Virus record (IMG/VR): IMGVR_UViG_3300033182_000980
Coordinates: 124,001 to 188,000 of that record
Direction: 5' to 3' (one strand)
DNA length: 64,000 bases
In this document: piece after piece, positions 1 to 64,000 of the stretch
How the letters are laid out: the number at the start of each line of letters is the position of its first letter
Numbering within the stretch: the stretch's first letter is position 1
Translations under genes and position numbers: made by a program
Notes under the pieces: model-generated
What the model was told of the DNA's origin: nothing
Seen by the model: only the letters and a program-made list of their open reading frames with translations
Database searches by the model: none

Positions 1-1338
1 GCGGCAGGTGGTGTGACCTTTAGTGTGACCACAGCAGGTGCTGTCACCTCAATTGGAGGTATTACTGATACCACCGTTGCTTCATCTTTCGCATCGGGAA
101 CTACCCTTGGTAATGTGACTTACAGCAATAATGAGATTGCTGGGGCAGACAATCAAGACTTGACGATTAAATCCGAGCAAGACTTAATCTTCCAAGTAGA
201 CTCCGATCAAGTGGGCGATGTTGCTGGTAATAACTCATTCTTCTTTAAGAATGGTGGTGCTGGTACGATTCTTACTCTTGCAGAGTCGGGTGATCTCACC
301 ACAACAGGTAATCTTACTGTTGCGACCGCTAAGAGCATTACGCTTAATAGTGGTGCGGCAGGTGCAGATGCTGACATCATTGTAGATCGTACAGATGGAA
401 ATAATGCTATCTTACGATGGGTTGAAGCCAATGACCGATTTGAGGTGGATAACGCTACGGGTGCTTTCTACAAGCTCTTAACCGAGAACGATACGCTCTT
501 TAACATTGATGTAGACGGTGATAATAACACCCTTGCAATATCGCAAGACCCCACACACACAATCCTCTTCAAAGGTTCTAATGTTGCGGACAATCAAGGT
601 CTTATCTTTACACTCGATGGGGATACGATTGAGCTTGGTTTTGAAGCTACTGTAAAGATGCCTGGTGCTTTGACACTTGGTGCAGGTGATGTGACTGCTG
701 TCAATGTGGTTGCAACCACTCAATTCTACGGACCAGAAGCGGTATTGACAAATGATCTTCAGATTAGATCGTCTGCTGATAATAGCTCTGCTAAGACTGC
801 AATCCTTCTCAATAGCAATCAAGCAGGCAACCCTGCCGCTACCGAGGATGTTTCGATTGAGGTGGAGCGTGGTGATGACCCTAATGCCAAGTTTACTTGG
901 GATGAGGGTGATTTGCGTTGGACTTTGACTCAAGGTCCAGATGCTTCTCAATATACGAAGGCGATTGTCACAACACAGCGTTCAGAGGGTGCTAGACCAG
1001 AGACTGTTGGCACTTCTAACAATGGAGGTGGTGGTGATCTTGAGTTCGGTACAGCGGTAGCGAATCGTCTTGACCTTACTGCTCAACAGCCTACTGCTAA
1101 TGAGAACGAGCATATCTACTTCCTAGATAACAATGGCACAAGTGGTACTGTTGATCTCTTTACTCTCGCAGGTACAACCTACAATGGCTACAAGATCAAC
1201 TTTGTGAACATTGATACAGTTGATATGGTCATTGACGCTAATGCGGCTCAAACCATTAATGGTCAGCTCACTCAAACCATTCCAGCAGGTGGAAATCTCA
1301 CCATCGTTGCCTTTGGTACTTCTTGGTATATCCTTTAA
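1..1338 (+). CDS. Tail fibre / virion structural protein, 5'-partial
   Basis: Frame is open from base 1. G/A/T/N/D-rich beta-type sequence; C-terminus TINGQLTQTIPAGGNLTIVAFGTSWYIL resembles phage fibre C-terminal domains. Confidence 0.6.
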   Translation, partial: AAGGVTFSVTTAGAVTSIGGITDTTVASSFASGTTLGNVTYSNNEIAGADNQDLTIKSEQDLIFQVDSDQVGDVAGNNSFFFKNGGAGTILTLAESGDLTTTGNLTVATAKSITLNSGAAGADADIIVDRTDGNNAILRWVEANDRFEVDNATGAFYKLLTENDTLFNIDVDGDNNTLAISQDPTHTILFKGSNVADNQGLIFTLDGDTIELGFEATVKMPGALTLGAGDVTAVNVVATTQFYGPEAVLTNDLQIRSSADNSSAKTAILLNSNQAGNPAATEDVSIEVERGDDPNAKFTWDEGDLRWTLTQGPDASQYTKAIVTTQRSEGARPETVGTSNNGGGGDLEFGTAVANRLDLTAQQPTANENEHIYFLDNNGTSGTVDLFTLAGTTYNGYKINFVNIDTVDMVIDANAAQTINGQLTQTIPAGGNLTIVAFGTSWYIL

Positions 1339-1366
1339 GCAACGATTTAGAATAGGAGGTTGAGAC

Positions 1367-1702
1367 ATGACTTTTTTAATAGATAACAGTCGCATTTCAG
1401 TATCAGAAGTGACCGATGACTATACTTTAGCATTGGGCGATGAGGGTAGTTTGATTCAGATCAACGCAGGTGTCGCTAAGACGATCACTATCCCTCTGAA
1501 CGCTAATGTGGCTTTCCCTATCGGCACTCAGATTAGGTTCTCACGAAAAGGTGCTGGGCAACCGATTATTTCGGGGGGTGGTGTTGTCACCGTAAACTCT
1601 GACGGAAGTCAAAATCAGATTTCTCCACAACACGCAGTAGCGACAATCGTAAAGGTCGATACTGATGAGTGGATCTTGTTTGGCTCTCTAACAGGAGCGT
1701 GA
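1367..1702 (+). CDS. Tail-fibre-associated small domain protein (paralog 1)
   Basis: DYTLALGDEG...ITIPLNANVAFPIGTQI...GAG...ATIVKVDTDEWILFGSL is a recurrent phage fibre module; RBS GGAGG. Confidence 0.65.
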   Translation: MTFLIDNSRISVSEVTDDYTLALGDEGSLIQINAGVAKTITIPLNANVAFPIGTQIRFSRKGAGQPIISGGGVVTVNSDGSQNQISPQHAVATIVKVDTDEWILFGSLTGA

Positions 1703-1705
1703 TAG

Positions 1706-2041
1706 ATGACTTACTTAGTTGAAAAAGAGCGAGTCTCTACCAATACCCAGACTGAAAACTATACCCTTGCCCTCTCTGATGGTGGGGGTTTGGTTGATAT
1801 GAACAATGGTGCGGCTCGGACGATTACTGTTCCTGCTAATGGTACTGTTGCGTTCCCTCTCGGCACTCAGATTATTCTTGTGCGTAAGGGTGATGGTACA
1901 CTTCAAGTGGTGGCGGCAGGTGGAGTGACCATTAACTCTGTAAGTAATAATACTTATATATCTACTCGATATGGAGCGGCAACGCTTGTAAAGATTGCAA
2001 CAAACGAGTGGTACTTATTTGGCGATTTAACTGGAGCGTAA
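1706..2041 (+). CDS. Tail-fibre-associated small domain protein (paralog 2)
   Basis: Same length (111 aa) as 1367..1702 and aligns with it: YTLAL.D.G, VAFP.GTQI, AT.VK..T.EW.LFG.LTGA. Confidence 0.65.
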   Translation: MTYLVEKERVSTNTQTENYTLALSDGGGLVDMNNGAARTITVPANGTVAFPLGTQIILVRKGDGTLQVVAAGGVTINSVSNNTYISTRYGAATLVKIATNEWYLFGDLTGA

Positions 2042-2078
2042 TGCCTATAAGCTGAAACCACTATAAAGGATACTGAAT

Positions 2079-2795
2079 ATGATTAAAACATTTCATGGCG
2101 TAGTGGTTTCAGCGAGAGGTAGTTTTAGGGGCATAGTGACGGATAACCTAGTCCTCCACTATAACACCTTTAACACCGACTCATATCAAGACGGAGACGG
2201 TGCTGTCATCACCGACATCTCTGGTAATGGGTTGAATGGGTCGATCTCTGGAGCTCCCAACTTTAGTGGAAGCTATTTCACCTTTGTAAACGACTACATC
2301 ACCACAGCGAATCTGAACACTTCTCTGACAGAGGTTCACTCCACAGAGCTATGGATTTACCCTACGAACAATGGGGTAGTCATGCAAGCCAACGCTCAAG
2401 CCGCACCCAATCAAAACTACCACCACACCTCAATAGAAATCGTGGCTGGTAATCTTGAGTTTGGTTTGTGGAATGGAGTAGGGATAACCTCAACAGGTGC
2501 TACGGATGCGATAGCGTTTAATCAATGGCATCAAGTAGTCTTGACTTATAATGGGGCAACAGTAAAGGGCTACCTTAATGGTGAGTTCTCTGGGTCTGTA
2601 AATGTAGCTTGGGACTCACCCGAAGAAGATACAGGGAACTTCTACTACAACTTTGGTTATCAAGACGCAACTAACCAAGGTGACGGTACGCATTTCGATG
2701 GACGATTTGGGATTATGAGAGTTTACAGCGTGGAACTAACAGCCTCCCAAATTGCTCAAAACTACAACTCGGCCACAGACAATGTGATCGTTTAA
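2079..2795 (+). CDS. LamG/concanavalin-A-like domain protein, putative receptor-binding
   Basis: NLVLHY, DISGNG.NG, S.ELWIYP, NQWHQVVLTYNG, YLNG, G.FGIMRVYS.ELT..QI.QNY. Confidence 0.75.
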   Translation: MIKTFHGVVVSARGSFRGIVTDNLVLHYNTFNTDSYQDGDGAVITDISGNGLNGSISGAPNFSGSYFTFVNDYITTANLNTSLTEVHSTELWIYPTNNGVVMQANAQAAPNQNYHHTSIEIVAGNLEFGLWNGVGITSTGATDAIAFNQWHQVVLTYNGATVKGYLNGEFSGSVNVAWDSPEEDTGNFYYNFGYQDATNQGDGTHFDGRFGIMRVYSVELTASQIAQNYNSATDNVIV

Positions 2796-2807
2796 GGGGT
2801 TATAGAT

Positions 2808-3389
2808 ATGATAAAATCATTACATGGGGTTGTTGCAGTCAGAACACCTTTAACGAACAATGTGACCAATGTGCGTATCTTTAGCACTCACGCAGGAAAT
2901 GGTGCGACTAACCTATATGCAGATTACCCTAATACGACAAACGCCTTTAATAATCTCTTTGACGCAAACAATGCGAACACGAGCTTACATTGGTCGGGTA
3001 GCTTGAGTGGGTCTACCTCTTTGAACTGGAATATCTTCACCACCTTAACAAATGCGGGTGCGAATGTACCAAACGCAGGAAGCTACTTTTCGGTTGAGGT
3101 GACTTTCATCTTCGTCCCTAAAGAGACAGGTACTTACTCTTTCTCGATTGACTCGGATGATGGGTCGGACTTATTTATAGATGGGAATGTGGTAGCCACC
3201 TATTATGGGGGTCATGGTACAGGACAAGGGTTGGGTACAGGCAACTACGCTGTGGTAGCTGGTGAGCGATATACTGTTGTAGCTAGGGCACAGGAGTATG
3301 AAGGTGGGGAAGGTTTGATCGTACAATGGCAACGCCCTTCACAGGGGGCGAGGTCATTACAGACAAGCGAGATATATCAGCCCACTTAA
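2808..3389 (+). CDS. PA14-domain protein, putative carbohydrate-binding
   Basis: FVPKETGTYSFSIDSDDGSDLFIDGNVV...GGHG...QEYEGGEGLIVQW is the PA14 signature. Confidence 0.75.
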   Translation: MIKSLHGVVAVRTPLTNNVTNVRIFSTHAGNGATNLYADYPNTTNAFNNLFDANNANTSLHWSGSLSGSTSLNWNIFTTLTNAGANVPNAGSYFSVEVTFIFVPKETGTYSFSIDSDDGSDLFIDGNVVATYYGGHGTGQGLGTGNYAVVAGERYTVVARAQEYEGGEGLIVQWQRPSQGARSLQTSEIYQPT

Positions 3390-3815
3390 AGCGACACATG
3401 AGAGCTGGACGATAGTGAGGTGTTTGGTTTCTAATCCCCATGCTTCGCTGTATCTCTTGATGTCGCTTGTAGGGCTAAAGACAAATGAGCCTCTGATCGT
3501 ATCAACCAGCCCTCCCCCGACCAAGATGACCCAGAACAGATCGAGGTCATGGGTGAATGGGAAGAGGATTAAGGCGAGGGCATCTGGTATTCGTGGTGCA
3601 AAAGAAATCCATGCCTTTTGATCTAGGGTCATGGTTTCTTTTTCATACTCGTAGCTCACAGAGGCGAACACAAAGCCGAGTCTTGGGTGGTTATGAGGAT
3701 AGATCCTCATGGTGTAAGACTTGACCCCTACGAGCTTTTTAGCTGTTAGTAGGTGAGCGTACTCGTGTATATAAGCCCAGACGAAATAGGATAGGATAGC
3801 GTACAAAACGAACAT
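3357..3815 (-). CDS. Membrane zinc metallopeptidase-like protein (M50/zincin-like)
   Basis: HEYAH (HExxH) at the end of a hydrophobic helix, plus further TM segments. Start reassigned to ATG 3815, which has a GGAG RBS. Confidence 0.55.
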   Translation of the reverse strand: MFVLYAILSYFVWAYIHEYAHLLTAKKLVGVKSYTMRIYPHNHPRLGFVFASVSYEYEKETMTLDQKAWISFAPRIPDALALILFPFTHDLDLFWVILVGGGLVDTIRGSFVFSPTSDIKRYSEAWGLETKHLTIVQLSCVALSGLIYLACL

Positions 3816-3872
3816 GGGATCTCCTTTTTGTTTGGTTTTGCAGATATGATGGTAATATGGGGGTGCGATTTT

Positions 3873-3884
3873 TAGTTTGTTTAT
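3873..3884 (+). promoter_or_regulatory. Motif B (TAGTTTNTTTAT), putative late promoter
   Basis: TAGTTTGTTTAT upstream of ORF 3933; one of 8 exact-consensus copies. Confidence 0.55.
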
Positions 3885-3932
3885 AGGTAGAGTATAGACA
3901 ACACTAATACTACACCAATGGAGTATAAATAA

Positions 3933-4889
3933 ATGAGTGACTTTACATTCAAAAAAGGAACATTCGTCCAACTCAAGGCAAACTCAACCATCCATCTTGG
4001 TCGCCTTGAGAGGAACATCTATGAGGGAGACATCGTTGAGTTTGACGGCTTCTCTTTGAAGTTCAATGGTCAGCAGACAGATATGCCAGAGCTTAAGGCA
4101 GGCTTAAAGAGAGGGTGGCTTGCTCTTGTTGAAGAAGGTGCAAGCGAGCCTGTTGCGGAAGTTGCTCCTACTCCTGTCGCTCCAGCTAAGAAGGAGATGC
4201 CTGTTCAGACTGTTTACGATGAGGAAAGGGCTGTTGCAGAGGTCAACCCACAGACAGAGGAAGCACCTAAGAAGTTCCCTCTTGTTGTTGAGAGCCAAGA
4301 TGACGACATCCGACCTGTGGCTAAGGTAGAGAATAAGTCTGGAGCAGACATCGCTGGAGCTTCTAGTGCAGGTGATGGTGTTGCCGAGTCTCAAGGGGCA
4401 GAGTCTGTGAGTGCGATTAAGCTCAAGACAGCGGCGAACACCAAGACTGTAATCTCGGACGGATCACAAGCTAGTGCCGAGATTTCTAAGCTCGACAATA
4501 TGCAAGCATCAGTGACCAAGACTGCGGCTCAAGAGCCTGTCGTTGAGGAAGAAGTCGTTGAGGAGGAGGACGATCTCTTTGCTGACATGGAGATTGAGAT
4601 TGAGGAAGTAGATGAAGTAGATGAGCAAGATTTGGAAAACGCTCAAATCCTTCAAGCGATTGATGGGGATGTTGATCCTGCACAGGGAGCAGTCGCAGTC
4701 GGTAAGGACAACTCAAAGATCAAAGTCTTACCAGGTGGTATCGAGTGGGACACCTCTAAGCACTGGAGCAAGAGAGCTAAGATTGCCCTAGAGATGTACG
4801 GTGATGACCAAGCAACTCTTGATGCAATCATGGCTGTTGAGACTAAGGGTGTTATCACAGCGATCCAAAAGGGTCTTGAGGAGGGCTAA
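3933..4889 (+). CDS. Hypothetical acidic protein
   Basis: 318-aa ORF with globular ends and an E/D/A-rich low-complexity middle. Confidence 0.7.
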   Translation: MSDFTFKKGTFVQLKANSTIHLGRLERNIYEGDIVEFDGFSLKFNGQQTDMPELKAGLKRGWLALVEEGASEPVAEVAPTPVAPAKKEMPVQTVYDEERAVAEVNPQTEEAPKKFPLVVESQDDDIRPVAKVENKSGADIAGASSAGDGVAESQGAESVSAIKLKTAANTKTVISDGSQASAEISKLDNMQASVTKTAAQEPVVEEEVVEEEDDLFADMEIEIEEVDEVDEQDLENAQILQAIDGDVDPAQGAVAVGKDNSKIKVLPGGIEWDTSKHWSKRAKIALEMYGDDQATLDAIMAVETKGVITAIQKGLEEG

Positions 4890-5284
4890 GGCTTTCCATT
4901 CTGTTCGTACCATACTTTCCTTAAGTTTATTAAAAACTCTTGGAAGTAAGGTATGAATAGATCATCAACACGCATTTGGTAATGTATCCAGTCATGCTTG
5001 GCTGTTGGGTAGCATACCATATGCGTTTTGATCTCTGTTGAAGCAGAGGTACACACCTTTACTATGGTGGCTTGAACACCATGTATTGAACACGCAAACT
5101 CTTCTGTTGGGGGTTCGTTGTTCGGTTGGGGTATGAGGTTATATGTCGGGTCATATTGTGATCCACATTCCTCGCTGATCTTTATCAGAACCTCTCTAAA
5201 AGAGGGGTTCTTCATTTGCCACCAGCGATAATAGGAATGTTCACATATTACTCGCTTGTTGTCCTCTACTGTGGTTATATCCAT
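4886..5284 (-). CDS. Hypothetical protein
   Basis: ORF track only; start uncertain. Confidence 0.45.
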   Translation of the reverse strand: MDITTVEDNKRVICEHSYYRWWQMKNPSFREVLIKISEECGSQYDPTYNLIPQPNNEPPTEEFACSIHGVQATIVKVCTSASTEIKTHMVCYPTAKHDWIHYQMRVDDLFIPYFQEFLINLRKVWYEQNGKP

Positions 5285-5591
5285 TCCACTCTTTCCTATA
5301 TGTGTCTATAAAGTCATTTAGGGTATCTTTCATTGAACCCTTATATGACACACGCTTGCCAAAGACACTTAGGGTGAGGTTTTCGTAGGCATTGTAGGTC
5401 GCAGAGACATGGACACCGTGTAGATCACCTTTGATGTACCAAGGGTCATCTCCCCTTAGAGGTTCAACCCCCTCGGACTCTTCCATACCTAGCTCATAAA
5501 AGAGCTGATCTGTATAGGCATATTTGAAGTGATTGCTGTCAAGCAAATCATTGTCTACCAGTGTTTTTCCATTTTTCTTCGTGGTAATCAT
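5241..5591 (-). CDS. Hypothetical protein
   Basis: RBS AAGGAGG; motif A upstream. Confidence 0.65.
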   Translation of the reverse strand: MITTKKNGKTLVDNDLLDSNHFKYAYTDQLFYELGMEESEGVEPLRGDDPWYIKGDLHGVHVSATYNAYENLTLSVFGKRVSYKGSMKDTLNDFIDTYRKEWNGYNHSRGQQASNM

Positions 5592-5616
5592 AAATCGTTC
5601 CTCCTTATGGTTTCAT

Positions 5617-5633
5617 TATAGATAAAGGGTTAC
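5617..5633 (-). promoter_or_regulatory. Motif A variant (GTAACCCTTTATCTATA)
   Basis: One mismatch to GTAACCCCTTATCTATA; upstream of ORF starting at 5591. Confidence 0.55.
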
Positions 5634-5637
5634 ACAC

Positions 5638-6912
5638 ATGATAGCTCGATATGCTTGTCCCCAGATTGAAAGTATCTTCAGCCCGATCCATCGTTTGAGG
5701 ATCTTTGTCGAAATCGAGAGACTTTTTTGTTCGAGTCAAGGATGTCCAGATTCAATCCTTGAGGATTTCTCGAAGGTAGACCTTGAACTGCTCCTTAAAG
5801 ATTTGGCTGTTAAGGAAAAAGAAACCCGACATGAGACGGTCGCTTTCATACAGGCTCTAGGGCTTCAGATGAGTAAGGAGTCCTTGCCTTATCTTCATAA
5901 GGGGGCAACCTCGTCTGACATCCTTGACACTTGTCTTGCAACACAGATGATGAACGCTTCTGATGTTGTCATTCAAAAGATTGAGTATCTTCTTGAAACG
6001 CTCAAGAAGAAGGCGATTGAATATAAAGACACTCCCATCTTAGGACGCTCTCATGGGATGTCGGGTGAGATCACGAGCTTTGGGGTTATCTTGCTTGGGT
6101 TTTATTCAGAGTGGACTCGAAACTTAGAACGCATGAAGAGAGCACAAGAAGAAATCTCTGTCGGGAAAGTATCTGGTGCTATGGGGAACTATGTTCATAT
6201 AGACCCTCAAATCGAGAAAACAATATGCAAGGCTCTAGGGCTTGATTTTGAGCCTGTTTCGACTCAAGTAATACCAAGAGATAGACACGCATACTTTATG
6301 AGCGTATTGGGCATTTTAGGGGCATCTATGGAACGCTTATCCATAGAGGTGAGAAACTTATCACAGTCTCTCATACAAGAAGTGGCAGAAGGGTTCGGTA
6401 AAGATCAAACAGGATCATCAGCTATGCCCCATAAAAGAAATCCAATCCTGTCCGAGAACCTAACTGGACTAGCTCGTATGATCCGATCTTATGTTCAGCC
6501 TAGCCTTGAGAATGTATCTCTTTGGTATGAACGAGATATGAGTCATTCATCTGTAGAGCGTATTGCCATAGAGGACTCCCTACATCTCGTTTGCTTTGGT
6601 CTAAGCAGACTTAATGGGGTTATCAAGAACCTTTATGTAGACGCAGACAGGATGGCTCATAATATAGACCAAGTTAAAGGGTCTTATTTGAGTCAGACTT
6701 GTCTCTTGTTCCTCATGGACAAGGGGTACGCTAGAGATGATGCGTATAAGGTAGTCCAAGAGATGACCCTTTATGGTCAGAAAGATCTCCTTGATGTTTT
6801 ACAAGGGGTCAAAGAGGCGGGTCATTTGACGCAAGAGGAGTTAGATCAGATCACTTCGAGAGATCGCTTTTTAGCTCGGACGAGCTTGATCTTCTCTAGG
6901 TTCGGTCTTTGA
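5638..6912 (+). CDS. purB: Adenylosuccinate lyase
   Basis: Fumarase-superfamily signature GSSAMPHKRNP, plus H.GATSSDI.DT, GRSHG and ERDMSHSSVER; full length at 424 aa. Confidence 0.95.
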   Translation: MIARYACPQIESIFSPIHRLRIFVEIERLFCSSQGCPDSILEDFSKVDLELLLKDLAVKEKETRHETVAFIQALGLQMSKESLPYLHKGATSSDILDTCLATQMMNASDVVIQKIEYLLETLKKKAIEYKDTPILGRSHGMSGEITSFGVILLGFYSEWTRNLERMKRAQEEISVGKVSGAMGNYVHIDPQIEKTICKALGLDFEPVSTQVIPRDRHAYFMSVLGILGASMERLSIEVRNLSQSLIQEVAEGFGKDQTGSSAMPHKRNPILSENLTGLARMIRSYVQPSLENVSLWYERDMSHSSVERIAIEDSLHLVCFGLSRLNGVIKNLYVDADRMAHNIDQVKGSYLSQTCLLFLMDKGYARDDAYKVVQEMTLYGQKDLLDVLQGVKEAGHLTQEELDQITSRDRFLARTSLIFSRFGL

Positions 6913-7006
6913 TCCACCCTCTTGGTCTGGCTTCTCTTCTTTTTTGGGTTTGTTCATGTGTTTGATTACTTCAAGACACCACATAAGGCATTTCCTTTCC
7001 GAAAGG

Positions 7007-7750
7007 TTATTTTCCCTTGCCCCCATTACGAGAGTCAAAGACCGAAGCCATAGCTGATCCTAATATACCTGTTAAGACCAATAAAACACGCTCAATCATA
7101 GCCAGAGAGTCTTTCGCTTCATTATTGCCTGTAATCCATGAGGTGATGATGAGCAAACCTAGCATGGTGACTAATCCCACTGTGCCATTGAACAACTGAC
7201 GCAATAGGGTGATCTGTCCAGTCAGCTTCTTCTCTTGTAGTAGGGCATACTCGGCTTTGGATTTATCTTCTTCAGCTTTCTTCTTCATCTCCTCAAGCTC
7301 AAGAAGCGTAGCCTTGTTCTCTTCAATGATCTGCTCAAGCTCGCTTTGTGTCTTTAACTCCTCTGATCTGTCTGCAAAGACAGCGACAAAGTATCTCTCC
7401 TCGCTGTTTTTTATGTCGGCCACATTCGCTTTAACAGGAACAACAGAACCATCTTTTTTGACTGCTTCGAGATTTCTCCAGTTACCCATGATGCCATGAC
7501 GCTTACCATTGGTCGCTCCCTTGTAGCTCTTAACATACCCCCTATGGTTATCCCCTATGTTAGAGGGCATAAGACTTCTAACATCTAAGCCGACCATCTC
7601 TTGATGTAGATAACCGAACATCATTGAAGCTGGTAGGTTAGCGTATCTAATAAATAGATCACCATTGCCCTCTTCTTGAGGATAATCACAAACGACAATA
7701 GCGATCTGTAAACGATCTCCCATCATCTCAAGTGTTTCGATAACTTTCAT
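7007..7750 (-). CDS. PAS-domain protein with coiled coil and two C-terminal TM helices
   Basis: MFGY...EMVG.DV..LMP...H.GY...KDGSVVPV...YFVAVF.D is a FixL-like PAS pattern; E/K-rich helix; two hydrophobic segments; RBS GGAG. Confidence 0.8.
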   Translation of the reverse strand: MKVIETLEMMGDRLQIAIVVCDYPQEEGNGDLFIRYANLPASMMFGYLHQEMVGLDVRSLMPSNIGDNHRGYVKSYKGATNGKRHGIMGNWRNLEAVKKDGSVVPVKANVADIKNSEERYFVAVFADRSEELKTQSELEQIIEENKATLLELEEMKKKAEEDKSKAEYALLQEKKLTGQITLLRQLFNGTVGLVTMLGLLIITSWITGNNEAKDSLAMIERVLLVLTGILGSAMASVFDSRNGGKGK

Positions 7751-7798
7751 TTGAAGCTCCCTTTGTTTTTTCTAACAAGGGGAGGCTTCATAAACGAG

Positions 7799-8443
7799 TT
7801 ATGAAAGACCTAACACCCCTTCAAGATTAGCACCCTCAAATACCACACCCTCTAAGATAGCACCCTTAAAACTCGTACCCTCTGATTGATAGTCATAATC
7901 CTCTGGACTAGAGCTAAGGTCACAGTCTTTGAAACTCGCCCCTGTAAGATCAGCATCCTCAAACTGTGCATGGGTAAGAGTTAATCCGTCAAACTTAGCA
8001 CCTCGAAGATTACACCCATCAAATAGAAGTCTAGGGTCTTGTAGATAACCATTCATACACTCGGACTCTGACTCCTCAAAGTCGTATACAATCCGAGTGT
8101 AGTCTACATCCTCAATAGTTGACCTTATGAAGTTTCCACCGTTGAACGCTGTCTGATTGAGCTTTACTCCTCTAAGATTACACCCTTCCATAATCGGCTC
8201 ATGGAACTTGGCATTATCAAAGGTTGCTCCTGTGAAGTCAGATCCTGTGAAGTCAACATCTTCTATGATGCAATCATCAAACCTAGCTCCCTTGAGGTTT
8301 AATCCTTTAAGACAGCATCCGATGAATGTTGAACCTCTTAGATCAGCACCCTCAAGGTTGGTATTTACAAAGTCTACATTTCTAAAAGTGCCTTTTCTTA
8401 AGTCAGCCCCTTTAAGATTGAGATTTTCAATCGTGTTGCTCAT
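7799..8443 (-). CDS. Pentapeptide repeat protein
   Basis: Tandem A(D/N)L/F-x-x pentapeptides (GADLR, GADLT, GANLE). Confidence 0.9.
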   Translation of the reverse strand: MSNTIENLNLKGADLRKGTFRNVDFVNTNLEGADLRGSTFIGCCLKGLNLKGARFDDCIIEDVDFTGSDFTGATFDNAKFHEPIMEGCNLRGVKLNQTAFNGGNFIRSTIEDVDYTRIVYDFEESESECMNGYLQDPRLLFDGCNLRGAKFDGLTLTHAQFEDADLTGASFKDCDLSSSPEDYDYQSEGTSFKGAILEGVVFEGANLEGVLGLS

Positions 8444-8735
8444 CTTTCCTCCAATGTGCTTTCATCTTTTCACGCACATTGGTTATATGTTTTAGTAGCT
8501 CGTCCATTTCTTTAAGTGTCTCAAATAACTCACCACGAGCCATTATGTGTAGAGGAAATACCACTAACCAAATACCTATCAAACAAGGTGCTAGGGTGAT
8601 CGGCACATAGTTCCCCTCGGAGAAAAAATAACACTCAATGAATAAGACAGCACTTAAAAAAACCCAAGCCATCTCCAACTTGAAGATGCGAGACTCGATT
8701 TCTTTTCGTTTACGGTAGAGCTGTTGTAAGGTCAT
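8427..8735 (-). CDS. Hypothetical membrane protein
   Basis: Two hydrophobic segments; overlaps both neighbours. Confidence 0.6.
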   Translation of the reverse strand: MTLQQLYRKRKEIESRIFKLEMAWVFLSAVLFIECYFFSEGNYVPITLAPCLIGIWLVVFPLHIMARGELFETLKEMDELLKHITNVREKMKAHWRKDEQHD

Positions 8736-9178
8736 ATTCCATCCTCCTCATAGTGTATCATTGGAGGCGGAATAACTTTTGGCTTTCTTATCCTTCGCTT
8801 TTGAGCGTGATTGATTATCGCCCAGTTGCCTTCCCCTACAAGTATCTCGATCTTTTCCCACTTGAAAAACGACTTTCGATCACCAGCTCTCATACTCGTG
8901 TTCGTAGTCTCGGTTCGTACTCTTAGGTCTTTTAAAGCTGTGATGCGAATGAGGCTACCTACAACTTTTTTAGTATAAAAAGACTTAACCCATTCTTCCC
9001 TTAACTTCCTTGCTGTCTCTTCTGGAAACACCACGACAGGTGGGTGTTCAAGGACAGGCATAGAGGTGTTGTCGGGTAGCTTAGGTAGCTCAAGTGGGGG
9101 CGGACAATACTCTTGAGCGAACGCTGTATTCATCATAAATAGCAAAGCAAATAGGTATCTCATTGTATATAATCCCAT
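8732..9178 (-). CDS. Hypothetical secreted protein
   Basis: Signal-peptide-like MRYLFALLFMMNTAFA. Confidence 0.55.
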   Translation of the reverse strand: MGLYTMRYLFALLFMMNTAFAQEYCPPPLELPKLPDNTSMPVLEHPPVVVFPEETARKLREEWVKSFYTKKVVGSLIRITALKDLRVRTETTNTSMRAGDRKSFFKWEKIEILVGEGNWAIINHAQKRRIRKPKVIPPPMIHYEEDGI

Positions 9179-9510
9179 AGGTTGATGAGGTCTTTGACTT
9201 CCATTTCTTTATCGTTAATAAATAAATAAAACTCTGGATGACCCATCCTTACTAAAAGAGTGAAGCTGTCTTTAGTCCATTCATAGCGAGTAAGACCACC
9301 CTCGGTCTTAATCGGTCTATTCAGACTGATGCCGACTTCCTTGAATGACCTGTTTATGAACCAAACCATCTCCATGAGAGTCCATCCACATTCCTCTTCA
9401 AGCAAGTTATTAAAGTGGTCAATGCCAGCTTTGTTCCATACCCTTTTCCCCTCATCATTGATCTCGGTAAGGGCATATTTAGGTAGTCTTAACTCTCTAC
9501 AGAAATCCAT
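9160..9510 (-). CDS. Hypothetical protein
   Basis: ORF packed in a same-strand gene run. Confidence 0.55.
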   Translation of the reverse strand: MDFCRELRLPKYALTEINDEGKRVWNKAGIDHFNNLLEEECGWTLMEMVWFINRSFKEVGISLNRPIKTEGGLTRYEWTKDSFTLLVRMGHPEFYLFINDKEMEVKDLINLWDYIQ

Positions 9511-9524
9511 TAAATAAATCCGTC

Positions 9525-10112
9525 TTAGGCTGTTCGATCAATGATGTCTCTTTGTGTTGGTGTGGGTACAAAATCAAAGACCTCTTTTGCGGGTATAGAC
9601 GGTGGTCTAAAATCATCTATTGTAGGTCGCTCCACAGGTTTAGACTTACGCTTAGGTTTGCTCTTGCGTTTTACCCTTCTCTTAACAGGTCGTGGCTTCG
9701 GTCGAGATACAGGTGTGAACCTTTTTTGAGCTTCGGTAACACCCTTATTAAGAAGTCTCTCAACCTCTTTTGTTTCAACAGACCTTCTGATTACTGCTCT
9801 TGTCTCTTTATCAAGTTCTCTTTTGATCTTCTCTTGCATAAACTTCTCAGTGTTTTTGATCAGTGTAGAGGACGCTAGGGTGATGATCTGACCCTTGGGA
9901 GTCTTTACACCACCCCTCGTTGATAAGATCGCAATCGCCACTTCCTTTGCGACTCTGACTGCCACCCTTTTTATGTAGGCTTTCTCTTCTTTTGTTAACT
10001 GCTTAGTCTCACCTTGTTGAGCTAAACGATTAAAACGACCCATTGGGGTGTCTTGAGCAAACCCTACATTGGTAGCAAATAACACAGTAAAGGCGATGAG
10101 CAAGTGTCTCAT
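9525..10112 (-). CDS. Hypothetical secreted protein
   Basis: Signal-peptide-like N-terminus; RBS AAGGA. Confidence 0.6.
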   Translation of the reverse strand: MRHLLIAFTVLFATNVGFAQDTPMGRFNRLAQQGETKQLTKEEKAYIKRVAVRVAKEVAIAILSTRGGVKTPKGQIITLASSTLIKNTEKFMQEKIKRELDKETRAVIRRSVETKEVERLLNKGVTEAQKRFTPVSRPKPRPVKRRVKRKSKPKRKSKPVERPTIDDFRPPSIPAKEVFDFVPTPTQRDIIDRTA

Positions 10113-10210
10113 ATAAGTCCTTTCGCTAAGGTTAAGTCATGGCAATCCTTATAACTGCCACCTACCTAATCTTATACGAAACGACTTTTATTCACTCGGT
10201 GAAATATGTT

Positions 10211-11488
10211 TCACCCTAAGAACCTTCCTACCTTAACAATCACTGACTCCTCATCCGAACGAATGTCTCCCTCCCAAATCACAAGGCAATCCAGCCCCAC
10301 CTCCGCATAAGCCTCTATCGTATTACGCTCATGCTCCTCTTTACTCATTCCTGTTAACGCTTGTGAGTGCCAATACCTACCAAAACACTCGACCACCTTT
10401 GTAGCACCCCTATAAGGATGTTCGGGATCATCACTCACACAAACTACAAAGTCTGGGTTCTTAAAGCCACCAATCGAACCGTCAAAGTTCTTCTTGCTTG
10501 GAAGAAATCTCCAATATGCCCCATTACCTGTAAAGGTGAGATTGTCGCTATATGAAGCTACCCTCGACTCAAACTTGTTCATCTCTTTCTGACTCATAAG
10601 CAAGATAGGGAACTCCACACCATACCTTGCTTTTAGAGTATCTTGAACCTTACCCCAATGTCCCTCAATAGCACCTGGAAACTCAACCCCATAACGATCC
10701 ATCATCGTAGCCCTAATCTCCCCCTTGCCTTGCTCGGACGCAAAGTAGTGGCTTCCATAGTTTTCAATCATCGTCTTGAGTTGTTTCTGCCTAAACTCCT
10801 CCACAGCACTCGTGTAAGGCACACCGTATCGCTCCATGTTAGTCGCTACAACCTTCTCCATGACTTCTTCACTCATGCTAGGGATCGGCACTCCATAACG
10901 CTCTATATTCGTTGCCTCAATCTTAGCCCTTAGCTCTGCTGACCCGAATAGCGTCCCACCATACCTCTCAAGATTAGTAGCCAATGTCTTAGCCTTGACC
11001 CCATCATTCTGTTGAGGGTTGACTACACCATATTTCTCAAGGTTCGTCTGCTTGATCTTATCCTGTACGCTCTCCCAAGCAAAAGGGTTATCCTTACCCT
11101 TTAAGATTGGACGCTTACCATCAAGAGCCTCTTGCACCTTTTCAAAGACACTACTCTCCTTTGAGAAAGGGTTCTCTGCACCATAACGCTTGAGGTTAGT
11201 CTGTTTACGCTTCTCCACAGACTCTTTGCTGTGGGCAGGATTCTCAACCCCATAACGATTTAACATAGTTTGTTTGCGTCTAAACTTTGAGATCGCTTTC
11301 TTATCTCGACTTTGCCATACCCCACATCCACTCTTATGTCTTTTCATCTGTGAGTTTGAGGTAGATTCATGTCCACAGATACATGGTGTGATTGGTTCGG
11401 GTTTCCAGTTAGGCCAGCACTTTGCCATGTGGCGGCTATTGATTCGATCCCCTTTGAACTCTCTTTTACAGTGAGGGCAAGTAGCCAT
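10211..11488 (-). CDS. Putative homing endonuclease (Zn fingers, YG repeats, Vsr/DUF559-like nuclease)
   Basis: N-terminal CPHC and C.CGH motifs; nine (R/K/N)YG repeats; C-terminal NPDFV...VVECFGRYWH...CLVIWE. Confidence 0.8.
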   Translation of the reverse strand: MATCPHCKREFKGDRINSRHMAKCWPNWKPEPITPCICGHESTSNSQMKRHKSGCGVWQSRDKKAISKFRRKQTMLNRYGVENPAHSKESVEKRKQTNLKRYGAENPFSKESSVFEKVQEALDGKRPILKGKDNPFAWESVQDKIKQTNLEKYGVVNPQQNDGVKAKTLATNLERYGGTLFGSAELRAKIEATNIERYGVPIPSMSEEVMEKVVATNMERYGVPYTSAVEEFRQKQLKTMIENYGSHYFASEQGKGEIRATMMDRYGVEFPGAIEGHWGKVQDTLKARYGVEFPILLMSQKEMNKFESRVASYSDNLTFTGNGAYWRFLPSKKNFDGSIGGFKNPDFVVCVSDDPEHPYRGATKVVECFGRYWHSQALTGMSKEEHERNTIEAYAEVGLDCLVIWEGDIRSDEESVIVKVGRFLG

Positions 11489-11661
11489 AAGTAAATCCTT
11501 TCTGCTTGAGTTAGGGTTTACTTATATGAAAAGTAAGCAATCGGTCAAGACTTTTTGTCCTACCCCACAGCCCACATAGGGTTCAAAATATACCCTCAAA
11601 GTACAGATACCAACACCATACTTTCGTTGCTTACCTCAATACGCCTCTGCCTACATAGGGA

Positions 11662-12546
11662 TCAAAGAAAGTTTCGAGGTGCTAAAACGCCCCGACCCAC
11701 ATGGGGTCCGAAGGCGGAGCGGATACCCACACCGTACTTGGGCTGTTTTAACCCACGCATATATTTTGTAGTGCGAGCTTTTGCTTCGACAGACATCGAC
11801 CACATTTGCTCGGCAGAGGATTTGAGTCCTTCATACTTGCTTGATCTGTCGATGTTGAGTGAGATGCCACCTATCGAATAGTCAAACTCGTCCACGATCC
11901 AGTTTGCTTGTAGAGCCATAGCCGCAAACTGTATAGCACCTTGAAGGATAGGGGTTCTCCAAGCAGGTTTTTGGTTTACGAGAGCATCGAGGTTTTGGAG
12001 TTCTTCAGTTTCGGGTGGTTGCATATTCCACCAGTCTAAAGCTCGCTCTAGGTACTCTAGGAACTCCTCGTCCTCCCACACTTGACCAAAGACTCGGTTG
12101 TACGAACCGATATTCGCTTCATGCTCTGGTGGTCTGAAGTGATAATACTTGTCTGGGCAGTTGTGGACAACCACATCAGAACCTTCGAGTACAAGGTTAT
12201 GGTTCTCCTCAACAGTAAGGTCGAACATAAAGGGTCTGTTTTCGATGACCTCGATATTGGAAATCTTAGTTGTTCCTTGTGATGTCTGTAAGCTAAGTCC
12301 TACGGACAGCTCTTCTGCTGGAACACAAAGGTTAGGAGACATATAGACTCGGTGTCCACCTGTGATAGTGAGATGTTTACCTTGCTCTGTGGTGATTTTA
12401 TAAATGGGTTCAATAGGTGTAGGGTTCTTATGGGCTTTAGAGATCTGCTTCCAAGAGAAATCACCTTGAGTGTCCATAGATTTGATTGATAGCTTCCCTT
12501 TTTTGAAAGCGTCTTTAATCTTCTGTGTTTGTTCTTGAGATGTCAT
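11662..12546 (-). CDS. C-half of fractured gene: IntC (aa 1-129) plus 165-aa C-extein, putative virion neck/head-completion protein
   Basis: Intein block B ITGGH, block F MFDLTVEENHNL, block G VVHN followed by +1 Cys. Own RBS AAGGAG; ATGA overlap with the upstream stop. Confidence 0.9.
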   Translation of the reverse strand: MTSQEQTQKIKDAFKKGKLSIKSMDTQGDFSWKQISKAHKNPTPIEPIYKITTEQGKHLTITGGHRVYMSPNLCVPAEELSVGLSLQTSQGTTKISNIEVIENRPFMFDLTVEENHNLVLEGSDVVVHNCPDKYYHFRPPEHEANIGSYNRVFGQVWEDEEFLEYLERALDWWNMQPPETEELQNLDALVNQKPAWRTPILQGAIQFAAMALQANWIVDEFDYSIGGISLNIDRSSKYEGLKSSAEQMWSMSVEAKARTTKYMRGLKQPKYGVGIRSAFGPHVGRGVLAPRNFL

Positions 12547-13418
12547 AGTCCCAACTCCTTTTCAGTCCATGTTTGGTAAGACCAACCATTATCTTCAGCA
12601 ACTTTTTGAGACAGGGCTAACCTAGCGATAACATCTTCTCGGTTTAAAGCCCATTGTGGTTTAACTTCAACAAGAGTAGTAGATCCATCTTGATAGTGGA
12701 CAACAAAGTCGGGGAGTATTGTTCTTCCAGCAACTTTGTATATTGGCTCATAGGTATAGCTTTTGACATTAGGGTCTGACTCTAAGATGGAGATTGTCTT
12801 TGCTTCATAGCTTGAGCGAACACGAACCTCATCTTTATTGCCTTTAGGAGTAGCCTCTATTGAGGTTTTGCCTCTAAGGTAAGGTGTTGGGTTCTCTTTC
12901 ATTCTAATCGCTTGATCGTTCGATCTCCTTGCTCTTTCTTCGGGATCGTGGTGAAAGTCCATGAGCTTCTGCTTCACATCTGGATTTCCCCACACATCCT
13001 CTAAACTGTGGGCAGAAGCCTTTGCTTTGGAAATCGGATTGTCCCACCCCTTTTTAAGATTATCACGCTCATGTTGTGGTCGAACTCTCCCCCGATGGAA
13101 GTCAAAGTCTCCTTTAGCCCATTGTTTTTTTAGTTGCTCAGACCTATCCATACCTTTGGTAGATCGACCTGCATTAGCACCTAGCTTCTTGCGTTTGTCT
13201 TGAACTGCTTTACAGCCTTTCGCTTTGGTCAGCCTCTGAATAGACCCGTTGGAAAGACCTGTGATTTCGGTCATCTCTTTCCAAGAGAACCCTTGCTTAT
13301 GGAGATGTGAAACAAGAGCAGAACGCTTTTCTACAATCTCTTTAGCTACTCGACCTTTTTTGTTCAGTTGCTCTATTGTGAGGTCAAACTTAACTAGCAG
13401 TTCTTCAAGCATTTTCAT
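12543..13418 (-). CDS. Free-standing endonuclease (HTH plus TnsA-like PD-(D/E)XK domain) lying between the intein halves
   Basis: N-terminal HTH GFSWKEMTEITGLSNGSIQR; C-terminal RSSYE...DPNV..Y.YEP...PDFVV.Y.DG...LVEVKP; RBS AGGAG. Confidence 0.8.
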   Translation of the reverse strand: MKMLEELLVKFDLTIEQLNKKGRVAKEIVEKRSALVSHLHKQGFSWKEMTEITGLSNGSIQRLTKAKGCKAVQDKRKKLGANAGRSTKGMDRSEQLKKQWAKGDFDFHRGRVRPQHERDNLKKGWDNPISKAKASAHSLEDVWGNPDVKQKLMDFHHDPEERARRSNDQAIRMKENPTPYLRGKTSIEATPKGNKDEVRVRSSYEAKTISILESDPNVKSYTYEPIYKVAGRTILPDFVVHYQDGSTTLVEVKPQWALNREDVIARLALSQKVAEDNGWSYQTWTEKELGL

Positions 13419-13905
13419 CTCCTATGATGTCATATAGTTCTTCGATAGGGAGTGTGATCTTTTCACCGTCAGCATCAACAGTGACGAGTTCTTCTCCAGC
13501 AAGGCACTGATCTCTAAGGAGCATACGCAACTTATAGATCATTTGTTTTTGACCCTCGGTGAGTTGTAATCCGAGTACAGCGTTCTCTGCGACTACCCCG
13601 AACTCTTGGACAACCGTTTGGGGTTGGCTGTTGACCAACTCTTTGAGCGTCCATCGTATGCGATAGCGACCATAGGTAGCTGTGGTGGGTATGCGTACAG
13701 AGGCATAGTATTCACCAACAGATGGGTTTTCTGGTATGCGAGCAGGATCACCAATGAGTACATCAGTTTCGGGTGGTCCAGGATCAACATAATAAAGTGC
13801 GTAAGTGATCTCGGCGGCGTTTGCGACATTCCCATTTGAGTTTGTGAGGAAGATGTCGAGGTCGCCACGAGAGAGGATTTGATTTCTTTTAAATGCTACA
13901 GCCAT
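13405..13905 (-). CDS. N-half of fractured gene: 133-aa N-extein plus 33-aa IntN
   Basis: Ends LRDQ/CLAGEELVTVDADGEKITLPIEELYDIIGDENA, i.e. intein block A; Cys codon at 13506-13504; RBS AAGGAGG. Confidence 0.9.
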   Translation of the reverse strand: MAVAFKRNQILSRGDLDIFLTNSNGNVANAAEITYALYYVDPGPPETDVLIGDPARIPENPSVGEYYASVRIPTTATYGRYRIRWTLKELVNSQPQTVVQEFGVVAENAVLGLQLTEGQKQMIYKLRMLLRDQCLAGEELVTVDADGEKITLPIEELYDIIGDENA

Positions 13906-14017
13906 GATGTGAGCCTCCTTTAATAAAGGTTGGGTTATAAACGAGCTAAAAATCCTCTTAATATCTTTTATATTGTAGGGGTTTAGTAAGTTATACCAAT
14001 TACAAAGGAGATACCTT

Positions 14018-14545
14018 ATGTGTGTGATTACAGAGGGGATTACAGCTCAACTGCTTAAAGGGGGTCTAGTCCGACTCAATGACGGATCTGTTTATAGGTT
14101 AGAAGACTGCAAGCTAGAAGCAGGGGGTCGTCTTGTTCTTGCTGTGGGTATTAAAAGGGAGAAGCCTAGACCGAAGCCTAGACTAAAAATAGTGGGGGAA
14201 GTGAACCTTGAGGGAGTAGAGGTGAGTTTGGGTGATTTCTCTTTGGAGACACAAGAGATCATCTTACACCCACCTAAAGAGCCACCACCTCCATTTGAAC
14301 CTCCAGCTACTCTTATTCCTTTTAGTGTTGTGGGAGCGACTTTGCTTTATCTGCTCAAGAAGGTGTCTGGTCTTGATCGTAAGTTAAAGCATGGTTCATG
14401 TGAAGTAAGACATCAAGAAGCGATTACTCGTATTGCGAAGTTAGAGGGTAAGGTCTTGAGGAAGCAGGTTGTGGACGGGGGTAAAGCAGTTAAAGCTAAA
14501 CTTGATGAGAGGAAGGCGAATAAGGGTAATGATGGGGGAGTCTAA
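14018..14545 (+). CDS. Membrane protein, possibly holin-like
   Basis: One TM segment followed by a coiled coil (CEVRHQEAITRIAKLEG); directly upstream of a CHAP-containing gene. Confidence 0.45.
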   Translation: MCVITEGITAQLLKGGLVRLNDGSVYRLEDCKLEAGGRLVLAVGIKREKPRPKPRLKIVGEVNLEGVEVSLGDFSLETQEIILHPPKEPPPPFEPPATLIPFSVVGATLLYLLKKVSGLDRKLKHGSCEVRHQEAITRIAKLEGKVLRKQVVDGGKAVKAKLDERKANKGNDGGV

Positions 14546-14601
14546 AGGGCTTAATACTTTTTTTATACTCGTCCATGTAGGTAAACGAAGGAGAACGACT
14601 T

Positions 14602-15987
14602 ATGAAAATACTTGTAGGTGGAGATGTCAGCTTTGGAAGAATCTATGAAGATGAGAGGATTTCTTATTCAGCACCTTTGTGTTTAGCTTCCATAGGCGAG
14701 TTGGAGCGAGATTATTGTATCTTTAATCTTGAGAGCCTTTTTTGCGATGACTGGAAGGCAAATAAAAGAGATGTAGATGAGAAGTGGGGTACGAGCTACA
14801 CCCATGCTAATCCAGAAGATGTGAAGCATCTCATTGAGTGTGATGTAGATCATGTTTCCTTAGCTAACAACCATACACTTGATTGGGGTGAGGCAGGGGT
14901 CGAACAGACCTGTAAAGTCCTCAACAAGTTTGGCATCTCACATTCTGGATGTGGTTCTAATGATAGGACTCACATAGATAAAGAGAAGAAAATAATAGTG
15001 TTCTCGATAGATACGGTTGAGTGCCACTACAAAAAAGAAGATCCTTTAAACTGCAAAGAGGACATCAAAGACTTCTTTAAAGAGGTTAAAGAGCTTAGAG
15101 CAAAGCACGAGGATTACCTTCTGATTTGTTGTGTTCATTGGGGTCGGTTTAGGGTGAGTCCGAACAAGGGTCAGAAATCTATGGGTCGGAAGCTCATCGA
15201 CTGTGGCATTGATGTTGTTTTAGGTAATCATTCACATAAGGTGCAATACTTCGAGATGTACAAGGGTAAGCCTCTGTTTTACTCATTAGGGAACTTGTAC
15301 TTCACTCATAGAAATCCAGAATACAATAAGCCACCAAATGTTCATTACGCTTACCTCTCAACTCTTAACTTTGAGGGGCGAGATTTTAAAGGTGTAGACC
15401 ACCATCAAACTTGGTGTGACGATAAGAAGGTGGTTCTTAAAGAGGAGAAGCCCTCTAATCTTGGATTAGAAGCGTTGAGGTTTGCTCGGAGCTATATTGG
15501 CTTTGGGGAGTCCGAGCATACGACTAATGTTGGTTGGTTTATGAAGCACATAGACGCACCCAATAAGGAGACAGCGGCGTGGTGTGCGAGGTTTGTATTT
15601 TACTGTATTAAGAAAGCCTGTGAAGAGAATGGTATTGATCCAGTCCTAGAGAAGAATGACAAGACTGGATATGCTAAAGAGCTTTATAAGCAGATTGCAG
15701 AGATCGGGTATGTCTCATTAAATCCTATGCCTGGAGACATTATCGTTTGGGACAGGAAAGAGGAAGGAAACAAGAACGGACATATCGGGATAATAGAGTA
15801 TGTAGAGGGAGATAAGATCACAGCCATTGAAGGAAACAGAGCACCAAATCCTGGTTCAAAGGTTGATCGTTTTACTTACTCTTTGAACGAGCTTTTAAAC
15901 TACAAAGAGTGGGATGACGAAGATAAGCATTTCCATCTTTTTGAAGGGTTTGCTCGCCTACCTCATCTTAAAAAGTTGGACAAGTAA
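14602..15987 (+). CDS. CapA-family metallophosphoesterase fused to a CHAP amidase/peptidase
   Basis: CapA motifs GD, NLES, LANNHTLDWG, HWG, GNHSH, YSLGN. CHAP motifs AWCARFV, PGDIIVW, GHIGIIE, IEGN. Confidence 0.85.
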   Translation: MKILVGGDVSFGRIYEDERISYSAPLCLASIGELERDYCIFNLESLFCDDWKANKRDVDEKWGTSYTHANPEDVKHLIECDVDHVSLANNHTLDWGEAGVEQTCKVLNKFGISHSGCGSNDRTHIDKEKKIIVFSIDTVECHYKKEDPLNCKEDIKDFFKEVKELRAKHEDYLLICCVHWGRFRVSPNKGQKSMGRKLIDCGIDVVLGNHSHKVQYFEMYKGKPLFYSLGNLYFTHRNPEYNKPPNVHYAYLSTLNFEGRDFKGVDHHQTWCDDKKVVLKEEKPSNLGLEALRFARSYIGFGESEHTTNVGWFMKHIDAPNKETAAWCARFVFYCIKKACEENGIDPVLEKNDKTGYAKELYKQIAEIGYVSLNPMPGDIIVWDRKEEGNKNGHIGIIEYVEGDKITAIEGNRAPNPGSKVDRFTYSLNELLNYKEWDDEDKHFHLFEGFARLPHLKKLDK

Positions 15988-16826
15988 TGAAGATACTAGT
16001 TGGAGGAGACATATCCTTTGGTCGTATTTACAAAGGAAAAGAAATCCATTATGGCACTGATGGGTGTCTAACCGAGCTTGCTTTGATCCCTAGAGATTAT
16101 TCTATTTTCAATCTTGAGAGTCCTCTCACAAGGAAACCAAGAGTGAAACTACCTAAGCCACACGCTGGTGTTTATTTGTATGGTGAGATCAGTGATGTTA
16201 GGCATCTTTTAGACTCAGATGTGGACTATCTCTCTCTAGCCAACAATCACGCTATGGACTTTGCTTCAAGTGTCGAAGATACAATCTCCACTCTTGATAA
16301 GGTTGGCATCTCACATTCGGGTACAGGCACAGACTATTTGAAGCCCCATATAGATCACGATCTTGGGTTGGCGATTTTCTCAGCCGACTTAATCGGTAAG
16401 TATGCGTATGAAGATCCTGTCTGTTGTGGCCCTTACTTTCTTGACTTGTTGGTAAAAAAAGTCATCCCTCATTATCGAAAGCTAATTCCCGATTATGCGT
16501 TCCTATGTTGCGTACATTGGGGAGCTGAATATGAAATGCCAACTGAGGAGCAAAAGAGGGTCGGTAAAAGGCTCATTGATTGTGGTGTGGATATGGTTAT
16601 CGGTCATCACCCTCATGTAATACAGCCTATGGAAGTCTATAAAGGTAAGCCTATTTTTTATTCTTTAGGCAACTTGTACTTTACTCATCACAGGAAAGAC
16701 TTAGAAGCGAGGGATGATACACATCTTGGTTGCTTATCTTTAGTTGAAATGAATGGTAGAGAGTATGTAGGGCATACCGATTACCATACATGGACGATAA
16801 GTGGAGAGAGAGTGTTTTTGTTATGA
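15987..16826 (+). CDS. CapA-family metallophosphoesterase (standalone paralog)
   Basis: GDISFGR, NLES, LANNHAMDF, HWG.EY, GHHPHVIQP, YSLGN. Confidence 0.9.
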   Translation: MKILVGGDISFGRIYKGKEIHYGTDGCLTELALIPRDYSIFNLESPLTRKPRVKLPKPHAGVYLYGEISDVRHLLDSDVDYLSLANNHAMDFASSVEDTISTLDKVGISHSGTGTDYLKPHIDHDLGLAIFSADLIGKYAYEDPVCCGPYFLDLLVKKVIPHYRKLIPDYAFLCCVHWGAEYEMPTEEQKRVGKRLIDCGVDMVIGHHPHVIQPMEVYKGKPIFYSLGNLYFTHHRKDLEARDDTHLGCLSLVEMNGREYVGHTDYHTWTISGERVFLL

Positions 16827-17047
16827 GCAAGAAAAAGTACGAGAAGATAGACCACCCCGACCATTATCAAGCAAAGGGGATGGAAGCCATAGATGTGATT
16901 GAGGCTTACAACCTCAACTTTTCGCTTGGGTCTGCGATCAAGTACATCTTGAGAGCTGGAAAGAAACCAGGTGAGAGTTCTATTGAGGACTTGAACAAAG
17001 CGATCTGGTATCTTCAACGAGAGGTAGAGAGACACCAAGAGAGTTGA
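16823..17047 (+). CDS. DUF3310-like phage protein
   Basis: IDHPDHY...EAIDVI...GSAIKYILRAGKK...EDLNKAIWYL. Confidence 0.85.
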   Translation: MSKKKYEKIDHPDHYQAKGMEAIDVIEAYNLNFSLGSAIKYILRAGKKPGESSIEDLNKAIWYLQREVERHQES

Positions 17048-17080
17048 TTTCATATAAGGGGTTATTATCTGACCTCTTTT

Positions 17081-17548
17081 ATGAAAGGACTGCTCATGTC
17101 TAATATGGAGACTTCTCGTGAAGCACTTGAGTCCATTGAGCCTCAAATCACAAACATAACAGATCGGGTTTACCGACACATCCTCTCTAAAGGCGATCAA
17201 GGCATAACAGACGATGAGGGCTTTAGGGCGTTGGGTATGAACCCAAATACATATCGTCCATGTCGGATCAATCTCATGGATAAAGGTCTTGTTCTTAACA
17301 CGAATACTAAGGGCATCACCGAGTCGGGTCGAAAGGCTTGGCGATGGAAGGCTGTGCCAGAGTCTGAAGCTGTGCCTCCAAAGCGAGTAAAAAAGAGACA
17401 ACGAAAGACGCTCCCCTCTGTTGATCCTGTACCTTTGCCCGAAGGATATGACATCAGCCTCAAAGATGCGAGAAATCGTATGCTCGCTAAGTTAGATGTG
17501 GCAGACGAGTGCCGTTGTCCGTGTTGTGGGGTCAGCGTCAGTAAGTAG
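17081..17548 (+). CDS. Putative winged-helix DNA-binding protein with C-terminal CPCC
   Basis: GITDDE...LGMNPNT.RP.RINL.DKGLV......TESGRKA pattern. Confidence 0.55.
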   Translation: MKGLLMSNMETSREALESIEPQITNITDRVYRHILSKGDQGITDDEGFRALGMNPNTYRPCRINLMDKGLVLNTNTKGITESGRKAWRWKAVPESEAVPPKRVKKRQRKTLPSVDPVPLPEGYDISLKDARNRMLAKLDVADECRCPCCGVSVSK

Positions 17549-17782
17549 TGTCATTTATTGATGGGTAGTAAGGTATAACCTTTAAATTAAATCCAGAATA
17601 AAGACACTTGAAATGAACCGACAACTTTATTGTGCCTTAGTCAGCCTAGCTTGCTTCTTCTATGCCCGATACCTCAACTCAAAGTCCTCGGAGGGAATGA
17701 GTGATGAAGAGTATCGGGATAGGCTCAATGACATCACATTCTATTCTCTGTTTGGAACGACTGCGTTGTTGTTGAGCTTCTT

Positions 17783-18328
17783 TTAGCGTTTGATAGAGAT
17801 GACGAGATCACTGCCCCCTCTAGCTGTGAAGTCAATGCCCCTAGCTAACTTCTCTGCGTCAATGTAATCAACCTCATCGCCTTCATCATAGTTAGCATTT
17901 TGTTCAGCAACCCCTAAGTTATATTCATTAATCCATTCACTATTTTTAAACCCATTAATGAAGGCTGTCTGAAATCGTCCGTCCACTGCAATAAACTTTC
18001 CTGTTTTTGAACAAACAAGCCCAGCCCACCAGCGAGCACTAGGTTTAGTTGCAGGTAAAACATCTACGCCAGAAAGGACAATCTCTCCATGACGCAAAAG
18101 AAAACCTGCCCAGTTATCCCCAAGAGCACGACCAACCTTATTTGAGAGGGTCATTACTTCTTTACGCTTCATACCCTTAGCTTCTTCCCATAAGGGGAGT
18201 TTGATTCTTAGCTGACTAAGAATCTTTACAACCTCGGTGGACTTGATGTGGTTTTCAGACGCTTGTCTTTCGAGCCGAGCGACTCTCATTTCAAGGCTTC
18301 TGATTACTTCACTTGCTGATTTTCTCAT
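17783..18328 (-). CDS. Leader-tagged protein 1 (MRKSASEVIRSLEMRVARLERQAS)
   Basis: Start reassigned to ATG 18328 (GGAG RBS); shared leader; motif B upstream. Confidence 0.8.
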   Translation of the reverse strand: MRKSASEVIRSLEMRVARLERQASENHIKSTEVVKILSQLRIKLPLWEEAKGMKRKEVMTLSNKVGRALGDNWAGFLLRHGEIVLSGVDVLPATKPSARWWAGLVCSKTGKFIAVDGRFQTAFINGFKNSEWINEYNLGVAEQNANYDEGDEVDYIDAEKLARGIDFTARGGSDLVISIKR

Positions 18329-18379
18329 GGTTTTTTCTCCATTCAAGGTTAAGGTTAAAGAGATCACCAATGAGAAGAT

Positions 18380-18391
18380 ATAAACAAACTA
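18380..18391 (-). promoter_or_regulatory. Motif B (TAGTTTGTTTAT)
   Basis: Upstream of leader-tagged ORF 18328. Confidence 0.55.
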
Positions 18392-19135
18392 TTGGTCTAG
18401 GGGTGGGATCTTCCCATGCTTGACGAAGTTAGCGTGGGCGAGAGGCCATAGCTTTTGGATTTGCCGAGAAATCTCTCTAGCGAGTAGTTTGATCTCCCAT
18501 TGAGCGTCAGCGTGATCTCGTTTAGCAATAAAGCTATTAACCCAGTTGTGGAGAGAACCTGTCGCCCAATAAGTTGTGTATAGGTTCTGTGGAAGAACCA
18601 TACGAGCTTGATCTCTTGCGACCCCTTTTTCGACTAACTGATTATAGAGTCGGATAGATTCAGTCGCATGGTTCTTGATAGCAGAGACAGCATCTAGCTT
18701 GAGGAACTTAGGGAAGTCATTGGGGTCGAACTCAACTACAGGGTTGAAGGTTTCGTCAAGGCTGGCTTGCCTGTTCTTAGTGTCTTGCTTACGCATCTCA
18801 CTTGGGAAGTAAAACTCGATGTCCGAGCTTGTGTATCGCCTAGAAATCTCGTTGTAAGAAAATGTTCTGTGTCTCATCTGTTGTCGTGCAACGAAGAGGG
18901 GGGCTTTGATCCAAAACGATACGACATTATGTTCTGTGGTTGAGGTGTGCCCTTCTTTGATGAGGAAGTTGCAGAGTCGTTCCTCACGCTCACCCATCTC
19001 TGTGCTGACTTGCCCTAGACTCGCCCTAGCACTGTTGACGATTGTGAGGTCATCGCCCATAGCTTGAATGAGGGCTACTCCTCCGATACCGTCATCATAA
19101 ATACTGACCATCTCAGATCTAAAGTCATTCGTCAT
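18389..19135 (-). CDS. thyX: FAD-dependent thymidylate synthase
   Basis: ThyX motif RHRTFSYNEISRRY, plus GH.STTEH and ARDQARMVLPQ. Confidence 0.95.
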   Translation of the reverse strand: MTNDFRSEMVSIYDDGIGGVALIQAMGDDLTIVNSARASLGQVSTEMGEREERLCNFLIKEGHTSTTEHNVVSFWIKAPLFVARQQMRHRTFSYNEISRRYTSSDIEFYFPSEMRKQDTKNRQASLDETFNPVVEFDPNDFPKFLKLDAVSAIKNHATESIRLYNQLVEKGVARDQARMVLPQNLYTTYWATGSLHNWVNSFIAKRDHADAQWEIKLLAREISRQIQKLWPLAHANFVKHGKIPPLDQ

Positions 19136-19318
19136 AAGTCCACGATCCTTTCGCTATTTGTGGTATTGTTATCTATACCGACAGACCATAAAAAGGAAAG
19201 TGAATAATGCCCTGTTTCCATCCAGATTTAGACAAACAGAATATAGAGCTTAAATGTAAGAGGTGCGATTCACCTTTGCCTTCCGAGGGAGATTCTGCTA
19301 TTTGCCACGAGAGTGGTT

Positions 19319-19564
19319 TTACCCTTCCTTGTGTGTCTCGATGCAATCGAACACATCAGAGGGGAAAGCAGGCAGAGTAGGTTTGAGGATGCTCTTGACA
19401 GCCGACAGTCTTTTTTCATAGAGCTTCTTGTATTGTACCTTTGATAGAGGTACAGGAGTCTTTCTCTCTCGACTTGTGGGAGAACATTCAATGCAAATGT
19501 TTTCGTTAAAATCTTGAGTCAAGTAGTACAATTTGCAAGACGCACAACGCTCATAGCCAAACAT
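19319..19564 (-). CDS. Hypothetical protein with CxxC pairs
   Basis: CASC...CIEC; RBS GGAG. Confidence 0.5.
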   Translation of the reverse strand: MFGYERCASCKLYYLTQDFNENICIECSPTSRERKTPVPLSKVQYKKLYEKRLSAVKSILKPTLPAFPSDVFDCIETHKEG

Positions 19565-19587
19565 ATAAAAACTCCAGAGGACAAATA

Positions 19588-20172
19588 ATGCGAAGAGATG
19601 GAACAGGGAAGTGTCCTGTAAAGTGGTATATAGACGATCTAGGGAAAAAGAGGTGGGTGTGTTTTGCCCATCTCGCCCCTTATACTAGACATTATGAGTC
19701 CTCTGACCAGTGCTGGTATTCCACCTGTCCTGGCAGGAGCATGGTTGGCTACCCTTTGAGCGATCAAGAGCTTGAGGATCAAAAAGCCGAGCAAGCCCGA
19801 AAGACGATCAAAGAGGTCGAGGAGGTCATTCAGATTGATGAACCTAAGAAATCGACTAAGGAGTGCGACAACTATGGATGCACAAACGAGGTCGCTTTAG
19901 GTCGCAAGAGGTACTGCTCGGACAAGTGTCGTATGCAAAAGGCTCGTGCTGACTATGAGGCACGAAACCCTAATCGAACTCGCACTCGTAAGGTGGAGAC
20001 ATCAGAGAAGAAGCAAACTCCGATCACTCCACCTAAGCCGATTGCTCCAGAGCCGAGCAGTATCTGCACCTCGATCACTTGCTCGAACGAAGTACCTAAG
20101 AACCGAAAGGCTTATTGCTCTGATCCATGTAGGAAAAGAGCATATGTGCAGAGGAAGAGAGGACTAATCTAA
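19588..20172 (+). CDS. Zinc-ribbon repeat protein
   Basis: Two C....C.N......RK.YCSD.CR repeats; RBS GAGG. Confidence 0.65.
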   Translation: MRRDGTGKCPVKWYIDDLGKKRWVCFAHLAPYTRHYESSDQCWYSTCPGRSMVGYPLSDQELEDQKAEQARKTIKEVEEVIQIDEPKKSTKECDNYGCTNEVALGRKRYCSDKCRMQKARADYEARNPNRTRTRKVETSEKKQTPITPPKPIAPEPSSICTSITCSNEVPKNRKAYCSDPCRKRAYVQRKRGLI

Positions 20173-20360
20173 CCAAGGTTTTGGTCTTTGAGACTCATCC
20201 CCCCTTTTGTATGCTTTATAGGCTTCTATAAAGTAAACTGAATAGATAAGAGTGGTACAAGAGATAGCAAGAACTGTCATTTTAAGCTCCTTTGGTGTAT
20301 TTAAGGGTGCGTATATACCACCGACAGTAGCCCCTAGCAAAAAAAATTTGGGTAAAAACT

Positions 20361-21242
20361 ATGCTTCATCTCTTAGACCCCTTTACAGCTCATAAAATAG
20401 CTATTTCTTTACTAAAAAGATCTTTTCCGTATCCGAAAATCCATGACCCACATAATGTATTTGGGTTAGATTTCCCTAATCGGTTAGGTCTTAGTGCTGG
20501 CTTCGATAAAGACGCGGTTGCTTTGAGGGGCTTAAAGTCTTTCGGCTTCGGTCATGTGGAGGTAGGTACAGTCACTCTTGCTATGCAGAGAGGGCACACC
20601 CCTCAGTATATAGAGAGGCAACCAAACGCACTTATCAATAAGCTCGGACTCCCTAATGTCGGGGTGAACCAGATGGTTCAAAACATCAAAAAATGCCGAC
20701 CTAAAGGATTAGTCCTTGGAGGCTCTATCGCTTATGGCGATATGGGAAATCCTGGATATTGTCTCACCGAGATTTATGAGACATTCTCCCGACTGCGTAA
20801 GAGTGTAGATTACATCGTCCTAAATGGGTCTTGTCCGAATGTAGAGACACCAGAGAACATATATAAATGCTTAAACCTCATAGACCATACTGACACCCCT
20901 GTTCTTGTTAAGCTCCACATCATGGAGGACAAGATGAAGTTGATTCACACTTTAAATGTTCTCAAGGAGAGCGGGGTTAAGGGAGTGATCTGTAGCAATA
21001 CGCTCCCCACAGTAAAAGGGGGGTTGTCGGGCAAGCCTCTAACACATATCGGGCATCAGCAGTTAGAATGGGTGAAAGAGAACAGCGACTACCCTGTGAT
21101 TTCTAGTGGAGGTGTGATGACCCCTCAAGATGCTGTTGATCGTATTCGTCTTGGGGCTGATCTCGTACAGGTATATACAGGCTTCGTTTACGGAGGGATA
21201 ACCTTCCCTTATCGAGTGGCTAAGGCGATGAGGGGTTTGTAG
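20361..21242 (+). CDS. pyrD: Dihydroorotate dehydrogenase (class-2-like, compact)
   Basis: LDP..AH, GLSAGFDKD, GFGHVEVGTVT, N.LGLPN.G, SCPN, GGLSGKPL, ISSGGV, GADLVQVYTGFVY.G. Confidence 0.92.
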   Translation: MLHLLDPFTAHKIAISLLKRSFPYPKIHDPHNVFGLDFPNRLGLSAGFDKDAVALRGLKSFGFGHVEVGTVTLAMQRGHTPQYIERQPNALINKLGLPNVGVNQMVQNIKKCRPKGLVLGGSIAYGDMGNPGYCLTEIYETFSRLRKSVDYIVLNGSCPNVETPENIYKCLNLIDHTDTPVLVKLHIMEDKMKLIHTLNVLKESGVKGVICSNTLPTVKGGLSGKPLTHIGHQQLEWVKENSDYPVISSGGVMTPQDAVDRIRLGADLVQVYTGFVYGGITFPYRVAKAMRGL

Positions 21243-21286
21243 TTTCTTTATGCCACTACATAAGTGATCTCTTTAACCCTTAACCA
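21236..21286 (+). repeat. 51-bp direct repeat, copy 1 (contains motif B at 21240-21251)
   Basis: TTTGTAGTTTCTTTATGCCACTACATAAGTGATCTCTTTAACCCTTAACCA, identical to 21892-21942. Confidence 0.95.
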
Positions 21287-21302
21287 TGATGGAGAATGAC
21301 CT

Positions 21303-21884
21303 ATGAGAAGATCAGCCAGTGAGATTATTAACGGCCTTGAAATGAGAATCGCTCGCCTTGAGCGTCAAATGCGTGTGGCGGCTAACTACAACCCAAATGA
21401 CACCTTTGAGATCGTAAAGGGGAAGGGTTTTATTCGTATCTATGTTGGCGGTAAGTATAACGACAAACGCACAATTTTGGATCTCAAAGAGACTTTCAAA
21501 GAGGTCTTTGCCAAGGAGTTCATGGACAGTAATGGTCTACCACCAGATTTTACAGTCGAAAGATGTGTTGAGGATGCCTTTGACAGCTCTAACTTGATTG
21601 AAGATTTGAACCGAGTTGCTCCAGGGAGAGGTGAAAGAGCTATCAATTTTAATCTTTACAACACAGATAAGTTTCTTAAAAATGTTGTGGGAGAGCTTGA
21701 GGATAGCCGAGGTGAATTCGATAATCCAGATCACGGTAATCCGGAATGGGAAGATTATTTTCTTGAATGGTCTGATGAATATGAAGCAGACACTGCTGTT
21801 AAGAAAGCTGTAAAAGCACTTATGGATAAGTATGGGAAAGTCAATCCAAACAGGATCGACCCTCGCACTTATCGCCTGTCCTAA
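21303..21884 (+). CDS. Leader-tagged protein 2 (MRRSASEIINGLEMRIARLERQ)
   Basis: Shared leader; RBS GGAG. Confidence 0.85.
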   Translation: MRRSASEIINGLEMRIARLERQMRVAANYNPNDTFEIVKGKGFIRIYVGGKYNDKRTILDLKETFKEVFAKEFMDSNGLPPDFTVERCVEDAFDSSNLIEDLNRVAPGRGERAINFNLYNTDKFLKNVVGELEDSRGEFDNPDHGNPEWEDYFLEWSDEYEADTAVKKAVKALMDKYGKVNPNRIDPRTYRLS

Positions 21885-21891
21885 GACAGTA

Positions 21892-21942
21892 TTTGTAGTT
21901 TCTTTATGCCACTACATAAGTGATCTCTTTAACCCTTAACCA
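21892..21942 (+). repeat. 51-bp direct repeat, copy 2 (contains motif B at 21896-21907)
   Basis: Identical to 21236-21286. Confidence 0.95.
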
Positions 21943-21957
21943 AATGGAGAACATACC

Positions 21958-22773
21958 ATGAGAAGATCAGCAAGTGAGGTCATCAGCGACCTTGAAATGA
22001 GAATCGCTCGCCTTGAGAAATCAGCGGCTCGCCATGAGCTACCTAAAAAAGTGTTGGCAGAGCTTGAAGATCTGCTTAGTGAAGATCCCTTCTATGAGAA
22101 TGACATGGAGGATTATTGGTTTACTATTAAGGTAAACAAAGCTAAAGAGATTGGCTACAGGGAAGAAATGAGTTCATACTCGGAAAACTTTCATGTATAC
22201 GAGTATGAGGTCGAAGCTACAGTCACTCTCAATGACTTGATCGTTGATGACGCTACGATTGAGGATCCTCGTTCAAGGCTATACCACTTTGTTTATGAGG
22301 CACTTGAACAGGCTGACTTTTCTGGTGTGCGAGTGTTGAAAGACGCTGGTTTTGATGTCAAAAAGGTTGGGACTCCCAAACTTACCACTAGAAGTGGTTA
22401 TCCTTCTAAGCTAGAAGTTCCTGTTAAAATCGTTTGTGTTGCGGACGGTAGGTCTGATTTTTTTCTAGTTAATAGAAGGGCAAACAGCCGTCTTGCTTCT
22501 ACTCGTAAGGTTGCTGGACACATAGTTCTCGCAGGTACTGTAAATGTTCGTCAGCTTAGACGAGATCTTGAGGACACCTTCGGCATTGAGGACATCGAGA
22601 TTGAAGATGGTGTTCTTACTTTCCTCATGTCAACAATGGATAACAAGCAGGTGGAGAAGCAAGTTAAATCACTTGCTAAGAAGCATGATGTGAAGTTTGA
22701 AAAGGGTGAGTTCACCGATGGTCTTGGAATGATCTACACCAAGAACGCTTCACGCAGAAATCGTATGCGTTAA
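21958..22773 (+). CDS. Leader-tagged protein 3 (MRRSASEVISDLEMRIARLEKSAA)
   Basis: Shared leader; RBS GGAG. Confidence 0.85.
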   Translation: MRRSASEVISDLEMRIARLEKSAARHELPKKVLAELEDLLSEDPFYENDMEDYWFTIKVNKAKEIGYREEMSSYSENFHVYEYEVEATVTLNDLIVDDATIEDPRSRLYHFVYEALEQADFSGVRVLKDAGFDVKKVGTPKLTTRSGYPSKLEVPVKIVCVADGRSDFFLVNRRANSRLASTRKVAGHIVLAGTVNVRQLRRDLEDTFGIEDIEIEDGVLTFLMSTMDNKQVEKQVKSLAKKHDVKFEKGEFTDGLGMIYTKNASRRNRMR

Positions 22774-23153
22774 GTCTTGATGACTAATACAAGCGTGTCA
22801 TTACCCTCAACCTTATGAGACAAGACACGCTTACCCCCGACCACCTTTAACAAAGTAAACCCAGCGTACTCTAACAGACTTACATTGGGGCTTACTTGAA
22901 TGTGGTCTTGGTTTATATATGAACCATATAGACGCACCTCTAAGACACCTCTAAGTGCCTTAGAGGTGATCTCTATACCTTTGGGTGCATCTATACTTAA
23001 ACGCACAATGAGGGTGTCTTTAAGACGCTCTGTGGTTGCTGTATGGATTTGAGTGTATCCTTCAGCGTCTATACAGCCATAGACCTCTGCATATGAAGGT
23101 GTGGAAAAGAACAACAGACTAGCTAAGGCCAGCTTCCTTTTTATATCGAGCAT
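22770..23153 (-). CDS. Hypothetical secreted protein
   Basis: Signal-peptide-like LALASLLFFSTPSYA. Confidence 0.55.
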   Translation of the reverse strand: MLDIKRKLALASLLFFSTPSYAEVYGCIDAEGYTQIHTATTERLKDTLIVRLSIDAPKGIEITSKALRGVLEVRLYGSYINQDHIQVSPNVSLLEYAGFTLLKVVGGKRVLSHKVEGNDTLVLVIKT

Positions 23154-23736
23154 ATCGTTTCCTTACTGAACTCTCGGTGCGTGATAGTTTCTTTGCAATA
23201 GCTTTATATGACATACCATTTAGTCTGCCCTCATGTAGTAGCTTTAAATCTTTAGTTGTCCAATCTCTCCTCTGTTCAAGATTAAGCCCAAGTTCACTCG
23301 CTTTCTTCCGACAAGCGTCCTCGGTTCTACCTACCTTTTCGGCTATCTCTTCCCAGTCGCATAGATGAAGGGATTTCTCAAGCCTTTCCATCTCGCCCTC
23401 TGTCCATAAACGATACTTTTTTGTTCTTAGACTCACACCCATCCGAGCGGCTTTGAGCTTCACTCTGTTGACAGGCATCTTTAACAGGCGAGCTATAGAT
23501 TTTGTGCTTTGATTTCCAGCCTTCATCTTTAAGAGTTTTTCCATCTCCTTTGTCCACACTCGGTTAGGGTATATGTTCTTCTTCTTGATCCCTAGCGTTT
23601 GGAGTCTGGACTTAACGCTCCCCACAGACCTATTAAGTCTCTCGGCTAACTGTTCGCATGATTCTTGATCGCACCAGACCCTAAGTATCGTATCTTCCAC
23701 ATGATCCCATCGCTTATATCCCATAATCAGATCCAT
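23119..23736 (-). CDS. Tandem Myb/SANT-like HTH repeat protein
   Basis: Four W(T/D)..E...L...HTH repeats (WDHVED, WTKEME, WTEGEM, WTTKDL). Confidence 0.7.
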   Translation of the reverse strand: MDLIMGYKRWDHVEDTILRVWCDQESCEQLAERLNRSVGSVKSRLQTLGIKKKNIYPNRVWTKEMEKLLKMKAGNQSTKSIARLLKMPVNRVKLKAARMGVSLRTKKYRLWTEGEMERLEKSLHLCDWEEIAEKVGRTEDACRKKASELGLNLEQRRDWTTKDLKLLHEGRLNGMSYKAIAKKLSRTESSVRKRYARYKKEAGLS

Positions 23737-23742
23737 ATTTTT

Positions 23743-23754
23743 TAGTTTGTTTAT
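23743..23754 (+). promoter_or_regulatory. Motif B (TAGTTTGTTTAT)
   Basis: Upstream of leader-tagged ORF 23797. Confidence 0.55.
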
Positions 23755-23796
23755 AACTACCTTGTAGTGTCTTACTTATATGAATGGAGAACTGTA

Positions 23797-24489
23797 ATGA
23801 GAAGATCAGCATCAGAAGTCATTAGCGACCTTGAAGCTCGTGTAGCTCGCCTTGAAAAGCAGGCTAAAAAGGTAACGATTGCAAGCGAAGAAAAGCTAGT
23901 TGAGCGATATATTAAATCAACAAGGGGTGTTCTTGATGTTTCTGTCGATTTATCGAAGCGAGACAGGATAACAATGGATATAGACTTTCATGGAACAGTT
24001 TTCCATTTCGAGGGGGAGTGCGATCAAGACATGGAAAGGATCTATGGAGGGTCTAAGACTGCAAATCCTGGAGCTTTGGGTGCATTTTTTATGATGAATG
24101 CCTTAAGACCACGAAGGAGAGGTCGTGGTCGAAGTCGTCATGTTGGAAACACATACACATTCAGACACCCTCATCCTTTTCCTCGCTCAAGGTGGGATTC
24201 TCCAACTATTTATGTCTTTACTCAGTTTGGTGATCTCTATGGTGGTGGTGGCACTAAAGATATTTATGAAACGCTTAAGGATTTGCATAATAACACAATG
24301 AAGAAAAAGCAAATGGATGAGGAGCAAAGGCAAAGAGACGAAGAACTTCGTATCGAGCGTAAAAGGAGTGAGGAGGCTCAAGCTCATGGGGAAAGGATCA
24401 GATTAGAGCGTGAAGAGAGGAAGCGTAAGAAAAGGGAGATGTATGAGGCGAACCGAGCTAGGAATGAAGAAAGACGAAGAAATAGGTGA
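23797..24489 (+). CDS. Leader-tagged protein 4 (MRRSASEVISDLEARVARLEKQA)
   Basis: Start reassigned to ATG 23797 (GGAG RBS); charged coiled-coil C-terminus. Confidence 0.85.
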   Translation: MRRSASEVISDLEARVARLEKQAKKVTIASEEKLVERYIKSTRGVLDVSVDLSKRDRITMDIDFHGTVFHFEGECDQDMERIYGGSKTANPGALGAFFMMNALRPRRRGRGRSRHVGNTYTFRHPHPFPRSRWDSPTIYVFTQFGDLYGGGGTKDIYETLKDLHNNTMKKKQMDEEQRQRDEELRIERKRSEEAQAHGERIRLEREERKRKKREMYEANRARNEERRRNR

Positions 24490-24554
24490 GTAGGAGGCTC
24501 GGCAACAGGGTCTGAAATCATATAACTCTGTATAAACGACTATATGGAGTAAAT

Positions 24555-25085
24555 ATGCACTATGCTGGAATAGGTAGTAGGAAAACACCACAAGCCTGTC
24601 TTGACTTTATGACTAAGGTAGGTCGAGTCTGTACTAAGAAAGACTTGATCCTACGCTCTGGTGGAGCTGTCGGTGCTGACCAAGCCTTTGAGCGAGGGTG
24701 CGATCTTGAAGGTGGCCAGAAAGAAATCTTTACACCCAAGAGCCAATACATCGTTGAGCATGAATGGGCTGTCGAGAAAGCTAAGGCTGTGTGTTGGGAA
24801 TACCCTTTACACAAGATGAAGCCTTACACACGCTCTCTCATTATACGCAATATGTATCAGATCTTTGGTGATGACCCAGAACACCTCAAGCCTGTTAAGT
24901 TTGTGGTGTTCTATTGTGAGGGCGATCCACTTATGCAAGGAAAGTTATCGGGGGGTACGAGGTATGCAGTAAGGGCGGCTCATAACTACAACATCCCTCA
25001 TTACAACCTACGCACCCATCAAGTACACTTTGCGAATGTGCTTAAAGCGTTCCCCGATGTTTGGGATGACCCCAACCCATTTTAG
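24555..25085 (+). CDS. SLOG-superfamily (DprA/Smf-like) protein
   Basis: YAGIGSRKTP, LRSGGAVGADQAFERG, SGGTRYAVR.A. Confidence 0.8.
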   Translation: MHYAGIGSRKTPQACLDFMTKVGRVCTKKDLILRSGGAVGADQAFERGCDLEGGQKEIFTPKSQYIVEHEWAVEKAKAVCWEYPLHKMKPYTRSLIIRNMYQIFGDDPEHLKPVKFVVFYCEGDPLMQGKLSGGTRYAVRAAHNYNIPHYNLRTHQVHFANVLKAFPDVWDDPNPF

Positions 25086-25648
25086 CGTTTTACAACCCTT
25101 CTGGTATCTACATTCACTTCGTAGGTATTGACCCAAGAGCCACCTTCGGCACTCTCCCATTTCACCTCAAAAGTGAGTGTGTTTCCGTTGATGCCTTTGT
25201 ATCTCATATCATCAGTATAACGCATTTCACCGTCCCACCACTCATTCCTCTCGGCAAGGTCGCTAAGGTATTGACTAAGCACACCCTCCCCAATCGGAAT
25301 AAGTTGATTACGAGCTTCATTTGGGTTCGGTTGGCTTTTGAGGAGTCTTTGAACCTCTCCCTTAAAACTGACACCTGATGGTAGAGAAGGGACAGCGTGT
25401 TCGTAGTCATTATGCTTTCTGTAGATGATCTTACGAAGGGTACGAGATTGCTTCTCGCTCAACGCAGTAGCTGGCTCAATTCCTCTGCGTCTGTTGAGTA
25501 TTCTTAGCATATCACTGACAAACCCACGCTCAAACTTGTTGAGTGTTTCGCAGTTATCGAGGATGATTCTCAAAAGGTGAGAGATCTTACCTTGACGATC
25601 ACTCGCCTTTTCGTTTCTTGGTGGCCATTGTGTAGCTGTTCTTCTCAT
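25082..25648 (-). CDS. Hypothetical protein (begins MRRTA; partial leader only)
   Basis: RBS GGAG; motif A variant upstream. Confidence 0.7.
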   Translation of the reverse strand: MRRTATQWPPRNEKASDRQGKISHLLRIILDNCETLNKFERGFVSDMLRILNRRRGIEPATALSEKQSRTLRKIIYRKHNDYEHAVPSLPSGVSFKGEVQRLLKSQPNPNEARNQLIPIGEGVLSQYLSDLAERNEWWDGEMRYTDDMRYKGINGNTLTFEVKWESAEGGSWVNTYEVNVDTRRVVKR

Positions 25649-25671
25649 GGTTCATTCTCCTTACATGATGT

Positions 25672-25688
25672 AATAAATAAGGGGTTAC
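25672..25688 (-). promoter_or_regulatory. Motif A variant (GTAACCCCTTATTTATT)
   Basis: Upstream of ORF 25648. Confidence 0.5.
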
Positions 25689-25719
25689 ACTAGGTCGTCC
25701 ATAAATGTGCTACAAATCT

Positions 25720-25953
25720 TTATCTAATGTTTTCTACAAGCACTTCACAAGACATCTCTAGTATCTTATCCGCGTATGATTGAGAGCAACTAACGAAAGG
25801 TGCTATTCGTACCCCTTTTCGTTCGTATGCACATTCGTTCAAATAACGATGAGCTAGATCGCATGAGTCTTTCCTTATGCGTTCTAACTTTTCCTCTTTC
25901 GTTTCAAACTTACAACCACTAAACAGGATGGTAATAATAATCAACGCTCTCAT
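25720..25953 (-). CDS. Putative lipoprotein
   Basis: Lipobox-like ILFSGC. Confidence 0.55.
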   Translation of the reverse strand: MRALIIITILFSGCKFETKEEKLERIRKDSCDLAHRYLNECAYERKGVRIAPFVSCSQSYADKILEMSCEVLVENIR

Positions 25954-25976
25954 GTTAAACTCCTCAAGGGATTACA

Positions 25977-27158
25977 ATGTTTTTTAAAAACTTAAAGTCA
26001 TTAGCTAGGTCAAAGAAATCTAGCCTCTGTGTTGGTCTTGACGATCCGAATGAAAGCCAAAGGGTAGAGAGAGTCTGCTCAATCATAGATCAGACTGAAC
26101 CTTATGTGGTCTGCTACAAGTTAAACCCAGCTTTCTATCATGGTAATGCAGAGCATATAAAAGCTATTACAGATTACATGAATGAGAGAGGTCTACTCTG
26201 GATCTACGATGGGAAGCTCGGAGATGTGCCTCATACAAACACCGAGTATGCCAAGTATGTTTATGATGTCTTAGGGGCGAGTGCCATGACAGCCCACCCT
26301 TATTGTGGATATGACTCCCTCACTCACCTCATTCGTAAAGATAAAGGTCTATTCGTCTTAGCGAGGACTACAAACCCTTATGCGTATAAGATACAGAGTC
26401 GGGTTCAAGATCACCTCTATGAGTGGTGTAGTCGTTCTAAAGAGATGGGTCTTGTTGTAGCTGGTAATAAAGAGGCTTTCCTACATGAGATTAGAAAGAA
26501 CCTTCCGAACACTTGGTTCTTATCACCAGGCATCGGGGCACAAGGTGGGGGGATCAGATATGCTGTTCCAAACACTCTGTATTCAATGAGTCGGACGATC
26601 CTAAACGCATCCAATCCTGCTGAAGTGGCGAAGGAATATGGTAGGCAGTCTTACTTTGATTTAGAGATTGAGCTTGAACACCACGAACTCATCAAGAGGG
26701 GAGAGTTCACATTAGCGAGTGGTCAGAAATCTAACCTGTATATTGACCTCAAGGGAGTGAGTGGAGTACCCGAACTATTTGATCGCATCGTTCACGAGCT
26801 GATTGAACTTCTCCCCACATCACATCAGATTGTGGGGATGGCAACTGCGGGTATCTCTTTCGCTTCTGTAATGGGTTCTTACCTCAATCGACCTTTTGGG
26901 TATGCGAGATCAGAGATCAAGTCGCATGGTACAGGGAAGATCATTGAGGGTAATGTTCAAAAGGGAGTGCCGATTGTCCTCATTGAAGATGTGGTATCGA
27001 CAGGGGGTTCATTGATTAAGGCTATCCTTGCCCTTAGAGAGCAAGGATATGAGGTTAATCAAGCGATTTCTGTAGTGGACAGGGGTATGGGTGGGTCAGA
27101 GGCATTAAAGGCAATAGGGGTTGATTTAAAGAGCCTTCTTAGTATGCACGATGTTTAA
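25977..27158 (+). CDS. pyrFE: Bifunctional OMP decarboxylase / orotate phosphoribosyltransferase (PyrF-PyrE fusion)
   Basis: N-terminal half: LCVGLD, YKLNPAFY, DGKLGDV, SPGIGAQGG. C-terminal half: FTLASGQKSNLYID, VLIEDVVSTGGS. Confidence 0.93.
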   Translation: MFFKNLKSLARSKKSSLCVGLDDPNESQRVERVCSIIDQTEPYVVCYKLNPAFYHGNAEHIKAITDYMNERGLLWIYDGKLGDVPHTNTEYAKYVYDVLGASAMTAHPYCGYDSLTHLIRKDKGLFVLARTTNPYAYKIQSRVQDHLYEWCSRSKEMGLVVAGNKEAFLHEIRKNLPNTWFLSPGIGAQGGGIRYAVPNTLYSMSRTILNASNPAEVAKEYGRQSYFDLEIELEHHELIKRGEFTLASGQKSNLYIDLKGVSGVPELFDRIVHELIELLPTSHQIVGMATAGISFASVMGSYLNRPFGYARSEIKSHGTGKIIEGNVQKGVPIVLIEDVVSTGGSLIKAILALREQGYEVNQAISVVDRGMGGSEALKAIGVDLKSLLSMHDV

Positions 27159-29679
27159 GTACATAATGGATATGTAAAGACTCGGTAGTACCTGAACCAT
27201 TCACATCAATACCTTGTGTACCAGTGTCTGAAAATACAAGCCTTAAATAAGGTGTGCCGCCGAGTGTTGCTATATCAACATTTAAGATTGGGAACTTCCA
27301 ATAGTCGTAATCTGTAAACGGTGCAGAAGAGTTTACGGTTAGTTCCACAGATACACTAAGGTTTGTGGGGGTTATCCAACTTTGGAGATTTGCACCACTC
27401 CAAATGTTCTTTCCACTATAGCTCTCGTATAAGCTCGCATAAGTCTCTCCAGTACCTATTGTAAGATCAAGATCAGAACCCCCCACATTAGTTTCTTCAT
27501 CTTTAAAGAAAAGAGGGATATAGCTTATTTCATCTCCAGCTGATGGTGTGCCGATTACAACGGTTCCATACCCAAGAGTTTGAATGTTAAGAGTGCTTAT
27601 AGTCCCAGTTCCATTTAGCCCAAAAAACCTGTTGTAAGTTGTTGGGTTAGAAATCTTTGTGGCTGAACTATCGTCAATTTCTATGTTTCCACCAGGAGCA
27701 CTTATGGCCATGTTGCCCCCACTAGTTGAGTATTCGTGATCTCCTGGTGCAACAGAGCTGAACTTGTCGGTCGCAGAGTCGATATGTACATAGGTAGTAT
27801 TTTTTAATGTGCCATCTGCTTTTGCTAAAAGCATCCGATCTTCTGTGCCAGCATAAGTTGGGGTTGAATTGGAAACAACCTTGACCTCACCCCTTGTGGT
27901 AGTTCCTGTTCCTGTTGTGAGGTTGATGTCTCCAGAGTTGTTTGCGTTCCCTGTACTAATGCTGACATTACCACTATCTTGACCGCCCGCATTTCCAGAT
28001 TTAAGGTAGGTATCACCACTCGCACCCGCTGATGTGTTTCCACTTTGGATACCAAGCTCGCCCGAACCAGAGGAAGCGTCCGAGTTTCCTGTAGAGATAT
28101 AAATAGCTCCACTCGTTCCCACAGCTCCACCATTCAAGCCTGTGTAGATCATTATCTCGCCAGTAGAACCTGTGTCTGTGCCAGATGTGTAAAGGTCAAT
28201 GCCTCCACTATTTCCATTTGTAGGTTCACTTGTGGAAATGGAAATGCCCCCTGTGGAAGTACCAGTCCCACTTTTAATCACTACTCCACCACTACCCCCA
28301 CCTGCGTTATTGCCTGTTGCTATGGTGATAATGCCACTTGTTAATCCATCTGTAGTGCCTGTGCTAATAGAAATCTCACCACTAGGCCCCGAACTGCCAC
28401 TTGCACCCGTGTTATTTCCTGTACTTAGTGTAAGATCTCCCGACCTTACATTACTTGTTTCTGTTTTAAGGGTAGCATCACCACTAGCCCCTCCTGTGCC
28501 AACACCCGACTTGAGAGAAACATTACCACTAGCTCCATTAGTGGCTGTACCAGAGTAGAGGTTTAAAGCACCCGATGTCGTGTGCCCTTGGCCACTGTAA
28601 ATAGAAATCGCACCACTCGAATGAGTGTTGTTCGTGGCATTGCCTGTGTAGAGGTTAATTGCTCCACTATCCCCATTGATAGTAGAGATGCCTGTTCTCA
28701 TCTCAAGATCACCTGTATTTCTCCCTGCATTTGAGGAGAATAAATACACAGTACCACTATCTACTGTAGCCGAAGAACCAGACTTTATAAAGACTGAACC
28801 ACTACTACCTGTTGACGCTTGCCCCGACTCTAATAGTAGTGATCCACTATCTCCACTACCTTGTGGGTTGCCACTCTTTAAGGTTACATTACCACTAGTT
28901 GCTTCTTCTGATTCACCGCTTTGAATCGTGACTGCTCCACTAATGTTTGCAAGTCTAGTAGAACCAGAACTCATTGTGATCGAACCCGTATTGCCTTCAG
29001 TTGAATCACCTGTAAACAAAACAAGTGTGCCAGAAGTAGCAGTTGTAGTTGAACCTGTGTTGACGAGGACATTCCCACTTGGTGCAGTGCTTGTCTCACC
29101 TGTTCTCATCGTTATTCGGCCTGACTCGTCAGTACCTCCAGACCCTGTGTATAGAAATAAGTTGCCCGAATGTCCTGCGTTTGCAGTCGAGCTTGTACCT
29201 CCACTTTCAATCCTTATATTTCCACTATAAGAGTTAGTATGGTCATGTGGTGTGCCTGTTTGAATGGTGATTGGGCCAGAGTATTTTTCAGCAGTGACCC
29301 CTCCTGTGTTGATAACCACAGCCCCTGTATGCTCGGAACTAGATTGACTCTCACCCCCTGTGGATATAAGCACATTCCCATATAAGTTGGGGGCAGGGTC
29401 AGTTAAACTCTCTCCCCCAAAGATGGTTATTGACCCTCCAAAATCACCATCTCCAGACCTTATGGTGACATCTCCACCTCGTTTGCCATGACCACTATCG
29501 CCAGCCTCAACAGTAACAGACCCCGAATAGACACCTGTTGTTCCATTTGATCCAGATACGAGGACTCCGACTTCTCTTTCATCAACGAGAGAGGTGTCGG
29601 CAGAGTTAGGCTCAACTTTGACAGCTTTTGCTTTGTTTTGAGCTTCTATAGTTTTTTGTATCGCAGAAATCGTAGACAT
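27139..29679 (-). CDS. G/S/T-rich repeat protein, putative beta-solenoid fibre/adhesin
   Basis: About 35-40 tandem ~15-aa repeats of form SG-x-(I/V/L)-x-(I/L)-x-(T/S)G; RBS AGGAG. Confidence 0.7.
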   Translation of the reverse strand: MSTISAIQKTIEAQNKAKAVKVEPNSADTSLVDEREVGVLVSGSNGTTGVYSGSVTVEAGDSGHGKRGGDVTIRSGDGDFGGSITIFGGESLTDPAPNLYGNVLISTGGESQSSSEHTGAVVINTGGVTAEKYSGPITIQTGTPHDHTNSYSGNIRIESGGTSSTANAGHSGNLFLYTGSGGTDESGRITMRTGETSTAPSGNVLVNTGSTTTATSGTLVLFTGDSTEGNTGSITMSSGSTRLANISGAVTIQSGESEEATSGNVTLKSGNPQGSGDSGSLLLESGQASTGSSGSVFIKSGSSATVDSGTVYLFSSNAGRNTGDLEMRTGISTINGDSGAINLYTGNATNNTHSSGAISIYSGQGHTTSGALNLYSGTATNGASGNVSLKSGVGTGGASGDATLKTETSNVRSGDLTLSTGNNTGASGSSGPSGEISISTGTTDGLTSGIITIATGNNAGGGSGGVVIKSGTGTSTGGISISTSEPTNGNSGGIDLYTSGTDTGSTGEIMIYTGLNGGAVGTSGAIYISTGNSDASSGSGELGIQSGNTSAGASGDTYLKSGNAGGQDSGNVSISTGNANNSGDINLTTGTGTTTRGEVKVVSNSTPTYAGTEDRMLLAKADGTLKNTTYVHIDSATDKFSSVAPGDHEYSTSGGNMAISAPGGNIEIDDSSATKISNPTTYNRFFGLNGTGTISTLNIQTLGYGTVVIGTPSAGDEISYIPLFFKDEETNVGGSDLDLTIGTGETYASLYESYSGKNIWSGANLQSWITPTNLSVSVELTVNSSAPFTDYDYWKFPILNVDIATLGGTPYLRLVFSDTGTQGIDVNGSGTTESLHIHYVLKHRAY

Positions 29680-29731
29680 GATGTACTCTCCTTAAAAGGT
29701 GATCTTTACATCATACTACACAATAAAAGAT

Positions 29732-30034
29732 TTATGAGAGTACAGCCTCTACGATTTCTTCTGTAATTTGAGAGACATTCTTACTCCGACCTTTTTCGAT
29801 AAAGGCTTTTCTTTTGTTTACTTGGACGACCCACACATCTTGTTTGATAGCATAGCTATAGGAGAAGTTAACCACACCTTTGTCGAGATGTACCTTAAAG
29901 GATCTGTTAGAGACTCTTTGGAAAGTAGAACTCTCTGGTCTGTTCTTAAAGAACACCATGACTTCGTGTGCAATAAGAGCGTGGATCTCCCCCAATCCTT
30001 CAAGGATATATTCATTTAGGTTTACATTATTCAT
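29732..30034 (-). CDS. Hypothetical protein
   Basis: ORF in a same-strand gene run. Confidence 0.55.
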   Translation of the reverse strand: MNNVNLNEYILEGLGEIHALIAHEVMVFFKNRPESSTFQRVSNRSFKVHLDKGVVNFSYSYAIKQDVWVVQVNKRKAFIEKGRSKNVSQITEEIVEAVLS

Positions 30035-30037
30035 TTT

Positions 30038-30604
30038 TTAAACACCGTCTAAAGGATGTCGGAAGTCGTATTCTTTCATCTGCTCGTACTCCATCACAGC
30101 TTGTACGATCTGTACCATATCCTTATTCGTCCAAGGTATGTTTGTGTTATTCTCTATGGGATCAAGATCAGTCTCCTCATCTGGAGGAGGCATATTGATG
30201 ATGACCCTTGCCTTGATTGTCTTTTGGTTTTTAGCGAGTGCTTTGATTGTTCGGTGACAGCCGTCAATGACTGCACCGTCCCAAACCAATATCGGATATG
30301 ACAAGTCCGCGTTAAGGCAACGCTCCAAATGATTTGAGGGGTGTGTCTGACCCCAATTCCATTCTTCCTTAAATGACTCTGGTATTTCCCAATCCACGGA
30401 CTCAAGAGACTCAAACTCGACCCATAGCTTCTCTACATCCCAAGCCATTCTTATATCATCAACATTCACACTAAACTTTGAACTATTCATATCTTCATAC
30501 CCTGTAAACTCAAGTGCTTCGCTTCCATAAACGACAACAGGCTTTGGTGTTAGAATATACCTAAAAAGGAATACACTTATGATACCGAGAAGATATGAGA
30601 TCAT
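30038..30604 (-). CDS. ParB/Srx-like domain protein with N-terminal TM segment
   Basis: ADLSYPILV...VIDGCHR..KA. Confidence 0.65.
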   Translation of the reverse strand: MISYLLGIISVFLFRYILTPKPVVVYGSEALEFTGYEDMNSSKFSVNVDDIRMAWDVEKLWVEFESLESVDWEIPESFKEEWNWGQTHPSNHLERCLNADLSYPILVWDGAVIDGCHRTIKALAKNQKTIKARVIINMPPPDEETDLDPIENNTNIPWTNKDMVQIVQAVMEYEQMKEYDFRHPLDGV

Positions 30605-30606
30605 AT

Positions 30607-32031
30607 TCAGACCCTTATTTTGTAATGCTTGATGAGATCTTCTCTAATCTTAGTCACATAAGCATCATCACAGGTTTCATTGATAAGTGCGTTTCTTAGA
30701 CTTCTAAGGTATTTAACTATCCTATCGTCCTCGTGCTTTTTACTAAGCTCTTTTAAGAGTGCATGGTGATCCCACTCACCTGTGTATTTTTTGCTCTCTT
30801 CATTCGTAAGATACACGACACATAAGACACCATAAGGGTATTTCTCGGAGTAAGCTCTCATAACGCTTCGTATGTAGGTGTTTTCTTCGCTAGGTCTGCC
30901 ATGCTTGTAGCCTTCTCGCTTGTCCAATGTCTTTAGGACTTTTTCAAGAGACTCCACAGGGTACTCAAGCACTAAACCTTGCATAGACCCACCTGGTTTA
31001 GTTCCTATGACTAAGTGTCCGTTATTTTCTGACACTACATTGAAAGACCTAGAAATTGAGTTAATATGTCCTTTCCAACTGTTTGTGATGAGATCCTCAT
31101 GTTCTGGATCACTCATAAGCGTTCCGTAAGCAAAGACCCTAAACACTTTTTCATTCGGAGGAGGTGTTTCTACCACTTCCTCTTTGACTTCAATCTCTTC
31201 AATGACGACTTTGTTTTCCTTGTTCGAGGTGACTCGTTTGACTTCGAGCTTGCATCTCGCAGGCTTCTTGAAGTGCTTTTCATACCCTACAAACTCGGAG
31301 TCGTGATCGACTAAGTACATAGTCATTGTTCGTGTTTTTGCATCGAACAGGAACTGATTTGATGTGAACATATTGTCGGTTTTACGGACAACATTGTTAG
31401 GGTTCGGCACATCTTTGAGCCTAAGAGCGAAGAGTTTCTTGATGATGTCCTCTGATTTCTTGGGGCCACTTTCAAGGACTTTCATCATGGTTTCATATCG
31501 TGTTTCGGAGGACTCACGATCATCACCAGATATATAACCTGCGTCTGAATAGAAGATCCCATGATTTGTCCGAACAAAGTTCTTTTCTAGGATCTCGTCT
31601 ACTTTAGCCTCGTGTTTTGAGGTTTGCTCTATAACGAAAGCGTGTCTCTCATCCGAGATCATCGTATGCCCTTTAACACCTGTTTTGAGGTGTGTGAGGA
31701 TATGCAACGCTTGTAAGAGGGAGGTACATTCTAAAGCAGAGATGATCCGATGGGCATCTTGGGAAAATCGGATCGCTTTAGATTTCTTTTTTGTACCCTC
31801 TTTTTCATCTTCGAGAACCATTAGGGCCGCGTTAGATACAACAATCCCATGCTCATTGATGCCTTCAACCCAACCTGTACGCTCATCTTTGAAATACAGG
31901 ATCTCAACCCCATTCTCAGAGATGATGTGGTGTACTCGAATGTCGGGGATATAGTTTCTGTCTCTATTTTTAAAGACCCACTTTTTATCGCCAATATGGG
32001 TGATAGCGATTACACAGGATTGCTTTTTCAT
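30607..32031 (-). CDS. Ntn-hydrolase (C45/C59-like) fused to gamma-glutamylcyclotransferase (ChaC-like)
   Basis: N-terminal part: Cys6, KNRDR, GINEHG, RTNH, S..R. C-terminal part: VFAYGTLM, LDKREGY. Confidence 0.7.
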   Translation of the reverse strand: MKKQSCVIAITHIGDKKWVFKNRDRNYIPDIRVHHIISENGVEILYFKDERTGWVEGINEHGIVVSNAALMVLEDEKEGTKKKSKAIRFSQDAHRIISALECTSLLQALHILTHLKTGVKGHTMISDERHAFVIEQTSKHEAKVDEILEKNFVRTNHGIFYSDAGYISGDDRESSETRYETMMKVLESGPKKSEDIIKKLFALRLKDVPNPNNVVRKTDNMFTSNQFLFDAKTRTMTMYLVDHDSEFVGYEKHFKKPARCKLEVKRVTSNKENKVVIEEIEVKEEVVETPPPNEKVFRVFAYGTLMSDPEHEDLITNSWKGHINSISRSFNVVSENNGHLVIGTKPGGSMQGLVLEYPVESLEKVLKTLDKREGYKHGRPSEENTYIRSVMRAYSEKYPYGVLCVVYLTNEESKKYTGEWDHHALLKELSKKHEDDRIVKYLRSLRNALINETCDDAYVTKIREDLIKHYKIRV

Positions 32032-32043
32032 AACTAAACCTCT

Positions 32044-33495
32044 TTATACATGAGCGAGCGAGTAGGCTCGCCTAAACCTAGTATTTTCACGAAGCATTTG
32101 TTGGATCTGTCGTACAGCCGCTCGCCTAAAGAGCTTCTTGAAGAGTGATCTACCACCCTCCCATATGCTCTTTGCGATCCCACCCAAGAACTTGAAGCTC
32201 CGAGCAAGGTCTTTAAATACAGCCGGAGCGAGAGCGGCTGCTGAAACACCTAACTTACGCACAATCTGTGCTGTGGCTTTTGTGTCTGTGAGGATACAGA
32301 TCAGTAAGATCACAGCGAGGACTTTAACAATCCCTGCTCCGACAACAGCGAGTCCTGTTTTCATCAACAATGCTAGAGCAGAAACCTTAAGGATAGAAAG
32401 ACCGAGCTTAACTACGATGAGTTTATGGTCTGGTATGCCCTTTGCAATGTAGTTATTGAGATCTTCCCATTTAGTTAATCCCCAGTTAGCGAGAGTGACA
32501 TCTTTAGGGTCAATCCCCATCATGTCTCTTAGGTCATCAATCCCAACTCCCGCTACCTTTGCGACTTGGTGTGGTGTTCTAGCAGATATTAACTGACCCA
32601 TCATTTTAAGGGTTGCACTAAAGTTTCCAGCCTTTTGCAGACGGCTCTGGATCAAACGCTCATATTCAGTCTTAGGCTTAGTACCTGCGTCTACAAGAAC
32701 ATGGAGCTTATTTGTTAGACCTTTTGCTTTAAGGACATTCCCAATGAGAGTGAACTCACCTTTATGGATGCCAAATAGCTTCTCTTTAAAGTTATTGATG
32801 ATCTCGGAGAAATAGCTCAAACCTACTTGGTCTTTGACCTTTGGGTCATCGAGCTGATCCATCATATCGTCCATTGGGACAGCACCAGCGAAGGCAGTCT
32901 TTGAGTTGCTAAGGATCGCAGAGTAAACCCTACGCATACGCTCAAACTCTCTAGCGTTCCCTGTGGCTAAGATAGCCCTACGGATCATCTGATTCTGCTG
33001 ATGTGCTACCAATACATTATGGATGCTTGCTTGACGATTTCTCATTCGAGAACCTTCTTTCTTCTTAGTGTGTTTCTTTTTCCATGCCTTCCACTTAGCG
33101 TGTTGAGGGCTTGATTTGAGTGAGGGGTCATGCCCCCAGTTGCGTAGGCTGATTTCCCACTTGGACATACCCGATCCACCGATAGGATCTCCTGGCTTCC
33201 CTCCGAGCATACGAGAGTTAAAGCCATTTTCTTGAGAAGCATTGTCGAAGTCGTCTGCTGACCAGTCCTCGAACTTTTTCGCCTTTCGCCTTTTGATACG
33301 ATGGAATGAGTCATACCCCGACTGTATTCCACCTTCTTCTTTAGCTTTGCTACGATTAATAGATGCTAGAAGTCGGTGGTCATTAACAGCCCATTCGTCA
33401 AGTGCCTTCTGACTCATGTTAATGAGTTTATGCCACTTGTCGTATATCTCTTTTTTTTCCTCGTCCGAGCGAGGTTTTGCGTATCTATAAGGCAT
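32044..33495 (-). CDS. DUF3140-like domain fused to a helical/hydrophobic C-terminal region
   Basis: INMS...L.EW...SKWEISLRNWGHDP resembles DUF3140. Confidence 0.6.
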   Translation of the reverse strand: MPYRYAKPRSDEEKKEIYDKWHKLINMSQKALDEWAVNDHRLLASINRSKAKEEGGIQSGYDSFHRIKRRKAKKFEDWSADDFDNASQENGFNSRMLGGKPGDPIGGSGMSKWEISLRNWGHDPSLKSSPQHAKWKAWKKKHTKKKEGSRMRNRQASIHNVLVAHQQNQMIRRAILATGNAREFERMRRVYSAILSNSKTAFAGAVPMDDMMDQLDDPKVKDQVGLSYFSEIINNFKEKLFGIHKGEFTLIGNVLKAKGLTNKLHVLVDAGTKPKTEYERLIQSRLQKAGNFSATLKMMGQLISARTPHQVAKVAGVGIDDLRDMMGIDPKDVTLANWGLTKWEDLNNYIAKGIPDHKLIVVKLGLSILKVSALALLMKTGLAVVGAGIVKVLAVILLICILTDTKATAQIVRKLGVSAAALAPAVFKDLARSFKFLGGIAKSIWEGGRSLFKKLFRRAAVRQIQQMLRENTRFRRAYSLAHV

Positions 33496-33530
33496 TACGA
33501 TAACTCCTGTTCTTCCATATAGTTTGGTCG

Positions 33531-33542
33531 ATAAATAAACTA
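33531..33542 (-). promoter_or_regulatory. Motif B (TAGTTTATTTAT)
   Basis: Upstream of ORF 33495. Confidence 0.55.
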
Positions 33543-33555
33543 TAACAGAGAGATC

Positions 33556-33572
33556 GTAACCCCTTATCTATA
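33556..33572 (+). promoter_or_regulatory. Motif A (GTAACCCCTTATCTATA), putative early promoter
   Basis: Exact copy; divergent from the motif B copy. Confidence 0.65.
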
Positions 33573-33607
33573 GACCTATGTAATCGACACTCTTAAAGGA
33601 GAACACT

Positions 33608-33835
33608 ATGTCTCGAACACACAATCACCGAAAACCAGCTTACGAAGGGGGAGTGCCTAAGTCATGGCACTCTCGATGGACTTGCCCTCGCCTTGTAAGC
33701 TCGGCTCGTAAGCAAGACCAAAACAAGACTCGCTCTATGTGGAAGGTCGCTCTTGAGCAACTTCCTACAGAGGCTTGGGAGGACGGTGTCGTCCTCAAGT
33801 TTGGTCGTCCAAACTTTCCTGGTCATATCCACTAA
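33608..33835 (+). CDS. Hypothetical basic protein
   Basis: RBS AAAGGAG behind motif A. Confidence 0.6.
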   Translation: MSRTHNHRKPAYEGGVPKSWHSRWTCPRLVSSARKQDQNKTRSMWKVALEQLPTEAWEDGVVLKFGRPNFPGHIH

Positions 33836-33846
33836 GGGGGTGCTGT

Positions 33847-34053
33847 ATGAAAACTTGTGATCGCTGTGGTGTTGCCACCAAGACATGGACTTGTTCTATG
33901 TTCAATACGCAAGAGATCTGTCTTGTATGCAAAGAACAAGAGCGTAAGCACCCTCGCTACCAAGAGGCTTGCGAAGCAGACAGAGAAGCCATTAAGCGAG
34001 GCGACTACAACTTTAAGGGCATCGGTTGGACTGCCCCACACTCAAGTAAGTAG
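33847..34053 (+). CDS. Small CxxC zinc-binding protein
   Basis: CDRC...SMFNTQEICLVC...HPRY..A..A. Confidence 0.65.
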   Translation: MKTCDRCGVATKTWTCSMFNTQEICLVCKEQERKHPRYQEACEADREAIKRGDYNFKGIGWTAPHSSK

Positions 34054-34134
34054 GAGCGAGGGGGGGGTGAAACCCGAACCTTATAATGAGGGGTTGATAT
34101 GACCCTCGACTAACATCTCTTGAAAGGAGAACCA

Positions 34135-34641
34135 ATGAAGATCAAAGGATCAATGAAAACAGGGATCAGTAAGCCAGCTATTAGAGCGTGGCTGAGAGCT
34201 TCGGAGACTGTTCTTCGATACCACAACCGAGATGTCAACCTTGATGATTGGACAATCGAGATCAAGGATCTGTCTAAGCGAAAGCTCAAGAAAGCCCAAG
34301 GAAATGTTTGGGGTACTTGTAATAGAAGCAGTAAGACTATCAAGCTACATGAGGGCATCCCTACCATCGACCAGCTAGGTACTGTCATTTTGCATGAGGT
34401 CGTTCATGCAGGGTTCTCGTGGGCTGATCAAACGGATGAGAAGTGTACCTCGACCCTCACAGGAAAGCTCAAGCCTACAGTAGCTATCCTTGCTCAAGCT
34501 ATGCTTGATAATACCTTCAAGAATGCGGCTCACATCGCCCATACTCGTGAGGGAATGGCATACGAGAACACAGAGGGAGATGACTACTACGACAAAGACC
34601 AGTGGGGCAAAGTCGGTGCTACCGACAAATATGCCCGATAA
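34135..34641 (+). CDS. SprT-like zinc metallopeptidase-fold protein
   Basis: WGTC...I.L...TVILHEVVHA (HExxH). Confidence 0.6.
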   Translation: MKIKGSMKTGISKPAIRAWLRASETVLRYHNRDVNLDDWTIEIKDLSKRKLKKAQGNVWGTCNRSSKTIKLHEGIPTIDQLGTVILHEVVHAGFSWADQTDEKCTSTLTGKLKPTVAILAQAMLDNTFKNAAHIAHTREGMAYENTEGDDYYDKDQWGKVGATDKYAR

Positions 34642-34698
34642 ATGTAAGCCTTTGACAAGAAACATATAACCCCACCTGTCTCTTGAAAGGAGAACCCA

Positions 34699-35073
34699 AT
34701 GACTACAACCTCAACCTCAACCTCAACATCAACCTCAACCCCCCTTTGGCCCCACAATCCGAATGGTGAGACTCACCCAGACAAGATCGACTGGAAGTCA
34801 GACTCCGTTGAAAACCTCAACATCAACTGGAGCAAGATCGACTTTCTTGTCGCTACAAAGCGAGATGATGGAACGGTTGTTGTTCATCGCCACCCCAAAG
34901 TGCCCCAGATCGGGGGGCTAGGGGCGATCATCGCTTATCAGTCCAACCTCGTTCGCTTCATGCAAGATAAGGTAGGGGGAGGTGATGAGTTTATCAAGGA
35001 AGCAGAGAAGCATGGAGTCCTCTTTAACATCGCTCATATGCTTACCAATGGTGGTGAGCTACCCCTTAACTAA
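34699..35073 (+). CDS. Hypothetical protein with N-terminal (TS)n tract
   Basis: RBS AAAGGAG. Confidence 0.65.
   Translation: MTTTSTSTSTSTSTPLWPHNPNGETHPDKIDWKSDSVENLNINWSKIDFLVATKRDDGTVVVHRHPKVPQIGGLGAIIAYQSNLVRFMQDKVGGGDEFIKEAEKHGVLFNIAHMLTNGGELPLN
34707..34740 (+). repeat. (AACCTC)n microsatellite, about 5.7 units
   Basis: Read directly from the sequence; one unit is AACATC. Confidence 0.85.
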
Positions 35074-35096
35074 AGTCTCTTGAAAGGAGAACTGTA

Positions 35097-35906
35097 ATGG
35101 CAACGACAGCAATCGAATGGGCTACTCATACAATGAACCATCAAGCAGGGTGTACGAAGGCTTCGCCAGCCTGTAAACACTGCTACGCTATCCCCTTGAG
35201 CGTTCGTATCAAGAACATGGGGAACAGCACTCGCTATGACGGAGTGACGAACAATGACTTGAAGAACCCGAAATGGACAGGGGTGGTCAAAGCAGACTTG
35301 ACTAAGCTGAAGTCAAACTTTGCCGAGATCAAGAACGCTACTAAGTCTCGTAGGACTTTCTATGGGTCTATGACTGACCTGTTCCATGAGTCTCTTGAGG
35401 TGGAGAGTGATGAGCTTAAGGCTCTTGCTGATGAGGTGCGAGGGCTTGACGGAAACTGTAAGGCAGACCAAGTGGTGATGATCTTGACTAAGCGTCCTCA
35501 GAAGCTCTTAGATTGGCAACAACACTACTTCCCTCAAGGTTTGCCGAAAGAGGTGTGGGTTGGGGCTACAATCGAGGATCAGAAGCGAGCTGATGAGCGT
35601 ATGCCTATCTTGACTAAAGTTAAGGCTAGTGTGCGTTATCTGTCTTGTGAGCCTCTTTTTGAGCGTGTTGTCCTCAAGGATGAGTGGTTGACGAATACCG
35701 AGTGGATCATCGCTGGTGGTGAGTCGGGTCATCATGCTCGTGTAGCCGATCCCGATTGGTTTAGATCGTTGCGAGATCAGTCGGTCAACGCTGGTATCCC
35801 ATTCCACTTTAAGCAGTGGGGAGAGTGGGACGAGCGTATGGTGCGTATCGGCAAAAAGAAGGCTGGTCGTGTGCTTGATGGTCGTACTTGGGATGAGCAT
35901 CCTTAG
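35097..35906 (+). CDS. DUF5131 (phage Gp37/Gp68, three-Cys motif) protein
   Basis: IEW...GCTKASPACKHCYA, SMTDLFH, LTKRP, LSCEPL, IAGGESG..AR, FHFKQWG. Confidence 0.9.
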   Translation: MATTAIEWATHTMNHQAGCTKASPACKHCYAIPLSVRIKNMGNSTRYDGVTNNDLKNPKWTGVVKADLTKLKSNFAEIKNATKSRRTFYGSMTDLFHESLEVESDELKALADEVRGLDGNCKADQVVMILTKRPQKLLDWQQHYFPQGLPKEVWVGATIEDQKRADERMPILTKVKASVRYLSCEPLFERVVLKDEWLTNTEWIIAGGESGHHARVADPDWFRSLRDQSVNAGIPFHFKQWGEWDERMVRIGKKKAGRVLDGRTWDEHP

Positions 35907-35909
35907 ACC

Positions 35910-35926
35910 GTAACCCCTTATCTATA
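35910..35926 (+). promoter_or_regulatory. Motif A
   Basis: Exact copy. Confidence 0.65.
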
Positions 35927-35963
35927 GGTTCATATAAGCCAATACTCTTGAAAGGAGAATGAC

Positions 35964-36371
35964 ATGGCATACGAAACAATCACACAACTCGCGGGTAAGG
36001 TCCTTTCTCGTGTAGAGAAACAAGACAAGTATGATGATCAGTTGTGGTTCTACACCACAGACAACAAGGCTGTGAAGATGTATCACAGCCAAGACTGTTG
36101 TGAGAGCGTCTATATCGAGGACATCACAGGTGATCTCAATGACCTTGTAGGTAGTCCGATCCTCCGAGCAGAGGTTCGTACAGAGGACGGTGAGGCTGAC
36201 TATGGAGATCTGACCTACACCTACTATGAGCTGGCTACCATTAAGGGTAGCGTGACGATCCGATGGTATGGCTCATCAAATGGCTACTACTCTACTAGAG
36301 TCTACCTTGCCGAGTACGATGTAGATGAAGATGGTGATATTGTTTGGTCTAGTGAAGATATAGACTGGTGA
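35964..36371 (+). CDS. Conserved phage hypothetical protein
   Basis: H.QDCCESV.IEDI.GDL.DL.G...WYG.SNGYYS is a motif typical of large phages. Confidence 0.75.
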   Translation: MAYETITQLAGKVLSRVEKQDKYDDQLWFYTTDNKAVKMYHSQDCCESVYIEDITGDLNDLVGSPILRAEVRTEDGEADYGDLTYTYYELATIKGSVTIRWYGSSNGYYSTRVYLAEYDVDEDGDIVWSSEDIDW

Positions 36372-36374
36372 TCT

Positions 36375-38006
36375 ATGAGTTATAAAGACATACACCCACA
36401 CAATCCTCAGAAAAGGAGTTTACATCGACTTGTTTTAGGTCGGAAGATAAAGAACTCTAGGAATACAGATCCTTGCATTGCTGTTTGTATGCCAGGTAAA
36501 AGCTGTTGGGATATAGGCTTCTTATCTAAGTATGATTACAGGACTAACTCAAAGCCTTATGGACGCAGGTTCAAGAAGATCATTGCTATTGAGCGAGATG
36601 AAGGTACAGCAGATTTAATACGAGAAAAAACGAAGGATAACGATTTAGTTGAAGTTCATTGCTGTACAGTAGCAGAGTTTTTTAACGCTTATGAGGGCGA
36701 GAAGATCGGCTTTGTCTTTTTAGACTACTATTCTTCATTATCTCCTGTGATGATGCAAGACATTGAAGTGATTATTGAGCGTGGACTCTTAGAAAATGGT
36801 GCTAATCTCATACTTAATTTTTTTGGTGGTCGTGAAATAAAAGTTAATCAAATACGACAACAACGGCTTTTTAGGGCTTTGATTAAATCAATGGGTTCTG
36901 ATGAGACTTGGGAGAAAGCTGGTAAGGACAGGAGAAGGTGTCTCGCATTCAATGGGTTTTTAAGGAAAACAGCGAACAGTTTAACAGAGCAAGGAACATA
37001 CTCATCAGTCATGCCCCCTACTTGGTATAGGTATAAGACGCTCAAGGGTTTAACTATGCTCACTTGTGCCTTTTCGTTTTTGAAGCAAAGAGGCCACAAA
37101 AAGACCTCGACTAAAGCTACAGAAAAATGGCTCTTACTTGGTTCAGATGGGCTAAAAGAACATAAGACGAATGTAGTTTGTAGAGATATGTTTGAAGTGG
37201 AATACTTGGTGAGTAGCTTTTATGATAAGTATCATTATACACCACAGCCAAGAAACTTGGGGGTAGCTTCGGATACGAGACTTGGGATTGCAATAGACAA
37301 TCTTGGTCTTTGTCCTCGATCACTCCCAACTATAGATCAAATCAAAGGTGAGCTTGGACGCATCTATCAAAGGGAGGGTTATATCTCAATGCACTTTCTG
37401 TACAAGGCAAAGTTGCCTGTGACTTGGAAGGCTTTTAAGGTGGCAGATTATGCTTCTTTGTGTGATGAGATGAACATCCCACATCGCCTCTATGTTCAGT
37501 TAGTGAACAAAATGAGAACTAGGTATGAAACCTTTGTGGAGTATCTTGACCACAGGAAAAGGGGAGGTCGTATCACAGACTTTAAGAGAGATAATCTTCG
37601 TAAGCAGATTGGGGGTCGCAAACTTAAATCTACCCCTCTTTCATACTTTGAAGATGAGCTTACAGATATGCAGTCCTGGTTCCAACAAAGAGGTCTTAAC
37701 TTGGATGGTAGCTTACCTTTTTCGTATTCCGAGGACGAGATAAAGCAACGATACTTGGAGGGAGAAGCTGTGAAAAGCCTCGCCTCTTATTACATCTTGA
37801 CCGAGAGAAGGGTGAAGGAGGTCTTGAAAAGTCTGTCTGTAGATCGGTTGACTAGATCTGATCGCATCTACGAGATGACGGAAGATATACTTTTTGACTA
37901 CGAGCTTGGTTTTACTATCAATCAGTTAGGGGCAAAATACGATTTGCCTTTTGCTACTGTAAAGAGTGTTTTGGGTTCAAATCATATAAGTAACCTAACC
38001 CACTAA
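36375..38006 (+). CDS. SAM-methyltransferase-fold protein with C-terminal HTH repeats
   Basis: IIAIERD, FVFLDYY, LILNFFGGRE; two C-terminal HTH-like units. Confidence 0.55.
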   Translation: MSYKDIHPHNPQKRSLHRLVLGRKIKNSRNTDPCIAVCMPGKSCWDIGFLSKYDYRTNSKPYGRRFKKIIAIERDEGTADLIREKTKDNDLVEVHCCTVAEFFNAYEGEKIGFVFLDYYSSLSPVMMQDIEVIIERGLLENGANLILNFFGGREIKVNQIRQQRLFRALIKSMGSDETWEKAGKDRRRCLAFNGFLRKTANSLTEQGTYSSVMPPTWYRYKTLKGLTMLTCAFSFLKQRGHKKTSTKATEKWLLLGSDGLKEHKTNVVCRDMFEVEYLVSSFYDKYHYTPQPRNLGVASDTRLGIAIDNLGLCPRSLPTIDQIKGELGRIYQREGYISMHFLYKAKLPVTWKAFKVADYASLCDEMNIPHRLYVQLVNKMRTRYETFVEYLDHRKRGGRITDFKRDNLRKQIGGRKLKSTPLSYFEDELTDMQSWFQQRGLNLDGSLPFSYSEDEIKQRYLEGEAVKSLASYYILTERRVKEVLKSLSVDRLTRSDRIYEMTEDILFDYELGFTINQLGAKYDLPFATVKSVLGSNHISNLTH

Positions 38007-38021
38007 GGTTAGGAGAACCCT

Positions 38022-38426
38022 ATGAAAATACCCCCTTGGAAAGATGCCTTTCACCAATACTTGAACTCAATTGAGGAGCGTGAGCGAGAGGCTTATTCCA
38101 CCATATTCAACTCGGAGCTTGGACTAAGGGTTGATCTATCACACCCACTCAAAGGCGTGACTTCTATTAAGTTTGAAGGCACTCCAGAGAGCATTGAGAA
38201 GATTGAGGGCATCTGTGATGTGGTTAAAAACTATGTCCGAGTCTATACGATCACAAATCGTGGTAGAAATCTGTTAGATACCATGCCCATTTACGACTTT
38301 GATAACATCGTCTGTGATAAAGACACGCTCAAGGCTTTTATTGCCGAGAACAAGACGAGGTATCCAAACTACAATCACTTGGTAGACTTTTATCAAGTGG
38401 TCATTTCTGGGTTGAGAGGATATTGA
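38022..38426 (+). CDS. Hypothetical protein
   Basis: RBS AGGAG. Confidence 0.6.
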   Translation: MKIPPWKDAFHQYLNSIEEREREAYSTIFNSELGLRVDLSHPLKGVTSIKFEGTPESIEKIEGICDVVKNYVRVYTITNRGRNLLDTMPIYDFDNIVCDKDTLKAFIAENKTRYPNYNHLVDFYQVVISGLRGY

Positions 38427-38427
38427 T

Positions 38428-38781
38428 ATGTATACGACTGATAAATGTGTTGAGGACGAGGTTTACTGCAATGTCAGTATGCTCATGGCAGAAATCTTAA
38501 AGAACTCCGATGCTGTGGAGTCCGAGTGGTATGAGGAGCTGTTCTATGTCCTTCAAGACATGGAGGAGGTGGAGTCCATGCGTGAGAATGGGGATTGCTA
38601 TGTTGAGCCATTGAGCTTCTGGGCGATCTCGGAGCGTCTAGCCGTGTTCTTGAAGCTAGAGGGCCATCCTGTCACGAACTACTTTGGTACATGGATTTGG
38701 GGTCGCCCCACACATGGACAGTTGATTAAGTGCGATGGTGTGATTGAGAAGTTTGTTGAGGAGGTCAACGCTTCTCTTTAA
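38428..38781 (+). CDS. Hypothetical protein
   Basis: Coupled to the upstream ORF. Confidence 0.6.
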   Translation: MYTTDKCVEDEVYCNVSMLMAEILKNSDAVESEWYEELFYVLQDMEEVESMRENGDCYVEPLSFWAISERLAVFLKLEGHPVTNYFGTWIWGRPTHGQLIKCDGVIEKFVEEVNASL

Positions 38782-38793
38782 TAGTTTCTTTAT
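38782..38793 (+). promoter_or_regulatory. Motif B (TAGTTTCTTTAT)
   Basis: Upstream of leader-tagged ORF 38831. Confidence 0.55.
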
Positions 38794-38830
38794 AGGCTTC
38801 TCATAAGTAATCGACAAAGGAGAATGACTT

Positions 38831-39253
38831 ATGAAGAGAAACGCATCTGAACTGATAAGAAATCTTGAACAACGAGTAGCTAGACTTGAGCAAACAAAAA
38901 CTGCTGGTGGTCTGCCTCTTGAGTTACACTTTTACGAGGGCAAGGTAGGAGTTGCTGTGGACTCGGACACCCCCGCTTCTACCGAACTTAAAAGCCTCTA
39001 CCATTCTGATGTTAAAGAGCAATCACTAGGGTATGAGATTGTTTATTTCAAAGAGCCACGACTTACTACACAGGGCGTTGATACACTTCGGATATGGGGT
39101 GGTGGAAAAACCATATCGAGAGGGAAGCTGACTCCCAAAAACAGCTCGGTAGATCAAAGGGATCTCGTTCTAAAGTTGTACTTGAACCCTATGCTTTATA
39201 CATACCTCAAAAAGCTATTTGATCTTACTACGACCGAGATTACTATCTACTAA
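38831..39253 (+). CDS. Leader-tagged protein 5 (MKRNASELIRNLEQRVARLEQTKTAG)
   Basis: Shared leader; RBS AAAGGAG. Confidence 0.85.
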   Translation: MKRNASELIRNLEQRVARLEQTKTAGGLPLELHFYEGKVGVAVDSDTPASTELKSLYHSDVKEQSLGYEIVYFKEPRLTTQGVDTLRIWGGGKTISRGKLTPKNSSVDQRDLVLKLYLNPMLYTYLKKLFDLTTTEITIY

Positions 39254-39257
39254 AGGT

Positions 39258-39752
39258 CTACCTCAGCCATGAGGGGATTCTCTTGGTGTACTTATCTGCT
39301 AACTTAGAAGCACACCAAGCGTTCGGTTTAACCTCTACACTATCGTAGCCATACCCTCTCACCATAGCGACAAGAGAACGAGAGAACCTACCTGTTTTGT
39401 GGCTTGTGTTCTCATGGCTAACATCTAGGTGGATAGAGATGTTAGCGTGTGGGATTGCCTCTGTGATCTGACAAGCGATTTCTATTGTTGATTGAGCTTC
39501 GGAGAACACACGCTCATAGAGGCTGTGATGCTTTGGGCGTTCTTTATGTTCTAGGTAAAAGTATCGGCAGTGGTATTCTGGATCATCGCAGAGGACTGCG
39601 ATCACAGAGACTAAAAAAGTACCAGAGTTGAATGGCTGGCTATCAGTTCCTAAAACGATCTCGTGTTCGTGCCGAGATGCTTTTTTTAGGAACTGGATAA
39701 TACAGTCATACTCTATGATTTTTTTAGTGCCTGTTTTCCACATCACCTCCAC
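39258..39752 (-). CDS. RNase H-like YkuK-family protein
   Basis: IVLGTDSQ, R.F.EA..TI..A, IHLDV, VKP.AW.AS..AD. Confidence 0.8.
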   Translation of the reverse strand: MEVMWKTGTKKIIEYDCIIQFLKKASRHEHEIVLGTDSQPFNSGTFLVSVIAVLCDDPEYHCRYFYLEHKERPKHHSLYERVFSEAQSTIEIACQITEAIPHANISIHLDVSHENTSHKTGRFSRSLVAMVRGYGYDSVEVKPNAWCASKLADKYTKRIPSWLR

Positions 39753-39802
39753 CTTTCATTATTTGTTTATAGTTAATCATACCATATAAAGGAGGGCTAC
39801 TT

Positions 39803-40909
39803 ATGTTTCACCATTTAACCTTAGCTGTAAGAGACAGAATGATCAAAGAGCTACAAGAGTATTGGCAGGATCACCCTCGATACAAGACTCTTGCTCAAAA
39901 CATCCAAGGGAAATATGCCTTTGATGAGCGACCCCAGTTTGGGATGGTGGTCAAGACAGGGGGTGCTAGTAATGTTGTCCTTAGTCCAGATAACTTTATA
40001 GCCACCGTCAAAGGTTCAGTTGTTTTAGCGAGTGTGCTTGGCAAGAAAAGCGTAGCGATTGAGTGGGTGAGGGAGTCCACTTTTGAGACACCGAGAAAAG
40101 GGGTGTATCATTTTAAGTTTGCTAAAGCACAAGGCACAGACCCTAATAAATATGTCATCACACAGGATATATATCAGTACCAAAAAGAGGATGTGCTGAT
40201 CTTTACGAACCCGACTACGATTGAGCTACTTGAAGAACCAGTAGCTAACTCGTTTAGGTTGATAGAAGATCCTTCAGGTCGTCTGTTGGAATCAACAGAG
40301 TATACTCGTAATGGCACAACAGTCACTTTGGCTGAAGAAGTACCTAGAGGCTTAAGTCTAAGAGCACAATACACATATAAAGAGGCAGATGCTCCCGACC
40401 CTTACACAGTATATCCCGATCAAGTGTATCGAGAAATCATACCTGGTTGCCTTATAGCGATTGGGAGATGGATTGAAGATGGAGATGAACAGATCATAGT
40501 GGTAGAGGAATCACAGCAAGCTACCTATCACGAGTACGGAGGTCGCTGGGATATAAGCGTAGACATTGATCTTGTGACTAGGGATGTTCATAGCCAAGCC
40601 GACATAGCCGATAGGACTGTTGTTTGGCTTTGGTCTAGCCTTAGACCTAAGCTCGCCAATCTAGGGTTAGAGGTTTCGGATGTGAGCTTGGGTGGTGAGG
40701 GTGAAGAGGTATATGACGATAACGCTGACGATTATTTTTACACAGCGAGCATGAGTCTATCTATCCAAGCGGATTGGTTTGTTCACTTCCCACTGGTCAT
40801 ACCTTTGTTGAGGTATAACTTAGAGGGCGTTGTGCCTGTTAAAGAGATTATCACCTCACCCGTAGCTGGTATCGGGTCTGATACTGATTTCTTACAGAGG
40901 CTTCTTTAA
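39803..40909 (+). CDS. Putative tail completion/terminator-type structural protein
   Basis: Upstream of the sheath gene; Ig-like insert VTLAEEVPRGLSLRAQY; C-terminal fold inferred only. Confidence 0.5.
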   Translation: MFHHLTLAVRDRMIKELQEYWQDHPRYKTLAQNIQGKYAFDERPQFGMVVKTGGASNVVLSPDNFIATVKGSVVLASVLGKKSVAIEWVRESTFETPRKGVYHFKFAKAQGTDPNKYVITQDIYQYQKEDVLIFTNPTTIELLEEPVANSFRLIEDPSGRLLESTEYTRNGTTVTLAEEVPRGLSLRAQYTYKEADAPDPYTVYPDQVYREIIPGCLIAIGRWIEDGDEQIIVVEESQQATYHEYGGRWDISVDIDLVTRDVHSQADIADRTVVWLWSSLRPKLANLGLEVSDVSLGGEGEEVYDDNADDYFYTASMSLSIQADWFVHFPLVIPLLRYNLEGVVPVKEIITSPVAGIGSDTDFLQRLL

Positions 40910-40921
40910 TAGTTTATTTAT
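40910..40921 (+). promoter_or_regulatory. Motif B (TAGTTTATTTAT)
   Basis: Upstream of ORF 40954 and the sheath gene. Confidence 0.55.
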
Positions 40922-40953
40922 GAATCAACTTATACAAGAGAAAGGGTCTATTT

Positions 40954-41385
40954 ATGCCTATCCTAAAGTTCCAATGCACAAGTTGTGGTTTCTCACAGCG
41001 TAAAAGAGTCTCACGAGGTACTGATAGTATATCATGTACTTGTGGGGAAAGTGCATTTGCTGAAGGCTCTCCTAACCTCACAGTTGGCTTTCAAGCTGAT
41101 GTCTCTCAATCAATGCGTGTTCAAGACTCTGGAATAGAGTCTTTCGACATGGATTATGATCGAGTCATCGGTGAAGATGCCAAAGCGAAGTGGGATATAG
41201 TCTATAGGAGAAATCGGGATAAATGGGACATCTTACATTCTACGGGTGACTCTGGGAATGACATAATGAGATTACCCGATGGGTCATACGATTCTTTGCC
41301 AGATCCAGCGAAGGTTTATCGTGAGACTCGTCTGGATGGAATGAATAAACTTGAACAACAAAGATCATCCTCAACTAAGGAGTAA
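40954..41385 (+). CDS. FmdB-like zinc-ribbon protein
   Basis: MP..KFQCTSCG...CTCG. Confidence 0.7.
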   Translation: MPILKFQCTSCGFSQRKRVSRGTDSISCTCGESAFAEGSPNLTVGFQADVSQSMRVQDSGIESFDMDYDRVIGEDAKAKWDIVYRRNRDKWDILHSTGDSGNDIMRLPDGSYDSLPDPAKVYRETRLDGMNKLEQQRSSSTKE

Positions 41386-41390
41386 AGCTC

Positions 41391-44300
41391 ATGGCTATTG
41401 AAGGCGGCTACGCACCACCTGGTGTTTACACCCGAACAATTTTTGAAGATACCAATACTAATCTCGCTCAGCTACAAGGGAAAGTACCTACCCTCATTGG
41501 TGTAGGTAAACAAACCTTTTCTGTGACTGGTAGTGAGTTAGTGAGGGGGTCTTCTGCAACCATAGATCAAAGGATTGTAGAAGAAGATCCTACAGGTCGA
41601 ATGATTGCTGACACAAACCCCGATGGTTCTTTTGTCCTCTCTGACTTTGATGGTGTCTTGACAGAAGTATATGTGAGACACTTCCCAATCGTAACTGGAG
41701 ACGGATCGGGAACTACCTCAAATACCCCTAGCTCTGTATCAGCGACTATCAATGGCAACGCTACTGTTATCCTTGAGGTTGATGGTGCGAATGGGAAAAT
41801 TCGTCTCGCAGAAGCACCGAGTCAAGGTGATGATGTTAGGATTTCTTACTTCTTCAATCGTACAGATACTTTTGTTGAAGATGAGGTTTTAACCTCACAG
41901 GTTTCTGATTTCCAAACAGAGATCAGAGGTTCTGCTTCTACTTTTGTGATCACTGCCGAGACTAATACTCTTATCCTCACTTGTGACGGTGAGACTCAAG
42001 TCCTCACACTTGGTGTTGAAGCAAATAGAGCCGACTCTCTCGATAAGGTTCAGAACATCATTAATGGTGCGAGTATTGGATCACTTGAGGCAAGCACCTA
42101 TGTAGACCAAGACGGCTCGGAGAACCTTCTTCTTTCTGCTGATGGCGAAATCATCGTAGGTGCAGGTTCTGCTAACCTCGCTCTTGGTATTTACACCAAT
42201 CAGAGAGGCACAGCTAGAAATCGTACCTTCTTCACCACGAACGGACCGATTGTTGACGGAACAAACGCTGGTGTCATCACTACTGATGTTAGCCTCATCA
42301 CAGTTAAAGTAAATAACGCTGTCGTTCAAGCCGAGTCTGTTGACGGTGCAAATGGGTCGTTTACTCTTGCGAGTCCTCCATCGGTTGGCTCGACAGTAAG
42401 TGTTTCTTACTACCACAACACATTCCGAGATCAGTTCGATTACATCCCTGGTCGTGATGTTAAATCACTTGATCGTGTTTCACTTGTTGCGAGTGGTGGA
42501 GGAGCGGCAGCTCAGTTCATTCAAGATGTAGATTTCGTACTACATGACGATAAGATCGTTTGGGGTACTGCTTCAATCGTATCTCAAGGTGATATCCAGA
42601 CTGGTAATACTGCATTCGGCACTACTCAAGTTTCAGCCCTTCTTCGTGATGAGCGTGGGTATCTCTTAGAGTGTTCTCCTGTTGTTAACACTAGCGTGAT
42701 CCCACCAAGAGTCCTAGCAAATACCTTTAAACTCCCTTATCAGCCTGTGGACGGTACAGGGTCGGGTATTCCTAGCTCTAATCCAGCTCTTATCCAAGTA
42801 CGCACAGGCGTTTCATTTGCTGACGCACTAGAAAACCCTGTAGCGACTGTGACTAGAGTTGATCCAGCTACTTCACAGATTACTCTTGCGACAGCACCAC
42901 CTACAAACCACAAGGTGTTCGCTACATTCTTCTATAGCATCCTCCAAGATCGCTTTGATCTTAATGCTTATAATGTGGCAGTTGAAACCGTTGGTGCAAG
43001 TGGTATTGGTACATACACCCTTACTTCTGGTACGACATCATTCTTCGGAGCAGAGCTTACAGCTAAGGGGGCTGATCTCTCCGAGGTTGTGGTCGAGTTC
43101 CCAAGTGGTTCAGAAGCTCTTATCGGCACTCGTTTCTCTGGTGGTGTTCCTGTAGAGGAGACTATCACACTTGAGTTTGGTGATTTTGAGGCTACTCCAG
43201 CAGTCTTCTTTGCCGAGGGGTCAGCTTCTTATTACCTTGTTCAAGGTCAGAGCGACACTCTTAATATCACAGTAGATGCACAGCCTGTGGTTGTTGAGTT
43301 CGATCAGCCTACCGAGGGTGGTCGTACAGGACACATCACACACCAAGTTGGTGAGGTTCTTCCTTACACAGCAGAGTCAAACAACGCTGATCTTGGTACA
43401 GGGATTTCTACTTCGGTTGATCTCGTTGTTGATGGTAAGGCACTTGCTTCGGCTACTGTTGCTGGTGATGACAAGACTGTCGATCACCTTATCACAGAAA
43501 TCAACACACAGGCAGAGGCTGTTCCAGCTTCTTACACTGCCATGTCCCCATTCGGATCATGGGAGGCTAAGAACAACACCTTTAAGTCGTTCGAGTTTAG
43601 GTATGTAGGTTCTACGAGTGGGCCTTCTGCAACTTTGACAGCTACCATTGCCGAAGCAGTTTATGGTAATGCGTCTGCTCTTGCAGGTGACTCTGACCTA
43701 GCTGATGTAAATAACTCGACAGGTGTCAATAAAGCGATTCAGACAGCGATTGAGACTTATGTTGCAGGTGCAGGAGCCGCTGTCTTTGATGGTCTTGAGA
43801 TCACAGTAAGTGCTGATACAAGCAACCGTCTTGTTTTCTCACTTGTTGGCGTTCCTAATGTTGCAGATGGTGCAGGTGGGGATGACGATTTCGGATATGT
43901 GGAGTTCATTGGTGCTGATGATGATACCTTCCTATCAGTAGCTGGTATCGACTATGATGTTGCAGGTGGTACTCAGTCTAAGTGGGGTCAGCTACCTGTA
44001 GCTTCTAAGGTTTCCACAGCTCTTGGTGGTGGTGCTCTTAGAGATCGTTTGATTCTCAAGAACCGAACCTTTGTAGGTAATAACTACTACCCACCTGTTG
44101 ATCTTGGCTTGAGCGTCACCACTGGTACTAACCTTGATCTTATGGGTATTTCACCTACCCTTAATGTTGTAGGCACTCGTACCTCAATCCTCGATAAACC
44201 TTCTATCCGACTTACAGTTGGATGGGACGAGGTTGACGCTAACGGTATTCCAGCTAAGATTCTTTACAATGGTGATACAGAGGATGCTAATAACATCCTT

Positions 44301-46250
44301 TCATTGACCATTGATGGCACACCGATTTCTGTGAACTTGCTTCACACTCAACTTAACGCTTATGTAGATGGTGACACTCTTGATGTGGCTGACATTGTAG
44401 ATCAGTTAAACGATGGAGTGGAAGGTCTTATCCATGCGACAGCGTATGTTGAGGGTCAGTACATTCGTATCGTGAGCAACAAAAACACCACTACCTCTTA
44501 CATTAAGGTTGGTTCAGGTTCAGCTAACACAGCCTTTGGGTTGACCGAGAATACTGTTGTAGCGACTAAGGGTCTTTCAGCTCAGTCGCTATCAGATGCT
44601 CTTATGAGTAGTCTTGAGGCTAATGCTGATATTAAGGACGCTCTATTCTCCACAGATCAGACTGGTGGTGCGGCTGATAAGTTTGGTACTAACGCTGTAG
44701 CTCTTATCCACACAGATGCTGTTGGGAAACAGTATCTTGGATTCGAGTCTCTTTCAGTAGGTGTGGCGAGTATTCTTGATGTGACTGGTGGTAATGTTGC
44801 CACCACTAAGGGTACAGGTCTAAAGATCACCGCCGATTCGGGTGCTGTTGGGGAAGCCTCTTATCAAGGCTATAACCTCTCATCAAACAATCCTAATGGT
44901 ACAGGTTCAGCAGGCACTTCTACCCTCAAGGATGGTGTAGGTGCAGACGGTCGTATCAGTCAGACTTATGTTGACTCTGTGACAGGGTTCTCAATCACTA
45001 TCCTCCCTAGAGAGGGTGGTATAGAGTACCCGACAGGTGCAGATGCGACTATGACCTTTAATGTAAGCTCTAGCCTTAAGACTAATGCGAACATTCCACA
45101 GTACGCTATTCCAGGTGTCTCATTGGTTGTTTCTAACACCCTTGATACAGCGATTGGTGATAACGCACTTGTAGAGACTTTCTACAAGGGTGGTAAAGAG
45201 CCTACTATCGGTCAGACTTATTACATCGACTTCACTAGAGATCGCTCGAACTTCAACACTCGTACCTTCTCTAACCTTGCCGATGTGGTTCGCACTTATG
45301 GTGAGATTTCTCTTGAGAACACCTTATCAATGGGTGCATTCCTTGCGTTCTCGAATGGGGCGACAGCACTTGCTTGTAAGCAGATCCAACTTGATGTTAA
45401 TCAGACTGCCCCTACCGAAGATCAGATGGTGACAGCACTTCAAGAGATTGAGGGTGAGATTGTGCCAGGTCTTTCACCAAGTGTGGTCGTACCTCTCATG
45501 CCTGCTTCGACAGCCCTTCTCTCAGCGATTTCTAATCACTGTGATGTTCAGTCCTCGCTTCGTTATCGTTCAGAGCGTAGAGCTGTTCTCGGTTGTGCAG
45601 TTGGTACTCAACCTCGTGATGCTCAAGCTCTCGCTCAAGCGACAGGGAACTCTCGTGTATGTTTGATTTATCCAGACATTGCAAACATTCGTTTCACCGA
45701 CTCTCAAGGTGTGTCTCAGAGCTACTTCGTAGGTGGTGAGATGATCGCAGTTGCAGTTGCGATGGCTACTTCTAATCCAGCACTAGACTCGGCTACTCCT
45801 TGGACTAACCGATCTGTTAATGGGTTCACTGATCTTGGTCGTATCCTTGATGATGTTGATGCGAATACCACAGCGAATGCAGGTATTACTGTCCTCAAGC
45901 AGACTCCACAAGGCATCCAGGTTCGTCATGGTCTAACCACCAATATGACTTCTGTGTTGACCAAGACCCCGACAGTCGTTCAGATCGCTGACGATGTTCA
46001 CTTGCGAGTACGCAATCTCTGTAATCGTTATATCGGTCAAAAGTTTGTTCCGAATACGATTTCTCAGATTGAGGGTCGTGTGAATGGACTCTTTAAGCAG
46101 TTGGTTCGAGATCAGATCATCTCGACTTACACAGGTCTTACTGTAGCGACTGACCCGAATGACCCAACAGGTCTTTTGGTTGATGTGTTCTACAAGCCTG
46201 TATATCCTCTCCTTTACATTCAGTTTACCTTTACTGTTCAAGGTAGCTGA
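41391..46250 (+). CDS. Contractile tail sheath protein (1619 aa, with inserted domains)
   Basis: N-terminal YAPPGVYTRT; sheath C-terminal domain (R.CLIYP, G.TVL, VRHGL.T, YIGQKF, V.Y.PVYPL.YI.F.F). Confidence 0.85.
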   Translation: MAIEGGYAPPGVYTRTIFEDTNTNLAQLQGKVPTLIGVGKQTFSVTGSELVRGSSATIDQRIVEEDPTGRMIADTNPDGSFVLSDFDGVLTEVYVRHFPIVTGDGSGTTSNTPSSVSATINGNATVILEVDGANGKIRLAEAPSQGDDVRISYFFNRTDTFVEDEVLTSQVSDFQTEIRGSASTFVITAETNTLILTCDGETQVLTLGVEANRADSLDKVQNIINGASIGSLEASTYVDQDGSENLLLSADGEIIVGAGSANLALGIYTNQRGTARNRTFFTTNGPIVDGTNAGVITTDVSLITVKVNNAVVQAESVDGANGSFTLASPPSVGSTVSVSYYHNTFRDQFDYIPGRDVKSLDRVSLVASGGGAAAQFIQDVDFVLHDDKIVWGTASIVSQGDIQTGNTAFGTTQVSALLRDERGYLLECSPVVNTSVIPPRVLANTFKLPYQPVDGTGSGIPSSNPALIQVRTGVSFADALENPVATVTRVDPATSQITLATAPPTNHKVFATFFYSILQDRFDLNAYNVAVETVGASGIGTYTLTSGTTSFFGAELTAKGADLSEVVVEFPSGSEALIGTRFSGGVPVEETITLEFGDFEATPAVFFAEGSASYYLVQGQSDTLNITVDAQPVVVEFDQPTEGGRTGHITHQVGEVLPYTAESNNADLGTGISTSVDLVVDGKALASATVAGDDKTVDHLITEINTQAEAVPASYTAMSPFGSWEAKNNTFKSFEFRYVGSTSGPSATLTATIAEAVYGNASALAGDSDLADVNNSTGVNKAIQTAIETYVAGAGAAVFDGLEITVSADTSNRLVFSLVGVPNVADGAGGDDDFGYVEFIGADDDTFLSVAGIDYDVAGGTQSKWGQLPVASKVSTALGGGALRDRLILKNRTFVGNNYYPPVDLGLSVTTGTNLDLMGISPTLNVVGTRTSILDKPSIRLTVGWDEVDANGIPAKILYNGDTEDANNILSLTIDGTPISVNLLHTQLNAYVDGDTLDVADIVDQLNDGVEGLIHATAYVEGQYIRIVSNKNTTTSYIKVGSGSANTAFGLTENTVVATKGLSAQSLSDALMSSLEANADIKDALFSTDQTGGAADKFGTNAVALIHTDAVGKQYLGFESLSVGVASILDVTGGNVATTKGTGLKITADSGAVGEASYQGYNLSSNNPNGTGSAGTSTLKDGVGADGRISQTYVDSVTGFSITILPREGGIEYPTGADATMTFNVSSSLKTNANIPQYAIPGVSLVVSNTLDTAIGDNALVETFYKGGKEPTIGQTYYIDFTRDRSNFNTRTFSNLADVVRTYGEISLENTLSMGAFLAFSNGATALACKQIQLDVNQTAPTEDQMVTALQEIEGEIVPGLSPSVVVPLMPASTALLSAISNHCDVQSSLRYRSERRAVLGCAVGTQPRDAQALAQATGNSRVCLIYPDIANIRFTDSQGVSQSYFVGGEMIAVAVAMATSNPALDSATPWTNRSVNGFTDLGRILDDVDANTTANAGITVLKQTPQGIQVRHGLTTNMTSVLTKTPTVVQIADDVHLRVRNLCNRYIGQKFVPNTISQIEGRVNGLFKQLVRDQIISTYTGLTVATDPNDPTGLLVDVFYKPVYPLLYIQFTFTVQGS

Positions 46251-46259
46251 TTAAAGGAA

Positions 46260-46301
46260 AGTCCTCTCTAAGAGCCATTCTCGCAACTCTTAGAGAGGAC
46301 T
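46260..46301. terminator. Perfect 15-bp hairpin between convergent genes
   Basis: AGTCCTCTCTAAGAG / CTCTTAGAGAGGACT with a 12-nt loop. Confidence 0.8.
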
Positions 46302-46304
46302 AGG

Positions 46305-46565
46305 TTAGGCGAACTTCCTGTTCACTATTGCTGATGCTAGGGTTTGGGCGAAGGACTCTTGGGTCGCAAGGTTCTGCCGAACAAAGTCCTTTGCTTCCTT
46401 GAGTGATGGTGGTGCGGAGACTGTGATGCCACAGTCTTTGTAGTAGTCGATCTCAAGAGCCACATGGTAGTTGCTCCCGTACTTCTTGATGAACCCCAAT
46501 GGAGTGTCGTCAAGGTAGATGTTCCATCGTCCTCTGCGATTTTTTGTTTCGATCTTAAGAGTCAT
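46305..46565 (-). CDS. Hypothetical protein
   Basis: RBS AAGGAG. Confidence 0.65.
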   Translation of the reverse strand: MTLKIETKNRRGRWNIYLDDTPLGFIKKYGSNYHVALEIDYYKDCGITVSAPPSLKEAKDFVRQNLATQESFAQTLASAIVNRKFA

Positions 46566-46746
46566 GCTGGTTCTCCTTCCAAGCGTTCATAGCGGCCATA
46601 GCCTCCTCTTCTGTCATGTGTGCCGAGAGGATGTCTCCACCTACCTCGAACACCCACACATCAGAGCCATCAATGTCCAGCCCTTCCCAATAGACTGAAC
46701 AAACACATCGTAAAGTATCTTTCATCTTATTCTCCTTTAGTTTCGA

Positions 46747-47211
46747 TTATCGGTGGCGTAGACCCATGAGGTCAGCCTCTTGAGCCTCCCACTCAAGCCA
46801 GAGGTCATTCTTGGCTCGCTCCTCTGTGGAGATCCAATGGGGGTTGCCACACCACACTTGCCATGCCTCCTCCTCTGCCTCAAGTGCCTCCACACGCTTA
46901 CGCTCCTCTTCCTCAAGACGATCCTCTTCCTCAAGAGCCTTTTGAAGCTCCTCTCCCTCAAGGTGAGCAAGGTGTTGGTGGTTAGCCCAGAAGATTTGCT
47001 CATCCTTCAACCTCTCACTCTCGTCTTGAGCAAAGCGTAGCTCTTGGTAATAAGCGAGGTACGCCTCCTCGCTCTCAAAGAGCGTAGGCACGGGGGTCTT
47101 TCGTGCCTCAAGACGATCCTGCCAGCTCGCATACTGAACCCGTGCGTTCATCTCGCACTGAAAGACTGAAGTGAAGTCAGAGAAGGTGTTGTGAGTAGTA
47201 GCGTTGAACAT
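46747..47211 (-). CDS. Hypothetical Glu-rich coiled-coil protein
   Basis: RBS AAAGGAG; motif A upstream. Confidence 0.65.
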   Translation of the reverse strand: MFNATTHNTFSDFTSVFQCEMNARVQYASWQDRLEARKTPVPTLFESEEAYLAYYQELRFAQDESERLKDEQIFWANHQHLAHLEGEELQKALEEEDRLEEEERKRVEALEAEEEAWQVWCGNPHWISTEERAKNDLWLEWEAQEADLMGLRHR

Positions 47212-47274
47212 GGCTTGTCTCCTTTGGAAGTGATTTGGGGGGGGTCGTGAGGTTATCTGCTCCTCACACTAGGG

Positions 47275-47291
47275 TATAGATAAGGGGTTAC
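47275..47291 (-). promoter_or_regulatory. Motif A
   Basis: Exact copy, back-to-back with the copy at 47345. Confidence 0.65.
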
Positions 47292-47344
47292 AAGATCGGC
47301 AAGTTTGTCGGGAAGCTCAAGAAAAGCAATACTTTAAGCGAGCT

Positions 47345-47361
47345 GTAACCCCTTATCTATA
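47345..47361 (+). promoter_or_regulatory. Motif A
   Basis: Exact copy. Confidence 0.65.
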
Positions 47362-47402
47362 GTGATTGTGTAGCCCGATCAACTCTTGAAAGGAGAACAA
47401 CA

Positions 47403-47576
47403 ATGGCTCGCAAGAACAAAGCACGAAACCTCCACACCGAAACCAAAGCTGCCGCTCGTAAGGCTCACTTCGAGTCGGGTGGGTCTGCTTCCAAGTGGAT
47501 GGGTAAGGGTGCTCGCCACAAGGATAACAAGAAGCAAGCTAACAAGAAGGCTTGCCGAAGAAAGGTACAGTGGTAA
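47403..47576 (+). CDS. Small basic protein (57 aa), absent from the ORF track
   Basis: MARKNKARNLHTETKAAARKAHFESGGSASKWMGKGARHKDNKKQANKKACRRKVQW; motif A plus CTCTTGAAAGGAG RBS. Confidence 0.7.
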   Translation: MARKNKARNLHTETKAAARKAHFESGGSASKWMGKGARHKDNKKQANKKACRRKVQW

Positions 47577-47587
47577 TCTCTGACCCT

Positions 47588-47604
47588 GTAACCCCTAATC
47601 TATA
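47588..47604 (+). promoter_or_regulatory. Motif A variant (GTAACCCCTAATCTATA)
   Basis: One mismatch; upstream of the ligase gene. Confidence 0.55.
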
Positions 47605-47645
47605 ACACTACATCAATCACACTCACTCTCTGAAAGGAGAACATC

Positions 47646-48593
47646 ATGCCAAAGGCAATCAATCTAACAAGCCCATGCGGTACTTTTAACTTCCTTCGCC
47701 CCCAGTTAGCTAAGGGCAGTCATAAGGGCAAGAATGTCCTAGAGAATATCGCTGGTTCATCTCAATGGGTGGGCGAGATGAAGCTCGATGGACACCGTAT
47801 GCTCGTATCGTCAACTTGTGCTTGGAGTCGGATCGGAAAGGACATCGCTCGTATGGATCACATCCAAAACGAGTGTCCTGTGGGTACGCTCTTGGACGGT
47901 GAGATCCTTCCAAAGCAAGGTGCAGAGGGATCAGATCGTGTCTCTAACCTCCGAGCAGATGACCCTACAGCGTTGGGCTTTGTTGCCTTTGACATCCTCT
48001 ACCATGAGGGTCAGTATGTCGGAGATCTCTCTTGGGATAAGCGTAGGGCTATCCTTGAGTCTGTCATCGAGGACAGCATGGAGCATATCAGCTTGAGTCA
48101 GCTCTACTACATGAACGAGTGGACTACGGAACAGCTCATGGAGATCGCTTCTGATAGAGGGCATGAGGGTATCATGCTCAAGAAGGTAAACGCTCCATAC
48201 AAGGCAAACTCACGCTCTGCATGGGTGAAGCACAAGTTCACCGACACCCATGATGTGGTGATCGTGGACGCAAACGCAAAGCCTAGTGAGTGGCGAGTCC
48301 GACCAGGTGAGGTCTATCGTCAAGATGGGAAGCTCTATCCCGAAGGTCTGCATACCGATCCTTGGCTCAAGGGATATGTCGGGCTTAACTATGGCTTCTA
48401 TGATCAGAATGGAACGCTCCGTATCGTAGGCTCTCTTGGTGAGACTGGTCCTCGTGAAGATATGGAAAAGTTTGTCGGTAGGGTAGCCGAGATCAAGGCT
48501 TATGGACAATACCCTACAGGAGCGTTGCGACACCCTGTCCTAGAGCGTTGGCGAGAGGACAAGCTACCAGAGGACTGTACCTTTGACTTTTAA
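47646..48593 (+). CDS. ATP-dependent DNA ligase
   Basis: Motifs KLDG, LDGEI, FVAFDIL, EGIMLK, WVKHK, LRHP...R.R.DK. Confidence 0.92.
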   Translation: MPKAINLTSPCGTFNFLRPQLAKGSHKGKNVLENIAGSSQWVGEMKLDGHRMLVSSTCAWSRIGKDIARMDHIQNECPVGTLLDGEILPKQGAEGSDRVSNLRADDPTALGFVAFDILYHEGQYVGDLSWDKRRAILESVIEDSMEHISLSQLYYMNEWTTEQLMEIASDRGHEGIMLKKVNAPYKANSRSAWVKHKFTDTHDVVIVDANAKPSEWRVRPGEVYRQDGKLYPEGLHTDPWLKGYVGLNYGFYDQNGTLRIVGSLGETGPREDMEKFVGRVAEIKAYGQYPTGALRHPVLERWREDKLPEDCTFDF

Positions 48594-48604
48594 GGAGACT
48601 ATAT

Positions 48605-48904
48605 ATGAAGAAGCCAGGACTTTTAGTCGTGAAGAGCCGAGTAAAGATCGACCCGACACTTGAGAACCATGTCGGGTATATCGACTTCAGCTTCGCTAAC
48701 CGAGAATACAAAAAGTTTGAGAACATCTATCTCAAGTCTTTTAATCGTAAGAAGAACCCGCCACCAACATTTAGAGCGAGTCTAACTCAAAGTAAGACAA
48801 AGCTCACGAATACCATCTCAATGAGTTTATCCGACTACTCTGGCTTTGATGTAAACTCATTCCTTGAGAGCTTAGAGTCAGTTTTCAATGTGGTCGAGGG
48901 ATGA
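48605..48904 (+). CDS. Hypothetical protein
   Basis: RBS AAGGAG. Confidence 0.6.
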   Translation: MKKPGLLVVKSRVKIDPTLENHVGYIDFSFANREYKKFENIYLKSFNRKKNPPPTFRASLTQSKTKLTNTISMSLSDYSGFDVNSFLESLESVFNVVEG

Positions 48905-49141
48905 CTTAGAGACATATAGGGGAGTGTTCTCACCGAGATATGAACCGAGTACATTGTATTCGTACCACTCCCAAGCCATCTCCGAGGCTCGTTCTTCATC
49001 AGTATCGCAGTCTTGAAACTCTTTGGTCCAGTAAGAAATCATGGCATCGAGGTCATATACTATGGCGTAAGGTCTTGAAGCTACACCGATAATCATTTCA
49101 TCAAAGACATTTCTTGGTTCGAGGTAGATAAGTTCGTCCAT
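48878..49141 (-). CDS. Conserved phage hypothetical protein
   Basis: FDEMIIGV...VYD......A.EW.EYN..G.Y.GE.TP; start reassigned to 49141. Confidence 0.7.
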   Translation of the reverse strand: MDELIYLEPRNVFDEMIIGVASRPYAIVYDLDAMISYWTKEFQDCDTDEERASEMAWEWYEYNVLGSYLGENTPLYVSKSSLDHIEN

Positions 49142-49238
49142 TTTTTTGTTCCTTTCGAGTGTGCTTTTGTATAATACCCATGTGAGCGTCAATGGACGCT
49201 TGACATTCATCTTTGAAAACTCGTGTGATCTTAACTTG

Positions 49239-49302
49239 AGTCAAGTCGTTTAACGGCAAGACACCATTTGGTGATGTGAGGTTCGAGTCCTCGCCTTGGC
49301 TT
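49239..49302 (+). ncRNA. tRNA-like RNA with truncated anticodon arm
   Basis: Acceptor AGTCAAG/CTTGGCT, D-stem GTTT/AGAC, T-arm TGAGG-TTCGAGT-CCTCG; anticodon arm only CCATTTGG. Confidence 0.6.
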
Positions 49303-49375
49303 TATGATCTCCCCTATCTACCTCTTTTACTGGGTGTGTAGGTAAGCGTTGCTGGACAAGGGGAAGATCAGCTTT

Positions 49376-49449
49376 GCACCCATAGCTCAGCTGGATAGAG
49401 CACCACTTTCCTAAAGTGGGTGTCGCAGGTTCGAGTCCTGCTGGGTGTA
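49376..49449 (+). tRNA. tRNA-Arg(CCT)
   Basis: Cloverleaf; anticodon arm CCACT-TTCCTAA-AGTGG. Confidence 0.93.
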
Positions 49450-49692
49450 CTAGGTTCTCCCACCATTCCTTTATTTTAACTAGGGGAAATTAGGCTTACA
49501 ATGGTGGGAGGGTCTTATCCTAGACAATAACCTTAGAAAATAAAGAACTGCTTACAAGTCTAGGAGTAAGCCTGTAATCCCTCAAAATCTACCATGTGGG
49601 GGGTCGCCGTGAGATAATGTGGTGGGGTGATTCTCTCTGACCTAGTTAGTCCAAACTTGAGAGATTTCTATTGATAATCATGGAGTATAGTC

Positions 49693-49770
49693 ATGGGAAA
49701 CCCTAACTATCCATCCAAGTCCGGAAACCCAAGTGGTGGTGGACGCGGAAATACCCCGAAGTCTAAATGA
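49693..49770 (+). CDS. 25-aa G/P/N-rich peptide
   Basis: MGNPNYPSKSGNPSGGGRGNTPKSK with a GGAG RBS 7 nt upstream. Confidence 0.45.
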   Translation: MGNPNYPSKSGNPSGGGRGNTPKSK

Positions 49771-50097
49771 GACTTGACAAGATCAACCTTGACCTCTTAA
49801 ATGAGGTCGTGTTGAACAATGCCTTGTGTCTTACCCAGACATTCCTTACCCTTTGATCTGTGGGGTAGGCAAATCAGATCAGCTCTTTCTTCTTTGGAAG
49901 ATACTCCCCCTAGTTGTTCCGTAGGGTAGAGCGAAAACGGAACGCTTAATATGTCTGACTCCTCTTGGTGGAGCTTGTCGGGTTCGACTCCCACAGATGT
50001 ACTAGACCCTCATATCTTTTTCATTCTACATATTAACTTAGCTTTTATGTTGAATGGTGTATTGGGATAAAGTATGAGTTTTTGAGGGTCTAACTTT

Positions 50098-50171
50098 GCA
50101 CCAGTAGCTCAGTTGGATAGAGCAGTGGCCTTCTAAGCCATTGGTCGTAGGTTCGAGTCCTACCTGGTGCG
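50098..50171 (+). tRNA. tRNA-Arg(TCT)
   Basis: Cloverleaf; GTGGC-CTTCTAA-GCCAT. Confidence 0.95.
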
Positions 50172-50173
50172 TT

Positions 50174-50275
50174 TGCTTGATTGGTATTCAACCTCTTATT
50201 GGAGAGTCATCTCTAATAGGGTTGGTGCTTCTTTAAGAGGTTCAAACTCTGGTTCGATTCCAGATCAAGCAACCA
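50174..50275 (+). ncRNA. tRNA-like RNA with encoded CCA and non-canonical core
   Basis: Acceptor TGCTTGA/TCAAGCA plus ACCA; T-arm TCTGG-TTCGATT-CCAGA; 67-nt interior with a long hairpin. Confidence 0.6.
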
Positions 50276-50599
50276 CTCCCTGTTCCTAATAGGAACTCTT
50301 CAAACGGACGCATAGAGGGAATGGGGAAACAGACAAGCGTTTGCCGAAAGGGTCTTGTCTGGGGGATGCTTACGCTTCTGATTGCCACCGTAGATGAAGA
50401 TGTAGCTCTTGGGGAACTATGGTTTCGCAACATAACCTAACCAAGAGGGGAGTATTCCAAAAATGTTTAAAGGTGAAGCGAGGGCATTACACCAATGCGA
50501 ATACGGTATCGGGGAAGTCTGCTCATTCCTCTCGTTCACATCTCATCTATCTTTGGTAGAAGGGGTGTGAGCCAATCTTATGTCAAAAAGGAATGTGTC

Positions 50600-50872
50600 A
50601 TGTCTAAGAGAGTAGAAGATCTAAGAATTCTTGTGAACAAGAAAATGAAGCTCGATAAATACTTGAGTATCTGTGAGGGGCTTCATTATGTTTGTTTTTT
50701 CATGCTCATCTTCTATGTAGTCACATTCAAGAATGGAGACACACCTTATTTGATTTCTTGGGCGTTTCTTGCACTTATTGGTTGGGTAGCTACAACGATA
50801 CTTGAGAAGAAGATAGTCCAAGTGAAACTAGAAATGACATCAGAGTTGTTTGAAAGTAAATCGCAAGAGTAG
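50600..50872 (+). CDS. Small two-TM membrane protein
   Basis: Two hydrophobic segments; start reassigned to 50600. Confidence 0.55.
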   Translation: MSKRVEDLRILVNKKMKLDKYLSICEGLHYVCFFMLIFYVVTFKNGDTPYLISWAFLALIGWVATTILEKKIVQVKLEMTSELFESKSQE

Positions 50873-50935
50873 CTCAGTCGGTAGAGCGTCAGCCTTCCAA
50901 GCTGAATGTCGCGGGTTCGAGACCCGTCTCTTGCT
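50863..50935 (+). tRNA. tRNA-Gly(TCC)
   Basis: Cloverleaf; TCAGC-CTTCCAA-GCTGA. Confidence 0.95.
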
Positions 50936-51005
50936 TTGACCCCAAGTTCATTTCCTTTTTCGATTTGAGCGTTGACCTTTGGGTTATGGTCTTGGGGTTT
51001 CTTTT

Positions 51006-51079
51006 GCTCACTTAGCTCAGTTGGTTAGAGCAACGGACTGTTAATCCGTGGGTCCAAGGTTCAAATCCTTGAGTGAGCG
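51006..51079 (+). tRNA. tRNA-Asn(GTT)
   Basis: Cloverleaf; ACGGA-CTGTTAA-TCCGT. Confidence 0.95.
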
Positions 51080-51187
51080 TACCTCCTTTGGTTGGTGGTT
51101 AAGAGCAACCATGATCCCTCATGTAAATGGGTTGTGCAAAGATAGCTTCTAGGTTGTTGGTCGCTTCTTTGTTTAGGGATCGCTTAT

Positions 51188-51259
51188 GTACCTGTAGCTC
51201 AACGAACAGAGCCTCATCGTTGTAGATGAGAGGTCTAGGTGTAAGTCCTAGTGGGTACA
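51188..51259 (+). pseudogene. Degenerate tRNA-Thr-like element
   Basis: All stems pair, but the anticodon loop is 8 nt (CGTTGTAG), the T-loop is TGTAAGT and the D-loop lacks GG. Confidence 0.6.
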
Positions 51260-51659
51260 AGTTGGAGTTAAGTAAGTGTCTGCTGTCGGGGGTTCGTTAA
51301 CATTTCCCTTCCGACAGAAGTCTCCCCATTACTAAGCTAGTCGAAACCCACCACATGGGGTGGCGTAAATGACATATTACTTAACTTGAGTAGTGATACT
51401 CTACATATACCAGCAAATGGTATATGTAGAATCCTACCCTTACAGGAGAAATCCTGTAAGCAGTTATACTAATGAAAATGTTAGCATTGGGCTTTACGCT
51501 GATGGTGGTATGCACTTGGAGGGTCTAAGCCTACCCTACCCTGAGACTCATTCAACCCTTATTCGTTTAAGGGGAGTGTACTCATAGTAGAAATGACTAG
51601 AACTGGTCTAGGATTTCCCTAGACCTTACTACTATGGGTAGATTAGGTCTACCCGCTTT

Positions 51660-51742
51660 GGACAGGTGGCCGAGTGGTTAAAGGCATCAGACTGTAAATC
51701 TGACCTCGTGAGAGTACGCAGGTTCAAATCCTGCCCTGTCCA
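51660..51742 (+). tRNA. tRNA-Tyr(GTA)
   Basis: Class II cloverleaf; TCAGA-CTGTAAA-TCTGA. Confidence 0.95.
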
Positions 51743-51762
51743 CTATCAAGGAGTTTCAACAC

Positions 51763-52023
51763 ATGAGTACAAAAGCTACCATCGCACATGGTGATGATTT
51801 CCATGTCTACCAGGAGATGTTTGAGGGTGATGCAGTCTACCTCCAAATAGATAAGCATGGTGGGTTCGTTCAGATCATTGGCGATAGAGTCACTATAAGC
51901 CTACCTCCAGAGCTTTTAGACAAGATCGCAAGGGGTTGGCTAGAGAACCGAGAAAAGTTCGATACAGAGCCAAATACAGAGCTTAATCTTGAGGGGTTGA
52001 AGAAGCTACGATCAGAGTCGTAA
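51763..52023 (+). CDS. Hypothetical protein
   Basis: RBS AAGGAG. Confidence 0.65.
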   Translation: MSTKATIAHGDDFHVYQEMFEGDAVYLQIDKHGGFVQIIGDRVTISLPPELLDKIARGWLENREKFDTEPNTELNLEGLKKLRSES

Positions 52024-52036
52024 CCCCTTATTTATA
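52020..52036 (+). promoter_or_regulatory. Motif A variant (GTAACCCCTTATTTATA)
   Basis: One mismatch. Confidence 0.55.
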
Positions 52037-52148
52037 GCCTAGTGTATCAACAACCACTAGGAGCAAGAATGAGCTTTGTAATCATGTCCGTCATCTTCGC
52101 TATGGTGTTCGCACCAGCGTTTGATTTACACCTCTACTTGAACAAGGT

Positions 52149-52165
52149 GTAACCCCTTATCTATA
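52149..52165 (+). promoter_or_regulatory. Motif A
   Basis: Exact copy. Confidence 0.65.
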
Positions 52166-52188
52166 TCACTTCGTAAAGGAGAACAAAA

Positions 52189-52398
52189 ATGCCATACGAC
52201 TTAAACTACAACCACTTCAACTATGTCCGGTCTTTTGAGCGTGAGATCAAGTCTCACCTTGAGAACCCCGACCTCCCCTTCCTTGCTCGGCAGTTTGCCA
52301 TGATGGGCTGTGGGAGAAACTACCTCGATGGGACTCTCGTCTGGCCCCATGAGAGCCTTGATCGGTCCATCATCTCCTCAAAGAGTATAAGCTCTTAG
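52189..52398 (+). CDS. Hypothetical protein
   Basis: Motif A plus AAAGGAG RBS. Confidence 0.65.
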   Translation: MPYDLNYNHFNYVRSFEREIKSHLENPDLPFLARQFAMMGCGRNYLDGTLVWPHESLDRSIISSKSISS

Positions 52399-52597
52399 AC
52401 ACGCTTCGAGGCTTCTTCGAGTATGACTGTCGGTTGTCCGAGGAGAGCGATCTCAAGGTGCTTAGTAAGGGGGCTGATGAGGACATCGTGGCTTTCCTTG
52501 TGGAGAACCCCGATCCACGCTACTTCACACTCCCCGACTAAAAAAACTTGCAAGGTAGCCTTTAGATCATATAAAAGACTCACCCCACCACACTTAC

Positions 52598-52669
52598 GGT
52601 CCATTCGTCTAGTGGTAAGGACTCCGGCCTTTCACGCCGGCAACACGGGTTCAAATCCCGTATGGATCA
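52598..52669 (+). tRNA. tRNA-Glu(TTC)
   Basis: Cloverleaf; CCGGC-CTTTCAC-GCCGG. Confidence 0.95.
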
Positions 52670-52756
52670 TTAGGTGGGTTAAGCCAAGCAGATAGGGTAG
52701 TTTGAATACCTATACTGACTGGCCCCTAATGCGTTTAACCCTTATGTGAGTCCATT

Positions 52757-52972
52757 ATGAAAAAAGTTAAGTTCACCAAGAAAGACGGCAAGAAATCGTA
52801 CATTGAGGTCGATCAGTCTTTGCTCAAGAATAAGATCATTTCCCTGTATGCTGATAACAAGCCCTATTCATTGCAGAGCTTTCTAAGCAATCCCATGTCC
52901 TTTTCAGTAGAGCGTGTTAACTATCAGAGGTTCAACTATTCGGACGGGAGTTTTGAATACAAGGAGATGTGA
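52757..52972 (+). CDS. Hypothetical protein
   Basis: Coupled small-ORF run. Confidence 0.55.
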   Translation: MKKVKFTKKDGKKSYIEVDQSLLKNKIISLYADNKPYSLQSFLSNPMSFSVERVNYQRFNYSDGSFEYKEM

Positions 52973-53190
52973 TGTTTAAAGACAAGTGGGTTGAAAAGAG
53001 GGATAAAGCTCGTGCGTATAAGGTCTTGTCTTTGAACCACCTCACCGACAAGGTGGCAGACCCTGTAGATAAAGCTAAACTTAAAGAGCTGATCTCAGTT
53101 TATTTAGATGCCCATGACTTTACGACTAGGGTAGGTTTAGAGATCGCTAAGTATGAAGATAAATACTCTGTTAAAAAGGAGAAAGAATGA
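52969..53190 (+). CDS. Hypothetical protein
   Basis: RBS AAGGAG; overlaps the upstream stop. Confidence 0.6.
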   Translation: MMFKDKWVEKRDKARAYKVLSLNHLTDKVADPVDKAKLKELISVYLDAHDFTTRVGLEIAKYEDKYSVKKEKE

Positions 53191-53320
53191 TGTTTGGAGA
53201 CAGAACGATTTACTGTCCTCGATGTAAGCGAGAGACTTGGGACGGAGCTTCTTGTCCAGCGACCAACAGGACTAAAAAGTGTCAAGACTCCGAGGTTGAA
53301 AAGACTCGGAAGCCTAAGAC

Positions 53321-53554
53321 ATGAAGTGGTGGTACTTTCAGAGGGTGGGCGAGAAACTGAAACTTGCACCTTTAGATTTCTTTACATATCGCCCCTCTGA
53401 TGCTACCCCTTCGGATAACCCTATGACCCCTTGGTATGACCTCTACAATCACATTGATGAGGTTCATGTTCATGTGCAAGCAGAAACCTACGAAATCGCC
53501 TTAGCTTTAGCCTACCTCATGGTTAAGGAAAAAGAGGCTTCAATCGAGGTATAA
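53321..53554 (+). CDS. Hypothetical protein
   Basis: ATGA overlap with an unlisted 45-aa CxxC ORF at 53187-53324. Confidence 0.55.
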   Translation: MKWWYFQRVGEKLKLAPLDFFTYRPSDATPSDNPMTPWYDLYNHIDEVHVHVQAETYEIALALAYLMVKEKEASIEV

Positions 53555-53585
53555 AGAGACTCCCAATCATATAAGAGTGGCATGA

Positions 53586-53658
53586 GGGCTGTTAGCTCAA
53601 TCGGTAGAGCACCGGACTTTTAATCCGTTGGTTCTGGGTTCGAGTCCCAGACGGCCCA
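53586..53658 (+). tRNA. tRNA-Lys(TTT)
   Basis: Cloverleaf; CCGGA-CTTTTAA-TCCGT. Confidence 0.93.
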
Positions 53659-53680
53659 TTATTTAAACACTCTTGTATGA

Positions 53681-54013
53681 TTGGAGATGTCAGTGATCTA
53701 TGACAAGACTAAACTAGATGGGCATTGGTATTGCTCTACCCAGTTTCAAAAGGTGGGGGAGTTTGTGTTCTCCCTCCTCCATAATGACTTTGACCCCGAA
53801 GAAGCAGGTCGGGTGATCTATTGGGCGATTTGTAATCTTGCCGATACTGGATATGTGCGAAAGGGTATGTTGACCACCCTTGATGGGATGCTCGCAGACG
53901 AGGGCATATCTGTTGAAGATAAAAGGTATGCTCGGCTCGTAAGGGGGTATGTGGACAACTATGACTTTGGTTTGGAGCGTACCCCTAAGAACTGGCATAG
54001 GAGTACAAAATGA
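53681..54013 (+). CDS. Hypothetical protein
   Basis: ORF track; ATG at 53687 has a GGAG RBS. Confidence 0.6.
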   Translation: MEMSVIYDKTKLDGHWYCSTQFQKVGEFVFSLLHNDFDPEEAGRVIYWAICNLADTGYVRKGMLTTLDGMLADEGISVEDKRYARLVRGYVDNYDFGLERTPKNWHRSTK

Positions 54014-54585
54014 GTGATAAATCTGATCTTAAAATGCTGGTCAAGGTGGTGAACACCTTACAAGAGGAATCCGACAATCGTTTCATCAAGGGCATGATTA
54101 CTCGGATACAGGGATTGATTGAGACAATGGAGCAAGACCTTAACCTCAAGGTTGAGACTACAGACACCTATGCTCGTAAGGAATACTTTAAGGACTATGT
54201 GGTCAACAGATATAGCCCTATCATCAACCAAGAGGTTTATGCCTATGAGTTTGTGCGTGGGAAGATCCGAAAGAAGTTTCCAATCGTATTGAAAGAAATC
54301 ACTAAGGAGATCATTAGGGTGAGTCGTGATGGCTACCTTGCTTCCGAGCTACCTCAACACAGCTCTTATTGGAGGGATTGTCATTGTGTAGCTGGAGAAG
54401 ATCCTTATGAGAACCTTGATAACTGTCGTGCTCATTATTGGCGTGAATATCGTACAGATAAAGACCCAGTAGAGTGGTGGAGTAAAGAGCCATTCTTAGG
54501 TCGTAAGGTTCGAGTATGGAAGAAAGATTTAGCTCTGCCAGAGCCTTCATTAAGTGAAAAAATGCAGTCAGTTAAGAAGGCATAA
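54010..54585 (+). CDS. Hypothetical protein
   Basis: ATGA overlap; RBS AGGAG. Confidence 0.65.
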   Translation: MSDKSDLKMLVKVVNTLQEESDNRFIKGMITRIQGLIETMEQDLNLKVETTDTYARKEYFKDYVVNRYSPIINQEVYAYEFVRGKIRKKFPIVLKEITKEIIRVSRDGYLASELPQHSSYWRDCHCVAGEDPYENLDNCRAHYWREYRTDKDPVEWWSKEPFLGRKVRVWKKDLALPEPSLSEKMQSVKKA

Positions 54586-54799
54586 TCATATAATAGATAT
54601 GTGTTCTTAACGAGTGTCATAAGGAGTTGAATATGACCCTACAACTATTTGTAACCTTCGCTATCTGCTTCATGTCTGGTGGCATACACTTTTCAAACTA
54701 CAAGCTGTCGAGATCAACTTGGACCTGGTATGTGATTGCAGTCCTGTTCTCAATCCCAGCTTTTACTAAAGTCATCACAATGGCTCAAGGATAAGAATA

Positions 54800-55105
54800 A
54801 TGAGCGAGAAAAAAGTCTATACGATAAGAAGAAAATATGGTTGGGATGTCTATTCTTACTATGAGGGTTGGAAAGAGATTGAGCTAACCGAGGAGCAAAT
54901 CGCAGAGGTTCGTGCTAACCCAGACTTGCTTGATGATGATGAATGGTTAAATAAAGCCTTTGATTGGGTGGATATGGATGAGGAGGAGCTGGTCACAGAC
55001 TCTTGGTGTAAGGGTAGTGTTGACCAAATGCCCCTAGAGACTGAGTTTGATTTCTACATTGAGGATCTTACAGGAGAAGAGGATGAGTCGGAAGATCAAG
55101 GTTAA
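54800..55105 (+). CDS. Acidic hypothetical protein (paralog A)
   Basis: KY.W....YEG.KEI...LV.D.WCKG is shared with the next ORF. Confidence 0.7.
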   Translation: MSEKKVYTIRRKYGWDVYSYYEGWKEIELTEEQIAEVRANPDLLDDDEWLNKAFDWVDMDEEELVTDSWCKGSVDQMPLETEFDFYIEDLTGEEDESEDQG

Positions 55106-55398
55106 ATACGAGTGGACAATCTGGGCTCACTACGAAGGGTATAAAGAGATTGATGTTGATGAACACCCAGAGCTTTTAGAGAAGATCAAAGACAACTTTG
55201 AATCTGTCGAGGACTTACAAACTGACATGAATACATGGGACTATGTATGTGAGGATATTTGTGAGATCGAAGGTGAACATCTTGTATCTGATGAGTGGTG
55301 TAAGGGTGGGGGTTAATCAGATGCCATTCAAGATTGAACTGACAAACATTGAGTTTGATGAACTGTTGCATCCAGAGGAGGATGAAGAAGATGAGTAA
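55083..55398 (+). pseudogene. Acidic paralog B, frameshifted at a G5 run
   Basis: Stops at 55316; removing one G at 55308-55312 restores ...WCKGGVNQMPFKIE...EEDE, collinear with paralog A. Confidence 0.65.
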
Positions 55399-55573
55399 TG
55401 AAGTAAACCTATACGCTATCTTGTCGGATAAGGGAGAGGTGATTAAGACCTCACATGGATTGTACTACTTTACGAGGTCAAAGGCTCGTGAAGCTCGGAA
55501 AGAGGTTGAGGGTAAGGCTCGCATTGTGAAGCGTTCTTATAATGCCAACAGCACATGGGTGACAGCAAAATGA
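55391..55573 (+). CDS. Hypothetical protein
   Basis: MSNEVNLY start overlapping the upstream stop. Confidence 0.55.
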   Translation: MSNEVNLYAILSDKGEVIKTSHGLYYFTRSKAREARKEVEGKARIVKRSYNANSTWVTAK

Positions 55574-55797
55574 GAGCACTTGAGCGACAACATCTAGGTC
55601 AGCTTTTCATTTACTGCATCAACAATGATGTACCTAAAGAAGAAATCGGTGCAATCATGTGGTGGGTGTGTGAGAACAACTTGTTCTTAAAGAGAGACAT
55701 TCAGAGCAAGCTCTCCAAAGAGCCTTTGAAAGACCACCCTTATGCCTTGATTGTGCGTGAAGCAGAAGATTGCAACGCATTTGGTATAAGAGGGTAG
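55570..55797 (+). CDS. Hypothetical protein
   Basis: ATGA overlap. Confidence 0.55.
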   Translation: MRALERQHLGQLFIYCINNDVPKEEIGAIMWWVCENNLFLKRDIQSKLSKEPLKDHPYALIVREAEDCNAFGIRG

Positions 55798-55840
55798 TAG
55801 ACAAGCCACATTGTCTTGTATAGTGTGGCATTCAAGCGAT

Positions 55841-55922
55841 GCCTAGATGGTGGAATCGGTATACACAGGAGACTTAAAATCTCCCGACTTCGGTCTTGTG
55901 GGTTCGAGTCCCACTCTAGGTA
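55841..55922 (+). tRNA. tRNA-Leu(TAA)
   Basis: Class II cloverleaf; GGAGA-CTTAAAA-TCTCC. Confidence 0.95.
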
Positions 55923-55927
55923 TTTAA

Positions 55928-56000
55928 GGGCCTGTAGCTCAGTGGTCAGAGCGACCGTCTCATAAACGGTTGGTCATGGGTTCAATCCCCATCGGGCCCA
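55928..56000 (+). tRNA. tRNA with CAT anticodon (elongator Met or Ile2)
   Basis: ACCGT-CTCATAA-ACGGT; G1:C72 is paired, so not an initiator. Confidence 0.9.
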
Positions 56001-56059
56001 CTATTTATCTACTCGCTAAATGCTAATCATATAAAGGTGGGTGTAAAAAAAACTACAAG

Positions 56060-56812
56060 ATGAAAGGTGATTGTATGAGGGTCTTATTTTTCTCTGTTCT
56101 ACTTATGGCGTGTGGCGAGATTGAGGAGAACGAACCTCCTGTCATAGAGGGGGATAGGTACTTTACAGCTCCCTTCTGTTTGGACACTGACGGGTACTAC
56201 CCACCCGCAGATTTCGTTAGCGGACGGGGCTACAATTGTGAAGCCACTCGTATTGAGCTTGTTAGCCCATGTAAAGGGGACGAGATCTATACATTCGCCA
56301 CAACACAGGACACCCCTTATTTGAACCAGTTTGTCTATTGTGAATATGACGCACAAGGTAGACCTACTAGGGAAGTAGGTCTTGGTTTCTCAGCGGCATA
56401 TTCGGGGTTTGGTCTTTGGGAATACTATCCTTCTTCCTATAATGACGAGAGGGAACGACAACGCCCGTCATTCAAGGATTACCTTGATTATCGTTGGGAT
56501 TATGAGTGCGTGTCTCAATGCTATACAGATGACCTTTCTAGGCAAGATTACCGAGGTTGTATTGCAGATTGGGCAGAGGCTGATGTGTCCTGGTCTTTAG
56601 ATCGTATTGACGGTTGTGGTGTGGGTACTGCTTACTACCTCTATGACTATGATTGGTATGATGACAAGGTGGTTAGACACCTAAGAAACTACAACATCGA
56701 CCGTAGTATCGTAGATGATATGGGTAATATCGTCTTGGAGTATGGTGCTATTAACTATGATCTACCGTATGGTTCTGGAACTAACCTACCCGTAGCATTT
56801 TATAAGGAGTAA
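56060..56812 (+). CDS. Putative Cys/Tyr-rich lipoprotein
   Basis: Lipobox-like LLMAC. Confidence 0.6.
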   Translation: MKGDCMRVLFFSVLLMACGEIEENEPPVIEGDRYFTAPFCLDTDGYYPPADFVSGRGYNCEATRIELVSPCKGDEIYTFATTQDTPYLNQFVYCEYDAQGRPTREVGLGFSAAYSGFGLWEYYPSSYNDERERQRPSFKDYLDYRWDYECVSQCYTDDLSRQDYRGCIADWAEADVSWSLDRIDGCGVGTAYYLYDYDWYDDKVVRHLRNYNIDRSIVDDMGNIVLEYGAINYDLPYGSGTNLPVAFYKE

Positions 56813-56815
56813 AAC

Positions 56816-57253
56816 ATGAATAAGTTCGTATCAAAGCTAGGTCGCTTTAACTTCACAATCCACAATGTTGTCGCTCACCCCTTAATGGAGGTTTTACACC
56901 TTGTAGGTCTTACGGAGTGGGGGGATAAGGTACATGACGCTACTTACCCCATTCGTGAGGAAGATGATGAACCTCTAACAGCGATTGAGGCAGTGGTCAT
57001 TGAGAATCCAGAAGAAATCGAGTCAGCTCAACCCAAGCCACAATCAGAGGTTTCTGTTGATCACCATGAGACTATTCGTTTGTTCTCGGAGTGGTGTCAA
57101 TGTATGGGTGTAGAAATCCCATTTGACTGGCAGAAGACCCCACATCAGATCAACGAACAGATGCAACAGCTTGTGATCGAGTATAAGACAATGGTGGAGC
57201 GAGGGACAATCATGGAGGCTCGCCAAGCGTTCAAGGACTCTATTAGTCTTTAA
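56816..57253 (+). CDS. Hypothetical protein
   Basis: W(T/I)HN.VAHPL.E pattern; RBS AAGGAG. Confidence 0.65.
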   Translation: MNKFVSKLGRFNFTIHNVVAHPLMEVLHLVGLTEWGDKVHDATYPIREEDDEPLTAIEAVVIENPEEIESAQPKPQSEVSVDHHETIRLFSEWCQCMGVEIPFDWQKTPHQINEQMQQLVIEYKTMVERGTIMEARQAFKDSISL

Positions 57254-57744
57254 TCGACACAGATAAGACCGAAGAAGAAGCAAACAGGAATGCCTTGTGC
57301 TCGTTGTGGTTGATCTTGGTAGGGTTGACCACCTTGTCGTTGTTGCTGTCGTTGCTGGATCTGTTGTTGCATTTGGATTCTTTGATTTAGTTTTTGAAGG
57401 CAAGCCACATCACCTCTACAAGCGAGTCTTTCAGCTTCTTCGTCTGTCAGCTCGCATTGGGGGCTGACATAGCTTTCGGGGGGTAAAACCTTTGGCTCAT
57501 GCTCGTATGGGAAACGCTCTGGTGGAATCACTTCATACCCATCCTCGTAAAGATCCCAAGGATCATCCGACAGCAAGATTTCTAATAGCTCATCGTTTGT
57601 AGGCTTCATTTCAAATCTGCATAGGGGGTTTGGGTCATATTCAACTGTCTTACATCCCCAAGCATCACAAGGTAGTTTTTGAGGATTAGCCCCACAAGAT
57701 GAAAGGGTTAGAGCTAAAAGCGTAAGAGTTATGACTTTTTGCAT
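57250..57744 (-). CDS. Putative lipoprotein with Gln-rich tract
   Basis: Lipobox-like LSSCG. Confidence 0.6.
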   Translation of the reverse strand: MQKVITLTLLALTLSSCGANPQKLPCDAWGCKTVEYDPNPLCRFEMKPTNDELLEILLSDDPWDLYEDGYEVIPPERFPYEHEPKVLPPESYVSPQCELTDEEAERLACRGDVACLQKLNQRIQMQQQIQQRQQQRQGGQPYQDQPQRAQGIPVCFFFGLICVD

Positions 57745-57804
57745 GACATTTCCTTTATTGTAGTATCTACTGTTTTATACCCAATAGGTTATAAAGGAAC
57801 TACA

Positions 57805-58074
57805 ATGAAACCAGACTACGATCATGGTGACATCTTAATCAAGCGAGTAGCTAACGGATGGCTTGTCGTATCCGGATCAGAACACGAAGAGGGTGCTACA
57901 CAAGTCTTTGTTTATGAGGACAAAGAGAACCCTAATTGGATAGCCGAGTCTCTTTATAATCTCTTACTTGATCAGTTCGCCCCTTATATGCAATCAAAGA
58001 GGTCGGCTGGTATTAAAATGAGCTTTTCGCATAAAACGAAGGAGGAAGAAGATGGAGATAACGAGACAACTTGA
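57805..58074 (+). CDS. Hypothetical protein
   Basis: IKRVANGWLV pattern; RBS AAAGGA. Confidence 0.6.
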   Translation: MKPDYDHGDILIKRVANGWLVVSGSEHEEGATQVFVYEDKENPNWIAESLYNLLLDQFAPYMQSKRSAGIKMSFSHKTKEEEDGDNETT

Positions 58075-58309
58075 AGAGTTTGAGGCTGTACAATACATAG
58101 GTGATAACGCGGATGAGGTGATCACCTTTATCGGCCTTGAAGCTAAGGTCAATGACAACTGCATTACAGTCATTGACCCTACAGGGGAATGGTCAGTTTT
58201 CGTTGACCAATGGGTCTTGAGAACCCTCGACCAAGAAATCTTAGGTACTGTGGATAAAGATCACTTTTGGGAGAGCTTCGCTACAGTAGATGAGCCTTTA
58301 GAAGATTAG
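58052..58309 (+). CDS. Hypothetical protein
   Basis: EAVQY.GDN..EV..F pattern common in phage small proteins. Confidence 0.6.
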   Translation: MEITRQLEEFEAVQYIGDNADEVITFIGLEAKVNDNCITVIDPTGEWSVFVDQWVLRTLDQEILGTVDKDHFWESFATVDEPLED

Positions 58310-59088
58310 TAAGTCTTGCTAGAAAGGTTCATTAAAGCTCTCTCTCTGTTAAGTCGATCAAGTCTATTATCGAGCTTCTTGATCTCTTTTTTTAGAGCGT
58401 TCAGTCCAAGATCCTTCCATCTTGAATACTCACCCTCATCTGGTTCGAAGATTTCGATCTCCTCATAGAGTTTGGAGTATTGATCGTATGCTTTATCAAA
58501 CTCCCTCTCGGCATAAGAGTCCATTTCTCTCATCTTGTGATACTCTTCGGGATCTTCCCACTCGGTTCTACCGTAGTCTCGGCTTTCAAGGTAAGACATA
58601 TCAAGATCCTCTTCTCGGAGATCCTTTTTCAAAGCACGATCATTAAAGTGATTGAACCCTCGTGGGTTTAAGTGCTTCTTTAAGAGGTCGATCTTTGTGT
58701 CCGACTTATCACCTACGATGAACCTTTCAACTTGAGGTCGTCTACCCGACATATCTACAAGAGCGAAAGCGTTATTGATGTAGCTACCTCCTGGAGACTC
58801 GTACATATCGGGAGCTTCGACCTCATATGTAGCACCTACACCAAAGACAACCACATATCCTTGCCCCTGTGAAACAGCGACAATTTGAGGGTCTATTAAG
58901 TCCTCAAATGGTTTTGGTGCGAAGTGCTCCATCTCATCCATTTCCGACATTTTAAAGTGATCTAGCAAGCGATCAAGTCCAAGAACTTGAAGTTGCTTGA
59001 GTTCGCTTCGCTTGTACACATGGTCATAAAATGACTCAAGAGCACTGATGATTTGTTTTACGGTTTTACGGTTGATGTTCATATTCAT
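58306..59088 (-). CDS. Hypothetical protein with C-terminal coiled coil
   Basis: RBS AAGGAG. Confidence 0.7.
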   Translation of the reverse strand: MNMNINRKTVKQIISALESFYDHVYKRSELKQLQVLGLDRLLDHFKMSEMDEMEHFAPKPFEDLIDPQIVAVSQGQGYVVVFGVGATYEVEAPDMYESPGGSYINNAFALVDMSGRRPQVERFIVGDKSDTKIDLLKKHLNPRGFNHFNDRALKKDLREEDLDMSYLESRDYGRTEWEDPEEYHKMREMDSYAEREFDKAYDQYSKLYEEIEIFEPDEGEYSRWKDLGLNALKKEIKKLDNRLDRLNRERALMNLSSKTY

Positions 59089-59094
59089 CTCCTT

Positions 59095-59814
59095 TTAGAT
59101 TCGGTACTGCAAACGCAAAGCGTTGTAGGTTCGTTGTTCTTGTTTTGAGGGTGCAATACCATCACGAGCTTTTAGACCTAAGTCTTTGATTGTTTCCATG
59201 TCATCACGATTGCCCTCAGATCGTGCCTTGCGATAGAGATCACGCAACTTCTCTACATCGAGTGCGTTTGAGGTTGTAGAGGTAGATCGAGTACGATTAG
59301 CTTTGACAGCCTCAAGGATATAACGCTCTTGGTTAGCCCATAGAACGCTTCCACCTTCAAGGGCATCTCGGCTTTTGATGATCTCCCTATCAGAACCACC
59401 GTTCGGGAGAGAGTCGATCATGCCGAGCCACTTGGCTTTATATCCAGCTCGGTCAGCGATCTTCTCATAAAACTCGTCTTTGTCCTCATAGATTGAGATC
59501 CAATGATCGACACCTTTCTTCCAAGTCACTTTCCAGTTCTTGGTGCGTTGGAAGTATTTGCGATCACGAGCCTTACGGTTCAACAAAGACCCATCCACAC
59601 GAGAGACAAGACTAAGGTTCATTGAAGCATTACCTTTAGATACTGAACCACCTGTATCTTTTTGTGTTGATGAGAGCTTCACAGCTACACGATCTGACAG
59701 GTGGATTAGATATACACCTGCTCTGCCTGCAACTCGACTCCATGAGCCGAAGCTAGATGAGAGCCAACCTTCAAGGTCTTGTCTGCTGATATTTACATAG
59801 TCTTGCCGAGCCAT
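59095..59814 (-). CDS. Hypothetical protein
   Basis: RBS AGGAG; both motif A and a motif-B variant upstream. Confidence 0.7.
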   Translation of the reverse strand: MARQDYVNISRQDLEGWLSSSFGSWSRVAGRAGVYLIHLSDRVAVKLSSTQKDTGGSVSKGNASMNLSLVSRVDGSLLNRKARDRKYFQRTKNWKVTWKKGVDHWISIYEDKDEFYEKIADRAGYKAKWLGMIDSLPNGGSDREIIKSRDALEGGSVLWANQERYILEAVKANRTRSTSTTSNALDVEKLRDLYRKARSEGNRDDMETIKDLGLKARDGIAPSKQEQRTYNALRLQYRI

Positions 59815-59853
59815 ACTCTGTTCTCCTAAGTTTATTCGTTGGTGGGACTAGTC

Positions 59854-59870
59854 TATAGATAAGGGGTTAC
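59854..59870 (-). promoter_or_regulatory. Motif A
   Basis: Exact copy. Confidence 0.65.
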
Positions 59871-59942
59871 GACTATAATCCGACTATAAATAAGTTATTA
59901 AAGTTGTTCGGGGGGTAGAGTAAGGGCAGAAGAAGTCATATA

Positions 59943-60674
59943 ATGTACATAGTTCAATCTTTTACGGAGCTACTTATGGTTCACTACTTGTTTTCTTTTA
60001 TCTTCCTTTTAACGAGCGTTTCAGCCTATGCACTAGAGTGTGCAGAAGATGTTGAAGTGTTAAATGCCACATCGTCTTGTCAGACCTCGTACTATAAGTA
60101 TGCACCTACCTGTAAGTTTGGTGACGGTCTTTGTCTCTCGCTTGTCCTTCAAGGTCTTGTGTCCAAAAATCTTTTCGACTACCGACCCGACATACGAAGG
60201 GTCTACAACACACCTTTGAAAAGAAAGGTGTTCTCAAGGACAGAGGAGTACAAAAGGCTTTACCGAGCTATGCTTTCTGACTTGAGAGAGGCATCTTCAG
60301 CCGAGTTTTGTTCAACAATGAATACTTACTGGCTTTATGATGTGAACTTTGGCGGATTTACTTTCTTGCCGAACACACTCATACCTAAAGGCAGACTTTA
60401 TCGACTGACCAATATCTCAAAAGTGGCGAACTACGATATTATTAGGACATCCGAGTCCACAGCGACAGACATAGAGTCTTGGGAAACACAGGCTTCAATG
60501 AAGCTGGCTTTCTTCAAGCTGAGTAAGCAAACGAGTGGTTATGTAGATGTTGCTTTAACTCACTTTGTATGGCTTATTCCTACTGTCTCTTATGATTATG
60601 AGGGTGAGATACAGATTTCTTATGAGGAGGGTTGTAGATCACCCTCTTATTATCTTTTTAAGGTAGGTCAATGA
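59943..60674 (+). CDS. Putative secreted Cys-containing protein
   Basis: Signal-peptide-like LFSFIFLLTSVSAYA. Confidence 0.55.
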   Translation: MYIVQSFTELLMVHYLFSFIFLLTSVSAYALECAEDVEVLNATSSCQTSYYKYAPTCKFGDGLCLSLVLQGLVSKNLFDYRPDIRRVYNTPLKRKVFSRTEEYKRLYRAMLSDLREASSAEFCSTMNTYWLYDVNFGGFTFLPNTLIPKGRLYRLTNISKVANYDIIRTSESTATDIESWETQASMKLAFFKLSKQTSGYVDVALTHFVWLIPTVSYDYEGEIQISYEEGCRSPSYYLFKVGQ

Positions 60675-61066
60675 AGAACCAGAATGCAGTCTTTGCAGTT
60701 ATGATGTTGCTTTTGATGTCTATGTTATTCTTTCTAACGAAGAATAACGCACCTAAATATAAGGTAGCTTTATGGAACATACCTTTGTCAAAAGGCTGTG
60801 TGTGGCCTATAAGACAAGTCAAGCACACTAAGACCGAGATCAAGCATATTGTGCCAGTGGCTCAAATCTACAAGTGCTCTTATGATAAGATCCATCGCTT
60901 AGTAAAGGTGAGCACCTTTGACTTTGAGCGAGGGTATCAAATGAAGATACCTACCGAAGAGGTTTTATACGAGTGGGATAAACTTAGGTTAACCCAGTAT
61001 TCTATTCGGAAGGCATCTCATGGTAATGGAGAGGTTGATGTAGAAATCTACACACTCCATCGCTGA
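60671..61066 (+). CDS. Membrane-anchored hypothetical protein
   Basis: N-terminal TM segment; ATGA overlap. Confidence 0.55.
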   Translation: MKNQNAVFAVMMLLLMSMLFFLTKNNAPKYKVALWNIPLSKGCVWPIRQVKHTKTEIKHIVPVAQIYKCSYDKIHRLVKVSTFDFERGYQMKIPTEEVLYEWDKLRLTQYSIRKASHGNGEVDVEIYTLHR

Positions 61067-61540
61067 TTACTTACGATTGCAAGGACCTCTTCCGCCACCT
61101 GGCTTTGGGCAGATTTTTCTCTTGTAAGTGGGTGAGTCCATGAAGTTTTCACGATACTTTTTATTGTACTTAGCTCTTTCGGGAGAACCTGGTTTTCCTG
61201 AATTTGCTTCTCCGTACTCATGGTGGAGTCGGTAGCAAGTCACACCATCACCAGGCTTGCCAAGACCTTCAAGGTTATCTTTGGTGTAGCAGTCTGCTTG
61301 GTTCTTGGGAGCAGGTGGGCTGTTATAATCGTTTTGGTTTTTGCTGTCCCCACCCCAAGGATTTCTCCCTGCTACTATGTCATCAGCCATGAACATACCA
61401 GCATCAATGTCGGCTTGTAGTTCAGCTAAGAAGGGGTCTGCATAGCGACTTGAGGCACTACGATTTGAGGGTGCTTGCCTCTCAAGGCGAGCCACACGAG
61501 CTTCAAGCTCACGAATAACTTCTGATGCTAATCTTCTCAT
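61067..61540 (-). CDS. Leader-tagged protein 6 (MRRLASEVIRELEARVARLERQA)
   Basis: Shared leader; RBS AAAGGAG; motif-B variant TAACTTATTTAT at 61583-61594. Confidence 0.85.
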   Translation of the reverse strand: MRRLASEVIRELEARVARLERQAPSNRSASSRYADPFLAELQADIDAGMFMADDIVAGRNPWGGDSKNQNDYNSPPAPKNQADCYTKDNLEGLGKPGDGVTCYRLHHEYGEANSGKPGSPERAKYNKKYRENFMDSPTYKRKICPKPGGGRGPCNRK

Positions 61541-61594
61541 AGCAATCTCCTTTGTGTGAATATGGACACAATAAGATTAAGTATAAATAAGTTA

Positions 61595-61855
61595 TTAAAA
61601 ATCTTCTTTCGCCATATAAGTCAGAGATTTCATTGATCTTATCTCATCTACAAAGGTCAGAGCTGGTACTCTTGAGGTACGATTAAAGTATTCTCTTTTA
61701 AGGTCTTTGAATGTGTGGTGCTTTTCAAAGACGAAGATCACTTTACGCCCCTCAAGCTCTGTTTTTAATAGCTCCATACCTGTGGTCTTTAAGTAAGCCG
61801 CAAAGTATAGATCAGAAGTCTTGTAAAGAGGTTCTGGCTTTATATCGGTATCCAT
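61595..61855 (-). CDS. DUF5659-like small phage protein
   Basis: Y.TSDLYFAAYL..G.......GRKV.FVF pattern. Confidence 0.6.
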   Translation of the reverse strand: MDTDIKPEPLYKTSDLYFAAYLKTTGMELLKTELEGRKVIFVFEKHHTFKDLKREYFNRTSRVPALTFVDEIRSMKSLTYMAKEDF

Positions 61856-61909
61856 AGTGTACGCCTTTGGTATTAAGGGTGATTTAACGCAACCCTATGA
61901 TACCAAAGA

Positions 61910-62131
61910 CTACTCTAAAAGAGAGGATAAAGCTGTCTGTGCTTTACGAACACCCTTATCGCTTGAGGGGATTTGAATGAGCTTATCTTTCTTATCCCAT
62001 TTAGCGATAAGGGGTCGATCACCCCATGTACCTCTTAGTTCATCACCGTCTGTGGTAAGTACACGCCCCTCGAAAGAGGAACGCTTTAAGAAAGCACCGA
62101 GAACTTTTTTATCTGAAAGGGCGATCTTCAC
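61910..62131 (-). CDS. Hypothetical protein
   Basis: GTG start with an AGGAG RBS. Confidence 0.5.
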   Translation of the reverse strand: MKIALSDKKVLGAFLKRSSFEGRVLTTDGDELRGTWGDRPLIAKWDKKDKLIQIPSSDKGVRKAQTALSSLLE

Positions 62132-62159
62132 CTTATCTCATCTCCTATTGAGTTTATGA

Positions 62160-62837
62160 TTATTGTGCAACGCCTGCACCATCATATACTACCACATAAG
62201 GATCAAGAGTAACATTATCAACTACTCGACTGCTCTTAAGTCCGAGGAGATCACCCTGTGCGAGAGAAATCCAAAAGCTAGAATCCTCTTCAACGATTGG
62301 GTTGAAGAAAGCACTAAAGCTAGATGCTTGATCTTCAACAGAGAGCCACTGTGGGTTGTTAACATTGTCCTCAAGGTCATAACCTGCTGGTACTGTAAAG
62401 GTAGCACCACCAAGAATCTGAAGGATGTTATTTACAGTAGCAGTTGAAGCTCCAAGACCAATGCCTGTACCTGCAAGACCTGGTAAAGCTGTGATGATTG
62501 GGTTGATGTCGCCAACTTCAAGATCGTTGCCTGCTCTCATCTCGGAAATCAAAGCCTCTGCAATAAGAACAGACTCGGCAGGTGTGATGTTTGCACCTAA
62601 AGCACCTTGGTCAAAAGTGACCAAGCAATAAGCGGCAAGACCACTTACAGTGCGAGAAACTACAGTACCATTAAGTACAGGTAGGGTAGGTGTCTCTACA
62701 ACACGAAGGTAGCGAGGACCTTGTGGTGCAGGGTCAACTACAGGGTTCGCCTGTGATCTGTTAGGCCACATATCTTTAACGATGAGTTGACCATTTGAAA
62801 TAGCTGTATCACGAATACAAATTACTGGACTAGCCAT
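62160..62837 (-). CDS. Putative virion structural protein (paralog 3)
   Basis: D.(W/F)P...Q...QGP.YL, GL.AY, IL.IL.G, V.Y..DG are shared across the trio. Confidence 0.6.
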   Translation of the reverse strand: MASPVICIRDTAISNGQLIVKDMWPNRSQANPVVDPAPQGPRYLRVVETPTLPVLNGTVVSRTVSGLAAYCLVTFDQGALGANITPAESVLIAEALISEMRAGNDLEVGDINPIITALPGLAGTGIGLGASTATVNNILQILGGATFTVPAGYDLEDNVNNPQWLSVEDQASSFSAFFNPIVEEDSSFWISLAQGDLLGLKSSRVVDNVTLDPYVVVYDGAGVAQ

Positions 62838-62849
62838 GAGTTAATCTCC

Positions 62850-63569
62850 TTATTGAATGAGTGAACCATCGTCTGCATAGCAAACAACGATTGGGTCTGG
62901 GTTGCCGTCTGAGTCCACAGCGGTTTGAGCCTTCTTGAGCTGACCCTTACGAGCAGAGATATAGAAGGAATCATAGAACTTGTTAAACAAGCTACTCGCA
63001 TCTGCTGGGTCAGAGAACCCATTGGCTACAGGTGCCGCAAGATCAGCTTCGGTAAATGCACCTGCGGCTGTCTCCACACGAGTGTTAGCAGGCAAGGTGA
63101 AAACCTTGTAACCCGAAACGATCTGCAAGATTTCTAATACAGTTGCAAAGGAATCCCCGTTACTTAGACCAGCACCAGCATCAACACCGTTAATGATGGC
63201 ATTGATGTCTTCTGCTGTAAGGCTTTGACCACTCCGAGTACGAGCGATGATCTGTGTAGCCATGTTGCTTGCGTCAGCAACAGCAGTAGCACCACCAGCC
63301 GCTGACTCAATAGTGCCAAGAAGGTAAGCCGCTAGACCTTGATACTCTGCGTCAGTCTCAACATCGTTATTTCCACGAAGCTGTGTGGCAACATCTTCGG
63401 TCACATCACGACCATGTGCGTAGAGGTACTGTGGTCCTTGGAAGTTAGGAGTGTAAACAGCACTTGATTGAGTCTTGTGAGGGAACAGATCGGTGATCTG
63501 AACAGCAACACGATGTTGACGCTCACCAGCAACCGAGTTAAGAACTTTATTAGCGATAAGAAATGGCAT
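62850..63569 (-). CDS. Putative virion structural protein (paralog 2)
   Basis: Same shared motifs; RBS AGGAG. Confidence 0.6.
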   Translation of the reverse strand: MPFLIANKVLNSVAGERQHRVAVQITDLFPHKTQSSAVYTPNFQGPQYLYAHGRDVTEDVATQLRGNNDVETDAEYQGLAAYLLGTIESAAGGATAVADASNMATQIIARTRSGQSLTAEDINAIINGVDAGAGLSNGDSFATVLEILQIVSGYKVFTLPANTRVETAAGAFTEADLAAPVANGFSDPADASSLFNKFYDSFYISARKGQLKKAQTAVDSDGNPDPIVVCYADDGSLIQ

Positions 63570-63582
63570 GGTTTATCTCCTA

Positions 63583-63999
63583 TTATCCTGCGTAGATTGT
63601 ACCGTCATCATTGTAGACGGTAAGTAGAGGGGTAGCAGACTTAACACCTGCAAAAGCAAGGTTAGCGTTCTGAGCACCGACAAGACCTGAGAGTACACCC
63701 TCGGAGAAAGAAATCTTCCAAGAGCTATCTTGGGGAACAAGAGTTCTCATGGTTGTGCCAAGAGTACCAGGAGCGATGACAGGGGCAAAGACACCACCAG
63801 CAGTCTGAATAGCAACACCACCGTTGATGATGTAATCTTCACCTGCAAGGATAGCGAGGACTTCTACAAGTGATCCTGTAGAGTTTGAGTTTCCTGCCGC
63901 TCCATCGAGGTCAGTAGCTCCACCAGCAACTGCTGTGAGGTCAGCGTTTACATTAGCGAGAGTAACAGTCCCACCTGCTCGAACACGAGCGAGGATACG
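63583..63999 (-). CDS. Putative virion structural protein (paralog 1), 5'-partial
   Basis: Open to the window edge; RILARVRAGGTVT...EVLAILAG...TVYNDDGTIYAG*. Confidence 0.6.
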   Translation of the reverse strand, partial: RILARVRAGGTVTLANVNADLTAVAGGATDLDGAAGNSNSTGSLVEVLAILAGEDYIINGGVAIQTAGGVFAPVIAPGTLGTTMRTLVPQDSSWKISFSEGVLSGLVGAQNANLAFAGVKSATPLLTVYNDDGTIYAG

Positions 64000-64000
64000 A

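Follow-up and report, generated by a model that had tools for sequence, protein, structure and literature searches.

A CapA-CHAP fusion gene in a variable cassette slot of a marine huge phage: a putative accessory peptidoglycan peptidase

The window analysed here, a stretch of 64,000 nucleotides (positions 124,001 to 188,000 of the IMG/VR record IMGVR_UViG_3300033182_000980), belongs to a 375,691-bp marine myovirus genome, and the open reading frames between positions 14018 and 16826 were confirmed where the first-pass annotation had placed them. They encode, all on the plus strand: orf175 (14018..14545; 175 aa), a conserved single-pass membrane protein; a CapA-CHAP fusion protein (14602..15987; 461 aa plus stop); and CapA2 (15987..16826; 279 aa), a stand-alone soluble CapA/PGA_cap protein. 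These genes occupy a variable slot whose conserved left-hand border is the divergently transcribed orf166 (13405..13905, minus strand), and whose conserved right-hand border is a DUF3310 gene (16826..17047, plus strand; Pfam DUF3310 E 3.3e-16), 89-100% identical across related phages; its likely start at 16826 gives a 73-aa product, in line with orthologues of 72-75 aa. The border gene orf166 is itself the N-terminal part of a 298-aa gene that has been broken up. The neighbours of the slot are nucleotide-metabolism genes (DUF3310, ThyX, DHODH, OMP decarboxylase/PRTase and adenylosuccinate lyase). No holin or spanin was recognisable beside the fusion in Pfam or PHROG, and a promoter and terminator scan of positions 13300-18500 gave signals at chance level only. 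At the DNA level the region matched no deposited phage, none of the RNA runs contained it, and the tail-sheath protein showed distant matches only (an uncultured 485-kb phage, an Acidobacteria phage and Bacillus phage G).

The N-terminal half of the fusion (residues 1-285; 14602..15456, plus strand) is a CapA domain of calcineurin-like fold, matched by the Pfam CapA family PGA_cap (PF09587) over residues 2-234 (E 3.4e-41, 141.8 bits; gathering cut-off 27 bits). The C-terminal half (residues 286-461; 15457..15984, plus strand) comprises a linker helix and a CHAP domain, a cysteine peptidase of the NlpC/P60 superfamily (Pfam CHAP, PF05257, residues 323-412; E 3.8e-11, 43.8 bits; gathering cut-off 26 bits). 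The CapA motifs are intact: D8, E44 (FNLES), N90-H91..D94 (ANNHTLD), H179 (VHWG) and H210/H212 (GNHSH); in the CHAP half, Cys328 (WCA), His394 (GHIG) and E410-G-N412 are invariant in the four aligned fusion lineages. The AF2 model shows two confident domains (pLDDT 88.2, pTM 0.90), the pTM hinting that both active sites may be turned towards a single substrate. The gene is preceded by a strong ribosome-binding site (AAGGAG, 8 nt 5' of the start), and neither a signal peptide nor a transmembrane segment was found in the protein (maximum 19-residue hydropathy 0.86); the first catalytic motif (MKILVGGD) directly opens both the fusion and CapA2. The start of CapA2 overlaps the stop of the fusion (TAATG). 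CapA2 matches PGA_cap (E 6e-41, 141.1 bits), keeps its motifs (D8, E44, N87-H88..D91, H177 and H208/H210, GHHPH) and shows no membrane anchor or export signal (maximum 19-residue hydropathy 0.82), while it is only 42% identical to the CapA half of the fusion. The first-pass annotation had described tandem CapA-family proteins with intact metal motifs, the first carrying a C-terminal CHAP domain with its Cys and His, and both observations are borne out.

The fusion is genuine, because it recurs in frame in many independent assemblies and is under strong purifying selection. Four further IMG/VR contigs, of different metagenomic origin, carry the same open reading frame (93-100% identity), as do Tara/ENA/Logan assemblies (81%, 54% and 36% identity), and the CapA-CHAP boundary (about nt 15457) is crossed in frame by Logan contigs from four separate studies. 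Samples containing the phage include Tara and wetland ones, and relatives are represented by contigs of 360-370 kb. The dN/dS of the fusion is 0.07-0.09 (CapA half 0.067 against the related locus L007; CHAP half 0.091), with saturation in the more diverged pairs; it is 0.047-0.153 in CapA2 and 0.18-0.22 in orf175, and both halves of the fusion, CapA2 and orf175 are all under purifying selection. That the fusion might be an assembly or gene-calling artefact, a doubt the first-pass annotation had itself raised about the junction, or else a decaying pseudogene, is close to inconceivable given the four read-derived contig sets, the low dN/dS and the catalytic residues that stay invariant over 36-100% identity.

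The protein encoded by orf175 has a single hydrophobic segment (residues about 96-116), and its AF2 model (pLDDT 72.9) consists of a small N-terminal beta domain, a Pro-rich linker, a transmembrane helix (~97-116) and a long C-terminal helix (128-170). It has no family match in Pfam, PHROG or NCBIfam, and the protein-atlas feature search gave nothing usable. Its homologues form 41 clusters (42-100% identity), several of them on phage contigs of 296-361 kb, and the distant ones have no CapA, CHAP or amidase gene within about 5 kb. A 315-aa neighbour of the homologue in locus L025 was considered as the Amidase_2 lysin described below and rejected, showing no similarity to it. The gene had been called holin-like: it does encode a small membrane protein, but the holin label is unsupported, because the distant homologues lie apart from CapA/CHAP genes. 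It is an independent cassette of the slot and no demonstrable holin.

Where the flanks are 89-100% identical between phages, the content of the slot varies: the fusion or CapA by itself, orf175 plus CapA, orf175 plus fusion, fusion plus orf175, or all three. The gene orf175 is present in CHAP-less loci (L015, L018), absent from fusion-only loci (L007, L011-13) and located downstream of the fusion in L028. The three genes are thus independent cassettes, at a recombination hot spot that is flanked on either side by a conserved backbone gene. In one fusion lineage (P0008/P0135) the metal ligands of the CapA half are all lost and the CHAP triad is kept, and a CHAP-less CapA lineage also persists; the coupling of two activities proposed in the first-pass annotation is, as an obligatory one, unsupported in view of these two cases.

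In the phylogenetic tree, all the phage CapA domains constitute one clade (support 98/95), within which the stand-alone forms branch among the N-terminal domains of fusions; CapA2 clades with P0004-P0007 (98/99) and is the orthologue of the CHAP-less CapA filling the same slot in other phages. A single origin of the fusion is most likely; the stand-alone CapA would derive from it through loss of CHAP, and the phage of the window would have gained both CapA forms via recombination. Few proteins have this architecture: about five clusters were found. The protein-level search of deposited phages gave partial one-domain matches only and no fusion, and a word search with the CHAP half alone recovered only three close fusion clusters. 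In an exhaustive profile search of 1.84 billion representatives, the nearest relatives of the fusion CHAPs were one another; the best 150 relatives of the CHAP half were mostly small proteins of 150-250 aa, and ten longer profile matches scanned with Pfam carried LysM-free CHAP, PG_binding_1, Phage_lysozyme2 or Amidase_5 partners, PGA_cap being found among those ten only in P0135 and P0137. The latter, a 976-aa protein from an uncultured phage-like contig, has an N-terminal PGA_cap domain with intact motifs (E 4.5e-52) and a C-terminal CHAP that is the fourth-best match of the fusion's CHAP profile (E 7.5e-30); it differs from the fusion in about 600 unassigned residues between the domains and in its genomic context, and its CapA domain sits on a long branch outside the jumbo-phage CapA clade. 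The ESM-Atlas fold search found CapA proteins with other partners (Memo, FG-GAP) and none with CHAP, and no description of CapA plus CHAP, or of PGA_cap in phages, was found in the literature. The stand-alone CHAP protein P0136 was considered as half of a split CapA/CHAP pair and rejected, the upstream open reading frame not being CapA-like.

The best PDB match of both CapA domains of the window, in sequence and in fold, is MslH (8gq9, E 1.8e-15 for the fusion half), and YmdB-type phosphatases and 5'-nucleotidases rank after it among the fold neighbours. MslH is a Ca(II)-dependent epimerase of the C-terminal Trp of a lasso peptide (PDB 8GQ9/8GQA/8GQB/8ITG/8ITH), with metal ligands E44, N87, H259 and H261 and catalytic dyads H88/D91 and H295/D11 (PMC10406935); CapA has been proposed, by the discoverers of MslH, to be an epimerase of gamma-linked Glu (PMC10406935, PMC8179263). 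MslH is the only characterised CapA-family enzyme, and no PGA_cap member has been demonstrated to be a phosphoesterase. Both proteins of the window share with it the calcineurin-like fold and have equivalents of seven of the eight residues (D11, E44, N87, H88, D91, H259 and H295; in the fusion D8, E44, N90, H91, D94, H179 and H212), whereas H261 lies in an insertion of MslH and has no counterpart in them, and they carry an extra His that MslH lacks (H210 in the fusion; GxHxH). Unlike MslH, which has 440 aa and additional substrate-cleft elements, they are phage-encoded, without a lasso-peptide cluster, and their partial matches to the MslH equivalog NCBIfam NF038314 (50.0 and 56.9 bits) fall below its cut-off of 700. 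Compared with the classical metallophosphoesterase motifs (DxH / GD / GNH(D/E) / H / GHxH), the His of motif I is absent (GDVSF) and the Asp of motif II is replaced by Glu44; motifs III (NNH..D), IV (HWG) and V (GNHSH/GHHPH) are present, H210 of the fusion matching a ligand of the second metal site of classical phosphoesterases. Peptides are likelier substrates of the CapA half than phosphodiesters; phosphoesterase chemistry is possible, both CapA domains keeping the H210 ligand without counterpart in MslH.

PgsA/CapA of the PgsBCA(E) complexes has the same Pfam family and conserved motifs as the proteins of the window, but it has an N-terminal membrane anchor, whereas these are short and soluble (279 aa, or 285 aa plus CHAP). 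No match to PgsC (Caps_synth_CapC) or to the Mur-ligase domain of PgsB (Mur_ligase_M) was obtained in the complete 375.7-kb genome, and control genomes were matched. The link to poly-gamma-glutamate (PGA) loci drawn in the first-pass annotation is not supported, in partners and in anchoring alike.

The CHAP half matches endolysin and tail-lysozyme families in PHROG, and its fold matches are Ly7917 (5d74), phage CHAP and PlyB-like endolysins. Among named subfamilies TIGR02594 comes closest (35.7 bits, matching profile positions 2-113 of 132); by score the CHAP half is not a member of it (family cut-off 70.55 bits). Published annotations of TIGR02594-type proteins include a putative endolysin encoded next to holin and Rz/Rz1 genes in Pseudomonas phage ZC01 (PMC5418858) and a peptidoglycan-degrading domain of a T6SS effector (PMC13055248). 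The CHAP half has in common with ZC01_075 and with the Stenotrophomonas T6SS effector an N-terminal helix plus a Cys-His core; unlike TIGR02594-type proteins, it is fused behind CapA, with no holin or spanin adjoining. Staphylococcal LysK, a CHAP + Amidase_2 + SH3b lysin, likewise joins a CHAP peptidase to a further domain with an enzymatic or binding function. In known lysins the partners of CHAP are established wall hydrolases or wall-binding modules, whereas here the partner is PGA_cap; the position of CHAP in the fusion, set against LysK-type two-domain lysins, is C-terminal. A second lysin candidate, a 315-aa protein with a PG-binding-like motif plus Amidase_2, is encoded about 112 kb from the fusion (25925-26872 of the genome, G000), and no Phage_lysozyme, SLT or M23 domain was found in the genome. 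By its context (no lysis cassette, a separate Amidase_2 candidate, absence from close relatives) the fusion is not a canonical endolysin. The CHAP subfamily and the layout of the Amidase_2 candidate point, at the level of sequence, to a host with a Gram-negative-type wall.

A role at the cell envelope is the best reading of the fusion, because CHAP domains like the one it carries serve to cleave peptidoglycan. This part of the first-pass proposal of an unusual lysis or envelope module stands, as does the unusual and selected nature of the fusion; the fixed three-gene module dissolves in the independent assortment of its genes. We give about an even chance to the fusion being an accessory peptidoglycan peptidase with a CapA auxiliary domain, encoded by an independent cassette gene, whose CapA half is not a phosphodiesterase. 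The CHAP half would most likely act as a TIGR02594-type cysteine peptidase cutting the peptide stem of host peptidoglycan, and the CapA half would be an auxiliary domain gripping or modifying a carboxylate-bearing peptide unit, the candidates being gamma-linked Glu, mDAP or the terminal D-Ala of the stem peptide. Because there is no signal peptide, the fusion would reach the wall only after membrane breach, or else would act on cytoplasmic wall precursors. It would be an accessory lysin, not the sole one of the phage, outside any fixed module. CapA must be useful by itself in a compartment reachable without a signal peptide, because close relatives do without CHAP; for these CapA-alone relatives a role in the cytoplasm is no less plausible than one at the wall. 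A more specific proposal, improbable as it stands, is that the phage CapA is a peptide-directed enzyme on peptidoglycan that recognises, and perhaps stereo-inverts, the gamma-linked D-Glu beside the bond cut by CHAP. Another stem-peptide residue with a free alpha-carboxylate would be an alternative target. The gamma-linked D-Glu of the stem peptide is the same chemical unit as in poly-gamma-glutamate.

The absence of an export signal from the fusion and from CapA2, and the close relatives that manage with CapA alone, would suit a cytoplasmic host-takeover or metabolic enzyme acting on soluble gamma-glutamyl or carboxylate-bearing molecules (for example UDP-MurNAc-peptide precursors, glutathione conjugates or folyl-poly-gamma-glutamate), with CHAP as an amidase in the manner of glutathionylspermidine amidase. 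Small-molecule amidases do belong to the CHAP superfamily, and the conserved neighbours of the slot are nucleotide and folate-dependent genes. Gene neighbourhood is nevertheless a weak guide in huge phages, the CHAP half comes closest to wall peptidases of TIGR02594 type and to phage endolysins, and no CapA-family enzyme is known to act on such substrates; we consider this reading unlikely. The three-gene lysis module of the first-pass annotation, in which CapA metallophosphodiesterases strip a phosphodiester-linked wall polymer (teichoic-acid-like or a capsule anchor), CHAP cleaves peptidoglycan and orf175 is the holin, is improbable. It can draw on the calcineurin-like fold, on the phosphatases and nucleotidases that come next after MslH, on residues that suffice for a two-metal site in both CapA domains (D8, E44, N90, H179, H210 and H212, fusion numbering) and on three genes co-oriented and tightly packed in the window. 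Its phosphodiester chemistry is not supported by the family record, in which phosphoester hydrolysis is not known for any PGA_cap member and the characterised MslH is an epimerase, and the classical His of motif I is missing; moreover, the genes assort independently, orf175 occurs without a lysin nearby, one fusion lineage has a CapA half without metal ligands, and wall teichoic acids are lacking in Gram-negative systems, of which the CHAP subfamily is typical.

The fusion could also depolymerise a PGA-like capsule or slime and leave the wall uncut, with CapA binding or epimerising poly-gamma-glutamate and CHAP serving as a gamma-glutamyl hydrolase, as does the NlpC/P60 enzyme PgdS of Bacillus. 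The genetic tie of the CapA family to PGA, with the epimerisation of gamma-Glu proposed for CapA, fits this, as do the gamma-D-Glu bonds commonly cut by NlpC/P60-CHAP enzymes and the pace of the slot, which evolves faster than the backbone (against L012, dN 0.09-0.16 for the fusion and 0.06 for DUF3310), as host-surface-directed genes often do. With no signal peptide and no sign of virion association, however, the capsule would not be met before lysis; PGA-making marine hosts are not known for this phage group, the lineage with a dead CapA keeps its CHAP, and the nearest CHAP relatives are peptidoglycan-directed. We regard this depolymerase as improbable.

Work on the function of CapA/PgsA has been held back by the instability of the PGA synthetase, a membrane complex (PMC8179263). 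In these phages CapA domains of 279-285 aa occur in naturally soluble form with all the conserved residues present, together with a natural control set (CapA alone, CapA-CHAP, and CHAP with a dead CapA) that makes the function of CapA directly testable. The slot is a clean case of cassette shuffling between near-identical huge-phage backbones, a pattern that usually points to genes of the phage-host interface. A muralytic fusion would extend the lysin architectures for Gram-negative-type walls by a new accessory domain. Should CapA indeed stereo-invert a residue of the stem peptide, this would be the first CapA-family activity on the cell wall and a new accessory chemistry of lysins, in which epimerisation would block repair or immunity, and it would provide a soluble, tractable model for PgsA/CapA function.

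The three genes lie where the first-pass annotation had placed them and are all on the + strand: orf175 (14018-14545, 175 aa), with one transmembrane helix and no family match in Pfam, PHROG or NCBIfam; the CapA-CHAP fusion (14602-15987, 461 aa; PGA_cap at residues 2-234, E 3.4e-41, and CHAP at 323-412, E 3.8e-11); and CapA2, a stand-alone CapA protein (15987-16826, 279 aa; PGA_cap E 6e-41). The family-conserved CapA residues are complete in both the fusion and CapA2 (GGD, FNLES, ANNHxxD, VHWG, GxHxH, SLGN), and the C-terminal half of the fusion, grouped with endolysins and tail lysozymes in the PHROGs, carries Cys328, His394 and E410-G-N412. A sequence scan found no signal peptide or hydrophobic segment in either protein. 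The fusion junction is genuine: the same in-frame ORF recurs, at 93-100% identity, in four further IMG/VR contigs of different metagenomes, and further fusions form the clusters P0002 (81% identity to the window fusion; contigs up to 369.5 kb), P0003 (54%; contigs up to 360.8 kb) and P0008 (36%; a 213-kb contig). The CapA-CHAP boundary is also spanned, with the frame intact, by Logan contigs of four separate studies, and dN/dS against the 93% relative is low in both halves (CapA 0.067, CHAP 0.091), indicating purifying selection; together these observations rule out an assembly artefact, whose probability we put close to nil.

The architecture is rare. PGA_cap and CHAP were combined in only four clusters among the best 120 of 409 significant word-based matches, and an exhaustive search of 1.84 billion representatives with a HMMER profile of the CHAP half gave 2,541 matches, three of which reached E<=1e-30 (the P0003 cluster; P0135, a P0008-like fusion; and a 177-aa stand-alone CHAP). 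Ten of the longer profile matches were scanned with Pfam for partner domains and yielded one further fusion type (P0137, 976 aa; PGA_cap 7-228, CHAP 838-923; on a 19.5-kb phage-like contig, JGI 3300072015), in which about 600 residues without domain assignment separate the two domains and whose CapA domain falls outside the jumbo-phage CapA clade; a second CHAP gene (218 aa) follows about 1 kb downstream. In the other scanned matches the partner was PG_binding_1, Phage_lysozyme2, Amidase_5 or nothing. Searching viral and Atlas models by fold retrieved CapA and CHAP proteins apart, never joined, and literature searches found no description of a CapA-CHAP fusion.

Relatives conserve the surrounding backbone at 89-100% protein identity (orf166, in some as the 298-aa form, with DUF3310, orf155 and ThyX), and in the slot bounded by orf166 and DUF3310 orf175, the fusion and CapA2 combine so variably that they are not the coupled three-gene module previously proposed. 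All three are present in the window, L004, L005 and L006; the fusion alone in L007 (93% identity), L012/L013 (81%) and L011 (54%); orf175 with a stand-alone CapA in L015 and L018; the stand-alone CapA alone in L016; orf175 and the fusion, lacking CapA2, in a contig of sequencing run X7; and the fusion followed by orf175, lacking DUF3310, in L028, a 360,751-bp relative. A contig of run X3 carries the fusion and CapA2, apparently lacking orf175, a tentative reading because the free end of the contig aligns with the start region of orf166. A contig of run X1 (373 nt, depth 4.5) joins window position 14525 to 16823, leading from the orf175 end straight to the DUF3310 start; this single short low-depth contig hints at a variant free of both CapA genes. 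The most telling case is L015, whose flanks are 98-100% identical to those of the window and which lacks the fusion gene. Since close relatives do without it, the fusion is an accessory gene.

As a gene, orf175 is real and conserved: its homologues form 41 clusters and its dN/dS is about 0.2. Within about 5 kb of its distant homologues (L021, L023, L025; 44-55% identity) there is no gene for a CapA, CHAP or amidase protein, so nothing marks orf175 as a holin for this CHAP protein. The CHAP of the fusion is the sole CHAP found by domain search in the genome, where Phage_lysozyme, SLT and M23 domains were not found; a 315-aa Amidase_2 ORF about 112 kb from the fusion (genome positions 25925-26872, L020:1108-2055; 36 bits, cut-off 26) is the other candidate endolysin, and the fusion is thus probably not the only one. 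In this ORF a DGxxGxxT motif, read as peptidoglycan-binding-like, precedes Amidase_2, and the ORF itself is located just downstream of another, divergently oriented, which appears chaperonin (GroEL)-like by eye.

To the left of the slot, the uninterrupted 298-aa ORF of relatives (e.g. L012:7009-7905, - strand, reading '...LRDQ' followed by 'NPDKYYHF...') is fractured into three ORFs (11662-13905, - strand): orf166 (13405-13905), comprising N-extein residues 1-133 and a further 33 aa that open with 'CLAGEELV'; a separate 291-aa ORF (12543-13418), with a weak TnsA-like endonuclease match in its L015 orthologue; and orf294 (11662-12546), with a 129-aa Hint-like part ending 'VVVHN', then 'CPDKYYHF...' in a 165-aa C-extein. 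orf166 and orf294 carry the candidate halves of a naturally split intein, and the putative endonuclease gene lies between them; the split would be atypical, IntN being short (about 33 aa) and IntC long (about 129 aa). A repeat-containing 425-aa homing endonuclease (10211-11488, - strand; PHROG 3339, E 8e-31) lies in DNA that is extra relative to L011-L013, on the stretch separating the slot from the adenylosuccinate lyase gene.

The window spans bases 124001-188000 of a 375,691-bp IMG/VR virus record. CheckV rates this record complete, and its nearest deposited relatives, all very distant, are an uncultured 485-kb phage, Tunturiibacter phage Tunturi_5 and Bacillus phage G. Runs bearing the region come from marine, seawater, aquatic and wetland metagenomes, and close homologues from Tara Oceans assemblies. 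Nucleotide-metabolism genes are numerous in the window and, around the slot, rearranged in order among relatives; adenylosuccinate lyase (5638-6912), ThyX (18389-19135), dihydroorotate dehydrogenase (20361-21242) and an OMP-decarboxylase/phosphoribosyltransferase fusion (25977-27158) were identified from their synteny with orthologues that Pfam annotates in related loci. A cluster at 49376-56001, entirely on the + strand, comprises nine tRNA genes (Arg-CCT, Arg-TCT, Gly-TCC, Asn, Tyr, Glu, Lys, Leu-TAA, Met). A 1,619-aa protein (41391-46250, + strand) matches the tail-sheath family PHROG 2839 over its last 335 or so residues and is thus a tail-sheath protein with a very large N-terminal extension; its full-length match is confined to the uncultured 485-kb phage (LR745208, 37% identity).

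The nearest named subfamily of the CHAP half is TIGR02594, although its score falls below the cut-off of that family. In Pseudomonas phage ZC01, a TIGR02594-type protein encoded next to a holin and Rz/Rz1 is annotated as a putative endolysin (PMC5418858), and such a domain is annotated as a T6SS effector domain degrading peptidoglycan (PMC13055248). The fold neighbours of the CHAP half are Ly7917, a streptococcal lysin, together with numerous CHAP or PlyB-like endolysins of phages. By this analogy, the best reading is a predicted peptidoglycan peptidase or amidase.

Among PDB entries, relatives of the CapA half that are both solved and biochemically defined are limited to structures of the lasso-peptide epimerase MslH, a Ca(II)-dependent epimerase of a C-terminal residue with ligands E44, N87, H259 and H261 and dyads H88/D91 and H295/D11 (PMC10406935). 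Seven of these eight MslH residues have equivalents in both window CapA proteins. By score the latter are far from MslH orthology (50-57 bits, cut-off 700). In the P0008/P0135 lineage E44, the NNH motif, H179 and the HxH motif are lost, and the CHAP half (51% identical) has its triad untouched; conversely, the CHAP-less stand-alone CapA lineage retains all CapA residues and is under purifying selection. The two activities thus appear separable and the CapA fold retainable without catalysis, which would fit a binding or scaffolding contribution of CapA to the fusion. The AF2 model (pLDDT 88.2, pTM 0.90) hints that both domains are fixed relative to each other.

In a maximum-likelihood tree the jumbo-phage CapA domains form one clade (support 98/95), with the dead-CapA fusions P0008 and P0135 first, then the window/P0002 pair, and the P0003 fusion domain sister (83/79) to the stand-alone clade (98/99) containing CapA2; in the profile search the nearest relatives of the fusion CHAP domains are one another. 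This favours a single fusion origin followed by CHAP loss; the direction from fusion to stand-alone is an inference, since the root is a midpoint set for drawing only. The fusion CapA half and CapA2 are only 42% identical and hence no recent tandem duplication; most likely the phage joined two alternative cassettes by recombination.

We consider it an even chance that the fusion is an accessory, soluble, predicted peptidoglycan peptidase assisted by its CapA domain, in a slot that also contains a CapA paralogue independent of it and a membrane protein unrelated to it. The CapA domain would bind or modify a carboxylate-bearing peptide unit, assisting the CHAP peptidase, and the slot would be a recombination hot spot hosting all three genes. 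Of the first-pass annotation's envelope reading, an envelope-directed protein stays plausible; the coupled module, the holin and the phosphodiesterase chemistry found no support. A cytoplasmic or metabolic role, compatible with the soluble form of the protein, is unlikely beside a CHAP half resembling lysins. The window CapA proteins retain His210, which belongs to the classical GHxH motif and is absent from MslH, so they may have a two-metal phosphoesterase site; the characterised relative being a peptide epimerase, the phosphodiesterase model is quite unlikely. The discoverers of MslH proposed that CapA epimerises gamma-linked Glu in poly-gamma-glutamate (PMC8179263). Domain searches found no PgsC or Mur-ligase (PgsB) domain in the whole genome, and the window CapA proteins, in contrast to the PGA synthetase with its PgsB/PgsC partners and membrane anchor, are unanchored, so they are not part of a PGA-synthesis system. 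That the fusion is a gamma-glutamyl polymer depolymerase is very unlikely. Soluble CapA forms and natural domain-loss variants make CapA/PgsA function approachable by experiment.

What the first reader, a model, noticed from the sequence alone, without database searches (positions are those of the whole stretch)
21236..22020. Identical 51-bp cassette in front of two adjacent but unrelated cargo genes
Seen: 21236-21286 equals 21892-21942. Near-identity continues through the RBS and leader codons (ATGAGAAGATCAGC...CCTTGAAATGAGAATCGCTCGCCTTGAG), then stops abruptly. ORF 25648 keeps a similar RBS spacer and only the first codons (MRRTA) but sits under motif A. Known: repeated regulatory cassettes drive modular gene shuffling in T4-type phages. 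Inference: the cassette is a recombination handle for adding, swapping or excising cargo; recombination between the copies would delete ORF 21303.
Basis: partly seen in the sequence, partly recalled or inferred. Interest (0 to 1): 0.62.

Follow-up and report, generated by a model that had tools for sequence, protein, structure and literature searches.

The report
Promoter-plus-leader cassette that shuffles phage cargo
The repeat is one pair from about 30 copies of a portable unit in an uncultivated 376-kb marine phage: a virion-gene promoter, a ribosome site and a 23-residue protein tag, placed in front of hundreds of unrelated small proteins, and related strains show genes gained, lost, split and swapped exactly at this unit.

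Summary
Window 21236-21286 equals 21892-21942 exactly, and similarity runs on to 21362/22017 (114/127). It is not an isolated pair. The 375,691-bp myovirus contig holds 28 strong and 3 weaker copies of the same unit. Each unit has the motif TAGTTTnTTTAT (also upstream of the capsid and tail-sheath operons), a 5'UTR (GTGATCT..AACCCTTAACC), a Shine-Dalgarno site, and a 23-codon leader MRRSASEvIRnLEmRIARLErQA.

The leader is selected as protein, is predicted helical with a zipper-like heptad pattern, and heads more than 1,100 distinct metagenomic protein clusters. No Pfam, PHROG or NCBIfam model and no GenBank phage matches it.

Related strains carry three alleles at this slot:
- leader-D1-C, as one gene;
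- leader-D2-C, with a single cassette.
- the window's split form, leader-D1 followed by leader-D2-C.

A neighbouring leader gene (23797-24489) is present or absent between strains. The two cassette copies resemble each other more within a genome (about 90%) than orthologues do between genomes (73-79%), which indicates gene conversion.

The recombination-handle reading is therefore supported. That the leader targets cargo into the assembling virion, like T4's capsid-targeting sequence, is inferred and not shown.

The parts
21236..21286 (+). Cassette copy 1, non-coding part. Promoter-like motif TAGTTTCTTTAT at 21240-21251, overlapping the pyrD stop codon, then the conserved 5'UTR (GTGATCTCTTTAACCCTTAACC).
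   Evidence: Exact 51-nt repeat. The motif is shared with 26 other leader genes.
21303..21884 (+). ORF leader-D1 (193 aa). The leader is codons 1-23 (21303-21371). D1 begins NYNPNDTFEI and ends RTYRLS-stop.
   Evidence: D1 is joined to the C-module in one protein in relatives (P0012, P0015 and others). Absent from strain L128.
21876..21889 (+). Weak 5-bp hairpin spanning the stop codon of ORF 21303, followed by the T-rich start of cassette 2. Terminator-like.
   Evidence: Such hairpins are not a constant part of the cassettes.
21892..21942 (+). Cassette copy 2, non-coding part. Promoter-like motif at 21896-21907, then the 5'UTR.
21958..22773 (+). ORF leader-D2-C (271 aa). Leader 21958-22026. 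D2 is residues ~30-165. A disordered linker at residues 170-183 coincides with the recombination junction.
   Evidence: AF2 model with mean pLDDT 76.8: helix 5-23, low-confidence break at 23-25. D2 also exists as a stand-alone leader-D2 gene of ~169 aa (P0010, P0011, P0016, P0019).
22489..22767 (+). C-module (residues 178-269 of ORF 21958). It is shared at 60-98% identity by many leader proteins that have different N-terminal domains. Predicted ferredoxin-like beta-alpha-beta fold.
   Evidence: VIA-align Z 8-8.8 to ACT/AsnC-type domains, which is a generic fold. Homology with L125 resumes exactly at 22489.
23743..24489 (+). Third cassette (promoter motif at 23743-23754) and its leader gene 23797-24489 (230 aa, with a basic, charged C-terminal tail). 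Present or absent between strains.
   Evidence: Missing in L001, L002, L128 and L125, with breakpoints at ~23724 and ~24546.
17783..18391 (-). Leader gene 17783-18328(-) with its cassette (promoter motif at 18380-18391).
   Evidence: The L001 orthologue has a 58-aa KOW-like extension fused in frame before the leader. L125 has no gene here.
38782..39253 (+). Leader gene 38831-39253 (140 aa) with promoter motif at 38782-38793. It lies just upstream of the tail-terminator-like and tail-sheath genes.
61067..61594 (-). Leader gene 61067-61540(-) (157 aa) with a variant promoter motif (TAACTTATTTAT) at 61583-61594.
25082..25730 (-). Degenerate member. It has a promoter-like TTTGTAGCACATTTAT, the SD GGAGAATGAACC, and only codons 1-5 (MRRTA) of the leader.
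40910..40921 (+). The same promoter motif (TAGTTTATTTAT) in front of the operon that holds the 1619-aa tail sheath gene. Listed as the reference for promoter class.

Best explanation
The 51-bp repeat is the non-coding half of a portable expression-and-tagging cassette. The cassette is (i) the promoter motif tTTAATAGTTTaTTTATAg that this phage also uses for its capsid, sheath and other virion genes, (ii) a conserved 5'UTR and Shine-Dalgarno site, and (iii) 23 codons for an amphipathic, leucine-zipper-like helix (MRRSASEvIRnLEmRIARLE[KR]Q[AS]) followed by a flexible hinge.

The cassette precedes about 30 otherwise unrelated small genes in this genome and more than 1,100 protein clusters in metagenomes.

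Shown:
- Because the cassette is repeated, homologous recombination and gene conversion occur at it. Together with breaks at inter-domain linkers, these events add, delete, split, fuse and swap cargo between closely related strains, including at this locus.

Inferred:
- The motif is a late promoter.
- The leader is a virion-incorporation signal. It most likely docks cargo to the scaffold or core of the prohead, as the T4 capsid-targeting sequence does.
- The leader may be removed by the prohead protease near the LE[KR]Q[AS] hinge.
- On this reading the cargo is a fast-evolving set of packaged or ejected accessory proteins.
For: Family and anatomy:
- 28 ORFs begin with the leader, and 3 weaker copies exist.
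- The upstream promoter, UTR and SD are conserved (alignment).

Promoter class:
- The motif precedes the MCP operon, the sheath operon, the orthologue of a Tunturi_5 virion protein, a tail-terminator-like gene and a lysozyme hub.

Peptide-level selection:
- Codon entropy at positions 1/2/3 is 0.66/0.42/1.15.
- Ser6 is coded by TCA 14 times and AGY 10 times. Arg15 is coded by AGR 15 times and CGN 12 times.
- No conserved RNA fold was found.

Shape of the leader:
- AF2 gives a helix at residues 5-23, then a break.
- Invariant I9/L12/I16/L19 at a/d positions, with E13/R15/E20.

Breadth:
- 1,126 clusters at 50% identity match at E<=1e-3, and 143 of the 146 best rows re-scanned start at residue 1.
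- 127 stretches in IMG/VR.
- 11 and 12 copies in two other huge-phage contigs.

Cargo diversity:
- 94 proteins fall into 72 BLAST clusters.
- Pfam hits 2 of 77: WGR and a weak HAAS.

Recombination:
- Three alleles at this slot.
- Concerted evolution: paralogues 114/127 and 113/127, orthologues 94/128 and 100/127, with flanks 19/20 and 17-18/18.
- Presence/absence of gene 23797.
- Swaps, insertions and losses at other leader slots, with homology ending at leader codon ~23.
- Tandem neighbours are the most alike.

Literature analogue:
- T-even internal proteins are diverse and share only a CTS that loads them into the scaffolding core (PMC3012670; PMC9026906).
Against: - There is no direct evidence that any leader protein is in a virion or is cleaved.
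- The phage is uncultivated and no proteome or transcriptome was available.
- Promoter timing is inferred only from which genes carry the motif, and some non-structural genes (for example a glutamine-synthetase-like ORF) carry it too.
- The leader is sometimes internal: after a 58-aa extension in L001, and at residues ~173 and ~308 of longer frames. Partial copies (R[IV]ARLE[KR]Q[AS]) occur between domains. This fits a cleavage or docking site, but does not require N-terminal targeting.
- No T4-type (L/I)xE site is present.
- A Pfam Peptidase_S77 search of the genome was empty but uninformative.
- The order of events (insertion versus deletion) is not resolved, because the three ingroup strains are nearly equidistant.
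Confidence: 0.6

Rival explanations
1. The leader is a generic coiled-coil adaptor. It docks or oligomerises diverse late proteins on some other structure (capsid exterior, neck, fibres, or each other) and is not a signal for loading into the prohead interior.
For: - Heptad pattern with Ile at a, Leu at d, and complementary g/e charges R15/E20.
- 'RIARLE' also occurs in the c-Jun zipper (papers found).
- The leader tolerates internal positions.
- Weak Foldseek rows for D2 point to neck and tail-completion proteins (probability up to 0.98, but TM <= 0.38).
Against: - Two to three heptads are short for a stable zipper.
- Cargoes are small, mostly orphan, some strongly basic and one membrane-spanning. 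That suits internal or ejected proteins better than decoration proteins.
- Thirty different proteins competing for one external site has no known precedent.
Confidence: 0.2
2. The conserved 5' coding stretch matters as nucleic acid (a translation-initiation or regulatory region, or simply the homology tract), and the peptide is incidental.
For: - Codons 2-4 (AGA AGA TCA) and Leu12/Leu19 (CTT) are nearly fixed at the nucleotide level.
- The UTR and leader travel together.
Against: - Third positions vary about 2-3 times more than first and second positions.
- Ser and Arg switch between codon families while the residue is kept.
- RNAalifold finds no shared structure.
- The peptide recurs inside proteins, far from any start codon.
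- It is conserved across more than 1,100 clusters at 50% identity.
Confidence: 0.07
3. The leader marks proteins for something unrelated to virions: export, timed degradation (a degron), or recognition by a phage chaperone.
For: An N-terminal position and a basic start (MRR) are common to many sorting signals.
Against: - There is no hydrophobic core, so it is not Sec- or Tat-like.
- It shares its promoter with virion genes.
- No known family matches.
Confidence: 0.08
4. The pair is only a recent local duplication or an assembly artefact, with no wider meaning.
For: The two copies are adjacent, and they are the most similar pair in the genome.
Against: - The tandem arrangement recurs in independent samples (L001, L002).
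- About 30 dispersed copies exist.
- The flanks of the two copies are unrelated, so the cargo was not duplicated.
Confidence: 0.03

Closest known systems
T4 / T-even internal proteins with a capsid-targeting sequence (CTS). IPI, IPII, IPIII and Alt; polymorphic ip locus (Repoila et al. 1994, cited from memory and via PMC9026906 ref. 69; Mullaney & Black 1996)
   Same: A short N-terminal peptide is the only thing shared by otherwise unrelated, fast-evolving small proteins. The genes vary between close relatives. In T4 the peptide loads cargo into the scaffolding core and is cut off by the prohead protease (PMC3012670, PMC9026906).
   Different: - The phage lineage is unrelated. Its MCP matches phrog_2522, and its sheath is nearest to an uncultured 485-kb phage, Tunturi_5 and phage G.
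- The leader is 23 residues and helical, against 10-19 residues in T4.
- It has no (L/I)xE site.
- There are about 30 genes per genome, dispersed, against a handful at one locus in T4.
- Packaging and cleavage have not been shown here.
PeSL cassettes (promoter-early stem-loops) of T4-type phages (Arbiol et al. 2010, PMC2839356; Comeau et al. 2014, PMC4122927)
   Same: These are small repeated regulatory cassettes in front of ORFan genes. Insertions, deletions and replacements between near-identical phages are bounded by them.
   Different: - PeSLs are non-coding, early, sigma-70-like promoters plus a terminator stem-loop.
- Here the motif is shared with virion genes, and no sigma-70 match lies at the cassettes.
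- A stem-loop is not a constant part.
- The repeat extends 69 nt into the coding sequence as a selected peptide.
- Mini-circles were not tested.
N-terminal propeptides of phiKZ / SPN3US head and ejection proteins, cut at AXE by a gp21-like protease (PMC10052503, PMC5694885)
   Same: Both are giant myoviruses that package many proteins, several with N-terminal propeptides. The leader here holds an A5-S6-E7 tripeptide that fits AXE.
   Different: - Those propeptides are not a shared sequence across cargoes.
- Cleavage at E7 would remove only 7 residues.
- The protease here matches phrog_18299 and no Pfam family.
Encapsulation peptides of bacterial microcompartments and cargo-loading peptides of encapsulins (own knowledge)
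   Same: A short amphipathic helix and a flexible linker are enough to load unrelated cargo into a protein shell. Encapsulin shells have the HK97 fold, like phage capsids.
   Different: These are cellular systems with few cargo types. Encapsulin peptides are mostly C-terminal. There is no repeated promoter cassette and no strain-level shuffling.
MuF-domain polymorphic toxins of temperate phages, and other polymorphic toxin systems (own knowledge)
   Same: A constant N-terminal part that rides in the capsid is combined with interchangeable C-terminal modules.
   Different: The constant part there is a whole domain of ~300 aa in one gene per phage. Here it is a 23-aa tag on about 30 genes.

Membership tests
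PeSL regulatory cassettes (T4-type phages) | Strong sigma-70-like early promoter | tested here: not met
   No sigma-70-type match lies at 21236-21286 or 21892-21942. The conserved motif TAGTTTnTTTAT is shared with the MCP, sheath and other virion genes.
PeSL regulatory cassettes (T4-type phages) | Stem-loop terminator as a constant part of the cassette | tested here: not met
   A weak hairpin lies at 21876-21889. However, the mean MFE of the 52 nt ending 2 nt inside the promoter motif (22 cassettes) is -9.4 kcal/mol, against -8.6 for random windows. RNAalifold finds no shared pairs.
PeSL regulatory cassettes (T4-type phages) | Indels and replacements between close relatives are bounded by the repeats | tested here: met
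PeSL regulatory cassettes (T4-type phages) | Circular excision products (mini-circles) | not testable with these tools
   Only Logan contigs could be laid, with no raw reads. The 'goes back' joints are explained by cross-matching of similar leaders.
T4-type capsid-targeting sequence (CTS) proteins | Short N-terminal peptide shared by otherwise unrelated proteins | tested here: met
T4-type capsid-targeting sequence (CTS) proteins | Host phage is T4-like, with a gp21 (Peptidase_S77) protease and cleavage at (L/I)xE | tested here: inconclusive
   The PF03420 search of the genome was empty, but the control also rang nowhere. The protease matches phrog_18299 only. The leader contains no [LI]xE tripeptide. 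Structural genes are nearest to Tunturi_5, phage G and LR745208, not T4.
T4-type capsid-targeting sequence (CTS) proteins | Peptide is necessary and sufficient for packaging into proheads, and is removed on maturation | not testable with these tools
   This needs virion proteomics or reporter fusions. The complex prediction of leader with MCP and scaffold gave no answer.
phiKZ/SPN3US-type AXE propeptides | Cleavage C-terminal to A-X-E by a gp245/gp175-type protease | tested here: inconclusive
   A5-S6-E7 is nearly invariant and fits AXE (PMC10052503). The protease family is unassigned, and no cleavage data exist.

The most novel reading that the evidence does not exclude
A clade of uncultivated marine huge phages uses one universal 23-residue N-terminal tag, delivered by a mobile late-promoter cassette, to load a very large and rapidly reshuffled repertoire of orphan proteins into its virions for delivery into the host. 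The repertoire is about 30 proteins per genome and more than 1,100 clusters overall. The tag would then define, from sequence alone, the whole packaged or ejected 'effector' set of these phages. The cassette would be a natural plug-and-play system for evolving that set.
Probability: 0.4. Interest if true: 0.85.

Novelty: new variant of a known kind. Interest (0 to 1): 0.7.

Why it matters
Huge phages are known almost only from metagenomes, and most of their genes are orphans. A sequence tag that marks a co-regulated, co-sorted class of more than 1,000 orphan proteins gives a handle on them. If the tag is a virion-loading signal, the tagged set is a catalogue of candidate injected host-takeover and anti-defence proteins. 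The 23-residue helix would also be a compact tag for loading foreign proteins into large capsids.

Whatever the tag does, the locus is a clear natural example of regulatory-plus-coding cassettes driving gene gain, loss, splitting and domain swapping. Three alleles of one slot are captured in different samples, and there is measurable gene conversion. This extends the T4 PeSL and ip-locus models to an unrelated phage lineage and to a much larger scale.

Tried and rejected
- Conserved RNA structure in the 5'UTR and start region: RNAalifold on 17 cassettes gave no pairs. My hand-drawn pairing of UTR TGATCT with codons 2-4 has no compensating changes in the variants, so I dropped it.
- Stem-loop terminator as part of the cassette: not systematic.
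- Complex prediction of MCP + scaffold-like protein + leader (residues 1-45): no answer, score 0.00. This is not evidence either way.
- Word search with the leader alone: only 3 hits, because a 22-aa match cannot reach significance against 5.8 billion sequences. The profile search replaced it.
- ESM Atlas look-alikes for both cargoes: nothing usable.
- Foldseek against PDB and BFVD with the ORF 21958 model: only weak rows, with neck and tail-completion proteins recurring at TM <= 0.38. VIA-align finds only a generic ferredoxin-like fold for the C-module. No function is assigned.
- Megablast and tblastn of the locus and the leader against 50,697 GenBank phage records: no match.
- pyrD-anchored search for the locus in two more distant huge-phage contigs (G001, G002): pyrD is absent there.
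- Short-sided joints in the contigs of run X1 (21278>23783 and others): rejected as cross-matches between similar cassettes. The low-depth X4 contig is used only as a second sighting of the D1-C joint.
- A leader-like 'RVARLA' in the acidic scaffold-like protein: kept as a lead only, because it was found post hoc.

No alternative genetic code was used.
Full report
**Observation.**
Window 21236-21286 and 21892-21942 are identical over 51 nt, and chance expectation is zero. After a 1-nt indel the similarity continues through the Shine-Dalgarno site and 20 codons, to 21362/22017 (114/127 in all). It then stops abruptly. Copy 1 starts in the last codons of pyrD (20361-21242). Copy 2 starts 7 nt after the stop of ORF 21303-21884.

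**Context.**
- The window is bases 124001-188000 of a single 375,691-bp contig with 44.9% G+C.
- Its first 135 nt recur exactly 410 nt from its end.
- It is a huge myovirus. It has a 1619-aa tail sheath, an MCP matching phrog_2522, and a head-maturation protease matching phrog_18299.
- The nearest sequenced relatives are remote: an uncultured 485-kb phage (37% identity in the sheath), Tunturiibacter phage Tunturi_5 and Bacillus phage G.
- There is no nucleotide match among 50,697 GenBank phage records.

**The pair is part of a family.**
- Twenty-eight ORFs across the genome begin with the same 23 residues, consensus MRRSASEvIRnLEmRIARLE[KR]Q[AS]. A profile finds three weaker copies.
- Six lie in the window: 17783-18328(-), 21303, 21958, 23797, 38831 and 61067-61540(-).
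- Most are preceded by the same non-coding unit: tTTgTAGTTTnTTTATa, about 10 variable nt, cCATaaGTGATCT..AACCCTTAACC, then aATGGAGAA and ATG (alignment).
- The UTR element is essentially confined to leader genes.
- Among all 378 cassette pairs the window pair is the most similar upstream (0.92, median 0.65). Other tandem neighbours also rank high.

**Promoter class.**
The motif TAGTTTnTTTAT also stands about 30-115 nt upstream of several virion genes:
- the operon holding the MCP;
- the operon holding the tail sheath (window 40910);
- the orthologue of a Tunturi_5 virion structural protein;
- a tail-terminator-like gene;
- a lysozyme-hub gene.

No sigma-70-type match lies at the cassettes. I therefore read it as this phage's virion-gene (late) promoter. 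This is inferred from gene content only.

**The leader is selected as a peptide.**
- Entropy at codon positions 1/2/3 is 0.66/0.42/1.15.
- Ser6 uses TCA 14 times and AGY 10 times. Arg15 uses AGR 15 times and CGN 12 times.
- RNAalifold finds no shared structure.
- AlphaFold2 on ORF 21958, with a 41-row alignment (pLDDT 76.8), gives this layout:
  - helix at residues 5-23;
  - break at 23-25;
  - a confident domain D2 at 30-165;
  - a disordered linker at 170-183;
  - a C-module at 184-253;
  - a disordered basic tail.
- Invariant I9, L12, I16 and L19 fall on a/d positions of a heptad repeat, with invariant or nearly invariant E13, R15 and E20 on the flanks.

**Breadth and cargo.**
- A profile of the leader finds 1,126 representatives of 50%-identity clusters at E<=1e-3, and 168 at E<=1e-10, among 1.84 billion proteins.
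- Of the 146 best rows that I re-scanned, 143 start at residue 1.
- IMG/VR holds 127 stretches. Two other huge-phage contigs carry 11 and 12 copies. LR745208 and Tunturi_5 carry none, and GenBank phages carry none.
- Ninety-four leader proteins fall into 72 BLAST clusters.
- Pfam names 2 of 77: WGR and a weak HAAS. PHROGs and NCBIfam add nothing functional.

**Strain comparison at this locus.**
- L001 and L002 (~91% identical) keep the tandem arrangement but lack the leader gene 23797-24489. There the retained promoter now feeds the next gene.
- L128, an 11,763-nt contig from another study (~90% identical), runs pyrD, one cassette, then the orthologue of ORF 21958.
  - Its single cassette aligns to both window copies.
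  - It has the left flank of copy 1 and leader codons identical to copy 2.
- L125, from a 345-kb relative (~82% identical), has one gene, leader-D1-C. It lacks window 21878-22488. The junction lies at shared codons R-L-(A/S)-S.
- A low-depth contig from a fourth study shows the same D1-C joint, 21872>22489.
- Every large indel in this 12-kb region falls on a leader gene.

**Concerted evolution.**
Cassette-plus-leader identity is 114/127 within the window genome and 113/127 within L001. Orthologous copies are only 94/128 and 100/127 identical, although their immediate flanks are 19/20 and 17-18/18. The copies are therefore homogenised within each lineage.

**Domain shuffling.**
- Homologues of ORF 21958 show that its C-terminal 92 residues are a module reused at 60-98% identity. 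It appears behind D1 (P0012, P0015, P0018 and others), behind D2, directly behind the leader (P0026, P0028, P0030), or behind other domains.
- D2 also exists alone.
- The two 'unrelated' cargoes are thus two halves of one recombining network.

**Other slots.**
- Homology to a 90-93% relative runs through promoter, UTR and leader, and ends at about codon 23. There one different cargo replaces two tandem leader genes.
- Elsewhere, relatives have extra, missing or relocated leader genes.
- In L001 a 58-aa KOW-like segment is fused in frame before a leader.
- Partial internal copies R[IV]ARLE[KR]Q[AS] sit between domains in several proteins.

**Interpretation.**
- Shown: the repeat is real; it is a composite promoter/UTR/leader cassette; and it is a site of recombination that changes cargo content between strains.
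- Inferred, by analogy with the T4 capsid-targeting sequence (PMC3012670, PMC9026906) and from co-regulation with virion genes: the leader brings cargo into the assembling virion and may be cleaved at its hinge.
- Not shown: packaging, cleavage, promoter timing and excised circles.
- The recombination behaviour parallels PeSL cassettes (PMC2839356). The unit fails two PeSL-defining features, the sigma-70 early promoter and the constant stem-loop. It also adds a coding part.

I file it as a new variant of a known kind.

Noticed in passing
L001:2189-2407 (orthologue of window 18322-18365, minus strand): In the ~91% relative, a 58-aa KOW/SH3-like segment (MGFTIGDTVKVVSGPLKG..) is fused in frame in front of the leader of the 17783-18328 orthologue. 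The leader therefore becomes internal. P0033 has the same N-terminal segment with a Pfam KOW hit.
   Followed up: partly
genome 50555-52096 (-), outside the window (locus L121): A very acidic 513-aa scaffold-like protein lies between the protease and the MCP. It has an EF-hand calcium-binding motif (Pfam E 1e-7) and two repeats, ..R(V/L)AR..LADNAVQVGT.., the first of which shares RVARL with the leader. Among frames of 80 aa or more, R[IV]A[RK]L otherwise occurs almost only in leaders.
   Followed up: partly
genome 91902 (+), 276239 (+) and the C-terminus of the 1171-aa ORF 53586-57101 (-): A second short shared motif (..RVAS/Y..M[KR]K/Q..) appears at two N-termini and near the C-terminus of the portal-position protein. 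It may be another sorting or docking peptide.
   Followed up: no
window 18389-19135 (-), 20361-21242 (+), 25977-27158 (+): Pyrimidine-metabolism genes are interleaved with the leader genes: thyX, a dihydroorotate dehydrogenase (pyrD), and a fused OMP decarboxylase/phosphoribosyltransferase (pyrF-pyrE).
   Followed up: partly
window 41391-46250 (+): The tail sheath gene encodes 1619 aa. Only the last ~330 residues match the sheath family (phrog_2839), so the protein carries a very large N-terminal extension.
   Followed up: no
window 27139-29679 (-): An 846-aa protein made largely of Ser/Gly/Thr-rich repeats (..SG..T..SG..), with no family match. It looks fibre-like.
   Followed up: no
window 30607-32031 (-): A fusion of an acyl-CoA:6-APA acyltransferase-like (Ntn-hydrolase) domain with a gamma-glutamyl cyclotransferase/ChaC-like domain. 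This is unusual for a phage.
   Followed up: no
window 10211-11488 (-): A 425-aa ORF matching phage homing-endonuclease families (phrog_3339, E 8e-31).
   Followed up: no
genome 78106-79827 (+) (locus L101) and 274815-275858 (+): Two long open frames in which a full leader lies internally, at residues ~303-308 and ~173. The first continues into a WGR domain. These are either fusions or operon partners that happen to lack an in-frame stop.
   Followed up: partly
genome 1-410 and 375281-375691: The start of the contig recurs 410 nt from its end (exact for the first 135 nt), and an IMG/VR contig (L089) bridges the two ends. This suggests a complete genome that is circularly permuted or terminally redundant.
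   Followed up: partly
genome 194762-194800 (+): One non-leader gene (MSDKWKAGPEV..) carries the exact UTR element TTAACCCTTAACC and the SD of the cassette. It may be a cassette whose leader was replaced.
   Followed up: no

What the first reader, a model, noticed from the sequence alone, without database searches (positions are those of the whole stretch)
50174..50275. tRNA mimic: perfect acceptor stem, T-arm and encoded CCA, but no anticodon arm
Seen: a 7-bp acceptor stem, canonical T-arm and ACCA end. The interior is a mini hairpin, a long hairpin (CCTCTTATTGGAGA-GTCA-TCTCTAATAGGG) and a short stem. It begins 3 nt after tRNA-Arg(TCT). It is the only tRNA-like element here that encodes CCA; none of the nine canonical tRNAs does. 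Inference: a functional tRNA-like RNA, e.g. a decoy for anticodon nucleases or uncharged-tRNA sensors, an aminoacyl donor, or a primer.
Basis: partly seen in the sequence, partly recalled or inferred. Interest (0 to 1): 0.6.

Follow-up and report, generated by a model that had tools for sequence, protein, structure and literature searches.

The report
tRNA-like head of a phage RNA
The tRNA look-alike is real and kept by selection, but its "CCA end" is base-paired to sequence downstream, so it is most likely the tRNA-shaped front domain of a roughly 400-base unknown RNA in a giant marine phage's tRNA cluster, not a free tRNA decoy.

Summary
Window 50174-50275 has a perfect 7-bp acceptor stem, a canonical T-arm (TCTGG-TTCGATT-CCAGA) and ACCA. 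It has no anticodon arm and starts 2 nt after the discriminator of tRNA-Arg(TCT). Such a minihelix arises 0.007 times per shuffled window, and never with CCA.

ARAGORN and Rfam do not call it a tRNA. None of the nine true tRNAs encodes CCA.

Eight distinct variants from related uncultivated jumbo phages keep the acceptor and T stems through compensatory changes. The interior hairpins change in length and shape.

Two new points change the reading:
- The CCA plus the next 6 nt (50273-50281) pairs with 50316-50324 in a 9-bp helix. It has three compensatory pairs, as well supported as the acceptor stem. One lineage has UCA, which keeps this helix but not a CCA end.
- The following ~300 nt (to ~50575) are as conserved as tRNA-Arg and fold into a covarying multi-stem RNA with no Rfam match.

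Best reading: a tRNA-like 5' domain of a ~400-nt phage RNA, co-transcribed with tRNA-Arg. It probably serves as an RNase P handle that also frees the tRNA-Arg 3' end.

Closest precedents are T4 rnaD/rnaC, which also follow tRNA-Arg, and GOLLD RNAs with linked tRNAs. Function is untested.

The parts
49170..49175 (+). Conserved TATAAT box, candidate promoter of the rightward tRNA array
   Evidence: Conserved in all five aligned relatives. The simple promoter scan did not list it. This is inference only.
50098..50171 (+). tRNA-Arg(TCT), no encoded CCA. It is the upstream partner in the conserved block.
   Evidence: ARAGORN; Rfam 73.4 bits. Present directly upstream of the element in every relative.
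50172..50173 (+). 2-nt spacer. The base before the element (-1) is U in every variant.
   Evidence: Alignment. U at -1 is the preferred bacterial RNase P context (established knowledge).
50174..50180 (+). Acceptor stem, 5' strand
   Evidence: Pairs with 50265-50271. Pair 1 is UA or CG; pair 6 is GC, AU or GU. All cells are paired.
50181..50187 (+). Conserved TTGGYAT after the acceptor. Possible D-loop analogue (GG), and possible partner of 50491-50495.
   Evidence: G10 and G11 are invariant. Long-range pairing is kept in 8 of 8 sequences and at no other site. Evidence is suggestive only.
50195..50220 (+). Central 11-bp hairpin with GTCA loop, in place of an anticodon arm. Not conserved.
   Evidence: Fold. 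The loop is GTCA, GCCA or ATTT in other long forms. The 5' strand is deleted in the short forms, and L053 has two mismatches.
50228..50241 (+). Short second hairpin (variable-arm position)
   Evidence: A 4-6 bp hairpin can be drawn in every variant, but in shifted register. Weak evidence.
50248..50264 (+). T-arm: 5-bp stem and TTCGATT loop
   Evidence: Loop invariant. One stem pair is CG or UA.
50265..50272 (+). Acceptor stem 3' strand plus discriminator A
   Evidence: The discriminator is G in RNA-library contigs of a relative.
50273..50281 (+). Helix Px, 5' strand: the encoded CCA plus CTCCCT
   Evidence: Pairs with 50316-50324 over 9 pairs, 3 of them with compensatory changes; 98% of cells paired. 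Also predicted by RNAalifold.
50282..50308 (+). Two small hairpins enclosed by Px (GTTCC-TAAT-AGGAAC, and TCT..GGA)
   Evidence: Nearly invariant and always pairable.
50316..50324 (+). Helix Px, 3' strand (AGGGAATGG); its TGG pairs with the CCA
50325..50533 (+). Conserved multi-stem RNA body
   Evidence: 70-100% identity to distant clade members while the flanks are unalignable. RNAalifold gives 106 pairs, 14 with compensatory changes. A 4-nt indel rules out a conserved reading frame. No Rfam match.
50491..50499 (+). ACCAATGCG, candidate long-range partner of the element's 5' end (YGC, AUUGGY)
   Evidence: Paired in 8 of 8 sequences, against 22-44% when slid. It partly conflicts with the acceptor stem. 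Unproven.
50534..50572 (+). Terminal hairpin at the 3' edge of the conserved block
   Evidence: Six pairs with compensatory changes. Conservation ends at about 50575. No U-tract follows.

Best explanation
The element is the tRNA-shaped 5' domain of a conserved RNA of about 400 nt (window 50174 to ~50575). This RNA is transcribed with tRNA-Arg(TCT) in the tRNA array of an uncultivated 376-kb jumbo phage.

Shown:
- An acceptor/T-arm minihelix with an intact T-loop is kept by compensatory change.
- Its CCA is held in a covarying 9-bp helix (Px) with downstream sequence.
- The next ~300 nt form a conserved, covarying, non-coding fold.
- tRNA-Arg, the element and this RNA are conserved as one block.

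Inferred mechanism:
- Host RNase P recognises the minihelix and cuts at 50173/50174.
- That cut gives the long RNA its mature 5' end and leaves tRNA-Arg with a 2-nt trailer.
- The trailer is trimmed and CCA is added by the phage's own tandem CCA-adding-type enzyme or the host's.
- Px keeps the tRNA-like domain covalently attached. It shields the CCA from 3' processing and charging.
- The exposed tRNA elbow may also dock the RNA to tRNA-binding machinery.

The function of the whole RNA is unknown.
For: - Not chance.
- Covariation in acceptor, T-stem and Px: 99.5% of cells paired, and 0 of 500 shuffles reach the observed paired fraction or covariation score.
- The UCA variant occurs in two independent contigs. 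It preserves Px as U.G but destroys a CCA end.
- One continuous conserved block runs 50100-50575 with unconserved flanks.
- The downstream fold has 14 compensatory pairs.
- A second contact between the element's 5' region and 50491-50499 is kept in 8 of 8 sequences.
- U at -1 and a fixed 2-nt spacer occur in all variants.
- The phage's nine tRNA genes lack CCA. It encodes a 948-aa protein with two PolyA_pol head plus RNA-binding modules.
- Contigs from three RNA libraries run across the CCA junction, 50127/50188 to 50578.
- Precedents: T4 has tRNA-Arg, then rnaD 1 nt later, then rnaC, which carries a T-arm; their roles are unknown (PMC3014915). GOLLD and ROOL lie near phage tRNA islands, and tRNAs are sometimes linked inside GOLLD (bioRxiv 10.1101/2024.12.08.627333). 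RNase P processes tRNA-like non-tRNA substrates (PMC11143913).
Against: - No RNA ends were mapped. The RNA-library data are assembled contigs that also bridge the tRNA-Arg/element junction, and they could be precursor or contaminating DNA.
- Only 8 variants in about 4 lineages of one narrow clade, so covariation counts are small.
- CCA is kept in 7 of 8 DNA variants, so a role as a true 3' end after cleavage is not excluded.
- A paired CCA cannot make the usual contact with RNase P RNA.
- The long-range pairing partly conflicts with the acceptor stem.
- No function for the 300-nt part can be named.
Confidence: 0.45

Rival explanations
1. Free-standing tRNA mimic. The ~100-nt element is cut out at both ends, carries a free CCA, and acts in trans as a decoy for tRNA-end-targeting enzymes, a substrate for a synthetase or aminoacyl transferase, or a primer. 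Px would be only a precursor structure that guides 3' cleavage.
For: - Intact 12-bp acceptor/T stack, canonical T-loop and CCA in 7 of 8 DNA variants.
- It is the only CCA-encoding element in the array.
- T4 rnaC and rnaD are discrete stable RNAs made from the same kind of position (PMC9697503).
Against: - The CCA strand covaries as a helix.
- The UCA lineage.
- No anticodon loop, so it cannot decoy anticodon nucleases.
- The interior is not conserved.
- The D-region appears to pair with the downstream RNA.
- RNA-library contigs cross the CCA junction.
- No alanine-type G3.U70 pair; position 3:70 is C-G.
Confidence: 0.2
2. Decaying tRNA gene, for example a former long-variable-arm tRNA. The anticodon arm has been destroyed, and the element is kept only because it still supplies a processing site for tRNA-Arg.
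For: - Interior indels and a changing fold.
- Other degenerate tRNA-like sequences lie in the same array, at 49240-49300 and 51188-51272.
- More distant relatives have ordinary tRNAs right after tRNA-Arg(TCT).
Against: - Compensatory changes and an invariant T-loop show ongoing selection on the minihelix.
- The conserved Px link and the 300-nt partner are not explained by this view.
- No donor tRNA was recognisable among phage tRNAs or in 185,579 species genomes.
Confidence: 0.12
3. Unusual suppressor or long-arm tRNA that still decodes. ARAGORN labels the L004 and L053 copies tRNA-Pyl(CTA).
For: ARAGORN calls in two relatives.
Against: - The drawn D and anticodon stems contain mismatches. They use one strand of the 11-bp hairpin as the loop.
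- There is no call in the window or in the short forms.
- The supposed anticodon region is not conserved.
- Open reading frames in the window are dense under the standard code.
Confidence: 0.03
4. tmRNA-like rescue RNA, or an integration site that copies the 3' half of a host tRNA.
For: - Like the tmRNA tRNA-like domain, it has an acceptor, T-arm, ACCA, a reduced D region with GG, and no anticodon.
- Phage attachment sites often carry a tRNA 3' half with CCA.
Against: - ARAGORN finds no tmRNA.
- No Rfam tmRNA hit.
- No SmpB gene.
- No G3.U70.
- The large RNA lies after the CCA, not inside the tRNA-like domain.
- Both acceptor strands covary within the phage.
- The 3' half occurs in no tRNA gene of 185,579 species' genomes: none with CCA, and one chance coding-region match without it.
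Confidence: 0.03

Closest known systems
Phage T4 small stable RNAs rnaD (species 2) and rnaC (species 1)
   Same: - They sit in the phage tRNA cluster directly after tRNA-Arg(TCT), with 1 nt of spacing in T4 and 2 nt here.
- rnaC has a canonical T-arm closed by an end-to-end stem, with a long hairpin and a second hairpin inside.
- Their roles are still unknown (PMC3014915, PMC9697503).
- My model of the element scores the rnaC 3' part second in the T4 region (19.6 bits, E 0.0085).
   Different: - No demonstrable sequence homology.
- The rnaC closing stem has two U.U mismatches and no CCA.
- No equivalent of Px or of a conserved 300-nt partner is known in T4.
- The phages are unrelated; the one structural protein tested has no match in isolate phages.
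GOLLD and ROOL large ornate phage RNAs
   Same: - Large structured non-coding RNAs of phages and prophages, often next to tRNA islands.
- GOLLD env-38 lies downstream of a tRNA-Met in a marine sample, and tRNAs are sometimes covalently linked within GOLLD (bioRxiv 10.1101/2024.12.08.627333; PMC5737381).
- Function is unknown in both.
   Different: - No Rfam match to either family.
- Much smaller (about 400 nt against 580-800 nt and more).
- Here the linked module is a tRNA mimic without an anticodon, and its CCA is paired.
- Multimer or cage formation was not tested.
tRNA-like domain of tmRNA
   Same: Acceptor stem, T-arm, ACCA, a reduced D region with GG, and a helix in place of the anticodon arm.
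   Different: - No G3.U70.
- No tag reading frame.
- The large domain is appended after the CCA instead of inserted.
- No SmpB in the phage.
- Not detected by ARAGORN or Rfam.
tRNA-like processing handles (MALAT1 mascRNA; plant mitochondrial t-elements)
   Same: A tRNA-shaped module without decoding function is placed next to another RNA, so that tRNA-processing enzymes define that RNA's ends (PMC1920247 for t-elements; mascRNA from general knowledge).
   Different: - Those are eukaryotic or organellar, and the handle is cut off.
- Here the evidence points to the handle staying attached through Px.
- Cleavage is not demonstrated.
Bacterial Y RNA-like YrlA
   Same: A non-coding RNA containing a tRNA-mimicking module (PMC4201824).
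   Different: - No Rfam YrlA hit on the element. There are only sub-threshold hits elsewhere, on true tRNAs.
- In YrlA the ends form the Ro-binding stem, not an acceptor stem.
- I did not search the phage for a Ro60 (TROVE) gene.

Membership tests
Canonical tRNA (Rfam RF00005) | Cloverleaf with D-arm, a 5-bp anticodon stem and a 7-nt loop; detectable by tRNA models | tested here: not met
   No RF00005 hit even at E<=10. No ARAGORN call in the window. The apical loop is 4 nt and variable.
Canonical tRNA (Rfam RF00005) | 7-bp acceptor stem stacked on a 5-bp T-stem with a TTCRANN loop | tested here: met
tmRNA | tRNA-like domain with G3.U70; tag reading frame and pseudoknots between the two halves of the tRNA-like domain | tested here: not met
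   Position 3:70 is C-G. The interior is only about 65 nt of hairpins. ARAGORN tmRNA search is negative. No Rfam tmRNA hit. No SmpB in the phage.
T4-type tRNA-operon stable RNAs (rnaC/rnaD) | Encoded in the phage tRNA cluster directly downstream of tRNA-Arg and co-transcribed | tested here: met
   Position shown. Co-transcription is inferred from the spacing and from RNA-library contigs.
T4-type tRNA-operon stable RNAs (rnaC/rnaD) | Sequence or structure homology to T4 rnaC or rnaD | tested here: inconclusive
   R1 hits the rnaC 3' part at 19.6 bits, E 0.0085, driven largely by the T-arm. No curated family exists to test against.
T4-type tRNA-operon stable RNAs (rnaC/rnaD) | Accumulates as a discrete stable RNA | not testable with these tools
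   Only assembled contigs of RNA libraries were available.
GOLLD / ROOL | Match to the conserved GOLLD 3' domain or the ROOL consensus | tested here: not met
   No hit at the gathering threshold or at E<=10.
GOLLD / ROOL | Phage-borne, next to a tRNA island, large multi-stem fold | tested here: met
   The size (about 400 nt) is smaller.
YrlA (Rfam RF02553) | Match to the family model | tested here: not met
   Only 18-19 bit hits on true tRNAs elsewhere, against a gathering score of 69.
Plant-virus tRNA-like structures (RF00233) | Pseudoknotted acceptor arm at a genome 3' end | tested here: not met
   No hit on the element. The acceptor is a plain helix.
Phage attachment site copying a host tRNA 3' half | Identity of the T-arm/acceptor 3' strand to a cellular tRNA gene | tested here: not met
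   0 matches with CCA, and one chance match in a coding region without it, in 185,579 species genomes.

The most novel reading that the evidence does not exclude
The ~400-nt RNA is a new class of phage tRNA-island RNA. Its built-in tRNA mimic is a working interface and not just a cutting site. For example, it could dock the RNA to RNase P, the CCA-adding enzyme or the ribosome. Alternatively, it could switch between a sequestered CCA (Px, long-range pairing) and a free, chargeable CCA. That would be a smaller cousin of tmRNA or of GOLLD with linked tRNAs.
Probability: 0.25. Interest if true: 0.75.

Novelty: new variant of a known kind. Interest (0 to 1): 0.55.

Why it matters
Small and large RNAs of unknown role have been known beside phage tRNA genes for decades: T4 species 1 and 2 for fifty years, and GOLLD and ROOL since 2009 and 2017.

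This locus offers a compact, well-defined case. A tRNA mimic is visibly wired into such an RNA through a covarying helix that hides its CCA. The phage also carries CCA-less tRNAs and its own two-headed CCA-adding-type enzyme.

If the tRNA-like domain is shown to recruit RNase P or other tRNA machinery, it would give a testable rationale for why these RNAs live in tRNA islands. If it is only a processing handle, it is a tidy but modest addition to known tRNA-like punctuation.

Tried and rejected
- **Rfam:** scanned at gathering and at E<=10 over the window, the array and the 460-nt unit. Only true tRNAs and noise were found.
- **ARAGORN 'tRNA-Pyl(CTA)':** the calls in L004 and L053 use mismatched stems and one strand of the central hairpin. 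Rejected.
- **Isolate phages:** nothing beyond the tRNA-Arg part by megablast or blastn, and no match for the 407-nt unit. A neighbouring structural protein also has no match.
- **Distant relatives** (62-68% ligase identity; one genome is 95% complete): no element. Their tRNA-Arg(TCT) is followed by ordinary tRNAs.
- **Donor tRNA:** none recognisable.
- **Host tRNA or attachment-site origin:** not supported.
- **tmRNA idea:** no SmpB. No RtcB either.
- **Interior structure:** acceptor- and T-arm-constrained folds differ between variants, so I claim no conserved interior structure.
- **RNA libraries:** only assembled contigs were on hand, so no ends or strand could be read. The apparent lack of cover over the next ORF is not a valid DNA control, because relatives diverge or lack that ORF.
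- **Promoter and terminator scan:** it listed neither the conserved TATAAT nor a terminator after the unit.
- **Long-range pairing on the 415-column alignment:** I did not send this structure to the pair-counting tool. I computed it by script instead.

Full report
**Setting**

The window is bases 124001-188000 of a 375,691-bp IMG/VR virus record rated complete. It is a jumbo phage with no close relative among 50,697 deposited phage genomes.

Between about 49,200 and 56,000 lies an array of nine tRNA genes on the + strand, separated by long non-coding spacers. A DNA ligase gene lies just upstream.

**The observation**

- acceptor TGCTTGA/TCAAGCA
- T-arm TCTGG-TTCGATT-CCAGA
- ACCA
- an 11-bp hairpin with a GTCA loop where an anticodon arm would be

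ARAGORN and Rfam's tRNA model do not report it, even at E<=10. It folds far better than shuffles (z = -4.1).

A scan for a perfect 7-bp acceptor plus 5-bp T-stem plus TTCRANN loop finds only true tRNAs and this element. Shuffled windows give 0.007 such hits, and none with CCA in 300 shuffles. None of the nine true tRNAs is followed by CCA. The element starts 2 nt after the tRNA-Arg(TCT) discriminator.

**Relatives**

I found relatives in three ways:
- the neighbouring ligase
- DNA patterns in IMG/VR
- one pattern scan of JGI metagenomes

Together these gave eight distinct versions of the locus. All lie directly after tRNA-Arg(TCT). Five are 'long' forms of 99-102 nt and three are 'short' forms of 91-92 nt.

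On an alignment of the eight versions, a structure I specified was paired in 99.5% of cells. None of 500 column shuffles reached the observed paired fraction or covariation score, and slid controls fell to 33-51%.
- The acceptor stem has two pairs with changes on both sides (UA/CG; GC/AU).
- The T-stem has one (CG/UA).
- The T-loop and a TTGG after the acceptor never vary.

In contrast, the central hairpin changes its loop (GTCA, GCCA, ATTT) and acquires mismatches in L053. It loses its 5' strand in the short forms. Folds with acceptor and T-arm enforced share no common interior. So there is no anticodon, and only the acceptor/T minihelix and its elbow are under clear constraint.

The alignment of the wider region and an identity profile show one continuous conserved block from tRNA-Arg through the element to about 50575. 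The block is 70-100% identical even to the most distant clade members, while both flanks are unalignable. The least conserved part of the block is the interior of the element.

The ~300 nt after the CCA carry no conserved reading frame, because a 4-nt indel shifts the frame. RNAalifold folds them into a multi-stem structure with 14 of 106 pairs showing compensatory changes. This includes a terminal hairpin (50534-50572) with six such pairs. Rfam has nothing like it.

Most important, the CCA itself plus the next six bases (50273-50281) pairs with 50316-50324, whose TGG faces the CCA. This helix, Px, has three pairs with changes on both sides and 98% of cells paired. That is as good as the acceptor stem.

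Two independent metagenome contigs (L027, L058) read ATCA instead of ACCA. The C-to-U change keeps a U.G pair in Px but would ruin a CCA end.

A second contact is possible. The element's 5' YGC and AUUGGY can pair with ACCAATGCG at 50491-50499 in all eight sequences and nowhere else. The evidence is mostly one-sided changes, and part of this pairing competes with the acceptor stem. I treat it as a lead.

**Expression**

Four marine metatranscriptome runs hold parts of the array. Their contigs come from a relative about 92% identical to the window. They cover 50127-50578, 50188-50578 and 50186-50490 in three runs, so they run across the CCA junction.

These are assemblies, not reads. They show presence in RNA libraries but no ends or strand, and DNA carry-over cannot be excluded. 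The same contigs carry a G discriminator (GCCA).

**Context in the genome**

- The phage encodes a 948-aa protein with two PolyA_pol head domains, each with the RNA-binding domain of CCA-adding enzymes. This fits a phage whose tRNA genes lack CCA.
- It has no SmpB or RtcB.
- The unit is single-copy.
- More distant relatives (62-68% ligase identity, one 95% complete) lack the element. They have ordinary tRNAs after tRNA-Arg(TCT). The unit is therefore confined to one narrow clade.
- The element's 3' half occurs in no tRNA gene of 185,579 species genomes: none with CCA, and one chance coding-region match without it. No donor tRNA is recognisable.

**Interpretation**

The data fit best a tRNA-like 5' domain that belongs to a ~400-nt RNA.

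A 12-bp acceptor/T stack with an intact elbow is what RNase P measures (PMC4919913). RNase P is known to cut tRNA-like non-tRNA substrates, including phage RNAs (PMC11143913). The base at -1 is U and the spacer is 2 nt in every variant.

I therefore infer the following:
- RNase P cuts at 50173/50174.
- This frees tRNA-Arg with a short trailer for trimming and CCA addition, and creates the 5' end of the long RNA.
- Px keeps the mimic attached and its CCA hidden.

This mechanism is inference. What is shown is the structure, its conservation and its linkage.

The free-mimic reading remains possible if Px is only a precursor fold. A decaying tRNA, a suppressor tRNA, a tmRNA and an attachment site are each contradicted by specific tests, given above.

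**Comparison with known systems**

T4 places two small stable RNAs of unknown role, rnaD and rnaC, directly after its tRNA-Arg(TCT) (PMC3014915; PMC9697503). rnaC has a T-arm, a closing stem and two internal hairpins. My model of the element scores it just below T4 tRNA-Arg. Homology cannot be claimed.

GOLLD and ROOL are large phage RNAs near tRNA islands, and GOLLD sometimes has tRNAs linked inside it (bioRxiv 10.1101/2024.12.08.627333; PMC5737381). The present RNA matches neither model.

I file this as a new variant of a known kind: phage tRNA-island RNAs and tRNA-like handles. It has an unusual and well-supported feature, a cis-paired CCA.

Noticed in passing
window 50276-50575: About 300 nt of non-coding sequence, as conserved as the neighbouring tRNA. 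It has a covarying multi-stem fold and no Rfam match, so it is a candidate new structured phage RNA. It became part of the main finding.
   Followed up: partly
window ~51188-51272 (homologs near L004:14040-14125, L008:12620-12705, L005:7270-7355): A second non-canonical tRNA-like element that ARAGORN and Rfam miss. It has a D-arm, a 6-bp 'anticodon' stem with a 6-nt loop, and a T-arm with an odd loop (TGTAAGT). Three stem pairs covary across relatives. The two inner acceptor pairs are broken in L008.
   Followed up: partly
window 49240-49300: A 61-nt tRNA-like relic at the head of the array. It has an acceptor with 6 of 7 pairs and a T-arm TGAGG-TTCGAGT-CCTCG. It is not conserved in the L008 clade.
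   Followed up: partly
outside the window: G000:C1:257901-260747, minus strand (L066:1402-4248): A 948-aa protein with two tandem PolyA_pol head plus RNA-binding modules. This would be a two-headed CCA-adding-type nucleotidyltransferase, in a phage whose nine tRNA genes all lack CCA.
   Followed up: partly
window 49682-50002, including a 25-codon ORF at 49693-49770: The spacer between the two tRNA-Arg genes is partly conserved across clades. It is covered by contigs in all four RNA libraries. It holds a small Gly/Pro/Ser-rich ORF (read).
   Followed up: no
window 50600-50872 and 50863: The likely true start of the small ORF after the RNA is ATG 50600, with AAAGGAA upstream. Its stop codon lies inside the first bases of tRNA-Gly. 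The ORF is absent from the L008, L005 and L006 clade.
   Followed up: no
window 49170-49175: A perfect TATAAT preceded by TG, conserved in all relatives just upstream of the array. The simple promoter scan did not list it.
   Followed up: no
window 5638-6912, 25977-27158, 14602-15987, 41391-46250: Auxiliary and unusual genes: adenylosuccinate lyase; an OMP decarboxylase fused to a phosphoribosyltransferase; a PGA_cap plus CHAP protein; and a 1619-aa protein ending in a tail-sheath domain.
   Followed up: no
L004:19799-19871: ARAGORN reports a 'tRNA-???' with a two-base anticodon in a relative. This may be another aberrant tRNA-like gene in this phage clade.
   Followed up: no
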